From Takakia lepidozioides (Eukaryota; Plantae; Bryophyta): DNA of 64,000 nt. How positions within the stretch are numbered: the stretch's first letter is position 1; each line of letters begins with the position of its first letter. Of the stretch, positions 1-64,000 are shown piece by piece. The stretch covers positions 2,914,001 through 2,978,000 of the forward strand of contig CM060731.1 in the NCBI GenBank assembly GCA_030704615.1, given 5' to 3'. The notes below the pieces were generated by a model. The model saw only the letters and a list, made by a program, of their open reading frames with translations. It did not search any database and had not been told where the DNA came from. The translations under genes and the position numbers were made by a program.

Positions 1-255
1 CTATAGCCTACCCAACAGCCCTTTCCATGTTGGACACAAGGCTGAACACTAAGTTTACAGTAGACTTCACTAACTATGAACAGTACATTGAACAAAACTA
101 GGTAAATTGAAGCTATGTACCCGAGCTAAAGACACTGTGTTTGTGGATAGGACCAGCTACCCCACAATTAAAAGCATGGTATGAAACATAAAAAGGTTGC
201 AAGGGGACAAAAATTGTTTAACCACATGAAAGCAGGAAAAGAGTCAAGACCTAAC

Positions 256-2930
256 CTGGACTGCTGCCCGTCGGCCAGGTTGGGGGTGGGCTTCATGGTG
301 CCACCAGAGGAGCAAGCAACTATGGCTTTCGAACTCTTATCCAGCTTGGATCCCACATCTGTCAATCCACACACAGCAAAGGAAGGAAAAAGAGTGTGAG
401 GAGGGGGTACCTTGACTCCTTGCCTTCTGAGGAGGCCTGGTTGGGTCTAGTGGAGCCCCCCATGGTGCATACTACAACAATTGGCGACTCCTTACCAAGC
501 CTCCCCCCAACTTCTGTGCAAGGTCCAGGTTTTGCAAATTAACTCAGGGACTCCATTCTCCCCTAAAACTCTAAGCAGCATAGTCTTTCAAACAAAGCAT
601 ACATCAGGAGTACACAGGATAGGAAATGAGAATGACTGGGTGAAAAGGTCATAGCAACCACCCTGCGGAGCTTCGGAACTCCTCCATGCTAAGAGGCAGG
701 ACAAAGCAAGAGGCACAACTTCTCATCCTGCTGTTTGGATGCAAGGAGGGAGTGCACAGAGAGCAAGTAAATGTGGCCCTCTCCAAGCCCATAACTTTCC
801 TGAACTTGGCAGTCCTACAAGGTGTGTCATAAGCTCCATGAGCACATTTATTAAAGCGTAGGTTCAGAACAAAGTGGCCCATCTTGGCCAAGTGCTGGGT
901 AAGTCATTGCTAGACATCATTGTCATGATGTCTAGCAAGACATCATGACAAGAGCCCTAAACAGCTTGGTGCACCCATGCAATACAGATTGAATCCCAGC
1001 TTTGTTTCACAATTCCGGACACCACTATCCTGCTACTGCGTTTGAAAAGAAAAAGTAACTTCCTGTGTGAATGCTTGGTTCCTATCTAGTTTCCTCAAGG
1101 TAAGGATATAGAGGCTGGAACACACAATCCTAACTGCTGCCCAACTGAATTCCAGGGTAGTTGAAAGATATGAGATTTCCTGAATGCATGCTGATAGCCA
1201 ACAGAACTTGGAATTTGTAAGGCAGCCAGACATCAAACCAAGCAGTTTATATCACTTCTCCCTGTAACTCTACCATTGCCTGCTGAGAAATTCACACATG
1301 ACTTACAGTCAATTCTCAGCAGTCACACTTAGGAAGCCGTACATCTTAGTGACTGACATAAGATTGATCACAATATACTAAAACACAGTTCAAGAAACCT
1401 GCTAAGATCATCCAATCAACAGGTATTCATTATTTACAGACCTTTCAAAAACTCTGGATTCTCCTCCGTTCCTTGAAAGATCCCAAAGAAAGCAAAAGCT
1501 ACACGTCGAGCTACATCCCATGGTGTCCACTCCTTGATAAGCCGGTACAGCTGCACATTAATGGCCCCAGTTGGATGGATCTACAACCACACAATCCCCT
1601 CACTGTCATAAACGCTTCACAGCACAAAGTCTGTAGTATTAATCAGTCCTACAGATCTGCATGATCAAGGTTGCTCTTCAGTTTAGCTTTCCTGCAAACC
1701 CAAGTCACTCCATCAGTCCTCACTCTTAATGACAACTATGTAATAAGGGGTGCGATAGATACCTCAGCAAACTCACCCTCAGGACGCACATCAAGGATGG
1801 TGTAACCTTGTTCTTGCTGAAGCCGCAAGGCCTCCTTTACATTTACAGACCTCACCTGCCCAACAACAAGCCAAGCTCAAATGCATGAGTATAAATGCAT
1901 TCCAATGCCCTTCACTCTATGTAGAAAGCTACATGCTATGTGTACCGCCTGAGCCCTTTGTCCTTTCATGGGAACCTGTCAGTAGTTTACTGTACCTTGA
2001 GCTGAAACTAAAACAAGGACCCAGGGATATGGGGACAGATGGTACCCTATTCTTCAAAAGGAGTTCGCGTTTTAGCCTCCACTCTGTTTCAGCTGTCACC
2101 CAAGTCAAGAAATTGGCAAATTAGATGCAATGAGAATTTACTGCTCCCACATCTTGCTCAGGAAGTTCCAGCAAAAAGACAACTCCTATTCATCCAGCTG
2201 CATGTCTCCTGACTTGATATGGTAACTGTCCTGGCCCTCACACATGGTATAATCCCACACCACCCCCCCAAACAACGCGCTTGGTTCATCACTTGCCCTC
2301 CACACTATCTTACAAGCCTCTGTTGCCCACACAGCAGACACCTGAGTTGACTTTTGAACTGACTACTGCATTTATGCCGCAGGAGCTTGAACAATTCCGT
2401 AAGCTAACCCTCTACCCTCTGTACATCCGCTTAAGCGCGGTAACAAAGTGGGTACCTTCAGGGAGTAAGGTCTTCATCCAACCAATCCTTAGCATCTAGA
2501 AAATTAGCAGTTAATCTCCATTGTGATAGCCCCCTGGCCATGGACAAATTCAAGCAGAAGAGGGAGTAGGGATGAAATACAGATAAGAGAGGAATGCAGG
2601 ATGGGGGAACAACCCCTCTTTGGGAGAGAAAAAAACTGTTGATTTCCATCCGCAGACAAGTGAGAATTTACAGTACGACTCTTCTCCCAAACCATCTACT
2701 TAGCTACTCCGAAGACGGGTTATCGAAGCTGCTAGTGAAGTACCTGCTGATTTAGGAGGTCCAGCAGCAATGCTCCGCACTCTTAGTGGCGCCCATTTCC
2801 GACAGTATATCTGTTGAGAATACCCATATAAGACCTGTGTGTTGGATTGACGGAGGGTACATGCAGACTGCGGCCTCTGTGCTGGAGCTGCAATTGCTGA
2901 TGATAACATGCTCCCCACCGCCATAGCCAT
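256..2930 (-). CDS. STR14: Chloroplast rhodanese-like domain protein (STR14-like), 3' end outside window
   Basis: Phase-consistent GT-AG exons at 2930-2744, 2092-2046, 1855-1763, 1580-1442 and 358-256. They translate to a transit-peptide-like N-terminus, then AETEWRLKRELLLKNR|VRSVNVKEALRLQQEQGYTILDVRPEGEFAE|IHPTGAINVQLYRLIKEWTPWDVARRVAFAFFGIFQGTEENPEFLK|DVGSKLDKSSKAIVACSSGGTMKPTPNLADGQQSR, which closely resembles plant STR14. Confidence 0.9.
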
Positions 2931-4207
2931 CTTTTAAACCTGAAGTTTCTAGAGTGCAGCTAAAAAAGTAAGCACGCGCTCTCTTTCAGAACAGTCGCTG
3001 CGCTGCAATCTGTACACCTACCTCTTCGCAATCCCAGTGAACACGAAGTCTCTGGAAGACCCAAATCAGAGGGGATCAGTCAATCCAAGAAATTATCCTT
3101 TTACGAAAGCGTGGGGAACTGATTATGGCTGCAGCCCACATTCTCTCTTTCTCACTGTAAGCGCTCAACAAGGGCAAAAGTCACCGGATCACCGAGCTGT
3201 AAGAGCAGGGCCAGCTTCAAGGGTGAAATCTGCAACAGTGACTGTCCTGGAATGTGATTGGAGCTGCTAGATGGGCCTCTCCTCTAGATAAACTTAGTTT
3301 GCTAATTAACAAATTTAATCCTAAACCCGCTTGCTGTTTATATGACCTCACACTGGTTTTTTCCTTCCTCCTCGCTGCTTCTTTCTTGGCCCATCCACCC
3401 ATATGCTGCCACACCGATTCATCCCTCCTCTCCCTCCGGAGCTTGCCGCCGCTCCGATGCTCATGATTCAAGGCACACTAGCATCCCTGCTGAATGCTGT
3501 TTTGCCATGAATCACTTTGCGAGCGTGTGTACATTCGGATTCCGGAAGGTTGGGCATGTGCATACTGTCTAGATTACAATCCATAACTAAGCAAGCACAA
3601 CACCATTATGTTTGGTTCAAGTGAAGCAATCCAAGAAACTCCCAAGAGAATGAGTGCAAAAAGGCATGATGGAGTGAGCAACTTGTAACAACAGACCAAC
3701 CAGTCATGCATTGCAATCTATGGTATTGAAAAGTAAATCCACATCTCAAACCCTGACACTCTAGTCCACCAGGAATATGGGGTATCAGGCCTTTCAGATT
3801 CAATTCTAGTTAGCACCTCAACTTCTACTGACACCAAAATGTCAAGGAAGCAGTATTCATACTCTCCTTCACCATTGACTCTTAACATCATCAGCATATT
3901 CTGCAAACCAGGGGTTGCCCTTCCACCACATTCATTTCATTCATCCAGTATAAAGAGAACAAAAATTCAACAAACCAGGGCGAAACCATGCAAAACAGGG
4001 AAGGAGTCATCAAAGCAACATGAACCCGGATGAGCAGCTTTAGCTCCATTTGAACCTCAGCTAATGATCTCATACCACCCACAAATGTACTGTGTCTTTA
4101 ATACCATCTACAAAAGTGGGGCTCCTGTTTCATTGCGCACCACTTCCCCTATCATGTTTACAACCGCGCCCCCCCCCCTCCTTTTGCCTTCCGGTGCAAG
4201 CACCCCC

Positions 4208-7200
4208 TCAAGGACCAAGTTCATGGCTGTTGGTGCGACTAAGCACAGGGGTACTCTGCCGATGGGAAACTGGCCGCAAAAATTGCTGAGACACGTGATC
4301 AACCAGCGTTCCATTTCCATGGTGCTGAGTTTGACTATCATCTACGGGCATTCTTCGCAAAGCCAGATCCAATATGCTATTATTATCTACATGGGTCCAA
4401 TCACGCCGTCTTGGACTACCATCAGGTGTGCGCTGCGTCGGCGTACTCCACTGAAACTCTTTCCGTGATTCCATGTTCCCTCCCCCATTTAACAGAGCAG
4501 GGCTGCCATAACTTCCACTTTGTGTCCTTGCGATATTTCCTCCATAACCCTCACTAGGAAAGGAAGACAAGGCCCCATACACCCCATTAGCCAGCATAGG
4601 TGAACTGCCATAGCCTCCACCTTGAGGAGTAGAACAACCTGAGCTCATCATAGGTGTTGACATTCCACTGTAAACCTGGTGCACTGGTCGCGGCTGGACA
4701 TGCGGACTAAGTGCTGGTGATGCACCCATTGGCCCATGGCCACGTGGCGAGAGTTCACTGCACAATATCCCAGCAAACAACCTAGTCACACACCCTCTTC
4801 CTACCCTTTCGGGCAGTGTTCTCCCTCTGGAAATTTATCTTGAAGGATTGAAACATGAGGCCACGCGCATGCATTTTTCGTGAAGTGCCATTGAAACATC
4901 ATTTTCTCTAGTGACCAGAAGAAATTATTACGAGTGTCAAGAGGAGGAAAGTGCCGAGTGTCCCAATGTACCCAAAAAGTTCTGACCACCCCAAAATCTC
5001 TTCTCTCATCTGTTCCACACACTTATTTCAACCTGTGTCTTTTCCACCCCTCCCTTGGAGCAAACCCTTCCCAAAATTCAAACAAATCTCCACTACAACC
5101 AGTCATGCAAATATCGTTGAATTATATCTCCATGGATCAGATTACTCTAAGTTGTTCAACATAACAACCAGAAGGTCCTGACCAGTTGCAATTCAATTGC
5201 TTGAGCACAGTATCTTTGGCAAGACCACTGCAGCTTAGGCTCCCACATTTCAAAAAAGCACAAAATGGTCAACTACAGGAACACTGCAGGGTAACTACTC
5301 ATGGAAATGGAATCGATTTTTGACATTACCGTCAACAAAACTGATCTGACAAAAGTCACTTCTTAAAAGGGTAGGCAGATCAAAACCTTGAGGGCGAATG
5401 CAGCACCCTGGCTCTCCCTTGAGATGAATAAGCGCCTTCAACATCATGAGACGAATTTGGTCTGTGGCTCGCTGTCTGTGTCACATTCTACAATCCCCCC
5501 CGGCCTATACACTCAGACTTGTAACAAAAAAAATGCAACCACACATTCCAAGCTACCAGGCACAATCCATTTTAGAAAAGACAGAATTGAAATTCACTGT
5601 GATAACTCCAATCACAGCTACCGAGCAGAGAAAAGACTGAAGGAGCCTACCAGGGATCGTATCCCGTTGGTAGCAGAAGGCAGCAGATCAGCACCAGATA
5701 TTTGATCATCAGGTATGAACACCTGTGGTGCATCCCGCACGAAGGGATGCTCTAACAACTGGCCTGCAGTAGGGCGATCTTCAGGTCTTCTTTGCAAGCA
5801 CCTTCTCACAAAATCTTGCCCTTCTCTTGATAAAGTCAAGGGAATTGAGGGGATCTCCTTGCTATTCCCAATCTTGAACATGGCTGCAACCTGTCACACA
5901 CCTACCCCTGCTCAGTAGTGCCGATGTGCCAAATTTGCACTAGACATTCCTGGTGTATGTCCATCAGCATTGAACTTTCCCTTATCCATCCTGTGGCAGG
6001 ATAAGGAGGACTAGGCAGGGCAGGACTACTGTAGCTTCTTTCAACTAATTAAAGCCTAAACAAAGACAAAAAAAGGTGTAGTGTTTAAAAAGTGCATGCC
6101 CATCCAAAAGAGACTGACTAAACAATGGATAGGGAAAACCTAGGGTGCCTTAGTGCCCATCACTAAGCAACCCTGCCACATTCACACACAGCCCCAAAAA
6201 CATATCACAATCTCTTCTCACACCGAAAGAGCAGCTAAATGAACTCAGCTGTTCAGGTCATTCTATGCATCCAGATAGAAACATTCTTTCACAAGGAAAG
6301 ATACTTCATGTGGACAGTGACATGTTGAAAGAGTCTAACGAGGCAGGCTCATGTCATGCTCACCCCTTCATACTGGTGCCACGGAGGTTTAGTAGTTGCC
6401 ATCTCAAGCACAGTGCAACCTAGACTCCAGATATCCACTGCCAAATCATACCCATTTGTATGCTTGAACACCTGCCCACCCATAGTTTGAATCCTTTTAT
6501 TTTCTGAGAGAAGGGAAGAGACTTGTATTAAGCAGTCAAATTTCTGACTGACGGAAAACAAAGCGACCATTTGTTCCTGAAGCATGTTTTGGAAAACATG
6601 CTAATTAAAGCTCCAACTTTATCTTCAATGAACAAGCTACACCAATGAAGCAACTAGCATGCTCTTCAAATGTGATGGCCAGGATAATATCAGGCATACC
6701 TCAGGAGCCATCCAATATGGGCTCCCCTTGAAAGATAGTGGAAACGAATGTGCTGTTATCTGCCAAATCACCGCCACGGAACATGTCAAGCTAACATTGA
6801 CATTCTCCCTGTTTCTCAAACATGAATTATGTACATTCTATAGACCTCAACTTTTCATCTGAAGGGAGTTAAGACTTACATGCTTAGCCATGCCAAAATC
6901 AGCAAGCTTGACTCTGCCTTTGGGGTCTACGAGAATGTTTGCACCCTTGATATCCCTGCAGAATCATCCATTCCCGCATTAGCATGTGACAATGAAATAT
7001 GCAGTATATGGCCTCGTTCTCATGAGACATGACTTATATCATGTAAGATTTCATCCTCAAACAAAATGGAATCATAGAGCCCACCACTGAAATGACAGGT
7101 ACTTATATTGGTTATACTAAAGAGGATTGTGGCAAAAAGAACCTGTGGATGGTGTTCATGCTGTGCAAGTAGGCTAGGCCTGATAGAATCTGGCGAGTGT

Positions 7201-10200
7201 AGCTGCGGATGACTGGCTCTCTAAATGCGCCGTATTCCTGAAGGAGCTTGTGAATTGAGCCTCCTGATACATACTCTAAATATATATACAACCTGTCCTC
7301 CAACTGGCTCCACCTCCACAAACCCACAACATCAGCAGATCCCAGGCAGGCTGAAGCATTGTCTTACCTACCTTGCAACAGGATACTTGCTTCCAGTAGC
7401 ACTCACAAACATCTACCAGGTCTTGGATGAACACAACAATATCCTTCTGACATTGATGCAAACTGGAGAGTTATGTGTTGCTTAGAAACTGGGTACAGCA
7501 AAGGAAGGGAGACACATTTAGCAGAAAGTGCCATACCGAGTCAGTGCCAATGTACTGTACAATGTTAGGGTGCCTTAATTTGCTCAGGAGAGAAATTTCC
7601 TGCTCCACAACACCCACAACATCCTTATGGCCACACAGTTGATGAGCAGAGGGATAGAGCACAACACTTAACACAACTTCTTATGTACTCGTGCAAGTTC
7701 ATCAAATTTTATCTAATCTGACATGAGGAAATGAGAAACAGAGTTGATCCAGAAAGGCACAATTTTACAATCATCCCTGAACACCTCACAAAACTGAAAG
7801 ACTACCAACTAGAGTGAGCTGTGAAGTCAACACAGAAATGACATACCCGGCACCCCAGACCAGTCGCAGCCATGTAAACACAACACATGACGAGTAAATA
7901 AGAGTAAATAAGCACAGAAAACAAAAGGCCATTGACTAACCTGCCCTAGTTGCTTGACGCTTTCCTTGGATTTGGAGTCATCAGAAACCAAGAGAACTTC
8001 TTTCATCGCACAAAACGCACCACTGTCACTGCAACATAACCAACACATGTCACATATTTAAAGCAGTACGGATTAATTACCACAAACATGTCTAACCTAA
8101 ATGAAAATTGTCAACAGACAAATCCATGACTCAGGTGGAGGAAACGTTCTCAATCATGGATTCCTGACCTACAGATCCTTAACAGGACAATAAAGCATGT
8201 AGAAACGACAGACAAGATAGATGTCACCGAATGCAATCTCTTACTTGTTAAATCCAACATACACATTGCCGAAGCTCCCACTGCCAATCAGTTTTCCCTT
8301 TGACCACTTGGGTGCGGTCGCACAACAAGAAAGATCGATTCGAGTTGTGATGCGAGGGAGCGCAGTCGTTGGGGATTGTCCTGAAGGAACAGGTGAAGTA
8401 GGAAAGGGGGAACTACTGCTGCTTGACCGGGGAGGAAGGGGCAATGGGTGGCCACCACGCCCTTCCTCATGCCAGCTGGGGGTGGCCTCGAGCCCAGGCC
8501 CCCCCCCACCTGCCGCACGTGGATGCAGGGGAGAGACAGTGGTACTCGTCCCACGGCTGGGCGCTGGGCTGCGCCGGCGGGGGCTTGGGATAGGGGAGGA
8601 CTTCTCCTCCATTTGTTGCTGTGGCCATAGTGCTGGATCACCATGCGTCGAGTTGTAGGCTGAGGTGGCCCCCGAACGTGGACTGGAGGACTGACCTGAG
8701 CTTGGGAAACCAGGCTCTAGACCACGCTGCGCTGCCCAGAAGCTGCGGGGACTGCGCGCAGGGCTGGACAAAGAGCTTTCAGGTGGCGGTATCTGCAATG
8801 GGGGTGGTACCATTCCTTCGCCCAGCAACAGTGGGGGTCGTGCTCGTCTAGGAGAGGAAGCTGGTTGGACACCAGGGAGAGGACTACAGGGGCGTGACAG
8901 CTCCTGCCTGGAATTCTTTCTGCTGTGCCTTGGTGTGGATACTGCTTGTCCCATTCTGGCAAAGCCACAACACAGGCATGGACATCACATATTGCCTTCA
9001 CATAAGACATAATTGTTCTCTGGAAAGGATTGCATGTAAGCAAAACTGAGCCATGCACATCTACATGCATTGTGCAACCTTCTTTTGAACCAACCTGGCA
9101 TTTCCTGAGGAGGTTGCCGCACTAATGTGAACCATCATACAGGACTAGGGAACCATGTATGGGTGCAGATAATCATATATATCTCCCAACAAGCGATTGG
9201 ATCATTGGCATAAACTGAACCACAAGTTCATTAGCTGCGCATAGGCAAGGTTTGGAAACATCAAGGACAACAGTCAAGTGAACAGGCAATAATCATATCA
9301 CATCCCAATCCAGTGCAGCAAGACAAATGGGGATGTCCAAAGAGCAGACAACCTGCTCCTAGTCTAGTTGCTAGCCAACATCCAGGTCAAAATCATTCAG
9401 ATCATACAAACTAACATCAGCAAGGTTGCAGCTGAATGATTCAGGCTAGAACCCCACTACAGATGTAAGAGATTTATGAGAATTCTGCGGCACCAAAATT
9501 ACTTCCCAGAATCTGGCAAACATCCCTTTGAGAACTAAACACATGCAGACGTACAGTTTGCTGGGCAACAAGAGGCACTGCCAATGTGTTGTCTCTGAAG
9601 AGCAAGAGTAAAACAGGAAAACCAACGGAATCTGATCAACTGACAAGAGAAAGAGAAGAAACTGAATTGGAAAACTGAAACACCTTCTCCACATTAGCTT
9701 TTAAACACCATATTGGGGAAGATATGAACCAAGAGAACTGGTCAGTAGGAAAGAAATTTGAAGCAATCGGACCCTGCATTCAAGCATCGACATAAAAAGT
9801 AAAAGGCTTGGGTCAGGATTAATAACTTAGGAGAGGTGACAGAAGCCTTGACAAACTTACTGAGAGCCAGAAGAACGAGGTTGCTCCAGCGTTTCTACAT
9901 CCTGAGAGGGCCGCAAATTGGAATTGCGAGGCGGTTGCCAAGGGTCCACCACATCAACACTGCCAAGAGAGCTGACACTGGAAACTGAGCCAGAGGCGTA
10001 GTCCACTTCGCCAGCAATCTCTGCTGGGCGTGTTGTCGGTTGACCTGGGTGATGCGGCATCGCTCCTTGGGTGGGCGACAAGTGAGTTCCTGAGAATGTG
10101 CGCTCAATCCGATTTTTCATCGGGGGTGCACATGGCAGCGGTAAGGGTTGCCCATGTCTAGGTCGACGTTCATAACTCCGTGAAGTTGGTGAAGGCGATC

Positions 10201-10393
10201 GGGAGCCCGCTCCAGAGCCAGATCCCGCCTCCGAAGCCAAGTCCAGACTATGCCGTGATGCTCTGCTACTACCATCTTCTTCTGCCACCCGCTTAGGTTT
10301 CCTGCTATACCGTCGTGGCTGCCCAGCATCATATAGACCTCCTGGGCTGTTTTCCTTTCTAATATCCGGCTTGGCCCTACTCCACCAACCCAT
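4208..10393 (-). CDS. YDA: YODA-like MAP kinase kinase kinase (MEKK subfamily), about 11 coding exons
   Basis: N-terminus MGWWS..., Ser/Pro-rich regulatory region with HPLPLPP, and kinase motifs [26 protein letters not shown]|[27 protein letters not shown] and [19 protein letters not shown]. Approximate exons: 10393-9861, 8955-8245, 8028-7941, 7600-7537, 7303-7143, 6955-6880, 6759-6700, 6471-6364, 5890-5651, 5488-5387, 4758-4208. Confidence 0.9.
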
Positions 10394-11449
10394 CTTTGGA
10401 ACGCGCAAATGAAGAAGTGCGGGGAGCTAGGACTACCGAATGCAATTCTACGATCAACTAAACCACAGATTGTACTCAAGCCAAGGACATAGTTGTGTAA
10501 GACAGGAACCCATTGAGCTTATAGTCATCTCCCACCGCACAACTGGCTTGTGTGAGAGCAAGCACCGCGTGACTGGTTCCTTCCCCGCTCTTAAGAAATG
10601 AAAACCATGAGTCCATGACCAAGGGCTAGGAGGTCCAACAGATTAGGGGAAGAGATACAAGAAATAAAGTACGCACGTCAAGTGGAAGGCCTCGTGAACA
10701 GGGAGTGGCAGAGGCAGTGCGGCAGCAAAACAGGGCACTCAGTTGCCATATGCTACAGGAATTCTACGCGGTCACAAGAGAAGGTTCCTACGAAACGCCA
10801 CTGTATAGAGATTCAACCTAGTGCAAAGGAGCTAAGGAGGCAGAGTAGATGCCCAGGAACAACACAACCCAATTCTTGTGAGTTCAGAAAGGAGCGATTG
10901 TCCCTAAAGCGGTCACAAGGGGACGGTGGCAGCTTTGGCTGCACACACCGAAATAGCCTCTCGCCAAGGACCCGTCCTAACCCAAGAATACTCTACCGCG
11001 CGGGAGCATCGCATCCCGCATCCCAAGCAGAGCTGCTACGATCCAGCCAGTGAAGGCAACTCTTCCATGGAAAGCAGGTCACAGCATTGCAGCGATATCC
11101 AGCAACAAGATATGCCATCCTCAACAGAAGCTGCCTCCACTCTCGCCACCTTGACACTGCTCCCCGCAACCCACACACCGCCACCTCCCACACCCCAAAA
11201 ACATCCCCACACCAGCACAGCTAATCGAGCAACCACAGCCCCTCCCCACAAGGATCTCCCAGGCACTGATTTGAATGCTGTCGCTGGACCAGCCCTGCAT
11301 TTGCCTCACTCAAACACTTCCTACATTTGCATCAAGCCCATCCCCCAAAATCTCTGCTCACCCTCAGTGACCCATTTCCAAAATCCCTCACAGCATCACT
11401 TCCTTGCACTGGCAAGAGCATCCGCCCAGCTCGCTGCCTTCCTCCAACC

Positions 11450-11712
11450 CTCTCTCTCTCTCTCTCTCTCTCTCGCTCACTCTTTACCCCGTCACACACT
11501 AGGACAAAAACTCAGCAAACACTCTCAAAAGAGAGGACCTTGCAGGCAACCCTGGTTGCACCATCCTGCTCATCTCTAACCCTGGTTACAGCCTCCCATG
11601 GATGAACCAACCGGTCTGCATCCATCAAAGGTGCAAAACAGTTGTTCACTGACTGATTGAGTTCATTGCTTTTGCTTCTCCTCTTCTTCTTCTTCTTCTG
11701 CTGCTGCTTCTT
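11450..11712. repeat. (CT)n and (CTT)n/(CTG)n microsatellites in the 5' region of the YDA-like gene
   Basis: ctctctctc... at about 11450-11475 and cttcttctt...ctgctgctg at about 11680-11712. Confidence 0.8.
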
Positions 11713-14700
11713 CACTTTCCCCTATGCAGCACAGCAGGTTATATATATCCTTTTGACCTAGCTGCCCACCCTCTAATTCTGGTAGGAATGAAATTGATGC
11801 ATGCCAGGGAGTCTGTAACGACATTTTCCGGAATCAGTAACTTTTTCCTGTTACAAAAATATCGTCAGCAAAGTTCCATCAAACTCAGGTGGTTTAACCA
11901 ATGTGTTAGAAAGTAACCACAATGCACTTTTTACTTTGGTGTCTCTCTGCACTTTGTACTTGGAAATTTATGGTAAGTAATTGTAAATTATTTATAAACT
12001 CAAAAATGGTAACACATGATCATCGTTTAGGTATCAAGTTGCAGTTGCAGTGACTCGGCCAACTTGAGGCTCTTGGTCCCTTGAAATTGTGGTGGTGGCC
12101 CAGAGGTTGACCCTCTGGTCTTGGGTCCAATTCCCTCAGTTTTTGTCGCCTTCGGAGTCTAGCTTATAAATGAAAGGGTTTCCATCCCCTTTCGTTAATA
12201 AAATTTTAATAAAAAAGAAAGCTGGTTATTTTTTCCCTCTCTTCAAATGGCCGGCCCGCCTTTCGCACTGATGTGCGCAATCACTCTTGGGTGTTTTTTC
12301 TTAATAAATAAAACATGACTGCATTGTAGCTAATAAATCATGCTAAGTTTGAACAAAACATGTTTGCCAACTTATTTGAAGCTTTGATTTTACTTGAAGA
12401 GAGAAGCCTATTTGGGCCAAAGCCTCCGTAACTCTAAGAGCCCTTTTTCCTATTTGAATTTATAGAAGATTCATTGGTTTGTTTTTAGGTTGAATAAAGA
12501 TCTTGTCTAACTCCAACTTCACATATGATAGAAAAAGAAAGCCAACAAATAGCCCATTGGTTACGACACAAGGTCGCCTTAAAAATGGTGGGGGTTCAAA
12601 GCCCCATAGGTGTATGTTGGAGGTCACCCATTAGATCAAACCTAGCGATAAAAAGGGGTCTTTGGGTCAACCAGACACCTAATGTGTGGAACCCGGTGGA
12701 CTTTTGAGTGCAGTCATCTCTTCCAAATAAAAACCATAGTCTTTCGGGCGAAGTGACACCGCGACTCTCCCACTTACACATATATGTTATGATAAGTTAC
12801 ATTTGCTTCGAACCTTCTTCTTCATTTTTAATAGGAAAAGATTGTGGGCTGTCGCTCCCATATAGGGAAGACATTTTCTTAAAATCTAAATTTTATATTT
12901 TCTTGACAAAAATCTGTCAAGACAACATTTCACAATACATTCATGCTCAAATCGGGTCCCCTCTCTAAGCCCTCACCGCCTCTTGGTGGTTATTTCTTCC
13001 ACCCTTTCTAATTTATTCCAAGGCCTCTGTCCCCTGTTTTAAGAGAATTGTTTTTTTTTTAAAGTTCAAATAACTATGGTAATATACTGGCCTCTCATTA
13101 GCCCTTCTTGACCTCACTGAAGTAATGACATGGCTTCTGTACTTTACTGAATTCTCAAGTCACAATCCACCAAACTTTAAAGTTTCAAGGGTACCAGGTA
13201 CTAACCCCCTTCTGTAAATTTATTTAAGACAAACATGACATGTCTTACCTTGTACACAACAGACTTCAAAAAAATTACCAAGGTTGACGGCTGCGGAAAT
13301 GTGATCATGGCATTGCAAGGGAGGATGGTTTTATATAGTCTAACATGGCTCTGTTGATGTCATAGCTGGCATTGTAGTTGGACGAACATGAGTTGGCTCC
13401 CAAAACCTAGTTTTGGCTAAAATTCTTAAGCAATTATTGTCACATATCAAACAAGCATCCCAAAGTCCTTTACATTTCATATAATACAACAACGTCTAAC
13501 ACTAAATTGTCTTGAGTTTATAAACTGCATGTGCTTTGTTACATAATATCTGAGCTCAATTTGACTTCCACCACTCTATACATCAAAGTGACAATTTATA
13601 AAAAAAAATGGATTGGTATTCCTCCTACAAGTGCTGCAGCTGAAAAATTGATACTATGATTTCCTAATCTAAAGGCTAAATAGACAAATTATTGAGGTTT
13701 ATTTTACTTTACTAAAGAACAATTCAAATTTAATTTTTAGATTACAGCTTTATTTGAAGTAATCAAAATAGATGGACAAAAATAACGGACAAGTATTAGA
13801 ATATGGTTTAATAATGTGGATGAAAACTGGATGAAATTATTTTTGTCTTATAATCTATAATAGATGATACTCAGATGGATGATAAAGGAATGCAAGTTCA
13901 AACTCTAAATGCAGTAAAACCTAGTGTTAGGGTTTAAGAAATGGATGCGTTCATATTATAATGAATGTGGAAGTCCATAATGCAAAGGGAAATTCAGATA
14001 AAACTTATTTTTAAAAAAATTCTGACACGTGCAGTGTGCATATCACAGAAATAGGGCTTGGCATAAATACATCCATAGAAATGGATATATTCCTGTTTCA
14101 CCTCATCCGCCAACTGTTTTCCGAGTTATATTTACTCATGTGAAGGGTGTAGTTTTGTTATTAGCTATGACACATATAACTTAATGTAGGTCGATGCCAA
14201 ATGCTTTACTACATTTACTTGGATCTTTTGTAGCCAAATTTGAACTTGAAGGTAAAGTTGTAATTGTCTATCATTGGGTATAGGTCTTTATATTTAGGAT
14301 AATAAATATACCACATCTTAATCAAAGAACCCAAAAGAGAGAGAGAGAGAGAGAGAGAAAGGACAGCTAGGCAAATGTAGCCAAATGTATTGGAATATTA
14401 TTTCTACAGAGTAAATTGTCCTTGATGGAGTTTTCCTCTGAAGTAGCTTGATAGTAATCCATCATTGATCAAGTGACTCTTATTTGCCATAGCTTATTTG
14501 GGAGTTTCAGTTTCCATATATGATCAGCACTATAGGATGTTATGCATTATTGTAGCTGCACATAATGAATGAACCACAAAGCCACAAACAATGTGATGAG
14601 ACTGTTGAGTATGAGAGAGATGATATGATAAACACAGAGAAGGTGCTTGACACGGCCATCACACCCTCTCAGTTCTCAAACTGAATGATAACTGCCAACT

Positions 14701-15585
14701 ACAACCCTTAGTTAGCAACTAGACAGGAATCACCTGTGCAACTATTTTCTGCAAGTACTCCGGTCAGCTATATATCAAAGCTACTTCTGATCATCCTCTA
14801 CTGCACACTTCTTACCAGAAAAATGTGAAGCGCTTTGTTACCAGATGTGTTTATGTAATTAGAACAACGTACTGATCAACAAGCTTCTTCTTGGAATTCC
14901 TGTGGGTCTAGTTGGTCCTCGGACCAGGCCACTCAGATAACGTGTTGATCTAGACCCATCTTAGGATCTGGCAATAATCTTCATGGTTTCCTGCAACTGA
15001 TCGTAGAGACTCAGGTCCCTTCTCTGCAAGTCTGGATGCTTGTAAGTCTGCTTTCACTCTAATACGACCTCGGACCCTACGAGTTATGGCATTTCACCAC
15101 GTGGATTCGACTGGAGTTTTGTTTGGGGAATAAGGGATCCAATCAAACACGGGATGGGCATTCTAAGCTGGCAATGATCTCGACCCTCTGCAATCATGCT
15201 TTCGTGTAAGTGATGGTAGAGAAGCACGTCCCTTTCGTGCTAGTCTGGAAAGGTTGTAAGACTGTCAATCTTATACGACCTCGGACTCGGTAGGGACTCG
15301 GCTAGCTATTGCATTTCACCACGTGGCTTGGATTCGCATACGAGGATCGTAAGCATCTTAATTAACTTCCCTTTAATCAAAACTTTCCATACTCATCACT
15401 CCACTACCGAACACGTGTGACTCAATACGCCTCAAACATCACACTCATCATCCTGTCTTCCTAGCTGGGTAGATCACCACGTCTGATGGGAGGTTTTGTA
15501 CACAGATGTTTTATTCTGCAATTCTGCAAAGTGTGTCGTGCAATCATGTACTCGATTTGTTAAACTTTGCAAGTTATACTAAACC

Positions 15586-16200
15586 TTGTCCGAGGAGCTC
15601 TATAATTATGAACACAATTCAAATCTGAGCAGGTAGCAGTACTGCATCAAACGTCTCACAGTATTGTCCGAGGTTCCCGCTCTAAGAGGCTATTTATCCC
15701 AGGGGCTCAGTACTGCGATCTCAGAGTCTTGTCCGAGGAATTTCCCACGCTAGGATGCTACCTATCTCAGGGGCTCAGTACTGCGAGCTCAGAGTCTTGT
15801 CCGAGGAATTCCCCACCTAGGATGCTACCTATCTCAGGGGCTCAGTACTGCGATCTCAGAGTCTTGTCCGAGGAATTTCCCGCGCTAGGATGGTATTTAC
15901 CCATTGGCTCAGTACCGCAATCTCCACGTCGTGTCTGAGGAATTCCCCCGCGCTAGCTGGATGCTAGTTATGCAAAGGGTTCAGTAGTACTGCAATCTCC
16001 AAGTCTGGTCCGAAGGTTTCCCGCGCTAGGATGCTATTCATCCCAATGGTACTAGCATGAGATCGATTGACCGAGGAGTTTACTCTAGGTGCTTTTTCAG
16101 AAGGGTTCTATCGTGAGAAGGTCTGTACTGTTCAAAGGGTGTGGCAATCTCCTTAGTCCTGGCGCAAGGAGTTTCCCGCGTTAGGAGTCTATTTAACCCA
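15586..16200. repeat. Degenerate 67-68 bp tandem repeat, about 8 copies
   Basis: Unit ctcagtactgcgatctcagagtcttgtccgaggaatttcccacgctaggatgctacctatctcagggg, with CTCAGTAC starts at 15706, 15774, 15841 and 15908 and decaying copies on both sides. Confidence 0.9.
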
Positions 16201-17777
16201 GGAGCTTGATCCTCGTGAGCATGTCAGTCCAAAGAGTTCAAGTCTTTGATCCTACGATAAATTGGGGGGTGTCACGACCTATAAATGGTTTTATCCCTCT
16301 GGTTTTCCAACAGGAAACCTTCTAAATACTGCTCCACATATCATTATTCTCAAAATGCTTACCCCCATCAAGTCACCAGGAATGAATCAGTATGGATTCA
16401 ATCAACCCAATCAGTTAATGCCATGCACAAATGTTGGGTTCCCACATATGACTTGCATCACATACTCTTATACACATCTGGCAACTGCTGATATGAAGTT
16501 GTCTGCATTTGCAAGAATTAATCAGGATCTCAGTACCTATTGAAAGTGTCATTTACTAGGGGTTTCCTACAGGATTAAAATTGTTTCTCATATTACGACA
16601 TATATGCGGGTTAGGAAACAATTTCCCCATAGCCTATCGAACCAAATATTATTGCTTATGCTAGTGCCAAGTGCAAATGCTTGACTGGACTGTGGATTGA
16701 AGGAGGACAATGCAAGTTGGATACCAACGTCACCACTAAGATATCAATCATGGAGACCATGGGTACCACTCCATTCGGACACCACAAGACTAGGCGAGAA
16801 GCTGTGGCAAGTTGGCCATTCCAGGCTGGATCAAGTTTTTATGCTGAGCAATTTACAACCAAAGCATTTTGCACAGTCAGGCAGTGGTGACTTTTCAGAT
16901 GCTTTCCAGAGACTACATAGCATGCAAACTTGTGGAATTTCTTTCAGAAGCCAGTAGTGGACAACAACCATTGGTAACTGTTTTCCAAACACCCAGAAAG
17001 GTCCGGTTGCCCCACCAAGTCCGGTTAGTGGACTAAAAGATAGCAAGTGTCTTGACTAAGAAATAGCCTCTTCAACAGGTAAAAAAGGGCCCACAGAACA
17101 ATAAGTTTGACACTCACAAGATCCAAGCCTGGCAAGGTGTGATACTTTAAACACTATTCATGATCGGTGTTTGTTAGACATGAGCCTTGCCTCTCTTTGA
17201 CATCACACTCGTTGAGCCAAAAAGGTCTTAGAAAACCCATGCAACAAAATTAGCCAGAGAAAGTCTCTCCAAACCAGATACTGGTTTTCAATCCAATTAC
17301 ATTAAAAGTTTGATCGAGACTACACCTCAGTTGAGAAATACATCTTCTATTTGAATTGGAGTGACCGGATATGACTCCACAATCACACCAAATCAGAAAT
17401 TGTTAGTACAAACAGCACGATGAGACAGTTGGAACAGATGGACCAAAAATTCCAGTAGGACTTCAAGAATCCATGATCCCAGAAGCTTTTGAAACCATGT
17501 AAAGTTTGATCATCTGGACACAGACCTCATACTTCTGAATGACCTAAAAATACAACAGCACCCCCACCCCAATATTTCGAGGTCATTTCCAGGGTTGCAG
17601 CCTCCGAAATGCCTGCGTGAATCGGAGAGTGCTTGTTGCAACACAGCAGCATCATAGTAACAGCTGACAATCATATGGCATCCAAGCAAGCAGTCACAAA
17701 ACCCTAAATTCATGTTCTCTAAAGCATGCATCTGCCTGCAACCACATTGACGAATTTAAATGGAGAAGCTTAACTCA

Positions 17778-18280
17778 AAGGCAAAACCCAGGACCTGAAG
17801 TGACATGCAACATAGAACCACTACATGGAAGCTTCCCACCCCACGGTCACGAGACAGTTACACATACCCATGCTTGCATTCACAGGATCAAAAACACCTA
17901 ACACATGCTTACAGATGACAGCACAACAAAAAGACAACAAGACAATGACTAACTATTATGAGAAGGCAAAACCCATGACGTAACCTGACATGCAACAAGG
18001 GACCACCACACAGAAAATGCCCAATAGACAGCTAGACACACCCATGCTTGCATTGTACAGGTTCAAGAAACACCTAACACATGCTTAAGTATGACAGCAA
18101 AACACAAAGACAACAAGACTGGCTAACTATTAAAAGGCAAAACCCAGGACCTAACCTGACATGCAACATAGAACCACCAAACAGAAGCTCTCCAAACCCA
18201 TGGTCAATAGACAGCTGAACACTCCCATGCTTGCATTCACAGGTTCCAAAAACACCTAACACATGCTTACGAATGACAGC
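17778..18280. repeat. Three tandem copies of a ~170-185 bp unit downstream of RAN
   Basis: aaggcaaaaccca..acctg..tgacatgcaaca...cccatgcttgcatt...aacacctaacacatgctta recurs at about 17778, 17962 and 18133. Confidence 0.85.
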
Positions 18281-18477
18281 ATCCAATCATCACACTGTTG
18301 GAGAAGAACTTGTGCCAACAATGCGAAACAAAAAGGACCTACCCCATCCTCAGCCAGCCAACCAGCATAGGTTGGAATTATCAGGGGCACAATTATAAGT
18401 ATCTCATTAACTATGGCTCCCCTATATGCACGGATCAAACTTAAGCAAGGGACGACATGGCAAACAATCTAAAAGAC

Positions 18478-20524
18478 CTAGCTATCAAAAGCCTCCTCAT
18501 CATCGTCAGGCAAAGGTTGTGCAGCAGCAGCTTGTAATTCCGCCTCATACCTGCCATACCAACCAAGTGAACATCAAAATTAGGGCACCCAACGCAGTAA
18601 CTCTGACCTGACACTCTCAGTACTAACAAAGCTACACTTAGAAGGACATTTGATTTGGACCCGTTGGATTAGCTAGCTGGAGCAGCGAAACTTACTGTTG
18701 CTGGGCGGCAATGTCAATTTGAACCTCTGGGGGTGCTAGAGCAGGAGACTCCACAAAATGCAAGTTCACATCCCTGCAGAAGAGGCACAAGCGTAAGTAA
18801 ATAAACAAGGAGTTAAAATGTAAGACAAGTGTTTGACGGCACAACCAGCCTGCATAATGAACCCACACCTTCCACATCGTAAGAACCAAAGTAAGTAATA
18901 TCCTCTAAACCAGACTAATAACCTACCCAGCAAGCTTCCTTGCAAGGTAAAGGAAGGGTTTCTCGAAGTTGTAGTTGCTCTTTGCAGAGATCTCGTAGTA
19001 CTGCAGGTTCTTCTTTCTGTGAAAGGTAACTTGTTTCGCCTTCACCTGCCTGTTCTTCACATCCACCTTGTTGCCACACAGGACAATAGGGATGTTCTCG
19101 CAGACCCTGCACACACGAAGCTCAGACTTGGATTATTGGATCCACTTTGCTTCAGAACTTCAGAGGGTACAGGTTATGCATGGACATAAATGAGACCAGG
19201 TATCAAAGGTCCAAGCCAGTACCTACAAAGATCCCGATGCCATGTAGGAACATTCTTGTAGGTCAGCCGTGCCGTCACATCAAACATGATAATTGCACAC
19301 TGTCCATGGATACTGGTTGACAACCCCACACACCACACATCAACATTCTCAAGTGTCATATGGAAGAGATTCGCCAGAAGTCCTCCTACATCACACCCAC
19401 AGTGACAACCAACTGCAAGACAAGGTCATTCAGGAGAGAAAAAAAACTTACTAGTAGCCATCACGAAGGCCTCCAAATTTCTCTTGACCGGCTGTATCCC
19501 AACAGTAAAACCGAATCCGCCCACAGTTGGTGAAGAAATCCAACGGGTGCACTTCCACACCAATGGTAGCTGCAGACCAAGACTCGGACAGATGAGAAAC
19601 CAGTCTCACAGTTTCCCCTTACATGATTGTGAAGTAACAACACGTCCCGGGTTACCCCCCTTCAACACCTAGGTGATGATTGCAACACAGATAAGTTGCT
19701 CGACAGGTAAACTTCAGAACTTACGTTCATACTTCTTCTCGAATTCACCAGTCAAATGACGCTTCACGAAGGTCGTCTTCCCTGCACAAACGCACCTCCA
19801 CGGACGACGTTAAGAAGGTTGAACACAGGGAGGAGAAAAGCCTTTCGAAAAACAACCCGCTTCAATACATCTTACCCATTCACAGCCTCACCTAATGCCT
19901 CCTGTAAAACGGATTGGTGTTTTCAAACATGCATACAATATAGGTTGCCCGAACAAATACCTGTGCCTCCATCACCAACGATGACGAGCTTAAAGCTTGG
20001 GCAGTTGTCTGGAGTTTGCTGCCCTGGCAGAGCCTGTGCATCAACAGAAACCGAGAGAGATCATCAAAACCATCCACATGCTGTAACTCCTGTCAAAGAA
20101 AGCCTTCAAGAGAAAAAGAAACCAGGACCATTCAAGACCTGCAAGCTGGCAGAAGGACCACACCAGGGCTGAAAACTGGAAGAAAACCACAGTCTGCGTC
20201 CAAATTCAAGAGAAAAGTAACAATGACCTTTCAACCACAAAAAACACCACCCAACAGAGATCGACTACGTCTCTGACCAAACGAGCCCTATCACGCAGAA
20301 GACAGCGAACCGCACAAACACGCACACACAAGACAGAGTGCATCCGCCTACAAGCTTCTCCGAAAAAATCCGTACCACAATGCGTTCACGTCCTACTTCA
20401 CATGACCTATACTACGTCCTCCGGAACAAAAACTGCCAACACGCAGACTCAAATCACGCCCCAAGTTCAGGTAAAAAGCAAGAACCCCCTTCCCATCAGA
20501 GATGCAGCAGATGAAGCGTACCAT
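18478..20524 (-). CDS. RAN: Ran small GTPase, 8 coding exons, the first being the ATG only
   Basis: ATG|GT at 20524-20522, then [24 protein letters not shown]|[19 protein letters not shown]|[39 protein letters not shown]|[15 protein letters not shown]...|[15 protein letters not shown]...[14 protein letters not shown]|...|[22 protein letters not shown]. Confidence 0.97.
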
Positions 20525-21351
20525 GATGCGTGAGCGATTGGAAAAACAAGGTGCGAGCGATGCCTGCGTCGTGTCTCAGACTAGTGCGCGTGCCCTCTTT
20601 CTCTCCCTGGCTCTGCCCAAGACACCGTGTGCCTAAGGGGCGTCGCTCCCTGCATCTGGACCGCTGCTTCGCCAAACGGCGATCTCGTGCCCACCCATTG
20701 GACGGAGGCGTCCGTCCATTGGACGGCGCTTTGAAGGGCCCCCATCGCCGTTGGTGGATGCGCATGCTAGCCGTCGGCTATTCGGGATTCACCTGTTGGT
20801 CAGCGAACCCTAATTTCGGGTTCAGATTTGCAAATTGTTTTTCATGGCTCATAAACTTGGGGGTTAATTTTCCCAGGCCCACTGTGCATTGGGAAATATA
20901 ACCCCTTCAAGACGAGGTTACATTGAAAAAATGTCATTTCTCCTCTTACCTGGGCCTCCGAATTTGAGTCCAGGGTTGCTCCGAAGTGTTTCCAGTAAGG
21001 TCCGCAGTTTGGTCGATTACCATGAAAACCATTCCATTCCCAGCCTCTATCCCCTTTCATTCAAATGTAAGGTTATTTTCTCCATAATAAAGTTTCCAGG
21101 GCTACAATCCCCCTGTTCATTTTATTTTTTTAAAGACCACATATATCACATTAAATTATATATTTTTATACATCATCTCTTCCATTATAGGATATGTACA
21201 TGCTTAGAATTATGCCTTTCATTGGCACTAGTCTTTAGGGTAGGGACTACGCATTAACTTGGCCAAGTGGTACATCACCTTATATCATGGGTTGTTCCCT
21301 AGAACTTGTTGGCCGGAACATGTTGGTATTTTGATTAAGGATCCCCCTTCT

Positions 21352-22440
21352 TCTTTTTTTTTAAGAGAACAGGGGACAGAGGTCCTGCGGAACTTTATTT
21401 AAATGGATAAAAGCATTTACACAAGGAAAAAAATAACCTTGTTGAGGGAGCCATGGAGACCAACAAATGAGGCACTGTTCCGATCTAGAGTTCTCTAAGG
21501 TAGGTCCTATCGAGAAGCTAAGAGACAAAGACGTAATGGGAAAAACTAACAACTTCCCCTCTTCCATTTGCAGGGCTCAAAAGAAAGGTGAATCCTAGGT
21601 CTAGTTTTTCTGAAGCTACTTTTGTGGCGCCAGTTGACCTCTGGCTCCATGCCATCCAGAGGAGGTGTCTTAGTGCTAATTGAACTCCCAGCATGCAGGG
21701 AAGGTGTCGCCCCGATAAATTCGCAATCCGGCAAGTCTAGTGCAGAGGATGCCACCCTTTCCCAAAATCGAGTCAAAACGAGAGAGCAGTTGATGTTGCT
21801 TGTCTTCATAGCTTTGATGAAAAGCTACAACCAACAATCCTCATGCCTTCCTTCAGACTGCAAGTCTGAGTGAGCTCTGTATAACAAAACTCTAAACACC
21901 TGACATAATGCTGTCAAACAGAGAGGAGCACCGGATTTTCCATATGTGCCACAAAACGTGGGCACGGAGCACAGCCCAAACAGGGCAGTCCGACCAGATA
22001 GACCCTTCATACAAATTGAGAAGAGTTCCTTCCCCACGTAGAATGAAATAAGGCAACTTTATCCCAAACCAAGGAGGCAAAAGGGCAGGCAACAAAGATA
22101 TGTTCCATGGTTTCCACAACCGAGGCTGAGCACAAGGGACAAATGGTCAGAGAATCAACAGACATATGAGTAACAGGCAAGATACAATTAGCAACCCTCC
22201 ATAGGAAACCACTAATCTTGGCAGACCGATCTTTTCGCCAGACGTTTTTCCACACATGACCCCATGAAGTCACCACCTGACTTAGATGCCTGCATTTGTG
22301 ACTTAACTTAGCATCAAAGGAAATGGGAGGTTCAACAGAGAGTAACCCATCTTCACAGAGTAGGCAAAAAAAAAATCGTGTTTCTTCGTCATTGAGCTCC
22401 ATTCTCCAGGGTCAAATTGGAGAAGGCTGATAGGAGCAGA
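21352..22440 (-). mobile_element. 5'-truncated, decayed L1-type LINE (zf-RVT region and A-rich 3' end)
   Basis: ORF 22007-22402 contains WKNVW...KISGFLWRVANCILPV...CPLCSASVVETMEHIFVACPFASLVW, the plant L1 zf-RVT signature. An A-rich minus-strand tail lies at about 21352-21362. Confidence 0.8.
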
Positions 22441-22608
22441 AAGGAACCATCTAAAGGAGTTGTCATAGTGCGCGATATTAACAGGAGGGTGGGGATCAAC
22501 TTGGCCATTCGAGAATTGTTTTTTTAAAGAAAATTACCTCAACAATAGTTTTTGAGGGAGGTCAAAAATAATTGTTCATTATGTCAAGTTAAATAAACAC
22601 AGTGTGAA

Positions 22609-22765
22609 ACTAACTAGAATAAAAACTAGTTATTTGTATTTAACACTTGGATTTAGTTCAAGTGTTAAGTCAGGTGTCAAGTTTGAGCTTGACACCTGAA
22701 CCATCTTATCTTCACGAGAGCGTCAGTCGCGCAGCTCATCTCTCTCGAGTTGAGCCTGCGCGACC
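22609..22765. repeat. Cluster of four consecutive short inverted repeats
   Basis: taactag..ctagtta; ttaacacttg..caagtgttaa; tcaggtgtcaag..cttgacacctga; gtcgcgcag..ctgcgcgac. Confidence 0.75.
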
Positions 22766-24052
22766 GAGCTCCTTCACGCTTTAGAATCTGAGTGTGCGTA
22801 TGTAGGGGTATAGGTTGATGTGGGGTGGAGTCCCCATAGCTTCGGGTGCCCTTGGCTCGACTATTATCTTAAAGAGTGATAGCGATGGATTTCATGTTTC
22901 TTGTGTCAAGGGTGTGTTCTTTAGCTTTCTTATCACTCGAGAGAGATGAGCTGTCTAGTTTTCTAGTGCTAAGCTAGATATGATGTTTTCTGTTCTTAAG
23001 CACTATTATAATATAGCTTGGTCACAGGGAGCCTGCAGTCAAACTGGCTATGTGTGCCGAGTGGAGCAGTACAGGAAGGCGGAAACCATTTGAAGTGTTG
23101 CTGCAACAGTTCAAAGCCAACAATAATCCGCCTAGGAGACAAGGAGGCATGTCGTGCTCAGTTTATGAGGGCACTCGTGCTGCAGCGCGAGAAAGACCAT
23201 TGGTCGGAATCCCCCGTTTGGGCTAGCTGGGCTTGATTTATATTGGCGACTTGGAGGCGCTCCAGAGTTTCGTTGGCAGTGGGTGCTGAGCCGTTCAGGC
23301 TATTCGTGTGTGGCTTGAACCTCACCAGCCTGCCTAGCACCTGTGTGAGGGGGCTTGTTACACCACTGCGTGTATATGCTGGGATTCTTGCAGGGCCTGG
23401 CTTGTACACGTTCATGATTTCGAACTCGTCCCGTGGTCTGCCAATACTACCGTCTAGCTCTCGGTTCGATCATATTCCGTCGGAAGACATTGACCGTGAT
23501 GACACTTACAATCATAGTCAGGAAAGCATCCGTTGGGAGGATAACCGAGGAGTGTAAGTGGATCTCTGAGCCTTTGCGAAGGTAAACTGCGCTGCATGGT
23601 TGGTCGCTGATGCAAATCTGGCTTTAGACTGCTGCTTCCGTTGGGATTGAGGCTCCTGGACTCTAACCAGAGGAGCCTCAACGGGAAACGGATCAGGAAA
23701 GTGCAAAGGTAGTAGAGTCGTCGTTTTAACTTCCTGGGGTTGTGCATGTCCCTTGTGGAGACGCTGGCAGAATTGAAACTTAACACACAAGCTAGGTTCA
23801 AGCGGGTACGTGCCTGTGAGCAGTGCTGCGGGGCCCTTATGCCGAGTTATTCACGCTGGTGGTGTTTCTACTAGTAGGGAGTTATTCTAGCTAACTTCGA
23901 GCTATATTGCCTCAGTCCCGTCATGCTCATTATGTCTATCATAGTGCACCGTGGCCTTACGTTGTCACAGGAAGACAAATCTAGCTATGAACCCTGGACC
24001 TTGCAAAGTTCTCACACCCTACCAGGAGTGGAACAAAGAAAGTGCTCGAGAG

Positions 24053-24245
24053 ATCCCCATTGAGAAATTGAAGGTTATCGGTTCCTTGGACAACTGGGCG
24101 CAAGAGAATTCGCTACCCCTTTTGAAGCCCGTAGACAAAGTGTTGGCAACCCCAGGACTTCCTTCCTGAAGCTTCATCGGAAAGTTTCTTTGATGAGGTA
24201 ACGGAGCTCCGAGCCCGGGCCAGGGAACTGCCTGATGACTATGTG
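24053..24245 (+). pseudogene. Stearoyl-ACP (acyl-ACP) desaturase fragment with a 1-nt frameshift
   Basis: [29 protein letters not shown]/(+1)[34 protein letters not shown] matches the N-terminal part of plant FAB2/SAD proteins. Homology stops abruptly at about 24245. Confidence 0.85.
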
Positions 24246-27200
24246 ATGTGGCGTTACAGAGAGGCCAGATACTGGGCCCACTTTGGTACCCTTGGGTAAT
24301 TGATAAGGTGATAGGAGCTGACCTTCTCGCCCGTCAGGTCTCGTAGCAGGGAAGAAGGGCTGAAGGAACTCGTCATGCTCTAATTGGCCAATGCTCCAAG
24401 TGTGTGGAAATCAGACCAGTTGCAGATCACATAGATTACTCAACTGCACGATTTTTGGAGGAACAAATGACCTACAGATACGGCACACAAAAGGTCACAT
24501 CAACAGATCAAGGCTGAGAGTGGATTAAGTGTGAGTTTCGGAGATATATGAGCGATTCAGGAGGAAACAAGAGCAGTCGTCCCCATACTGGTCACAGAGC
24601 AACGGACGGATTGGATGCGTGATCAATCATTGAAATCAAGCATCAAAGTAATCAGTGGAAGAAAGGGTGGAGAGTGTAACAGAGACCTCAAGCATGGTCT
24701 GGCAATCGAGTTGAAGTGCAGGCTGCCACCAATCTCCCTCCATGCGAGCTGGAACTTACAGGAAACGACCTGAGAGTCAGCAATGATAAGTACATGGGAC
24801 GGATAACTGAACAAATGCAGCTGAGGGATGACGAAGCGGCAACGCGGTCCATCATGGAGAAGAAGCCGATTGGAGTTTAACAAATCGAGCTGCTCCATGG
24901 TAATGGCGAGGCGACCCCAAAACAGCATAGAACTACTTGTTCGGAACCCGTAGATAACCTGGGAACAGTTTTTAATGGTGAGAACGTTTTGGTGTTAAAA
25001 AATAAAAAATAAAAAAAAGCCTTTTTGATCCAATTTAAATGTTTAAAGAGCCTGGTTGGTCATATCTTTGTCAAATGGGCTCTGTTTGACTCAGTTTTTG
25101 AGGGCATAGCTGCAGAAAGGGGAAATCTACCTATCTCGACCTGGTTTTAATTTTTGGGACTCTGCTAAAAATCTATGGAATTTTTAGAGTGTGAGTGTGC
25201 CGTGAAAGACCCACAATTCTATTTCTAGAACCTGTTCTGGTCTATATGAGAGACAAATCTGTGGATGTCCTCCTTGTATGGCTAGGGGAAATGAGGACGT
25301 AATTGAAGGGCAGGTCTCTTCTCTTAGACTGTGCACACAAGGGGACATGATTTATGCTTCCCAAGGAACTCAGACTGATTTGAGTGGAGAACAGTTGGAC
25401 GAGTTGATTGCATACTGGGAGTCAGGCATTAGCAGTAGACAACAAACTGCTGTAGTTGGCGTTGAGGGCCTCAATATCGCTTTGGACAGTCAGAACTCTG
25501 TTGGAGCCAGCAGTTCTGCAGCTGTAGGTGAAATACCAAAGTGGGTGAAAGCTAGGCTTGGAACACAACCAAAGACAGCCCCGGGTACCAAGGTGTTCAG
25601 CCACAAGGCCGTGGTGTAATGGAGCAGAGGAGCAGGAGCTACACAAGTTTGTGCAATCAGACATGGTTGCAGCCGGACACGCTCTGCACAAGGCAATCAC
25701 GAGCGGGGGTTCATTAGCAATGACAAATTTGTTTTGCTTGAAGGGGATGCAGTCATCCGCAATGAGGACACCCGCAATCGTCTCAAAGCTTTCGAGTTGA
25801 GAGACTATCAGACCCTACCTTTGTTTTCTTTAGTGTTCAGTGAGCGGGAGATAGGGGAGTATTGCTTTGTCTCTACCTGGCAAAAAGAGGAGGAGGGTTG
25901 GTTAGAGCGAACTACTGTAGCTTGGGACAAGGTTAGTGGCAGGTTTCTGGACATAGATATACCGCCTACACCTTACCATCATGAAGAGCGAGGCACTTTG
26001 AGAGAAGTCTGGCAGTTGATAGCATAGATCAGGATTAGATCTTGCTTGGTCGGGCTTCTATTCTTCTCCTCCATCTCTGTACTATTTTCATTATCTTGTA
26101 CTTGTAGTTGCCAAAGCCTCTCTTGGTGGAGGCCAGTCAGTCCGGGGTTTTGGGCTGGGATATTCTGCAGGATCAGCATTGCAGATGGATTTTGGTGTGG
26201 GGGTGTTGATGTTTTGATTTCTTGTGTTTGGATCCTCCCCAACACCTGCATGCTTGACTGTGCGCCATGTTGGTTTTGTGTGGGCGCTTGCTTTCATAGG
26301 GATTAGGCCGGATTTGATCACCGGTCAATCCTAGAGTATGCTGTCGGTGGTGAGGCTGGAGTGATGACCAGCAAGACCACCAGTGTCTCTTCTATGGTGA
26401 GACTGGGTTGATGACCAGCCAACCATAGGAGTTCTTGCGGTGGATGCAGGTGCAGGTGCCCTGAGCCACTGGGATATGACCCTTAAATTGCAACATGTAC
26501 CTACCCGTGTCACTTTTAGAATTAGTATTAGAGCCTTATAGTGTCACGAGACGAGGTGTTCGTTTCAGACCACCTTCACCTCCACCCTCAACTAGTGCAG
26601 AGTCAGACACAGACTCGGAGGCTTCATCAATAGGTGTGCAGTTTCATTCGCCAGTGTTGTGGGACGACATGGAGGAGATGTATGGAGCTACCAAGGGGCC
26701 TCGTAGGTACTCTGGAGCTGTGGGCACAATTGAGTTGGATGACTTTATCCAGGAATTCGACAGCTGGTGTGATTTGCAACAGATGCGCAATCCACAGCTA
26801 TTCACCCCATTCATGGCGTGGAATAAACTGTTCCAGCATTTGGAAGGCCCGCCTATTGACGATTACCACGAGTTCAGGCGAGGACATGAAGCAGAGATTG
26901 AGGAGTGGAGGATGTATTGGTCACCTGACTACGTCTCCATTACTCGAGGCACGACGCGACCAGTAGCTGCATCAGTACCAATATCTCCCACTGCCAGCAC
27001 TAGTAGTGGAACAAGTAGTGCTGGTACTTCTGAAGGTGGTACCAGTTCAAAAGGTGCTACTACTCCTCCTGCCACGACTACAACACATGTGCCTAGATTC
27101 AACCCGGTGGTGGAGTTCTTCCAGGAGTTGCGGAGGAACTACCAAGGTGTACGGACAGAAAAGCTGCGAAGTTTGCAAGACTTCCAGCGCAAACCCAATG

Positions 27201-28540
27201 AGAGCCTGCGAGAGGCGTACACTCGTATGAGGCGCTTGATAAGTGTGACCCAAGGGGTTACTGAAGCTCAGGCAATCCAGTTCTGGTATGGAATTTTGGA
27301 CAAAGAGCTCAAGAGAAAGGTGCGGGATACAACCCTGTTACAAGCAGCCCAACCCACATTAGCAAATGTGTTTCTGCTGGCTGAGCGGATTGAGCTCAAC
27401 ATAGTGGAGGAGCGAGTTGTTACCCTTGGATTTGGCAAAGACATGCCTGCACGAGGCGCAGCTGCCAGCCCACAGGCACAAGGGACTGCCCAACAGCGTG
27501 GTCAGGGGGGCAAGGTTTCCAAACCCAAGCTCCATGGAGCTTACTGGGGACCTCAGGTGCAGAGGCCCGTGGCATCTTTTGCAGGCCAACAGCAACCAGG
27601 GGTGATATGTTGGACATGTGGAGGACCCCATGTCAAGAGAGATTGCCCAGAGAGTGGCAAAAGGCCGGCACAAGCACAGCCTGCACAGTTGCAGTGTGGG
27701 CATTGTGGCAAGTATGGGCATGGAGATGCCCAGTGTTATGACTTGCATCCTGAGTTGCGCCCAGGCCAGTTCCAAGGGAACAATGGTGGCCGGGGGCGAG
27801 GTGGACCAGCCCAGAGAGGACGAGGTGGTCGGGCACGAGGTGCAGGCCAAAGGCAAGCTCAACATGGCCAAGGACGCGAAGGTCAGGGTGTTGACCAAGG
27901 CATGGCCAACCGGCTTCAGCAACTAGAGCAAAGGCTCGCTGCCATGGCTACAGCTCAGGCGGTACCGGCTCCCAGGCGGGATGGTCCACCTCCTGCGCCT
28001 GAGGGAGGAGATATGGGAGGCATAGGATTCATGTGCGGAGCAGCACTACCACTAGTGCAGGTGGAGTCTGCTGCAGCCGTGACTCGAGGAGCAGCATGAG
28101 TTCCTGAGCCATGAGGTGCAGAGGTGGAATTGGATCCACAGCGTGGGGAGGCAAGCCGTCAGGCGAGGCTTCCTCAGTCATTCACATTGGCGGAGAATGT
28201 GTCGACGCCATCCATGGCACCTAGTTCTCGCCCGACTGTTACCGAGGCGGAGGTTACTATGCCATTGGGGAGAGCTACACGTGCAGCACTGACACCTGCT
28301 ACCAAGGCTAGTGCAGCCGGTGTGTTATTGGGGGCAGCCACCTCTTTGTGTCAAGCCCCACTTTTCTCGGCAACCATGATTGCGACGCCGGGGGTAAGAC
28401 CAGCTGCAGTGTTAAGACTAGCAGCAACACTCTGTGAGAGTGGGGAGGTCACTTCATCTTCTGCGGAGTTAGTGGAAGGTGTAGTGTCAGGGGGATCCTC
28501 GGATTTGAGGGTCAAGACTGCCACGGCTGCGCCCTGGCAA
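24244..28540 (+). mobile_element. Ty3/gypsy LTR retrotransposon, 5' part only (putative LTR ~24244-24967, extra ORF, gag)
   Basis: A TG start falls where SAD homology ends, and ...GGGAACA followed by TTTTTAATGG at about 24967 resembles an LTR/PBS junction. A gag ORF follows. LTR limits are inferred because no second LTR is visible. Confidence 0.55.
26495..28540 (+). pseudogene. gag: Retrotransposon gag with capsid-like region and two CCHC zinc knuckles; interrupted before the protease
   Basis: LRSLQDFQRKPNESLREAYTRMRRL (gag major-homology-like region), CWTCGGPHVKRDC and CGHCGKYGHGDAQC, then AVTRG. Two in-frame TGA stops at about 28097-28114; the frame continues to 28540, where unrelated sequence begins. 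Confidence 0.85.
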
Positions 28541-31500
28541 CACTAGAAGCATTCGTGTCATTTACCACTTGGGTAACGACTCATTTTGAGTCGTGAAAGT
28601 CAAAAAACTGGGATGACTGGAAGTTACAACAGACTAGTTACAACAGACGTGGTAGTTGGGTTGGGACCTCCATGATTGGAATGTAAAGGACGCAGATGTG
28701 CGAACAACTGCTCAGCGATTAATGCGATTAATGCTGAAGAACCACGTGGCGTAACCAGGCGGCCGCCGTGTGTCTGACCTTTTGGGCTGACTTTGACTTT
28801 TCCCTCCGGTTGAGTGGACCACTAACTGAAGCGCGTGACACATGACGCGGACGTGGACGACGATGTGGATGCCGACGTGGCGGCGCCACGACGAGCACCA
28901 CTGCTGCCACACGTGGCCACGGGCCGCGGGCGCCACGTGGTATAGACCACATAACTTGCGTGCTACATGCCTAGTGGCACTTGCGACTGCGGAAGTTGCG
29001 CAACCACTGCTTTAACTACTTTACATGAGTGCTCAAAGTACTTGAACAATCATTCATAGTGATTCATGCTTTGGAGTTTTGGTGTTTGTAGTGAGTCGCT
29101 AGTAATGCCATACCGAGAACTAATCATGCATTAGAAAGCACAAACGATGAAAGACATGCCATGAACAAAATGAAATGAAAATGAATGAAATGAAACAAAA
29201 TGGTACTTTATTACATCTGCGGAAAGCTCAAAGAGCTTATGGACAAAATGAAAACACAAAGTAACAAAAGCAGCCCAAAAGCTACTGCTGCTCTGGGGTT
29301 GGCCTAAGGGTCAGGCCTCGTGCAATTCAAGCAGTTCTAATCCTCATAATGCAAGACTTCAGTGAGTTCCACGGAGTCTTCGTTTGAAGTGCATGGATGC
29401 CTCGGCGTGAGCCTGTTCACGTGAGCGCGTGAGCGCGTGAGCGCGACTGCGCTCACGCCACGTCACTTGCGCAAATGCCACGTCACGGGTCCTCAGTCAC
29501 GTCATCACACTTGGAGGCCGAGTCACACGCACCCAGAAAGAAAGGAGTGTATTCCCGCGGATTGGCACCCTTTATCCCCGCGGAAACAAGCTGGACGACA
29601 TAATAAAAGGCATGAATAAATAAAACAATGATGATGATGTACAGTTGGATGATAAACAGATGGATGAGTTGAAAAATCTATGTAGATGGATGAATGACGG
29701 ATGGATAAGAGTAAAATGGATGAATGTATAATGGATGTTGAGCAATGACAAAAATTCATGACAGGAAGATGCATGACCAAATCTTTTGACGAATGCACAA
29801 AGTATATGAAATGAGTGTGGAAGGTTTTGTGGGTGGATTAAAGAGTACAGAGGATGAATGTACAATGGATGTTGTACAAAGGAAGCTTTCATGAATGGAG
29901 CACGCATAATACAGTGTAGATGAATGCACAATGGATATGAGAAGAGTCAGGAAGGTTTGTGAGATGGATTCATACATATAGCAATTTAAACGAAAGTTGA
30001 TTCTGTGATTATTATTTGTTCTAAAGGAACAACTACGGTAGAGTAAGGGGATTCAACGTTTCCAGATAATATGAAAATGAATATTAAAAGAATACAGTTC
30101 AGTCTGACTCAGAGTCAGTACAATGTATCCCCTCTTCCTCTGCATCTAAGTCTAAGTATTTTAGAACACCGGATCCACGCGGAATACACCTACGGCTGGC
30201 CACTAAAAGTCAGGGGATAGGGACTCGGACCGCGTGAAGTGCCATTGCTTCGCATAAACAGGGAGAGAAAATTGGAAAGGGGCTGTCGAAAACAGACTCG
30301 CCAGAAATGACTGTATCTCCTGAAATCCACCGCTGGCTTTCCTGAAAAGACAGCCTGAAAAAGTTATTACTGTAACTTTGATGTTATCGAGAAATTGAGT
30401 ATGACTCCCAAAGAGGGTTTAGCACTTACTCACATAAAAGTCGTTGTCGACCTGCTTATCTTCGGGATCGTCATCATTTCGAATATGAATCCGATCAGTC
30501 TGTTGTGCCTGAAGTGGAGCCAGACAAAAGGGGGAGGAGCACTGTGTTGTAGAGGTCAGAATCACCCTCCATACCAAAAAGGCTTCTTCCGCCTGCCTTG
30601 CATGCGTGGTAAGTTGCTCCTGCACCAGACAAGAGAACATAAACAGTTTTGGAGGAGGGGATTTAAGCAGATGAAACTGTTGAAAGGAACCATTCGGAAG
30701 GGAGAAAACGAACCTGTGGACACAGAAAGATCGACAACCCGTGCAGAGCGGTGGGCTGCATGACTCCAGCAGTATTTGCATGAATGCTGGTGACTTTTCC
30801 TTTGCACCTCTCCAGGGAGTGCCATCTGGTCCTCTCAGAGTCTGACTGGACTGCATGAAGTTGTACAAAATGTCATCGACATGGGGCTCATAGGGGGGTT
30901 CACGAAACAACCCTGGTCAAAATCTCAAAGCTGCGGATGGAGGATGGTGTCTTTGATGGCGAATCCTCCAGGCAGATCGCCTCGAACATCCTCGTCTGCC
31001 AAAGATAGCAGGTTAGTGTGGTAAACACAATCTAAAGTGGAAGTGTGTACATCGGCTATTCAGAACTCTGACACCAAAAAACCATGAATCATTGATGATC
31101 GGTGTCGATCATAAAACATTCTACTAGAGTGGAGCTGCAGAGAAAATTGAAACTCATGATCAAAGCATAAGCAGAAGGCAGACGGCATACCAGCTGACCA
31201 GGGAACCGCCTTCACAAGGTAGAGGCTGTTTCACACAATTCCATGTGCGCAAAACTTCAAACCCTGAAGACTTGAGGTATGATGCCAATGCCCGACGACT
31301 ATCATTGTCACATGACTGAAAAAGCAGAAGTGTCCCTGCATCAGAGAGGAAATTGTTACAGACCCGAATACCCAAACTCCAGTAGTTGTCCTCGAATTTG
31401 TTCCACCCTGCGTCTTGCCCTTTGGAAGAACTTCTGGCACAGCTGGCCACCGGGATGTCGAGAATGACAATGTCGGCCGCATAAGTTTTCTGCACACCGC

Positions 31501-32421
31501 ACACGAAGGTGGGACCTGTGCTCACCTGCAACACATGTTTTTTATAAGAACGATGGCAAATGTTTTCAAAGAACGAGACTGAAATACTGCCAACGAAACA
31601 TTTCAGAGAAAAAAGAAAGAAATGGAATTCTCACCAGATTGAGGAATGAGATTATATTGTCCCAGGTAGGGATGGCACCCCAGTGTATCCTCTCTTTCGA
31701 CTCTGCATCATCGAAAGCCAACCCTCATTAACAATTTTCATCTCTCCTGCTGAATCAGAACGGGAAGGTGTGGTTTGGCATCGAACACGCCTGAAAAGTG
31801 CGGGTATATCTTCCAGCAGTAAAGTCCTGCCCACTCTCCATCTCCTTTTCATTCTCCTTCCCCTTGTCCTTTTCCTTCTCTTTGGACTTGTCTTTGTCCT
31901 TGGCTTTGCTGGTGAGATGGCTATGACATCAACAGCCTTGTCTTTTGGTTTGCGGCCCGCCTTCTTTCCCTCTGCGGCGTTCCCTGAGCATCAGGCTCCT
32001 TGGCAGCCAAGGTTGCTATGTTTCGTTGATACTCTTCGTCAGTCAAAGGCGCCAGCATCTCAGCGTTATTGTTCAAGTATTTCATATGCTGTTCTTGAAA
32101 GGTCGTGTGCTCAGGTGGGCAGTCAAGGTACCACCCACAGTCTCTGAAGTGAGAAGGACTCCAGTCCTTCAATATCCTGCAGTATACATGGTTGGATCGT
32201 TTGCAGGGTCCGACCACATGTCAAGATAGTCGGGAATTCCGCTCAGGTGATTTCCTTCCATAAGCACATATTTCGTGTACCTGAAAAAAGGAGATGAATC
32301 CCAACCCACAAAGCGCTCAGTGAGTAAGATGCAAGTAGAACAGAAAGAAATAAAACATGGATTGAAATGGCTCTGACAACTGCTCCAAGGACCTTTCAGG
32401 ACCACACTACTGCTCCAGATA

Positions 32422-33137
32422 TGAATGTCGTCAACGCCATTCAGAACATTCCATTCCATGACACTGTAAATACATCCTAATCCAGGTGAATGCAAATAAG
32501 CGATTAGAAATGACACAGACATAGAAGTGAATGTCGTCAACGACATTCAAGAATGAGCCAAATTATTACTGAAATGAAGCAAAATCACAGGATGGAAATA
32601 AAAAAATTGAGTAAGGAACCATCCAGGAAAACTCAATGCACATTCATAACGAACCTATCACTGAGGACCTCACAACATCACTGTATGTGAATGGCGTCAA
32701 CGCCATTCACAAAAATACAAAAAAGAAACCAATTACTTAGCTCCCCAATCCATGAATATGAATTTGTCGTTTTTTATAATACAGACACAGCTGTGAATGC
32801 GTTAACGACATTCACTTTGGATTTCTTAAAACAGAGCTTATGAAGCCTCCATATTCATCGCAAGAGGAAAAACAATGCAGAACAACTGAATGTCTGCATT
32901 GACATTCAGCAAAATGAAGTGATCAACCCTCATTGTATCCCTATGGACATTACAAAAATTTAAATAACTGAGGACCGCACAAACAACTCCGTATGTGAAT
33001 GTCGTCAACGCCATTCAAGGACATTATCAATTCTAATCAGGGACAATATAATTGCACCCTTAGATCCAACCAGGTGAATTCATATACTCGCTTAAGAATG
33101 ACTCAGACAAAGAAGTGAATGTCGTCAACGACATTCA
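32422..33137. repeat. Seven copies of the 22-bp palindrome TGAATGTCGT-CA-ACGACATTCA in an intron
   Basis: Copies start at 32422, 32528, 32688, 32794 (21 nt), 32887, 32996 and 33116. Those at 32528 and 33116 have perfect 10-bp arms. Confidence 0.93.
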
Positions 33138-35008
33138 ATCTGGATCTAAGATTGCAATCCATATGAAGCCACAATTTTTCCCAAAAAAACAGTAGAGTTT
33201 CAAGTATGACATTTCACCTGTACACAACTCGCATCATGCCCACTCTCCTCCAACCTGACTGTCAAAGTCGTTGGACCGTAAAATGTTACCATCTTTGGAG
33301 AACTCCCGGAAAAAACAGTATCTCCAGGTGAGACCTCTCCACTTCCTTATGTATGCCCTCCAATGACATTTGGGGAGGGGAAACAATCGCAATGTTCAGG
33401 TCCTTCAAAGTCTGATCCAGCACAATGACGGCGCGCTTTTCGAGCTGCAAATAGAATATTTTTCAGAATTGCAAAAAAAAACACATCACATACTTGAAGA
33501 TAAGAAACAGCATGTTCGAATACACACCTGACTCCAAAATGTAGCCTTGTGGAGCCAGTTATCAAACACCAAATCACTGATTCCTTCCACCTTTGTGCCA
33601 GGCTGTATGGTGCTCTTTGGGAACTGATTCAAGTCCTTTACTGTTTGATCTGAGTTCCATATCTCCAGCCACCTTATTTTTGTTTGTGGGTCGACCATCG
33701 ATATGGCCAGCCGGTGCAATTTCTCCTGCTGCATCTCCGGATGCACATGCTTGTCATAGTGTGTTTTGATCTGCTGAAGGAACTCAGGACCAAGTCCAGG
33801 ATCTACTATTCTAAGCTGCTTTCCGAAGGCTGACATCAATTTGGTTCTTCGCATCTCAAACTCCTTCTTTATTGCAGCTTCCACACCCTTTGATGTCCTT
33901 AGTTCCTCTGGTGTAGTGCGGTAATATTCGGATTTTCCCTTCTCAGCTGCCTCTGCCAGTTCTTGCTGCATTCATTCAAGTAGTGATTAGCTCCGAAGGG
34001 ACTCTAAACATGTATTCGAAAAGTAAACAGATTACAGACTCGGGCTTACCGCATACATGTACTCCAGAAACGCCTCTCGTGTCAAAGAATACCAAGTGCC
34101 TGCAGCTCTTCCTGTTTCGCACTTCTTGATGATATTGGGTGGTAGTACTGTCCGAAAATCATCCAGCTTCATCAGACCAATCCTCTGAATTCGGAATAGT
34201 GTGTGAACCAAGCTTGTTGTCACATGCGATTTCTCTGTCGATCTGCAAAAACATTGAAAACATTGCATTCCTTAACACTGTTTTTTGAGGATCAACAAGA
34301 CACTACACAGGGAATCAAATCTCCTGGATGACTTACTTGTTCACGTCGTGCATAGCTGTAAGAAGCCTAGCGATGTCGTTTCCTGGATCCAAAACCATTG
34401 CCTCCACAGCAACATGCTTGTCTTTGTCTTTCGAATGGTGTTTCTGAATGTATCCCATCCATGCCAGCAATCGGTGGTTGCCGTCCCAGACGTAGAACAT
34501 GTGGTTGCAAAATTGCTGGGTGTTCTTTCCCATCATGAGGCCCAGCTCGAACTCCTCATTGGCATCTTTCCAGCACTCATCCCAGTTATCACTGATCTCT
34601 GGAGAAACTAATGTGCTTTTCCCATTTATATCCGTCAGGGACACATAAAAAACTTGTGCACCAAGTCTATATCCATGCACAAAATCACTCTCCAATTTTG
34701 TTATGTCATGGGAAAGAGGTGGACGCACAACAGGCATTGATATCATCCGGCACAGAGGTATGTCCAGACGCCCTCCAGATACGAGCATGTCCCTTATAAC
34801 CTCCTGAGAGTTTACCTTCTGGAATGACATGAGTTCTTTCACCTTGTCAAGGTAGTGCACTTCGGATTCATCTGCTTCATCTGTATTCTCTGAGCTTTTT
34901 GCGGACTCGTCCCCATCTCCAGATCCTTTCCCCTCTGATCCTGTAGGCTTCGACCTCACAGTTTTCTGCACGATGCCATTCAGTTCTGACTAAGTCATTT
35001 GCAAATAG

Positions 35009-35327
35009 TGAATGGCGGTAACGACAATCACTCTGTATCAAGGAAACTCACCATGAATGGTGTGAAAGAATTCAGCACAATCTACACATGCAAAGCCGAG
35101 ACTGCCGTATTCAAAACAAAAGTGAGAGCGATAGCGAACGGCGTTAACGACAATCACAAAAGATAACAACCTGCCGGATCGGTGTTGTGAAATGACATAT
35201 ATGTGCAACTGATTGGCGGCAACGACATTCAGTATAGTTTAGGGAGAATAGTAAGTGCAGACTCTCTCTTCAAACACATAGGTACATAAATCTCATGAGC
35301 AGAATCGAATGGCGTTAACGACGCTCG
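35009..35327. repeat. Four more degenerate copies of the same palindrome in the first intron
   Basis: TGAATGGCGGTAACGACAATCA (35009), CGAACGGCGTTAACGACAATCA (35135), TGATTGGCGGCAACGACATTCA (35210), CGAATGGCGTTAACGACGCTCG (35306). Confidence 0.85.
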
Positions 35328-36560
35328 CGATTCAGTAGTTCCTGCTAAAGAATGGAAGAGGAAGGACTCCTTGAAAGGCAATCACATAGACTATATGATA
35401 AAACTTACTGGCACCTTCTTAGGTTTTGAACTTTGATCCCCTTCTGCAGCTTTCCTCTTCCCTCTCACATCTGCTGGAGTTTCTGTCTGCGCAAGGGTTT
35501 CTTGACCTTCTTCAGGTTCGGCGTTCCGCGTGCTTCCACCTTCTTCAGTGTCCCTGCGATTCATCTCTGCCTCCACAGGCTGGCGCACTCTTATCGCCGA
35601 CTGTGTCGCAGCCGCTGCCTCAGTCTCCGTCTGCTCTTGTGAATCAGTCTCCGCGTTCACCTGCTGCCTTGGCCCTGTGTTCTCCAACAAACGACGCCTC
35701 GTCATTTTCTCTCTTGCTCTGCGTCTCTCTCTAAGGGAAGTAAAATAAAGAGACTTTCTTCTCTTTCGTATTCTAGAAGGAACCCTCTCCAGCTTGACTA
35801 CCACTCTCCCTCTAAGCGCGAAAAGTAGAAAAACGCAGTGACTCCCGATTTCTTGCGGGATAACCTGTGTTCTTGCGTGTCTCTAGAAGCATCGGATTCC
35901 CTCCCGCGTGACCGTTACACATAGTCGTTTCGATATTAGTGCACATGCCAGCAATTGGTGTACAGCTGTTCGTATTCAGTTATGGATGTCTGACGTGTGC
36001 CGCCCAAAACAAAACGGCGTGTTCTAAATTATAACTGGTTCAATATTTAAAAAGAACAGCGAATCCCAGAAATTGATGCGCAGTCTTAAACAAATAAATA
36101 TAAATGAACGAGAGTTTGATGACAAATTTTGGAATATCATACACGGTCATCCTTGTTATCCAAACCCCACATTCGTTGCACATTTGGAACTTTCCAGGTG
36201 CGCATGATCATTGGTAGTAGTATATAGATACATTTACTTAATCTGCAATCCCATTCTCGGATCCTGTGGCATGCTTCCAGGAAGTCGGCTTTGTTATTGG
36301 GTTTATTGATGAGGTTCTGATTAACGGTTTAACAGTTGCCGACACTGCCCCTATGGATTCTCTGACCACTGGGCCCACAAGAAAAGTAATTAAAATGGAC
36401 GGCTGCATATCTGGAATGAATAACAGAATATGCACAGTCGTTATCTGAGCTTCCTCCGCCATATGCTCTGCTCATTCTTCAACTGTGTTCTGGAGACAGC
36501 AGTAAACCGATTTACACTAGATCTGCGATAGCAAGGTACAAACATACTCGAGGAAGGAAG

Positions 36561-39500
36561 ATGGCTTCCTCTGAAGCGGAGTTCTTCTCAGACGACAAAC
36601 CAGTGCCGTTCTCCCAGGAAGTCCTTGACAATGGATTTGCAATTGTTCTGGAACATGTCTTGGCTACCCGTTTTCAGCTGCAGAATGGCTCCATCTTTTT
36701 GGAGAAAGAGGTTTACGATCTGAAAGGGAAGTTGGTGAAATATTCTTTCCAAAACCGTGATGAGACGGCTCATATCAGCCAGTGGAGAGTGCGTCCTGGT
36801 CGATACAGAGTACTTGGAGAGCCTCGGCGAAAGTCCCTTGGGTCATATGTGACGCCCGGGACTGCTGCTTCGGTCGTTGAAGACAAGAGGGAGGTGGTGG
36901 TGAAAAAAGAACAGACTCCTCCACTCCAATCGTTGAGCTTTCGGATTCTTCCGATGATGACATAAGTGAAATTCCAAATCCAGTCCTTCCTACTGTGGTT
37001 GCAGAAGCTGATGAAGAAGAGATTTGTAGTGTCATTCCAAAATTGCGGGCGATGGGAGGAATGGCTGGATTCAAAAGCGAGTTGCGGGGAATTGATTGGG
37101 AATCTTTGAAGCAGGTGCCTGTGAAGTTCTTGCGGAGACTTTTGATGGCGATATCCTATTCGAGCTGCCTCCTCCTCCGCGAGTTGGAGGTGTAACAATC
37201 ATGATGCATGGAATGGACAAGAAACACGACGGGCACCCGTGGTGCAGAACAAAAACATCCAATATTCAGAATGATGACAAGCTTGTTTTCAGGAGGACAG
37301 TTTGCAATGGACACCTTAGGTGTGATAATTTGAATTGCAGACACTTTCTTCAGTCTGGAGTTCATAATCAAAGCGAATGGGAGGGTCTGGCGGAGAATCC
37401 ATTTCAGCCTGGGACTGCCCCTCCACCGGCAAACACTTTCGTCTGCAAATTCTGCAAACTTGTGCCATCCTGCTTGGCGCTCTGCGGAGCAAGAATGTAC
37501 TATGTTGTCCACCGTTTGAATACAATGACGAGAGCTTGTGTGCATTTTGGATTCCATAACCATCCTGTCTCGAAGGGGGATTACAGGGAGAGTGTTGAGA
37601 CAGTATCGAGGTTGATCAAACAGGAGTTCGGGAGAAACCCATCCGCAACAACATCTGCAATTGCTCTTGGCGCAAGCAAGTCCTTCTTGGAAAGCCATAT
37701 TTTGAGTGAAGGAGATTCTGTGGGGACTAAACTTGACGGTGCAGCATTGGACCTGGTCATGGATCATTTCTCCACTTTAAGTTCACCTAACATTCGGCAT
37801 CAGATCAATGCATTGAGAATGGGCTCTGGGATCAGAGGCTACATAGACAATATTTTGGAATTGAAACGACTGAGCAAGTACGATTACATCCAGGACAATG
37901 TATTCCCAGGTCAAGGTGCCATCAAAGTTTTTCTTTTCAAAATGTCGACTGTTGGGGAGGGCAGTGGGGTTAGCCTCGTGAAGCGGATGCAGAAGACTGG
38001 GGACTTGCAGAACTGTTTTCTTATGTTTGATCATGTGAAACGAGTGAAGGATTGGACGACAATGGCTTGTCATGTCTACGATCCAGTGTACCAACGAGTT
38101 ATGACAATTGCAGTTTGTGACATGCAATCCGAGGATACGGAATCCCAGAAGCTCATGTGGAATTCCCTGATACGTGTCATGGGCTGCCATGGGCTGCCAT
38201 CTCCAAATTTCGCAGGTTTCATGGCGGATAGTGCTCAAGCAAATTTCAATGCTATTCGTATTGTCTTCGGATCGGGCGACCCAAAAGTGCCTATGCCAGG
38301 AAGAGAGCGTACATGTCTATTCCATTGGACACAATCTCTGGAAAAACATACAAAGTCGGACATCAAACCAGAGATGCAGACTCAGCACCGTAAATTGTGC
38401 AAAGAGTACAAAGATGCTAGAACAATGAAGGAGGCGGACACTTTGTTCCAGACAATTCGTGCCTGGTGGTTCTCTTCTGGAGCTGCATCACTTGAGAGTA
38501 TGAGAGCATTGGAAGATTGGCTGGCGTTTTGGCACTTCCGGTATAGACAGTGGGGAGCAGCCATGACAATGGTACGAGGCTTCTATTTCATGCTTTATTC
38601 ATACATTTGCTTTCCATATTTTTGTTGCTTTCTTTATGTTGTTTCCTGTGCACTATTCTGAAGTGTGGTTATCCTCTTTGCAGAACATGTCCATTGAGGA
38701 AATGGCAGACATGCCATCTTGCAATTTGGCAGAAACTGTGCACAATGCATGGTTGCAGCAGTCTGGGAAAAGAGGTCGGGATTTGTATGTGGCAACAACA
38801 GATGATTTGATACGTGCCTTGCAACAACAAACCCGATACCGTGATTTCTTACGAGGTGGGGTTGGTGGCAAGGGTCCGGACAAATCGGAGTTGATGTTGC
38901 GTGCTGCAAACAGATCTGGGGATCCAATCAAGATAGCACGGGCGGTGAGCATGTATGCCCAGGGAACGCCACTTGTTTCTAGAGTTCCACATCTTGAAGG
39001 GGAGGAGAGATTCGGCTCCTGTAAGAGGAAATTGAACACTCCACCTGGTTCGGATTCAGATTCCCACAGGGCAGACCGTGATAACTTCTCGAAGCCTCGT
39101 GTTCCCCTGCATGACAGCTCCGTGTCCGGAACCTCCATTGTGGAGGAACCTCCAACACGACGGCAAGCTCCAGCATCAAACCGTGCCACTGAAATGGTGC
39201 AGGAGAGAAACAACCCCCTTGATGTGCTTGAGTCCGCATGCCCCGACCACGTTTGGCACATAGAACGCACAAGTGTCGGGTCTCGTGTGAAATGTACAGC
39301 GATCAGGGCAACTAATTTCGAGAAGTGCACTTCATCTATATCCAGAGGTGGTGCCCGAACTCCTGCTCCGACTTTCACGGGCTTGATGCGTCCATACGGT
39401 CAACCAGAAGCCAAGAACCACAAGTTCTGGTTCTGCGCAGATGATTGTGCCAGATGTGTGCATGGAACTGTGCGTCCTTCCGTAGTGATGAAGCCATCTC

Positions 39501-40068
39501 CTCCAACCGTTTGGCCCGTGAAGGTGGGAACACATCTCAGCTTTCAGGAGATTGAAATGCTGGAGGAGGCAGGTTTTTCCCTTGCGAGACAACCCCAACT
39601 CCATGCATGTGCTACTACTCCTGCGTCCTCCCGGGTCCCCCCGGCAAATCCTGACTTGTGGCCAACCAAACGAGATGGAAAGCTCGTTCGGCGTTTCCTC
39701 CAACCGCTGAACACTTTGGCAAAGTGGAGTCCGCAAGAATGCTCCAAGCTCGTGTTGGAAGCACCACGGAAGTACCCGATCCAGGATATGGTCGGGTATT
39801 CACAATCATCACTTCCACATCTGCTGTTCATGACAGGACCTACGACATCACGGTTTCCAATTTCCCCAATTGCACATGTCCTGATTTTGTGAATATGCTA
39901 TCAACCAGTTTGGGCAAGAGAGGTAAATTCATACCCTGCAAACATTTGTATTTCATATTTTTGAGGAGGATGGTTTGCGATCCCAAACGTGACAACTTCA
40001 TTCACCAGGCCACTATGAGTTTCAACGAGGTCGATACTCTTTTGCAGCGGGATACAACACATGGGTAG
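36561..40068 (+). pseudogene. Mutator-family DDE transposase with an N-terminal GCM-like zinc finger and a C-terminal SWIM finger; three frameshifts and one intron
   Basis: GCM-like region HPWCRTKTSN...TVCNGHLRCDNLNC...CKFC...CGAR...HFGFHNHP. Catalytic-like LMFDHVKR, GFMADSAQANFNAI, the MULE CxxH motif CLFHW, and SCNLAETVHNAW. SWIM region YDITVSNFPNCTCPDF...PCKHLYFI. GT-AG intron at about 38572-38683; frameshifts near 36925, 37130 and 39697. Confidence 0.85.
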
Positions 40069-43000
40069 CATGAACTATGTAATGTGGTATGTGGATGACC
40101 ATGATTTGAAATGTGTAATTCACATCAATTCGTCGGCTGTGCAATGATATGGCCTCCAACTATACGGAGTGAGGTCTGAGTGACAACTTTTAGGTAGTGC
40201 ACATTTGTCATTGCACCGTTCGAAGTCTACATGTCTTGCTGTCGCTATGCACTACAATCATCTTTTGAAGATGATCATAACTCTCATTGTTATTTGAGGA
40301 GGGAGGAAGTCTTCTCGTGGCAGCCTTTATGGCGCACACTTTGTGAGGATATTTTGTCGTCTTCGTAATTGTAAAAGTGAAACAAACATTTGTAATTGCA
40401 CAATGTTGGATGCTGCAATTGTAGGCCTCAACGCTCGTCTTGATTCTATTTAGGCAAGATTCCCTGCATTAATTCCACGGTCATAGGACCATCCACGGTT
40501 ATAGGCGGCGCATGTTAATGCTGACGTGGCAGTTGACGGACAGTGCCACGTCATCATTTACCGCCACATCAGCATGCTGACATGACGCTCACGCCACGTC
40601 AGCATGTGTGCAGGCTCACGCCACGTCAGCTGGCGTGAGCGTACGCTCACGCCACGTCACTCCTGCGTGAGCGTACGCTCGCGCGCTCACGTGCAACGCT
40701 CACGCCATTGCGTCGTTGGTTTGAAGTGTAAGGGCGTCACGAGTTTCACTTTTTCTGAACTGAGAGAATGTATGGTAGGGCTGAACGTTACGATGCTTGG
40801 TGTTTAGAAAAGACTAGTCCATCATGGCATGTGCGGGGTGCGCATTGAAAGAAGTCAATGGATAGTGAGAGAGAACCTTTCGGTTCAGAATCTTTCAAGG
40901 TGTACAGAGTATCTAAACTAGCGATGGCTAGAAGTACAATTCATAGGTCCTCGTTGATATGACACTAAGATTATTGTGTACATAAGTCAGCAAAGGTAGG
41001 GTGTCGATTTGTACTAGAAAGCAGTGTGGAGTGCTTAGTTTATCAGTATGGTATGAAGTCGAGCTGAACTGATCCATAGTTTCAGACGTAGGTTGACGAT
41101 ATGATCTGATCGTAGAAGGTATAGGAAGCTGAACGCCCTCTTGCATGAATCTGAACCCACATTCCATCCCTGCTCCTTCAGCTATGAACCTGCCAAGAGA
41201 GTGCATGCCAATTGTCCTTCTGAACTCTGCCCCAGTGGACATGTATTGTCGCGCACCTCACTTCGGTAAGCTCCCCTTCAAGTCATAGTTACTCGCTTTG
41301 ATGCATGCGCCTAACTCCCAAACTGGCCGCCGGGCCAACTCGGAGCTTCGGCTGCTCACCAAGACATAACGGTCCCTCTTTGCTCCTCCAGAAATTCCCT
41401 TTGGTTGTTGGCAGTCCGGAACAGCTCCCCACACCTTGGTCGCTTTCCGGCTCGCACGCTTACTCACTAGTTTTTGGTCACCAACGGGCTTGCACCGTTC
41501 TCGGCGTTACTACTCCCTATATATACTTCTGTGACTATCCACGGGGGTCTCACAAACAACCCAGTCATTTCATGGCAAACCACCACGAAGACCCTCGATT
41601 CCCGGTGATGAGTCGCGGTGCGTCTTGGCCCACCCACCACGGCCCCATTGGACCGTGATGAGTCCCCAAGACTCCCCACGACTCCCACCACAAGGTCTCC
41701 GCCCCATGGTGAGTCCTATGTCACCCCCACTAAGACCCACTAAGGTACCACCACCCCTCGTGGACCCACCCCCACCGCAACCCGGTGTGCGGGGCTCCAC
41801 CTAGTGAGCGCCTCCGCCTCCTTGAGTGCCTTGGGCACTCAAGGGTGCTTCAGCCTCCGTACCTATGCCATTGCCCCCACCACAGGGGCAGCCCCTCTTG
41901 TGTCCCGACCCCCTGCCCTCATGGCAAAGGGTCGCGACACACACCCCCACCAACAGGGAGTCGATGTCCTCATCGACTTGTCCATTTTGTAGAAACTAAC
42001 ATCCAAGTTGTGGTGTCCAACATCAAGGAGTTTGTTTCCGTACCATGGCATCCCATGGCAAAGAACCAAACCCCCACTTGACTCTACTCTCCACTAGCTA
42101 GTTTGGCCAACTTCCTCCAAGTCCCGGCCAAGGGTGGAGCCTCTCAAGCTCCACCAAGTGCACTCTTCCTTGGGAACGATCCTCCCCGAGGATCGCATCG
42201 CCTTGCTCCAAAAACATTGCTTGCGACCACTCATGATGCCACTTTTGGCATCACCTTGAGCAAGGGTTCACCTTGAACCCTTTTTTACTAGGAAGATAAC
42301 CTTGAACCAACCGCGCGCCCCAATCACTATAATTGGGTCCGCCTGGGAATGCTGGCCTGAGATACGGGAACACGCCGAAGCTGCACTACGACTTTGTCCC
42401 AAGGTTACACGATTATAGTACGTGAACGGAAGCACGTAACTTCCGCGTTAATCCGCACTACAAGACAACCCCTCGGTAGCGCAGTTATAGTACGCGCACG
42501 TGCCAGGTGCGCACTAGCACGTGAACTCCCAAAGAAAATGCGAGTTTCCTTGCCCCTTGGATGGGAGTCATCCGATTTCGGCACTGCGCAAACTCACGAT
42601 TAATCCAATTTACCTCTCCCACTTTTGTAAGCTAGCATGCATTCTACACACTAGCCAACACTATAGGAAAAAGAGGGCCTTTGCGACGCCGCGGCCACAC
42701 CGCAGCGTGGGAAAACGCCCTTTTCGGGCACGCGGCAAGTGCAGAATTTGCGACGCCCGGCCGTCACCAGGCAGTCGCATGGGCGTCGCCAAAATGACGT
42801 CGCAAAAATGCGACGTATAGGGGTCGCGAGCCCCCGCCCCAACTCCCCCGACTGCCGGACGTCGCTTTTCAGGCTGTCCGCGCCGATGGCAGGGGCCTCC
42901 GTCGAGCGACGTCTCGCCGTCGCGGACCTCCAGCCGACGGCGTTGGTGGGGGCGCCGGTGCGGCATCGCATCCATTTTTTTTTCTAACCTGCCCAGGAGT

Positions 43001-43182
43001 CCCATCCTAAAATCCAAAAACACGTGGCGTAAGCCGGGTGGTACGCCAAGCGACGCCAGTGCGTCGCTACAAACGACTATTGGGTGTGGCAAAAAAAAAC
43101 AGCAGGAGCAGGAGTCGGACTCCGCCACACCCGGGCGTGGGTTTTCGCGATGCTCTGGCGTTGTTTTGTTTTAAATTTAATC

Positions 43183-43214
<32 letters not shown>

Positions 43215-44306
43215 GTGGCGCAGGCAAGGTGGCGGGCTCCGCGACGTCACGGCGTCGCGGCTTGCGACCCCTGGACCAAAAAAACACGTCGCAAGGGGTT
43301 TCGGGCGTTGCCGCCCGCAAATGGGTTTTGCGACGCCCGACCGTCGCGGCTTGCGACCCCCTCCCAAAAAGCACATCGCCACTGGCGACGTCTTGCAGTC
43401 GCGAGGGCAGCCTGGTGGGGGGGGGGGTCGGGGGTTGATTTTGGGGATGAATTGGGGTGGTTTTTTGTTTTTTGCCTGGTTCTGTTTTTGGGGATGGGGG
43501 ACCTTACAGTTCCATTCTCTGATTTAGCAGGTACACAATTGAGCAAGCATGAATCGAGGGTGAGGACGGTGCGACACATGAATAAGATGGAAGATGGAAA
43601 GATGGAAATATATTTACAGGAAATGAGCTGAAAAGCTCACAAGGGTTCAGTAGGCTGACCCTGGGACCTACATGGACTAGGACTAGTCATCCTCATCCTC
43701 ATTCTCAGTGGAGGACTCAGAGCTATCCGATGAGCCTGATGACTCCGCGCCCCTTTGCCAGAGCACCTAAATGAGGCGGCGTTCCCCTAAGTCCCACAGA
43801 GCTCTCATCCAATCCCTGGCCATGACCCCCGACCTCATCCATACTAGTGCCCTGTAGTGCACTCATCCCCTCCGTGTTGGCCATGTTCTTCATGAGGGAT
43901 TACCAACCATGCTCCTTGGCGTAGTTGTACTCTACCGGAGATGGCTTCCTCGCAAACGCGCGTTGCTACACATGCCACAAATTAAAGTCAGTTCTTCACG
44001 ATGATGGAGCCAAAAAGAAGACATAACAAAATCCATAGGGAAGTACGACTTACAAATCGCAAGATAAAACCCTTGGATCCGTCGGCGCCCCACTTGTGTG
44101 TGGATTCGTGCTTGTCAAGGCGGACTGTTGTTGCTTCGCGTGCCCGGTCAAATTTGGCCTTGTTTGCGGCATTAGTCTCTCCCGCAATGAGTGCATCCCA
44201 CGATACCTATGCCCCCCCCCCCCCCCAACAATTAGTGAATTACACACATACGTTGCATCGAATCCACCTCATTAATGTACATGCGACAAATGGAAGGTGA
44301 CAAGAT

Positions 44307-44712
44307 TCAGGATTTGCCAACCTGTGTAATTCCATAAGGTGGTTTGGGTATGGCCCCCTTTTCCATTGCCCTCCGAATGATCTGTCTGGCACGGTACCTC
44401 CTGTCCTTCAAGTTTCGCCCCACCATCTCCATTACCCTTGTGTCACTCCAATTGCCCGGAAACCGGTGGTCTAACTCACGGGCATACGCCCGCTTCGCGC
44501 CAAAGTGCTGATCAGCCCACTCAATGTGCAAAGGGAACCTCCTCAATGCGAGTTCGAAGGCTGGCTTCTTCATAGCATCCCAGAACGCACCGCAGGGGTC
44601 ACCATGGCGATTCACCTCCACCGGTGGCACCACGATCTTTGCCAACTCCACGTCCTGTTTCGCCAAGGGCATGTTCTTCTTCCCACCCTCTCCCTTCTTT
44701 GTAGCCTCCTTC
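44307..44712 (-). pseudogene. CACTA tnpA-like (Ptta/En/Spm-type) exon fragment
   Basis: VEVNRHGDPCG...IEWADQHFGAKRAYARELDHRF...MVGRNLKDRRYRAR...KPPYGIT resembles TnpA-type proteins and lies downstream of tnpD on the same strand. Confidence 0.6.
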
Positions 44713-44714
44713 CC

Positions 44715-47700
44715 TGTTAGGAGGTCTGGGACTTAGGCATTTTTATGGGTTCTGTGGAGTCTGGGACTTAGACACTTCTATGAATTCTGAGGGTTACCCT
44801 TAAATTTTTGAGATAGCCCGTCACAGCCCGACACAGTCACAGACCGTCACAGCCATACACAGCCCAAACACAGCCCGAAACAGCCGTCACAGTCTGACAC
44901 AGTCGCACAGTCAGTCACAGCTGTCACAGTCGTAAGGAACGGTTATCATGACAGGGAACGACTGTGGTGAACAACATCTGCCGGGGAACATGTAATTCAC
45001 GGAGGACGGTTAGTGAAGGAAAACAGTTAGAACAGGGGGGAAAGAGATAAAGCGGGGAGCGAAGACGGGAGGGGATCACTTTTTTTGGGGATGGAGATCA
45101 TTGCTGGGGGACTTTAGCCACGGAGATTACTCCTGGGGAAGGACTAAGATCGAAGGAAGGGAAGCTGGCGAGGAGGAAGGAGATACTATAGGACAGAGTT
45201 AGTACGAGATGTAGGATTACTTAGAGGGATAGATTAGAGAAGTTAGGACATCAACATGTATCCGATTATGATTAATCTGATTCTCATCCGATACAAACAC
45301 ATTGTGTTGAGAGACTTGAGTGAAGCTGTGTATGAATGAAATCAGGGGGCCCAAGAAGCAATCTGACGCTTAAAAAGATACCTGGTCATGATAAACAGGG
45401 AATATAAACTGATAAGGAATATAATTGGAAACCCAACAATGATTCACTAGCTGCAGGTCATGACTGATTGTTTCACGCGGGCTGAATGCTTAGAGATATC
45501 CAACTCTTCTATCTTGGAGTTTCCCCCTCGGATAGCGAAGGGATGGGTGAGTAAAAGCCGTGTAACATTTGGCGACCATACTGGGGAACTGAGTCATGAA
45601 CAACCAGATGTGACAGGCATCTGGTGGGATCATGGTGGTTGGAGGATTAAAGAATTTGAAGTGAATCAAATTCCCTGTGGAACGAAGGAAGAAAGATTGT
45701 CCAAACAATTCTTTCAAAGGTTCTTGGAATTGCCAGACGGTTGTAAAGAAAATATTCTTAAGCGAGTGCATGATGCTGATCCGGAATGGGGTCTGGAGAA
45801 AGGAGTGATAAAGATTTATCAGGTAGCCTGTAGAGGAAGAGCACGGTGGTTACCAACATTGGTTTATGTGATAGCCTTACTATCTATTAAGCGGGTAAGT
45901 TTGAAAGCTGGGAGGAAAGGAAAGTGAATGTTTACACTCATATGCATGAGGAGCTTGTATTGGTAAAGAATTGGATTCCAAAGGATATCTTGTGGATCAA
46001 ACTTACACCAAGAACAGCTTTTCAGACTTGTTTACCATATGGTTATATGGTAACGGAGACTTCCAGTATAGCCAGAGGTACATTGAAGCTGGAAAGAAAC
46101 CCAGGCATATATGAGAGATACTACAGGAGAGAGTTTTGGTTGTTGCCACACTAAAAGAAATGAAAGATATGGGACATGAGTGATGAAAGAGAAGCTAGAC
46201 TCCAAAGATATTCAGCAAAAAGAGAAAGTTATCTGAAAGCTCATTATCCATATCTGTGGGAGAGAGGAATAGACATTGGGGAATCATCTGGACCTCTCAC
46301 ACCATTGAGATCAGGGAGTACATCACCTATACCAGAGGAGCTAGAGTTGGATACCACACCTTCTTTTTCTTTGCAAGAAAGATTAAGGGACTTGGTAGAG
46401 GAAGAAGATCAACCACGAGGTGAAAGATCTGAGGTACATCCCTGGATAAAAGATTTGGCAGAAATCTTTGATAAGGGTTGGCATGGAACACCAAGAGCAG
46501 GAACTCCCGTTTCGGGAGCAGAAGAGGAGGATGCAGAACCAGCGGAGAGTTCAAACTCTCCAACATTATTACAAAATAGTTACATGAGTGAAGAAGAAGA
46601 AAACCAAGGAAAGAAATTGGAAGATGAGGAATATGAAGAAGTAGACCCAGCAGCTGAGGTTGAGACTACAACCAGGACATCCCAACCCGTTGGACCTGGA
46701 TCAAGTGGAGCACTTGGATCACAGGCCAACGAAGGTGTCGGCTCAGAGGGATCAGGCGAAAGACCTGGATCTGGCTCTGGGGGGACAGGGAGTGTGGAAA
46801 GTAGTGCAACTGAGGCTGGGAATACTGTGAATGTAGAAAGGCCAGGAGCAGGAAGGGTTCAGGGGCCAGTAATTGGTGGAAGAACCACCACAAATACTAC
46901 AGGTCCACAGGGGCCAGCATCAGCCAAAAGGCCAACAACTGTCAGGGGGCAGAGTGTAGGGTCGCAGATGGCGTTACAACCAACACGGGCTAAACCACCT
47001 TTTCCGATATATTCAAGGAAAGGGGATCCTGATGTACACATTAGCCAATTTGAGCACATGTGTATAGTGAACAATGAGAATGGCAATGATGCCAAGATGA
47101 GACTGTTTCCGTGTTCACTTATAAAGAAAGCCAGTGAATGGTATGCAAGATTCCCTGATAATCATTTCCTAACCTGGAATGGCTTGAGTACAGCGTTCCG
47201 AAATAGGTTCAGGACCAGTAAAACTGAGGATGAAGTGTATGGGAGTTTACAGCAGCTGAAGCAGAAGAAGCATGAAACTGTTGAAGAGTATATGGAGAAA
47301 ATGGAGTTGATGATGAAAAAGTTGGCTGCTATACCAGCACCAGGATTGCAGAAGGCTTGGTTTGTGAATGGACTAAGGCCAGAGTTGCAAAAGAAAGTAG
47401 ACATGTTACCCCACAATACAGTGGAGGAGGCATTTGAAACAGCAAACAGAATTGAGCAGTTGGGAATGCTCAGGAAGGAGAAAAGAGATGAAGAGGACTC
47501 TGAGGATGAGTCAGAAAAAGAAGAGGAGATGGAGCATAAGAAGAAGAGTAAAAAGAAGGAAAAGATGAAGAGGGAAAATTATGAGAAGAGATTAGAAGAA
47601 ATCTTGCAAAAATATGCCACAGAGGCTGCAACACATTGGAGGAAGGGTGTTTGGTGTGCAAAATGCCAGAATGAAGGCCACACCACTACTGAATGCCACA

Positions 47701-50700
47701 TGAAGGAGAAACACTGCACTATCTGTAAAATGGATAACCATTCTACAGAGAATTGTTACTACAACAGAAGAACAGCAGTAAGAGAGCCTAGGCAGGTAAG
47801 GGTGCATCAAGTGCAACCCCAGCCAAGAAGAAACAATGATCAAGACCACTGTGGTAGGACAGGTGGTTATAACAATGGCATGGAAGGAGAGGTAATCCAA
47901 GAAGGAATTACCAGGGACATCCCAGGGGTGGCTATCAGGGTAATCCAAGAGGGAATTACCAGCCAGGGAATCAGGATTACAGAAATAATCCCAGAGCAGA
48001 CCAAGGGCGAGGACCCAATGGAGAAGAACTGTGTTACTATTGTAATCAGACAGGACATCATAAGGCGGCTTGTCCATTCTGGATCAGACACCAGAATGAG
48101 ATGAGAGCTCCTGGGAATGAGGGGCCAGTAGTGGCAGCCCACATGGTTAGGCCATGTATTGTATCGGGAGTGAGTACAATGATAGTAACAAGAAGCAGAG
48201 CCAAATTAGTACCTCCAGTGGAAGATGAAGTTGATGATAATGAAGATGGCAATGATGTGCCTGAAGATGATGAGGCTTGGAGAGATGAGAAGGAACTGCA
48301 CAAGGAAGTGGCGGATACCATACGGGAAATGCAAAAGAGTACTGATATTCCCATGGTAGACTCCTCAGACTCTGAAGGAGAAGAAGAAGTCAGTGAGGAA
48401 GAAGGAAAGAGGGAAGCTGCAGAAGTGCAGGGTAAGGAAGGGACATTGGCTGAAGTGATATGCCAGTCCAAAGTGGAAATTACCATTGGACAGCTATTAG
48501 CTGTGGCACCTTATTGTAGACACAGGCTGTATCAAGCAATCAACAGGATTGCCCATTTGACAGAGAACACAGACCTGAACAGTAAGGTGACCAGTTATAA
48601 TGTGAGGCCAGAAGGGCAAGAAACAGTCATGGATTTTGATGATTCTATGCCAGTTATCCAGTTGAGAATTGGAAGCACAGAGCTGGCAGATGTACTGATA
48701 GATGGAGGCTCTGGTGTGAATATCATGACAGACCAATTGAGACAGAAGCTAGGTCTAAACAACTTGAAACCAGCCCCATTTACAGTAACCATGGCAGACC
48801 AAAGGAGTGTACAACCATTGGGATTGATCATTGGAGTTAAAATCCAGATTCAAGAGATGATCTTTAAGATCACAGTAACTGTGTTGAAGATGAATGAAGT
48901 CCTGGAAGCTTATTCCTTATTGTTGGGAAGACCATGGCTGAAACAAGCCAAGGTGTCTCATGATTGGAATTCACAGTTACTGACTGTGCAGGATGGGTTG
49001 AACAAGATACAAATCACCACTAAGAAATCTGAAAGACTATCTGCTACAAGAAGACCAAGAGGGGTCAGAGAGTATGATTGGAAAGAAGGACTGGATGAGG
49101 AACAGGAAGCTATTTTGTTCGCTGCACACCCAGAGTGGGAATAGGTTGCAGAGATGCAATTAGAAGGCCTGAGTTGTTTAAAAAGTATCTACTGTGGTGC
49201 AGTGACAACAACCCCAATTGAGGAGGAAATAAATAGTTACCCACCACATTTTTATGAGGAAAGGGAAGGAGAGATTGATATCCTAGAGGAACCAGCCACT
49301 GTAAGTCTACAGGATGAAATAGTAACTGGTTGGACAATCACAGCTGATGAGCAGGTGAGGGAAGTGAATGTGGGAACTGAGAAGGAACCAAGGATGGTGA
49401 AGGTAGGGGCGGATCTAGAGCCAGAATTCTTTGAGGAAGCAAAGAGTCTGTTCATTAAATACAAAGATGTATTTGCTTGGAGCTATGAGGATCTGAAGGG
49501 GATACCACCTGAGATCTGTCAACATAAGATTGAACTGGAACCAAGATCAATACCAGTTAAACAGGCGAGATACAAGATGAATCCCAACTATGCAGAGAAG
49601 GTTGGAGAAGAGATCAAAAAGTTGGCTGAAGCTAAATTTATATACGCGATAGAGTACACAACTTGGTTGTCACCCATTGTGATAGTCCCCAAGAAAAATG
49701 GCAAACTAAGAGTTTGTGTGAACTACAAGAAGCTGAATGCTTGTACGAGGAAGGATCCTTTTCCTCTACCATTCACAGAAGCAGTATTGGACACTGTGGC
49801 AGGCCATGAAATGTATTCATTCATGGATGGCTTCAGTGGTTATAATCAAGTACAGGTGGCAGAGGAAGATAAAGGAAAAACAGCTTTCATCACAGACTGG
49901 GGTGCTTATGCATACAAAGTCATGCCTTTTGGACTTTGTAATGCACCAGCAACTTTCCAGAGAGTTATAAGTGAATCTTTTCAGGAGTACCTTGATGATT
50001 TCATGCAGGTGTTCTTGGATGATTTCAGTGTGTATAGCTCTAAGAGTGAGCACTTACATAAATTGGAGTTGTGCTTGGCCAGATGCAGGATGAGAGGTCT
50101 GGGCCTGAATCCAGAGAAATGTACTTTCTGTGTGAACTCAGGGGTACTTTTGGGACACATAGTGTGTAAAAAAGGACTTCTAGTGGATCCCAGAAAGACG
50201 GAGGCCATTAAAGCCTCCCCACCTCCAGTAAATGCTAAGAGTCTAAGGAGATTCCTGGGACAAACCAGCTACTACAGAAGATTTGTCAGACGGTATGCAC
50301 AGATGGCAGCACCTTTGAGCAAACTTTAAAAAAAAGACGTAGTGTTTGCATGGACAGATGAATGTCAACAGGCTTTTGAGGAACTGACATTGTCAATGAC
50401 AACTACACCTGTATTGATTAATCCTCACTGGCATGAAATGTTCCATGTTCACTGTGATGCTTCAGGAGAAGCATTGGGAGCGGTGCTAGCCCAAAATGTT
50501 ACAGGAATGATAGATTCATCTGTGTACTATGCTAGCCGATTAATGAACAATGCTGAAAGAAATTATAGCACAACAGAAAGAGAAGCATTGGCAATGATCT
50601 ATGCAGTGAAGAAATTCAGGCATTACCTGTTGGGTAAGAAGTTTATGTTCTATGTGGATCACCAAGCTTTGATATACTTGGTAAACAAACCTCTGATAAG

Positions 50701-52100
50701 CGGAAGAATAGCAAGATGGTTGATAATCTTACACGAATTTGAGTTTGAGGTTATTTACAAGCCTGGGAGGCTGCATCTTGTGGCGGACCACTTGTCACGG
50801 TTATCAACAGGTGAACCAGCCACAGGAGTAGATGATCAATTACCAGATGCGAGCTTATTTGCCGTGGAGGTGCAGGGAAGTGCAGATGATTGGTTAGATT
50901 GGCAATGGCCAATCAGAAACTATCTTACTCATGGTCAATGTCCACCGAGTTATGGGAAGGAGCAGAGAAAGAGAATTGTTATCAAGGCTTTACCTTACAC
51001 TATGGTAGGAAGCAGAATGTATAAGCTAGGACCAGATGGAGTGCTGAAGCGATGCTTATACCACCATGAAGTTGATAAAGTTTTGGAAGAAATTCATAAA
51101 GGAGTGGCAGGGGGCCATTTTGGAGAAGAGACTACCAGTAGGAAGATACTACTTGCCGGTTACTGGTGGCCTACCTTGTTCAAAGATGTGCACAAGTATT
51201 GTAAAACTTGTGATGAGTGTCAGAGGCTAGGACCATTGCAGAGGTCTGGAAAGATGGCTTTGCATCCTACAATGCCTACTGAACCATTTCAGAAATGGGG
51301 ACTGGACTTTGTTGGACCAATAAACCCACCAGCCAAGAATACACAGAACAAGTATATAATCACAGCTACTGATTATACTACGAAGTGGGTGGAAGCTAAA
51401 GTTCTGAGGGACAACACAGCTAAGTCCACAGCCAGGTTCCTGTATGAGAACATACTTACACGGTTTGGCCGTCCCCTGGAATTTATCAGTGATCAGGGAA
51501 GTCACTTCATCAATGAGACCATAGAACTCTTGACTAAGGAGTTCATGATTGTGCATAGGAAAAGTACAACCTATTACCCACAAGGTAATGGACAGGCAGA
51601 GGCTACCAACAAAATACTATGTACCATCTTGGCTAAAATAGTCAAACAGAACAGACTGGGATACAAAGCTACTGACAGCTTTGTGGTCATACAGGACTTC
51701 ATATAAAGTCACCACTAAGTATACACCATTCCAATTAGTTTATGGTATGGAAGCTTTACTTCCAGTGGAGTTTTTATTACCTACTATGAGAACTGAATGG
51801 GGAAGAAGAATGGAATTGGAAGATTCAATTAAGGTCAGGAAACATGAATTATACCATATGGAGGAAGTACGAGCTGATGCAGCTGACAACATGACGAGAA
51901 TACAGATGAAAAGGAAGGATCAGTTTGATGAAGGGAAGTTGAAGACTTTCAAAACATGAGATTTGGTTTTGTGGTTGCAGAAGAAGGGAAAGATTAAGGC
52001 TTCTAAGCTTAAATCGCCATGGAAGGGACCTTATGTCATACAAAAGATGTATGATAACAACACGGCCATGTTACAAACCATTAACAAAGAAATACTGGGC
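44715..52100 (+). mobile_element. Ty3/gypsy LTR retrotransposon (non-chromovirus-like), 3' LTR missing
   Basis: gag-PR-RT-RH-INT order. A putative 5' LTR with (cacagcc)-type repeats lies at about 44715-45260 (limits uncertain). The integrase C-terminus abuts tnpD at about 52100. Confidence 0.88.
46176..52099 (+). pseudogene. Ty3 gag-pol polyprotein with frameshifts and stops
   Basis: gag GDPDVHISQFE...LFPCSL..ASEWY...TWNGLSTAFRNRF with CCHC knuckles; protease VLIDGGSGVNI; RT FMDGFSGYNQ and FLDDF; RNase H CDASGEALGAVL...YSTTEREALA; integrase HHCC and WGLDFVGP. Confidence 0.93.
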
Positions 52101-55100
52101 AGTAAGCCGAGGTGGATATGTCGTGGGTCCTCCAAGAGAAAAGGCCACATCTCTTCAATATGCCTCCATGCTTGTGAATCTTGTGGCCCGCACACCTTTC
52201 CCGAGGGGCTCCGATGCGAGGCGTGCCATCTCATGAGTTTGGCCAATTCGGGGCTTCGGTACTGTGCCCTCAATCGCGGGATGATTGGAAAGTAATGCAC
52301 TTTCTAGGATGAAATACCCCACGCCCCCCGCATGTAATCATCTCATTATCACACATAATACAACACCCTTATGTCTTTCCCTTTATGCAGCCTCTCCCTC
52401 GTTTGGGTGTGAATGGTCAAAACCGAACGTCGCTCCTTCCACTCCTCACTCACTCTTTCCAAAACCACAATCAGATCTTGCGTGAGTACTACTCTCTAAA
52501 CCCTAAACTTTGTGGAATACACTTTACATACATTGAGAAGATTAAAGAAAGTAATCTCCATGCGAGGGGGAATGACGCTTATACCTTGCGTGGTTCTTTT
52601 TTATCTTGGACATCATCCCGATATCGGTCTTTCTTGCACTTTGGGCACTTGGTGAGACGCGAATCATCTCCGTAGTATAGGGTTTTATTACATGGACATG
52701 CATGAAAAATCTTATAGCCCATCCCCACAGAATCCAAGACTTCGCGCGCCTCTTTCCGCAACCGTGGCATCTTGGGTTTCAAGTTTGGAGCAATGATATA
52801 GTCTGCAATAGTTCGCATTATGGCAGACATCCCAACATTACTTATGCCAAATTGAATTTGAAGATTGAGCAAAAGTAAGATTGTTGAAAGTCGACTCACT
52901 TTCGCCCCTTCGTACAAGGGAGTTCTCGCCTCCCTCTCCATGTCATTTGAGGGGGCCATTTCAGGATCATCGATTGGCCGGGTTCCCTCTTCATGGGATG
53001 CATCAGCGCCCACATGATGCATTAAGAGATCCTTCATGGATTGCACATCCTCCTGATTAATTCCATGCTCATTCTTGTTGTCACTGCCACTGTCACTGTC
53101 ATCGTCATCATCGTCCGATACCGTGGGGGTGGCGTCTCACCCACGGCTCTCGCCTGATGTACTTGGGTTGTTTTCGGATGGGGTGCCAAGAGAAAGGACC
53201 GGGAAAAGATGGACAAAGTCCTGATACGAACAAATGTCGAACATATTATAATGTGTCCTTGCAAACATACACTTCATTATAAGCGAAATGCAAACAACAA
53301 CCTTCAATGTGTGCGTGCATCAAATATGTCATTCAATAATTACATGTATGTGCGCAACGTACACGCATGCAAAGTTTCAATCCCAAACAAAATCATTTGC
53401 TCCCAAATGACGCATTCACCCTATCAACCAATTTTTGTTTATTAATGTGAAAGAAAATCCTCTCATGCCATTGCACCCAACAAACGGATGTGGCTCAAGC
53501 TTCATTTTTTCCTAAATGTGCTTAAATATGTGTGCAACACCTATACAAAGATCCAGAAGAAAGAAAAAAAAAAAAAACCTCCCCAACGACGCACTCACCC
53601 TTGCACCAATTTTGAATTAAATCGAATTTAAAATAAATATTTGCATTTAGAAAATATATGATTGCGGTTTTGAGGGGCGTAATTATTTTATTTTTAGCTC
53701 TATTCTGCTATGTGACATCAGGCTTTGCACCACTACATCCACGCAAAAAATGGGACAAAAAAAAATGGAAAACAAATAAGTGTGCTTCTAGGGTCACTTT
53801 TGCAGAACTCTCTATGAAGAGTGCATGAAATTGAAGATAACTCAACTTTGGAGTGCAAATGGAGAACAAAATCTGGTTATGGGTCCAAATGACTTTTGTT
53901 TACTCCCAAATTTTGCACGCACATTGCATATGCTATCATTAAGCATATGCTTGAAAAATGGAAAAAAAAAAAAATCATCTGCAGGCGAAACATAATTTTC
54001 CGTCTCTATGACACGTAGCACTTTAGAACTCGTATGATGCAAATAGTTCGCTGCCAGCCCTAATAGTCATACTAGCATATGTCATCACAAATATATGCAT
54101 CCCCTCATAGTATACTGACGTATGACCACAAAAGCTCTCATGCCCATCGCTTCGCTCGTCCCATACTACATTGGTTCTCCTAGGATGACCAAAAGAACTA
54201 TTGACCAGCCCAGCAACATTGCCGAAGATATCGGGGTCACCAGCACAAAATCTGCTCTCAATGGGAGACAACCCCCATCTACGTACATCTTGTCCGTTGA
54301 CACACAAAATGTAGGGTAGGATGTATGGGGCTTCGAGGCGTAATGTACGGAACTCCGCGGAGATGTACTATGGACCGTAGTAGGGAAACAAGTCCACCAT
54401 GTTGTTTCTCCGAGGAGGAACCACAATATCATTGACCGTGAATAAACCCTGACCCATAGTCGGGTCTGTAGCGGCTTTCACAACATACCGTCTCCCCCAA
54501 TACTCGAACTCCACATTTTCTCGGATGGGGGTGGGAGGGTCGAGATGATTCCCCCGACAACGAGGCTAGATGGTCCTTAGTAACATAGTCATATGCGCTT
54601 CCCATCGGGGGCGAGGATCCGGCTCAGGCCGCCCAAGCTGATGGGGAGGAAACATAGGGCGAAGCCGACCCCTCCTAGGGGTTCGGGGGGCACATGCACG
54701 TGGAGGTGGAGGTGGAGGTGGTACTGCTGGCGGAGGAGATGAAAGTGGAGGTGGTTGAGGATGTAATGTCGGAGGTGCAGCTGGGGGTACAACGTCCGGA
54801 TCAGGCAAAGAAACAGACGGGGGATGGGGGGGGGTGGGCCTGCTCATCGCCGGCCATAACGCCTACGACACTTACGATACCCCTCGACCCTACGCATCTC
54901 ATCTACGGGCTGCTGGGGGAACCAACTGGTCATATCGGGCACATGCTCTGGCACAAATTCTGCAAGTAGACCGACGCGAAATGCCTCTTGTGCAATGTGA
55001 TTGCGAGCTTGGGCATCAAGTCGTGGCTGCAATGTGCGTAGTGAACGACGCATCAATACTTATGTCGTAATTTTGATTCATGTATGCTTACCTATTATTA

Positions 55101-55340
55101 GATAAACCTAAATGTACCTTAAATTAATGTTAATGAGAGGGGTGGGAAAAACACTCACCTTTGCCGCATCCGCAATCTTGTTTTTCTTGTAATGTTTTTC
55201 GACAACATGTGGTCGCCACCTCGGTGGTTTGGTGCCGCCCGTGGTATCCGTTCCCAACACTTAGTGCACCAACACTCAATCCTGTCGAGGGGGGGGGGGG
55301 GCGGGGGGGGGGGGGTCAAAGGTGGACGTGGTTGGACGGG
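52100..55340 (-). pseudogene. CACTA tnpD (Tnp2/Transposase_21) N-terminal half
   Basis: ARTPLYEGAKVSRLST...GMGYKIFHACPCNKTLY...CPKCKKDRY...PRKV|MHYFPIIPRL...LMRWHA...DSQAWRHI...DPRHIHLGL. An upstream exon RIECWCTKC...RMRQR (donor 55158) joins in phase to an AAG acceptor ending at 53258. Truncated before the catalytic core. Confidence 0.88.
54023..54490 (-). pseudogene. SET-domain (lysine methyltransferase-like) coding region inside the CACTA element
   Basis: One frame reads YVVKAATDPTMGQGLFTVNDIVV...LFPYYGP*YISAEF...YILCVNG...GDPDIFGNVAGLVNSSFGHPRRTNV...IFVMTYASMTIRAGSELFASYEF. This matches SET motifs GxGL, YxG, GNxxxxNxS and IxxGxELxxxY, with one internal TAG. A Pro-rich segment lies upstream (54566-54847). 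Confidence 0.75.
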
Positions 55341-56917
55341 ATGACCCGCAAGGGGGCAACCCGCGGCGCGCCTGACTCGATCCCGGAGTGTCAACATCCT
55401 CCGCATCACCTGAAATTTGGCCCCGGTCCCTACTATGATTGTGCCCGACAGCTTGTATTGGATCAGGTGCAATGGGTGGCTCCTCGCCATGAAAAATGGT
55501 CGCTCTAGGGCCACAATCGATATGTGGTACTACCTCCCCATCCTCAAGGGAGACGGGTCGATGTTTCCTCACCATCGCATCCTAATTAACACACACCACC
55601 AACACTTTCATTTCTCAAAAACCGTTGGTAAAAAAACCTTATGCCTCAGCCTCGGGGTTTTCAAAATTGGTAACCAAAGGCGGAGCATCCCTATGGTGCT
55701 AGAGCCCAAGATAATAATCCCTTCCTCTCGTTCTATCTTTAGGATACCCACACCATGGAAAAATTTGTTGAGACCCAGCGCTTTGCGATTATCAGATTGA
55801 ACCACATTTTGGGTATGTGAATCATAATTACACCGTTTATCCTTTTAACCCTAAGACCCATAACCAAAACCGCCAATCCAAAACCCAACACCATAAAGAA
55901 AAGCAAACACCCTAACCTAGTACCATATGAAAAAAAAAATTAAATTAAATAAAAACTAAGAAACCCAAAAGGACCTAAACCCTAAACCCAGAAAGGCCGG
56001 CAATCGCCTCCTGCGACACCCTCGCGTCGCATTTGACGACGAGTTTTTTCAATCTTTTACCTGGGGGTCGCACCCCGCGACGGCAAGCCGCCGCGGGGGG
56101 CGACGTGTTTTTTTATTTATGGGGCCGAGGGTCGCAAGCAACGACGGCCGGCCGTCGCAAATATCACTTTTACATTTAAAAAAAAGGGCGGGGCGCAGGC
56201 GTGCGACGGCCGGGCGTCGTAGGTAGGCGCCGCGCTTTTTTTTTTTCCCTAAGTGCTTGAAGCATCTCTTTCCCCTCCCGTTTCGTTTGTTCTTTGGGAG
56301 AGAGGTAGTTCAGAGAGTGGGGTTTAGGGTGGAGGAGAAACGCACCTGCTGCTGAGCCCGAGGTGGTCGCAAGGCCCCAAGGAGTTTGCCCCAACGCCGC
56401 TCCAACGCCCAAGGTAAAGCACCGCCTCCTCCCTCACTTTCTGTCTTGCTTTCTTGCCCTAAGCACGGGCTGATGTCTCTCTCCTTGTGTGGTAGGAACG
56501 CCGCGCAGAGGCGCGATCTAAACGAGCTGAAGAGAGAGAGAGAGCCGCGGTGAGCAGGGGAGAGACACCCTGCTGCGGCGGGGACCCACGCTGTTGGCAG
56601 CCGCCGGGTACCCGGGGTGAAAATCCGGACCCGCACAACACTGTCGTCGATGTCGTCAATGATCATCCTGAAATCATGATCTTGAAAAAATTGAGTGTGT
56701 TGACGCACTCAGTTCTCCGGGGGGAGGGGGGGGAAAGAAAGTTTTTTTTTTTTTTTTTTTTTTTGTCTCCCCAAATTTGCCGGGTACCCGGGGTCGCACC
56801 TATCATCGATGATCATCCTGAAATCATGATCATGAAGAAATTGAGTGCGTTGACGTACTCAATTCTCCCCCGGGGGGGGGACCGAAAAAAAGTTTTTTTT
56901 TTTTTTTTTGGGCCCCC

Positions 56918-56948
<31 letters not shown>

Positions 56949-57499
56949 ACGCAGAATTGAGGTTGTCAACGCACGGGGGGGGGGGGGTGGGGCGGAAAAA
57001 AAATAAAAATAAATAAATAAATAAAAATCTTATCTGCCTAATGCCCGCTTAATTCCCAGCCCTGTTTTCCTCCACGAACATGGCAGTTCGCTAAAGTTAG
57101 GGTTAGGGTTTGAGGTTCTGATTTGCAGTGTTTCCCCGGTTTGCCGTGTTTGCCGTGTTTCTGCGGTAATGACGTCAGCTTAATTCCCAACTTGTTTTCC
57201 TTCACGAACATGGCGGTACGCTAAGGGTTAGGGTTAGGGTTTGTCGTGTTTGCTGTGTTTGTCGATTTGCCGTGTTTCCGCGGTAATGGGTGCTCATCCG
57301 CGGAAATACACCCTGCATCTTCCCCCATTCTCGTGCCACGTGGACTGGGCTCACGTCAGGCTCTTGGGCTCACAGGCTCCTGGGCTCGCGTGGCTAGGCT
57401 CACACTCTAGCATCCCCCCGTAGCAGCAGAGGTACGTCAGGGAAATTGCACTCTCCTTTTCCTCTCTGCTTCTATTTATTGTTCAAAGGTAGTCTTCTT

Positions 57500-58865
57500 G
57501 CCCTGAGTTTAAATTTCGGTCTGGTGCCAAGAGTGGGATAGACCCTTGAGCGCATCCATGATGTCCTCCCCCATGTCACAGACTGGAAACAGGTTCAGGG
57601 AAGTTTTCTTCCTAACTTTATTTTCATCGGACAATTTTCTGGTAACAGACATGGCTTTGGACACTACACTCTCCAAGTCAGGTTTATCCAGCAAGGTCAA
57701 GACTTGCGGGTCCAGATTCAGATCCTTGAGAATCTCTTCTACTCTCTTCTCCCAGGGCTTACCCTGTTTGACAGGGCGGTCCTGTTTCCAAGATATAGAG
57801 TCGATTAACTTAGGATATCTGGTGTTGGACATATGTTACAGCTGAACCCACCAACTGACCTTGAATTTATCTCGTCGGGAGTTTAAAAAAGAGCAGCACA
57901 GAAGAGAGGGAGAGAGAGGGAGAGGGAGAGAGGGACAGAGAGGGACAGAGAGAGAATGAGAGGGAGACATCAGGGGGCAACAAAGAAAAGAAAAGAAGGT
58001 GGGGGTGGGAGTGACTGAGCAACTGCTGCTGCTCAGTCACTCCCCACCCCCCCACATTTTTTTTTTTTCCTTTGTTGCCCCCTCTCTTGGGGAAACAAAA
58101 GGGACAGATCCTATCTTTGTCAGGGGCGACTTTGGTAGTAAGACTTACCTTCACATATAGAATTAATCCGGGTTTTCTAGATATTCTCTACAAATCCATT
58201 CACACAAGCATCAATCTGTTGTGTGTGAGTTGCCCAAAAACTAGGCCTCAGAAGGGGCTGGGCTTTTGGCTCAGCCTCGACTTTTTCAAAGTTAGTAAAT
58301 AGAGGTACATGCATAATTCCCTTGATAGATTTGAAGAGAGCGTCTCTTTGGTGAGAGAACCCCGGACAATATATCAGAAAATGAATAATGTCTTTAGGTT
58401 GCCCACACAACGGGCAATTACACTCTCCCGATCCTCTCTGCTTCTGTTTGCTTATCAAAGGAAGGCTTCCTGCCCCGAGTTTAAATTTCAGTCTAGTGCC
58501 GAGAGTGGGTAGACCCTTGAGGTCATCCAAGATCTCCTCCCCCATGTCATAGACTGGAAATAAGTCCAGGGAAGTTTTTTGCCTAACTTCATTTTCATCA
58601 GACAATATCATGGCAACAGGCATGGTTGGACACTACAGCCTCTAAGTCAGATTTATCCAGCAGGGTGAAGACTTGCGGTTCCAGGTCCAGGTCCTTGAGA
58701 ATCTCTTCTACTGTCTTCTGCCAGGACTTAGCTTGTTTGACAGGTTGGTGGGCGGTCCTGTTTCCAAGATATAGAGTCGATTAACTTAGGATATCTGGTG
58801 TTGGACATATGTTGCAGCTGAACCTACCATCTAACCTTGAATTTATCTCGTCGGGAGCTTAAAAG
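57500..58865 (-). mobile_element. Two tandemly duplicated 3' fragments of a non-L1 LINE (RTEX/L2-like C-terminus)
   Basis: 57500-57890 and 58090-58865 share the same junction (gttggacatatgtt.cagctgaacc...tctcgtcgggag) and encode KTSLNLF...KFKL.AGSLPL...CPLCG...HFLIYCPGFSHQR. Confidence 0.7.
57900..58086. repeat. Fold-back hairpin unit (GA-rich arm, GAGTGACTGAGCA..TGCTCAGTCACTC core)
   Basis: Near-perfect inverted repeat at about 58000-58055; a related unit occurs at 59833-60010. Confidence 0.75.
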
Positions 58866-59419
58866 AGAGCAAAACAAACAGAAAAAAAAATCTTTTTTTA
58901 CTGTTTGGGGGAGAGTCGTCATCTCTCCACAAGCCTAACCGTGCAGGGAGGACTCCGCCAGCATCACAGCACTGCTACCTTAACCAAAGCAATTCTTGCC
59001 AAGCACAAGAAAAAAGAGCTTGGTCTCAAAATGTAGGGTTTATAAAGGGAGGGAAAGAGACTTCCTTGTTCTACCAAGACGTCGCCATTCATCAAGGATC
59101 CAGAGGAGGGCTCCTAGGGAAACGTCATAAGCATGCAGGTGGTACCTCCGCCATCACTGCCGCGGTTCCCTTGTGCAGCAAAAAAACAAACAATTGAGAC
59201 AGTGAATCTTCCCTCATCTCTAAGCCACCGCCATCGCCTTAAAGAGCCCGCCTAGGTGGCGCTCACAGGAGCCCTAAACACTCAAGGATTGGTAGCTCAA
59301 GGTATCTGCAGCATGAGCACCGTCGCTCCTCCCAAGCCGCCATCGCGCGCGTTCTCGCAGCGCAAAAAGAAAGACATTAGGGTTGCGCAGGGTTTTCCCC
59401 TGTCTGGCCCGTCATTCAT

Positions 59420-60590
59420 CCTTCTCAGGATGAAAAACATCTGCCAGCCTGTACGCCCGACGGACGTTGTCCGTTTCTCATTCGCGGAAGATGAAAGACA
59501 TTGTGCGTTCATCCTGTCTTGAACTTGACGGACGCAGTCTGCATTTCATCTAGGTTAGATGAAAAACATCGGGGGTTTAAAACAACTTTTTTATACCTGT
59601 CTTGCCCCATATTTAGGTCCTATCAGATGAAGTCCTTTTTCATCCAGGTTGGATAAAAATTGACGGGAGTTTTGCAACTCATAGGTATTTAGTGAAGAAA
59701 TGTTTCACTAGGGAAAAATTTGTATTTTGGATTAAAAAAAAATCCAAAATTCCCTGCAACCCATTTTTTCAATTTTTTCAATTTTTTCAAAGATGGAAGT
59801 CGGGACAACAATTCCATAAACCCAGTTTCTAGAGGGAGAGAGAGGGAGAGAGAGGGAGAGATCAGGAAACCAAAAAAAAATTAAAAAATTAAAAAAATGG
59901 GGGGGGGAGGTGACTGAGCAGCTGTTGCTCAGCAGCTGCAGCTGCTCGGTCACTCCCCCCCCACATTTTTTTTTTCTTTGTTGCCCCCTCTCTCCCTCTG
60001 TCTCTCTCTCTATTGGGAATTGGCAGTTTGCTATCAGTGTTGACTTCTTGTTTTCTCATCCTCTATCGGCTTTTTCATCCATACCGGATGAGCCACCAGG
60101 ATGGACACTGAGTTACCGCTAGGATGGTTCTTTTGGCTTTTTCATACCTCCTTTATTGACTCTCATCCATACCGGATGAGTCTCCATGGAAGAAAAAAAT
60201 TACCTCTATGGAGGTTGCCAACAACATCCTGTTTTTTCATCCATACCGGTTGAAAAACTACCAGGATAATATTTTTTTTCATTCCTCTTTTATTGACTCT
60301 TTTATCCATACCAGATGGTCTGGTAAGGAATGATAAAATTACCTAGATGGAGGTAAGACACTGCCACGGATGATATTCCCTATTTTTCATCCTGACATAA
60401 GTGATCTGTCTATGGATGATGTGATTATGGCCTGGAATTGATCTTTACTACCCCTAATTATGATTAATTACGGTGGAAACCCTAACCCCTACCCCAAAAC
60501 CTATTTTTAACCTTGTTGCGGATGAAATCCGTCGGGGTATACGGATGCATCCTACTGTTTTTCATCCACAGATGAAAAATCGGGGGACAA
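59420..60590. repeat. GGATGA/TCATCC-rich subterminal-type repeats with CACTA-like termini and a second fold-back hairpin
   Basis: Many ggatgaaaaa / ttttcatcc / tcatccataccggatga units; ...TAGTG ends at 59694 and CACTAGGGAAAAA starts at 59706. Confidence 0.5.
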
Positions 60591-62357
60591 AAAACTCTAT
60601 GTCGTCTCTCCCGCTGTCAGAAGCACGCGATGTGCTTTTGAGCTTGCGAGGAGAGTGTTATAGCGGACGTGCTTTGGTGGCTGCCCCATTTGTGGTGTCG
60701 TACCCATGCTGGACGAGCGCCTGAGGGGGCGCGAAGGCGGCGCCTTGTCTCTCTTGCAGCGGGAAACACTGCTATGAATGCAATGGCATCTTCCCTCCTC
60801 TGGCTTTTTTTGTACTTAGCAAGGGCGCTTATGCTAGGAAGTTCTCTCCCTCCTTTCTAGTGCCTTGCGATTGTGCCTGCTTTGCTTCATTGCTTATGTG
60901 CTTTGTGGCGGCGGCTTGCTGCGGGTGGTGATGGCATATAACCCTCTTCCCCAATCGCTTAAGGTGCCTTTGGAGTTTAGGGATTCTCATGTTCTTATCT
61001 TTTTCTCTTGCTTTTGAGTTTCTTAGTTGACATCGATGACAAATGTGAGGGTTTGTGATTCACCGGGGTTCCACAATCCTCACTAACCTGTTGGTTTTTG
61101 TGGGGGCTTGTGATGGGACCAGGTGAGGATCCTCACCTACTTTGAAGTTTCTTGAGCATGCAGATTGGGATATGGGCTGAGGAGACCTATGGGTTTTGCG
61201 CTGTGAGGTGGCTGCTGCCTGCAGCCCCGATTTCAACCCGACTGCCCCTGGTTTGGCATGCTACAGCCTGCGTTTTGGCCTTTGTCGTTCTGCCGCCGAT
61301 GCGCAGCTCGGCCTGACTGGCCTGTTTCCTAAGGCTTGCATACAAACCATACCCTACCTTTTGATCTTTGACAACAAGGCCTGTGGATTATTGAGCTAGG
61401 TTGTAGGCTCTTTTGGCCGAAGAGGATCTGGTTTTTGGTGGTATGTTTTTGGCGGTTTTGGGTGTCTATGGACATGGTAGCCTTGAAGGTTATGGCGGCA
61501 GCCTGGTAGGGCACCGCCCTGCTCCTTTTTGGGCCTGCTTCTGATTTGTACTGGATCATAGTAAGGTGTTCTTTGCATGTTTTAGCATGGAACTCTTGAA
61601 GGATGAGAATGGGATCCTACCTATAGTTTTGGCTCTGTCATGACATCAGGCCTATGACCTGCAATCTGGTTTTTTATATACAAAAGAGGCTGGATCTCGG
61701 CTGTTCATGCTACTTGTTTGTACAAATCTTGAACCTGCAATTTGACAGGCTGAATTCACATTCCCTTGACACCTTGTATGATCACATGTCTCGAGGTGAA
61801 TACAAATAATATGGAATTTATTTCATCTTGCTCAAGTTGGACTGCTTGGTGGCATACTGAGATTCTGACAAATTGCAGGCTGGTCCTTATGCCTTGGCTA
61901 ATGCATGACCTGCCATAATTAATGGCTGAAAAGGTAGGTTGCTGCAACCCGTGGGTCATGTCCAAGACGTATGTGTGAAAATGTGTCTTGAAATGGTAAT
62001 AGGGCAGGCTGGACCATGGTACCCTGCCCCTTGTATAACCTCGGCACTTTTGTGCTCCTTCAATACTTGACCTGCTGGTAAGGTATGTGTACAGGCTGAA
62101 CCAAGAGGCCTTGCAGCCTGAACAGGGACACCAATATCTTATCTTGTCCCACACAAGAACAAACCCCGCCCTCCCACCCTGTTTTGTCTTGGATGATTGG
62201 GTGGTGTCTTTTGGGATGATTTGACAAGACTGGAAGTGTGAGATAGTGCCCTATTTAGGGCTGTTTATGTCTTTAATTGACAATGACCCTTATGGGTCCT
62301 GTCCATGTCTTGACATGACGTGAATATCTTCCCTCTCTCTTTTTAACTTTTTCTGCA

Positions 62358-63073
62358 GAGGGGTCGACTCTGAGGTTAAGAAAACCATGCTTTGTCGCAT
62401 TATTAGACCTGTCTTGGAGTATGGATCTGCAATATGGGTTGATAAATCTGACTTAGAGACTGTAGTGTCCAAAGCCATGTCTGTTGCCATGAGATTGTCT
62501 GATGAAAATGAAGTTAGGCAGAAAACTTCCCTGAACTTATTTCCAGTCGGTGACATGGGGGAGGACATCTTGGATGACCTCAAGGGTCTACCCACTCTCG
62601 GCACTAGGCTGAAATTTAAACTCAGGGCAGGAAGCCTACCTTTGAACAACAAACAGAAGCAGAGAGGAAAGGGAGAGTGCAATTGCCCGTTATGTGGGCA
62701 ATCTGAAGACAATACTCATTTTATGATACACTGTCCGGGGTTCTCTCACCAAAGAGACGCTCTCTTCAAATCTATCAAGGGAATTGTGCCTATACCTCTG
62801 TTTACCAACTTTGAAAGTCTCAAGGCTGAGCCAAAAGCCCAGGCCCTCCTGAGGCCTAGTTATTGGGCAAATCACACACAGCAGATTGATGCTTGTGTGA
62901 AGGGATTTCTAGAGGATATCTGGAAAACCCAGATTAATTCTATATATGAAGGTAAGTCTTACTACCAACGTCAGCCCTTGACAGAGGCAGGTTCTGTCCC
63001 TTTTGTTTCCGCTCAAACTGGGCGCCGGGACAATGGCCACCAGGCTACGACAAACAACGTCTTATGAGTACAA
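62358..63073 (+). mobile_element. Short LINE-derived insertion (RTEX/L2-like) with a 20-bp TSD
   Basis: Identical tctttttaactttttctgca at 62338-62357 and 63074-63093. ORF 62387-63067 has the RT-thumb motif LCRIIRPVLEYGSAIW joined to a C-terminal CPLCGQSEDNTHFMIHC zinc finger. Confidence 0.85.
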
Positions 63074-64000
63074 TCTTTTTAACTTTTTCTGCACCCTCTC
63101 TCCCTTGTGGTTTGTTTATTTTTGTGAGCAGCAAAAAAAAAAAGGAAGATACTTTTTGTCATGTCAAGACAAAGACAGGACCCCTAGGGTCATTGTCATT
63201 AAAGAATAAATAGACATATCAGCCACTTAATAGTGGCACCATCCATCAATCATCAAGCTTAGAAAATCCAGAATTGCATCCATGCATAGTAATGTGTTCA
63301 TGTCAGTATTATTCATAATCCATAGAGTATGCCACTAATGCTGATTGACCACCAGTCAAGATCATGATACACTTACAGAGGTCTGGGTGGGATGGCGGGT
63401 ACTTGACCATGTTTTGGCCTTGATGTGGTGCAGGTCTTATAGTCGTACAAATTTACTGTCTGCAAGCTGTAATCCAAGCATACTTACTAAAACCCCATGG
63501 GTGTCATGGAGGGTTTTCTTAAAAAAGAAAGGAACACTTGGATATCACATATTTAAATACCTTGCCTTGCCAGTATTTGTTTAGACTGGTGTGCAGTACA
63601 GCTTGCCCCCACAGGGGATGTGGATATGTCTGGTAAGTTTTCCAGAACACCCCTATACCTTTATTTCTTGCTACAGCTGAAAATCAAAGCTCATGACACA
63701 ACAAGGTAAATATAAATGACTGCATACACATCCTGTGACAGTATATGATACTGTCAGTACACACTTCACATCATTCCACATTTGACCATTTCATTACATC
63801 ATGTCTAGGGGGTATTTCCACTTGACCACCCTGGCTGCCTCAAAAACCAGTTACCATTTATATTACTGCCATATTTCAGTGTCAGCCGAATAGCCACAGG
63901 CAAAAACTTCACCATACCCTGGCCTAAGCATCTAGCTAACAAAGCCATTTGGGTTGGAACATAACAGGGGCCTTTTACCAACAGAGGTACCCGAGTAGCT

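What the first reader, a model, noticed from the sequence alone, without database searches (positions are those of the whole stretch)
30495..31530. MTase-like domain has non-canonical motifs (DIP instead of DPPY/SPPY; DLSVSTG instead of DPFxGSG)
Seen: the beta-class order is preserved (motif IV ADIVILDIP, then FLSDAGTLLLF, FEAICL, EKSPAFMQILLESCS, motif I VVDLSVSTGAT, and GRSLFGME), and introns interrupt the domain. Known: bacterial-type amino-MTases have been recruited in eukaryotes, for example bdelloid N4CMT and Marchantia DN4MT1. Inference: the introns imply an old acquisition, and the protein is either a divergent enzyme or a catalytically dead DNA binder. Residues right after DIP are uncertain because compensating 1-nt indels are possible there.
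Basis: partly seen in the sequence, partly recalled or inferred. Interest (0 to 1): 0.75.

Follow-up and report, generated by a model that had tools for sequence, protein, structure and literature searches.

The report
Plant transposon's eroded ParB-methyltransferase cargo
This is the tail of a spliced passenger gene in a plant jumping gene that joins a ParB-type domain to a bacterial-style DNA methyltransferase domain whose two key motifs are truly eroded, so the protein likely binds the element's own palindromes and likely no longer methylates DNA; similar passengers are already reported from seaweed transposons.

Summary
The motifs are at the stated places, in beta-class order, split by GT-AG introns. 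They are not assembly errors: contigs from two other studies keep DIP and DLSVST. Those contigs fix the next residue: motif IV reads DIPD, not DIPV. The window has 8 one-base indels against 1 substitution in 361 bases, most likely assembly noise. The domain is the C-terminal part of a 10-exon, about 1,150-aa gene whose N-terminus has a ParB fold. It lies head-to-head with a MULE-like SWIM transposase in an element of about 11 kb. All 11 copies of a 22-bp palindrome in the window lie in this gene's two long introns. Profile alignment puts DIPD on (D/S)PP(Y/F) and DLSVSTG on DPFxGSG; the base-stacking aromatic and the motif I Phe and first Gly are lost. Best reading: a transposon accessory protein that likely binds its own palindromes, with a likely dead methyltransferase domain in this lineage. 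The right comparison is the Ectocarpus Sola1-1 ParB-methyltransferase cargo, not host enzymes N4CMT or DN4MT1. This scan has already noted the same kind of gene in several other plant genomes and once elsewhere in this one. Activity is untested.

The parts
30434..31489 (-). Beta-class amino-methyltransferase-like domain, three exons (31489-31191, 30995-30714, 30619-30434); the window copy is frameshifted at several places
31451..31459 (-). Motif IV position: DIP in the window, DIPD in contigs of runs X1 and X2
30714..30732 (-). Motif I position, DLSVST(G); the Gly codon is split by intron 30713-30620; no substitution listed in DLSVST for X1 or X2 (table of differences was cut)
30567..30590 (-). 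GRSLFGME: motif II region, acidic residue kept
34337..34989 (-). ParB/sulfiredoxin-fold exon (P0001) with conserved VR and GNHRxxA
30095..35705 (-). Whole cargo gene, 10 exons, about 1,150 codons. ATG 35705 and the last exon (30341-30095) are inferred from splice signals only. Exons: 35705-35409, 34989-34337, 34242-34050, 33965-33528, 33444-33218, 32280-31635, 31489-31191, 30995-30714, 30619-30434, 30341-30095
   Evidence: spliced joints
32422..33137 (.). Seven copies (two degenerate) of a 22-bp palindrome, in the 935-bp intron
35009..35327 (.). Four copies of the same palindrome, in the inferred first intron (419 bp)
36561..40066 (+). MULE-like transposase, head-to-head with the cargo gene; frameshifted in the window; one intron near 38574-38677; C-terminal SWIM-like CxC...CxH near 39870-39945
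29404..29435 (.). Candidate left end: short imperfect inverted repeat of 40676-40706 (87.5% over 32 columns); target-site duplication not found
40676..40706 (.). Candidate right end of the element

Best explanation
The domain is the C-terminal part of a spliced ParB-plus-methyltransferase-fold passenger gene of a likely Mutator-type plant DNA transposon, whose protein likely binds the palindromes in its own introns and, having lost the base-stacking aromatic of motif IV and the Phe and first Gly of motif I, likely no longer methylates DNA in this lineage. Shown: motifs, order, three spliced introns, the DIPD reading, the ParB fold, the head-to-head transposase and the confinement of the palindromes to the gene's introns. 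Inferred: one transcript from the ParB exon to the MTase exons (about 0.9); binding of the palindromes (about 0.65); loss of catalysis (about 0.6); a role in keeping the element from being silenced, as VANC proteins do, by occupying or spreading along its DNA (about 0.4).
For: Motif IV is DIPD in contigs of two studies. The consensus is (D/N/S)PP(Y/F/W), the last residue stacking on the target base, and eroded motifs mark the non-catalytic subunits METTL14 (EPPL) and MTA9 (NALW) (PMC7544214, passages). Control: 62 of 64 bacterial PF01555 domains have (D/S)PP(Y/F), the other 2 are gaps there; 64 of 64 have Gly and 64 of 64 have F/M/T at the two motif I positions where the window has Ser (best-scoring members, so biased to the canonical). 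Fold: a homologue's matching half (P0143, 425-520) overlays PF01555 clusters at TM 0.74-0.80, and the window's half matches P0143 above all 2,000 shuffles. ParB exon: pLDDT 86; the top eight structural matches are ParB/sulfiredoxin-type proteins by their titles and my recall (KorB Z 7.6, rmsd 2.6, 90 aligned; PadC Z 7.3). P0055 and P0143 carry both the ParB and an MTase-like part in one chain. Palindrome: 19 strand-matches against 0.40 expected; 11 of 11 copies in two introns. Precedent: Ectocarpus Sola1-1_Ec32; inverted-repeat arrays beside Bostrychia PAG3.
Against: Asp and the third Pro of motif IV, and the Asp, last Gly, Thr, Arg and motif II acid of the SAM-binding half are all kept, which fits retained SAM binding and perhaps slow catalysis. 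All 4 coding substitutions seen in X2 within the MTase exons are synonymous (3, plus 31406), so the domain looks constrained, though n is tiny; X1 has 5 synonymous of 9. Plant relatives are nearer the canon: DVPF in P0055 and QMYAGCG in P0143. No contig links the ParB exon to the MTase exons. ParB Z-scores under 8 are middling by the tool's own note. No DNA-binding helix-turn-helix was looked for. MULE membership rests on recalled motifs and weak hits.
Confidence: 0.55

Rival explanations
1. Same transposon cargo, but an active, divergent amino-methyltransferase with a DIPD motif that writes 4mC or 6mA on the element near the palindromes; another aromatic side chain would take over base stacking.
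For: The catalytic Asp, the Pro and most SAM-contact positions are kept. Substitutions in X2 are synonymous. The gene is spliced in X1. The Ectocarpus paper predicts activity for its protein. A Trp follows in the conserved PGW, shared with P0055.
Against: None of 62 aligned bacterial members lacks the aromatic. Both motifs are eroded at once. No activity has been shown for any such cargo in the papers I read.
Confidence: 0.25
2. The MTase domain is simply decaying in this sub-family and does nothing; only the ParB half, or nothing, matters.
For: The window copy has many frameshifts. One X1 contig keeps the last intron and has a change at the donor's last exon base. Both motifs are eroded.
Against: The frameshifts in the DIP exon vanish in contigs of two studies, giving an open 101-codon exon. 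The rest of the fold is collinear and well kept. Synonymous changes are in excess.
Confidence: 0.12
3. The domain is an active methyltransferase of something other than DNA amino groups (RNA or protein), or the true catalytic motif is the NPPY-like string that read contigs give near 30905-30893.
For: Amino-MTase folds have moved to RNA and protein substrates. With the differences the target-recognition region reads ...FVNPPYE....
Against: The profile alignment places DIPD, not NPPY, at motif IV and puts the NPPY string in the variable region before motif X. P0143 shows no such string at the matching place. The frame upstream of the string is unresolved.
Confidence: 0.08

Closest known systems
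Ectocarpus Sola1-1_Ec32 accessory gene (PMC12477816; passages, reference entries and supplement rows seen; the FASTA supplements could not be read)
   Same: About 1,100 aa (1,104 there, about 1,150 here); ParB-like plus N4C/N6A methyltransferase domain; opposite strand to the transposase of a large DNA transposon; proposed to bind and modify its own element.
   Different: Here the host is a green plant by gene content, the transposase is MULE-like rather than Sola, both catalytic motifs are eroded, and the palindromes lie inside the gene's introns. Sequence homology to the Ectocarpus protein could not be tested.
Bostrychia Plavaka accessory genes PAG2 and PAG3 (bioRxiv 10.1101/2025.02.11.637652; passages and section 8 read; supplements not seen)
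   Same: Transposon-borne PF01555 methylase (PAG2) and ParB-like protein (PAG3); inverted-repeat arrays beside the ParB gene; cassette also on Mutator elements of Chondrus.
   Different: There ParB is fused to a 2OG oxygenase and the methylase to SET, in two genes; here ParB and methylase are one gene.
VANDAL/VANC of Arabidopsis (PMC5735166; abstract and outline seen)
   Same: A transposon carrying a second protein that recognises repeated motifs in the element's own non-coding DNA; a model for what this works like.
   Different: No ParB or methyltransferase domain is named in the abstract; no homology was tested; anti-silencing is shown there and only inferred here.
Bdelloid N4CMT (PMC10406627, passages) and Marchantia DN4MT1 (bioRxiv 10.1101/2021.02.12.428880, passages)
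   Same: Beta-class bacterial-type amino-methyltransferase fold in a eukaryote.
   Different: Those are active host enzymes with SPPY/TSPPY; this is a multi-copy transposon passenger with ParB and DIPD.
METTL14 and MTA9 pseudo-methyltransferases (PMC7544214, passages)
   Same: Beta-class fold with an eroded motif IV.
   Different: They are partners of an active subunit in host complexes; no active partner is identified here.

Membership tests
Beta-class amino-MTase (PF01555), active enzyme | Motif order IV - target recognition region - X - I - II | tested here: met
   Global hhalign, probability 94.4, collinear blocks
Beta-class amino-MTase (PF01555), active enzyme | Rossmann-type MTase fold | tested here: inconclusive
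   Met for a homologue's C-half (TM 0.74-0.80 to PF01555 clusters); weak for a homologue's N-half (TM 0.55-0.69 to MTase clusters, under the naming bar); the window's single exon gave a model at pLDDT 53 with no informative match; the joined domain was not folded
Beta-class amino-MTase (PF01555), active enzyme | Motif IV (D/N/S)PP(Y/F/W) | tested here: not met
   DIPD in X1 and X2 contigs; control 62 of 64 canonical, 2 gapped
Beta-class amino-MTase (PF01555), active enzyme | Motif I FxGxG | tested here: not met
   DLSVSTG; Phe and first Gly replaced by Ser; control 64 of 64 Gly
Beta-class amino-MTase (PF01555), active enzyme | Acidic residue at the end of strand 2 (motif II) | tested here: met
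   Glu of FGME at the same spacing as D/E in 62 of 64 controls
Beta-class amino-MTase (PF01555), active enzyme | Methyl transfer to N4-C or N6-A | not testable with these tools
   Needs an assay
ParB/sulfiredoxin N-terminal domain | ParB/Srx fold | tested here: met
   pLDDT 86 model; top rows KorB, PadC, Pnob8 ParB-N, Noc, ParB, sulfiredoxin; best Z 7.6, Foldseek E 0.013
ParB/sulfiredoxin N-terminal domain | GxxRxxA nucleotide-binding motif (motif recalled) | tested here: met
   GNHRxxA: G 45, N 48, R 44, A 41 of 48 aligned sequences
ParB/sulfiredoxin N-terminal domain | Helix-turn-helix for parS binding | not tested
   Exons after the ParB exon were not folded
Transposon ParB-MTase accessory genes (Sola1-1_Ec32 type) | ParB-like and amino-MTase-like domains in one gene, opposite strand to a transposase | tested here: met
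   P0055 and P0143 hold both parts; 3 of 9 introns seen spliced
Transposon ParB-MTase accessory genes (Sola1-1_Ec32 type) | Sequence homology to the algal proteins | not testable with these tools
   FASTA supplements unreadable
Mutator/MULE DNA transposons | DDE core with CxxH and C-terminal SWIM finger (motifs recalled) | tested here: inconclusive
   Motifs visible in P0003 and near 39870-39945; IS256 hit E 0.16; SWIM hit E 0.04 in the relative L001, under the cut-off
Mutator/MULE DNA transposons | Terminal inverted repeats with 8-11 bp target-site duplication | tested here: inconclusive
   Only a short imperfect inverted repeat; no duplication seen at those ends (first 40 rows printed)
N4CMT / DN4MT1 host 4mC enzymes | SPPY or TSPPY motif IV in a host gene | tested here: not met
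   DIPD, in a multi-copy element

The most novel reading that the evidence does not exclude
A land-plant Mutator-type transposon uses a bacterial ParB-type nucleotide-switched clamp, loaded at palindromes in its own introns, to carry a methyltransferase-fold domain along its DNA. With DIPD it is either an enzyme with a catalytic motif outside the known consensus that writes 4mC or 6mA, or a pseudo-enzyme that covers cytosines and shields the element from host 5mC silencing.
Probability: 0.25. Interest if true: 0.8.

Novelty: new variant of a known kind. Interest (0 to 1): 0.42.

Why it matters
Transposon-borne ParB-methyltransferases have been predicted in algae, with no test of activity in the passages I read. 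A land-plant member with its candidate sites in its own introns gives a direct test of whether such proteins bind, mark or shield their element. Comparing the DIPD form with near-canonical relatives (DVPF) would show whether the family is splitting into enzymes and pseudo-enzymes. It also shows that frameshifts in repeat copies of this assembly can be sequencing noise and can falsify a catalytic motif.

Tried and rejected
No whole genome is held, so copies could not be counted or aligned, and no dN/dS or tree was made. Three word-indexed protein searches found nothing: the DIP exon against longer proteins, the ParB exon against longer proteins, the MTase region against shorter proteins. The tool calls such blanks weak, and the index-free search did find 542 ParB-exon relatives. 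As a result the family-wide state of the two motifs rests on the window lineage plus two homologues. Pfam, PHROGs and NCBIfam gave no significant hit for the window's pieces; Pfam gave none for the homologues' ParB or MTase parts. PDB sequence searches gave only chance hits: cellobiohydrolase E 0.025, fluorescent proteins, eL24 E 0.007. No relative in viral contigs for the ParB exon, its alignment or the transposase, nor in phages for P0143. The ten loci found with P0002 are chance matches on one short peptide in unrelated proteins and were dropped. The fold of the single DIP exon was too poor to use (pLDDT 53); the absence of MTases in those lists is no evidence. No RNA holder is on record among the runs; X1 is a guess. 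X3 laid nothing on the DIP exon. The cluster look-up could not be made. The read-supported exon does not score better against P0055 than the window's reading (68 against 75, both above all 2,000 shuffles), so the correction rests on the contigs, not on homology. L001 (relative of the transposase, 54%) has no ParB gene or palindrome in the 1.8 kb upstream that it holds. CpG observed/expected is 0.57-0.64 in this element against 0.17 in the gypsy element and 0.38 in the first 12 kb; one element against one, confounded by age, so not used as evidence. bioRxiv 10.64898/2026.08.24.746577 has no mention of ParB or methyltransferase. Rejected readings: motifs as assembly artefact (contigs keep them); host domesticated gene (transposase, multi-copy depth, palindromes); bacterial contamination (spliceosomal introns).

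Full report
Setting. The window is eukaryotic, repeat-rich DNA: kinase-like exons at 4-10 kb (my reading of the motifs), a gag-like frame at 26480-28099 and a gypsy element at 46-52 kb. No whole genome is held. Other notes of this scan call the genome a moss; I did not test that.

The observation. Three GT-AG introns flank or cut the domain. Contigs of run X1, which the tool guesses is RNA, skip 31634-31490 and 31190-30996 and also the 935-bp intron upstream. One X1 contig keeps the last MTase intron. So 3 of the 9 introns of my gene model are seen spliced, and the DIP exon starts at 31489.

Fixing motif IV. Over 31170-31530 the contigs of X2 differ from the window by 1 listed substitution and 8 one-base indels. 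X1, from another study, shows 5 of these indels identically and a sixth at the same place with another length. With them the exon is open for 101 codons, ends in phase with the next exon, and motif IV reads DIPD. DIP and DLSVST carry no listed substitution in either run (the table was cut, but 22 of the 23 differences of the X1 contig over motif I are shown). Eight indels to one substitution is what sequencing noise looks like rather than decay, and X2 matches 948 bases of the transposase with no difference. I infer that the window's frameshifts here are mostly assembly errors. The contigs may come from other copies of the family, so this particular copy is not proven intact.

Is it a methyltransferase fold? 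Pfam, PHROGs and NCBIfam do not see it. Three other lines do. First, among 150 listed relatives of the upstream exon, P0055 and P0143 run on into sequence like the two halves of the domain; each half of the window matches its homologue above all 2,000 shuffles. Second, the Atlas model of P0143 residues 425-520 overlays PF01555 clusters at TM 0.74-0.80; P0055's half gives weaker MTase-type rows under the naming bar. Third, I fetched 65 bacterial loci with PF01555 matches and built a profile from 31 of them (45 passed a motif filter, 31 were distinct and under 330 aa). It ranks the last MTase exon first of 1,675 window frames and scores the read-supported domain above all 1,000 shuffles, though at only 4.8 bits. 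Global profile alignment gives probability 94.4, E 1.7e-8, with DIPD under (S/D)PPY and DLSVSTG under DPFxGSG. A fold of the DIP exon alone was uninformative, and the joined domain was not folded.

How eroded? In 64 bacterial domains aligned to the profile, 62 have (D/S)PP(Y/F) and 2 are gapped; all 64 have Gly and F/M/T at the two motif I positions where the window has Ser (these are best-scoring members, so the control leans canonical). The window keeps the motif I Asp, the last Gly, the Thr, the Arg of GR and the motif II acid at exactly the control's spacing. By PMC7544214 (passages) the fourth residue of motif IV stacks on the target base, the motif I Phe packs on the SAM adenine, and eroded motifs mark METTL14 and MTA9. 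An Asp cannot stack. I therefore put loss of DNA methylation at about 0.6. Against this, the catalytic Asp is kept, all 4 coding substitutions seen in X2 are synonymous, X1 has 5 synonymous of 9, and relatives are nearer the canon (DVPF, QMYAGCG).

The rest of the gene. Splice signals give ten exons and about 1,150 codons from 35705 to 30095; the first and last exons are unverified. The second exon has 542 relatives at E 0.001 or better. Its model (48 sequences, pLDDT 86) matches KorB, PadC, Noc, ParB and sulfiredoxin (best Z 7.6, rmsd 2.6, 90 aligned; Foldseek E 0.013): middling scores, but the top eight rows are one fold family. GNHRxxA is conserved. Of 64 relatives that reach the exon's end, 48 stop within 2 residues of it, which points to a shared, old intron. 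P0007, P0009 and P0059 run on into sequence like the next exon.

The element. Head-to-head, 855 bases from the cargo ATG, lies a transposase (36561-40066) with 54% and 63% relatives in two metagenome contigs. MULE type rests on recalled motifs, an IS256 hit at E 0.16 and a SWIM hit at E 0.04 in the relative. A short imperfect inverted repeat at 29404 and 40706 may mark the ends; no target-site duplication was seen. Several divergent contigs per place show a multi-copy family. A 22-bp palindrome gives 19 strand-matches against 0.40 expected; all 11 copies in 64 kb lie in the cargo gene's two long introns.

Mechanism. Most likely the protein is made from the element, recognises the palindromes as ParB proteins recognise inverted repeats, and occupies the element's DNA; its methyltransferase domain likely binds SAM or DNA without writing a mark in this lineage. 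Protection from silencing is by analogy with VANC (PMC5735166, abstract). Binding, the nucleotide switch and anti-silencing are all inferred.

What is known. PMC12477816 (passages) describes a 1,104-aa ParB-like plus N4C/N6A methyltransferase gene opposite the transposase of Ectocarpus Sola1-1_Ec32 and cites similar proteins in green and red algae. The Bostrychia preprint describes PF01555 and ParB cargo on Plavaka and Mutator elements. PMC4738411 (passages) lists ParB-linked MTases and inactive MTase domains in DIRS1 elements. Nine literature searches (listings only, at most 20 rows each) showed no paper on a land-plant member or a DIPD motif; unreadable FASTA supplements and closed preprint supplements could hold the algal motifs. 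The scan itself has noted this kind of gene in at least six windows of other genomes and one other piece of this genome (unchecked notes).

Verdict. A real feature and a new variant of a known kind: works like the algal ParB-MTase cargo and perhaps like VANC, has a beta-class fold, and fails the motif tests for an active beta-class enzyme. Interest 0.42.

Noticed in passing
window 30905-30893 (minus): With the differences listed for X1 and X2, the variable region of the domain reads ...FVNPPYE..., an NPPY-like string. It aligns to the target-recognition region, not to motif IV, and is not seen in P0143.
   Followed up: partly
window 29900-35400: Many one-base frameshifts in the cargo gene are absent from read-derived contigs, while 37618-38565 matches X2 without a difference: local assembly noise that can mimic a pseudogene.
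   Followed up: partly
window 32422-35327: The nine best palindrome copies each keep two CG dinucleotides around a central GT(C/T)AAC-like core; selection by pattern makes this partly circular.
   Followed up: partly
window 15674-16200: Array of 67-68 bp units, about six copies, function unknown.
   Followed up: no
window 17772-18301: Three units of about 175-185 bp, in the region of the host gene.
   Followed up: no
window 46164-51706: Gypsy-type element with gag, protease, RT, RNase H and integrase; stops between the frames at 49144 and 50329; CpG observed/expected 0.17.
   Followed up: partly
window 26480-28099: 539-codon gag-like frame with two zinc knuckles by eye, directly left of the element.
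   Followed up: partly
window 57440-63067: A 970-bp duplicated unit and an inverted copy about 4-5 kb away, with frames that look like the tail of a LINE-type protein (by eye).
   Followed up: no
window 42460-43400 and 52579-53136: CACTA-like end strings with GCGACG-rich repeats, and a frame resembling an EnSpm-type transposase piece (by eye; no Pfam hit).
   Followed up: no
L001:884-1333: A relative of the transposase has a different 149-aa frame upstream, with no match to the ParB cargo region.
   Followed up: partly

Follow-up and report, generated by a model that had tools for sequence, protein, structure and literature searches.

Architecture of the CACTA Element

The window, by which we mean the whole 64,000-nucleotide stretch of Takakia lepidozioides DNA that was analyzed, contains a CACTA element on the minus strand, recognized from a terminal repeat at 42659, subterminal repeats at both ends, and coding frames, and this element carries an exon that encodes a SET domain. 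The 3′ terminus (42659-43400, plus strand) consists of a clear terminal repeat, CACTATAGG, at 42659, followed by subterminal repeats rich in GCGAC. There are 21 GCGAC/GTCGC motifs in 42500-43500, and a second GCGAC cluster is found at 56000-56500. The 5′ subterminal repeats (55990-56260, minus strand) are inverted relative to the 3′ set, with 43327-43406 matching 56161-56073 at 72% over 89 nt (blastn, E 1e-8). At that end the terminal inverted repeat may be represented by a degenerate candidate, CACTTAGGG, at 56255, with mismatches at 3 of 14 positions. When inspected for a 3-bp target duplication, the flanks of 42659 and of the candidate at 56255 were found to differ, and DNA contigs continue past the candidate, to 56283.

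A Ty3/gypsy retrotransposon (plus strand, approximate limits 44740-52110) is inserted into the CACTA element in the opposite orientation, and its domains match Pfam families (Retrotrans_gag, E 1.3e-12; RVT_1, E 1.2e-27; RNase H, E 4.6e-32; rve, E 9e-12). The insertion truncates the TnpD exon next after exon 2, whose remnant, at 52112-52300 on the minus strand, aligns with positions 2-30 of PF02992 (Transposase_21) at E 0.013 and 15.2 bits, below the cut-off. Because Ty3 interrupts the transposase just past the start of PF02992, the DDE core is missing from the window copy. Beyond the retrotransposon, the minus-strand segment at 43700-44732 likely represents decayed, TnpA-like last exons, an identity suggested by its position and by an open frame at 44732-44307; the segment has no Pfam match. 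The window copy is a dead, decayed, Ty3-interrupted member of a high-copy CACTA family.

The same window also holds a YODA-type MAPKKK kinase gene at ∼4200-10430 on the minus strand. For an 80-residue exon of this gene, the highest identities among named, nearly full-length sequences in the 120 matches listed (of 217) are to the mosses Physcomitrium (67%) and Ceratodon (68% over 90% of the query) and to Riccia (65%), and identity to seed plants is mostly 54-63%. As far as one exon can tell, the host is a land plant and likely a bryophyte.

Exon Structure and Reading Frames

The first coding exon (55159-55580, minus strand) starts with an ATG at 55575 and encodes an acidic, Pro-containing linker and a CxCxxC...H zinc knuckle (IECWCTKCW). 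It ends at a GTGAGT donor at 55158, which is in phase 0 and in the same frame as the ATG. In the window this exon is frameshifted twice, by a longer poly-C tract and by one missing base at 55242. One contig from each of runs X8 and X9 is 22 nt shorter than the window across 55254-55435, and one X9 contig has an additional base at 55242. Together, these indels amount to a net 21 nt, so that the frame opens through the CxCxxC knuckle. The N-terminus of the exon is basic in the window as well as in two distant loci described below (L001 and L002), and the window exon has no match to PF13963 in Pfam.

Two in-phase continuations lie downstream. The nearer is reached across a 132-nt GT-AG intron (55027-55158, minus strand) with its AG acceptor at 55028-55027. 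It opens the SET exon (54023-55026, minus strand), which encodes an N-terminal helix-like stretch (PRLDAQ..., 55026-54847), then a Pro/Arg-rich linker, and then the SET domain at ∼54601-54023. The domain contains the motifs GxGLF, PYxGxxY, Y, GNxAGxxNS, N, and ELxxxY, and these fall in one minus-strand frame at 54565-54023, downstream of the Pro-rich stretch. The original prediction had correctly placed a SET-like frame with a Pro-rich leader on the same strand as, and between, the CxCxxC exon with its donor at 55158 and the body of the transposase. Its description of that frame as an intron-less gene does not hold, as the SET exon starts at an acceptor and is joined to exon 1.

The SET exon of the window is interrupted by two in-frame TAG codons (54370-54368, after YYGP, and 54568-54566), a TGA at 54846-54844, and a frame change near 54830. 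In the DNA run X1, a depth of 80,992 out of 81,466 at 54368 (∼99%) and of 8,166 out of 8,604 at 54568 (∼95%) carries a sense base; with sense codons read at both places, both TAGs are private to the window copy. Near the TGA and the frame change, contigs stop following the window sequence at 54827 and 54803. The TAA that follows YEF may likewise be private to this copy: five X2 contigs leave the window exactly there (loose end 54025), and a reading by hand of the X2 consensus past YEF gives 10 or more further in-frame codons, none of which encodes Cys.

The farther continuation is transposase (TnpD) exon 2 (52585-53220, minus strand), which encodes an acidic linker followed by TPLYEG...SRLS and CPC...CPKC, a motif pattern that we take to be typical of plant CACTA TnpD. 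In the window copy this exon contains one TGA near 53139 and has no Pfam match. Its putative acceptor AG at 53222-53221 is in phase with the phase-0 donor at 55158 and reads directly into the transposase frame. An acceptor at 53258 had been proposed as the in-phase site; we rejected it because splicing from the phase-0 donor to this site would leave three codons before a stop, and it is in phase only in the frameshifted reading of the window.

Probable Splicing of the Zinc-Knuckle Exon to the SET Exon

Four of ten listed sequencing runs were compared with the window, and none of the ten is recorded as RNA. Runs X8 and X9 come from two separate studies and are likely RNA. One X8 contig contains a joint between 55159 and 55026 in which 132 nt are skipped, with GT..AG ends (CT..AC on the plus strand); the shorter of its two matching parts is 59 letters long. 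The identical joint is present in one X9 contig from a diverged copy, in which the 30 letters reported between the two matching parts are the 30 bases preceding the donor. The joint reads the zinc-knuckle exon in frame into PRLDAQ... of the SET exon. A further X8 contig spans 54025-54803 with 43 differences from the window (31 of them among those listed), no gap, and sense codons at both TAG positions. We therefore state with high confidence that the transposase zinc-knuckle exon is spliced to the SET exon, as observed in one contig per study, and that the CACTA transposase gene uses the SET exon as an alternative last exon, so that the domain does not come from a gene of its own without introns. 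An alternative splice product had been offered earlier as a possibility, and these contigs bear it out. No joint from the donor at 55158 to 53221, linking exon 1 to the transposase, occurs among the X8 and X9 joints listed. We note that X8 and X9 have no cover at 53393-53635 and 53150-53230, a gap from which no inference was drawn.

Comparison of the window with the contigs of likely RNA gave 31 classed differences, of which 8 are silent, 21 are missense, and 2 remove stops; 17 are common to X8 and X9, 3 of these being silent. The count covers 31 of the 40 rows shown, omitting 54514 and eight rows at 54872-55453, and 65 further rows lie beyond those. The proportions fit mostly neutral decay of the window copy and are no measure of selection on the family. 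Long-term constraint on the SET exon is instead suggested by the near-invariance of its motifs among relatives (see below). At variable places in X1, T>C and A>G changes account for 93 of 181, and the reverse changes for 29, an excess that would be explained by methylation-driven decay of the window copy.

The Encoded Domain Has a SET Fold

The original prediction had proposed an HMM search for SET, and its outcome depends on the sequence used. The read-through frame of the window found no match in Pfam, among PDB sequences, or in a word-index search (0 of 36 candidates), whereas an exhaustive protein search returned 58 relatives at E ≤ 0.001 (21 of these at ≤ 1e-10) with 27-54% identity. PF00856 (SET) matches 37 of the 58 at E ≤ 0.1, 19 of them above the curated cut-off; the other 21, many of which are fragments, have no match. 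The same sources contain no DNA-methylase family, whether among the 58 relatives or in the SET exon (Pfam). A profile of 35 relatives, built with the window row excluded, scores 153.5 bits at 54601-54020, whereas no other part of the window exceeds 3.4 and the top score among 1000 shuffles is 4.7. The 153.5 bits are partly circular because the relatives were found using the window sequence. Independent support for SET comes from the Pfam matches of the relatives and from fold searches. The family profile also matches SET structures in the PDB (best E 1.2e-4).

Canonical SET domains have the motifs GxG, N-H-x-C-x-P-N, and E-L-x-x-x-Y. In an alignment of the 35 relatives, each from a separate 50%-identity cluster, the corresponding residues are nearly invariant: G38 and G40 are each present in 34 of 35, Y67, Y85, N132, and E173 in all 35, N122 in 29, and the final Y178 in 32. 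The position of the canonical His in N-H is occupied by Ser in 34 of 35. The tail beyond the final Tyr has a median of 8 residues, and several sequences end after 2-5. The post-SET CxCxxxxC zinc cluster is absent from all 32 relatives that bear the final Tyr and from the window, as had been noted for the window from its sequence. With a short tail and no post-SET zinc cluster, the cofactor pocket may be incomplete.

A model predicted from the 36-row alignment has a pLDDT of 87.3 and a pTM of 0.82. Searched with VIA-align, it matches SET8 (Z 12.6, rmsd 2.3, 121 residues aligned), Set1 (12.1), PRDM5 (11.8), and EZH2 (11.6). In all, 44 chains have Z ≥ 8, and those listed are all of SET or PR types, including the SET domain of SETMAR (row 31). 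The rows shown from a Foldseek search against the PDB are likewise all SET methyltransferases, including SET8, ATXR5, MLL1, and SET7/9. No substrate class is singled out by these comparisons, with SET8, Set1, PRDM, EZH2, and SUVH6 falling within about 1 Z of one another. The family shares with SET8, ATXR5, and giant-virus SET proteins a compact fold without the post-SET zinc cluster; it differs from minimal SET enzymes in having its own N-terminal W-G-R strand and an inserted helix, and structural alignments give 12-23% identity to them. Taken with the Pfam matches of the relatives, these results sustain the SET-like assignment made from the sequence, and we regard it as virtually certain that the window domain has the SET fold. 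That it is an active enzyme, as a predicted lysine methyltransferase, is probable.

The SET Exon Belongs to a Multicopy CACTA Family

Run X1 places 7446 contigs on the 4-kb stretch at 52300-56300. Depth added up over the contigs amounts to 53,000-86,000 across the SET domain and 79,000-108,000 across transposase exon 2, where any one of the contigs listed has 45-95; such sums are not copy numbers. We have very little doubt that the SET exon is a regular part of a CACTA family with many repeated copies, and the proposal that the domain is transposon-borne stands in this form.

None of the 35 relatives used for the tree is more than 37% identical to the window SET domain. A word-index search with the profile recovered, as 1 of 2659 candidates, a Ginkgo gene model of the same family, which is the sole named relative, and no named plant SET gene was a near match in word-index searches with either the window sequence or the profile. 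The segment is therefore neither unique to the window copy nor, in these searches, a close match to a named host gene, and the simple capture that had been put forward as the refuting outcome was not found. A tree of 36 SET cores is silent on the origin of the domain because it has no outgroup and places the window row on a weak fork (77/80).

The layout recurs at a distance. A pattern scan (A3) built from 13 of the 58 relatives, of a kind that detects close relatives only, found three metagenomic loci (L001, L002, and L003) among 184 stretches, with none in viral contigs (57 stretches) or prokaryote genomes (48 stretches); searching metagenomes with the window protein gave 97 stretches, none of them confirmed. 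L001 and L002 each have a basic N-terminus, a CxCxxC...H exon, a phase-0 GT-AG intron (144 and 156 nt, respectively), and a SET exon with a stop. PF13963 (Transpos_assoc) matches their first exons with E values of 1.1e-4 (L001) and 7.4e-4 (L002), neither of which passes the curated cut-off. At L001, another phase-0 acceptor lies 1176 nt away from the donor and is followed by an acidic exon ending ...SSLYE, which can be compared with TPLYEG in the window. BLAST finds no significant similarity between this exon and the window transposase exon, and it is accordingly called transposase by its position and one motif. The third locus, L003, has no knuckle exon within its 1104 bases. Among database proteins, a Cys knuckle and a SET domain occur together in the chains of P0006, P0008, and P0038, and P0023 has a SET domain without the last motif that runs into transposase-like sequence (E 3e-8).

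A giant-virus origin of the SET domain is a lead only. When the relative P0018 is compared by features, an unnamed cluster comes nearest (0.97), together with SET clusters from giant viruses (0.96), and viral models match at a TM of about 0.5.

Relation to Known Systems

SET and transposase sequence are found together in one gene in SETMAR/Metnase, a primate host gene in which SET is fused to a domesticated mariner transposase. The window SET domain differs in being cargo of a mobile family, in which SET and the transposase core are alternatives and are not joined in one chain. SET domains borne by transposons are already known from other groups. The closest that we found is the Plavaka group of red algae, within the EnSpm/CACTA superfamily, for which the available portion of the source describes PAG2, with a SET and an N6-adenine methylase domain and a proposed role in chromatin modulation (10.1101/2025.02.11.637652). 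Both systems place a SET domain on a DNA transposon of the EnSpm superfamily. Compared by description, PAG2 is an accessory gene beyond the transposase locus, within a three-gene PAG1-3 cassette, whereas the window SET domain shares exon 1 of the transposase, lacks a DNA-methylase part, and resides in a canonical plant CACTA element. The same source, in the part available, cites the capture of SET by Helitrons and HarbingerS, and SET genes in HarbingerS and MuDR of Phytophthora (oomycetes) are cited in the accessible text of PMC12730594. These elements resemble ours in bearing SET on a transposon but belong to other superfamilies and hosts, and as far as the texts available describe them, the SET genes are accessory.

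The splice arrangement itself has a precedent in maize En/Spm and Arabidopsis EN/SPM3, where, according to the portions available, TnpA and TnpD are produced from one gene by alternative splicing and Spm3 TnpA causes hypomethylation of its own family, acting against silencing (PMC13547354; 10.64898/2026.08.24.746577). There, as proposed for the window element, a single CACTA transcription unit yields a transposase and a regulator; TnpA is a DNA-binding factor as described in those portions, whereas the extra splice product here carries a predicted enzyme. The term "SET domain" is absent from the main text, as available, of both of these sources, and the available part of PMC11982613 contains nothing on a SET exon in CACTA. 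In the literature searched, covered mainly through listings and abstracts, we found no SET exon in plant CACTA elements, and hence no SET domain that shares an exon with a plant CACTA transposase, although existing element annotations could already contain one.

Alternative Explanations

Two of the alternatives accept the spliced product and concern what it does. The domain might be an active SET enzyme whose substrate is TnpD, TnpA, or a host silencing protein, or one that lays down a self-limiting, repressive mark. Minimal SET domains without pre- or post-SET parts do include non-histone enzymes, such as SET7/9, and the near-equal ranking of SET8, Set1, PRDM, EZH2, and SUVH6 accommodates such a role. 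A self-dampening mark is conceivable given that, in the part of the source available, bryophyte TEs are described as repressed via H3K27me3 (10.1101/2022.10.24.513474). Against this stand the basic N-terminus of the shared exon in the window, L001, and L002, top structural neighbors that are nearly all histone enzymes, and the reading of other DNA-transposon chromatin cargo as anti-silencing in the accessible text of PMC12730594; we consider a non-histone or repressive role unlikely. Somewhat less likely again is that the domain has kept the SET fold as a pseudo-enzyme, serving as a decoy or tether through binding to histone tails or SAM. The replacement of N-H by N-S in 34 of 35 relatives, the short tails, and the weak Pfam scores, with 21 of 58 relatives (many of them fragments) unmatched, are what one might expect of such a protein. 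Yet clusters of <50% identity hardly vary in the Gly pair, the two internal Tyr residues, the Asn, or the final Tyr, and the PDB holds a histone-peptide complex of a bacterial SET domain in which Phe replaces the His.

The other two alternatives concern the organization and source of the exon. A SET gene that lies within the transposase intron, has no introns itself, and is driven by its own promoter would agree with the confinement of the SET domain to one exon and with the many database relatives that are called as stand-alone ORFs, although such calls are expected of gene callers that ignore introns. The splice joint in two studies and the phase-0 acceptor kept in L001 and L002 make a nested gene very improbable. 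CACTA elements are known to capture host fragments, and the decayed state of the window copy would suit passive, Pack-CACTA-type capture of a functionless host SET exon. This we hold to be the least probable reading: the SET exon is present across the family, its identity to the 35 relatives is low and no named plant SET gene is a near match in the word-index searches, and the intron position recurs in distant elements. The retention of the phase-0 layout at two distant loci led us to reject simple host-exon capture.

Proposed Mechanism

Our preferred reading, toward which we lean slightly when the whole chain from shared-exon splicing through an active SET enzyme to histone marks that oppose silencing on copies of the element is considered together, is as follows. 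One transcript would offer two in-phase acceptors downstream of the shared exon 1. Use of the near acceptor, at 55027, as in the X8 and X9 contigs, gives a short protein composed of the knuckle, the helix, the Pro/Arg-rich linker, and SET; use of the far acceptor, which phase suggests to be 53221, would skip the SET exon and produce TnpD. For the short protein we predict SAM binding and methylation of a lysine, and the shared N-terminus, with its basic stretch and knuckle, may direct the protein into the nucleus and onto the element or a TnpA/TnpD complex. The mark deposited there would counteract silencing by the host, a role that TnpA and VANC fill without an enzyme. We give about an even chance that the substrate is histones on the element's own chromatin. 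A broader scenario is possible, if rather doubtful: an old and widespread land-plant CACTA lineage, present in bryophytes and with a member among Ginkgo gene models, may have taken a minimal SET domain of giant-virus type and wired it as a splice switch, such that a single zinc-knuckle exon leads either to the transposase or to a self-targeted histone methyltransferase that overwrites silencing.

Among DNA transposons that escape host silencing, the plant examples, VANDAL/VANC and Spm TnpA, act via sequence-specific binding proteins as described in the portions of the literature available. If the preferred reading is true, a high-copy plant CACTA family would encode its own histone writer, a form of enzymatic anti-silencing that is directly testable. 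Plant genomes would then contain a further, unclassified SET clade, and the protein might be of use as a compact, self-targeting chromatin tool.

Possible variant forms of the SET family

At the stop codon of the transposon-borne SET exon (window position 54025), five contigs from the sequencing run X2 and one from X8, a likely RNA run, diverge from the window, and because they part from it at this codon the C-terminus of the family may be longer than that of the window copy. In two database protein relatives, P0023 and P0003, SET ends immediately upstream of the final Tyr and is followed by an in-frame acidic tail, which in P0023 continues into transposase-like sequence (E 3e-8). This joint may reflect a third way of splicing the transcript, or it may be an artefact of the gene models. 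The family also has a member in a seed plant, the Ginkgo gene model Gb_21150 (P0054), as a transposon copy or a domesticated gene; it has a different, Cys/His-rich N-terminus. Within the transposase intron, at 53780-53990, depth summed over contigs in the DNA run X1 is far higher (282,000, not a copy number) with many loose ends; this stretch is probably a small repeat in its own right, more widely distributed than the element.

Neighboring features and a second candidate cargo

The window also holds a host YODA-like MAPKKK gene (4200-10430, minus strand), tandem repeats whose units measure 67-68 bp and roughly 180 bp (15670-16200 and 17770-18300), a second retrotransposon gag (26480-28099), and at least three 3' fragments of a LINE-like element, lying in both orientations (57400-63070). 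By motif recognition, the exons at 30400-35900 (minus strand) and 37096-40068 (plus strand) carry what we take to be ParB-like (YVWDGNHR) and N6/N4 DNA-methyltransferase-like motifs; Pfam and PHROGs gave neither match for these exons. A SWIM-finger transposase-like gene (SWIM match, E 0.0015) adjoins them. Between the exons lie near-palindromic dispersed repeats of the TGAATGTCGTCAACGACATTCA type (families D4 and D7; 32400-33140 and 35000-35330), candidate sites that a protein of the element with these exons could bind. The original prediction counted the SET gene as a second chromatin-modifier-like cargo; the implied first is probably this ParB-like and methyltransferase-like set, which together with the SWIM finger resembles PAG2 and PAG3, accessory genes carried as cargo by red-algal Plavaka elements.
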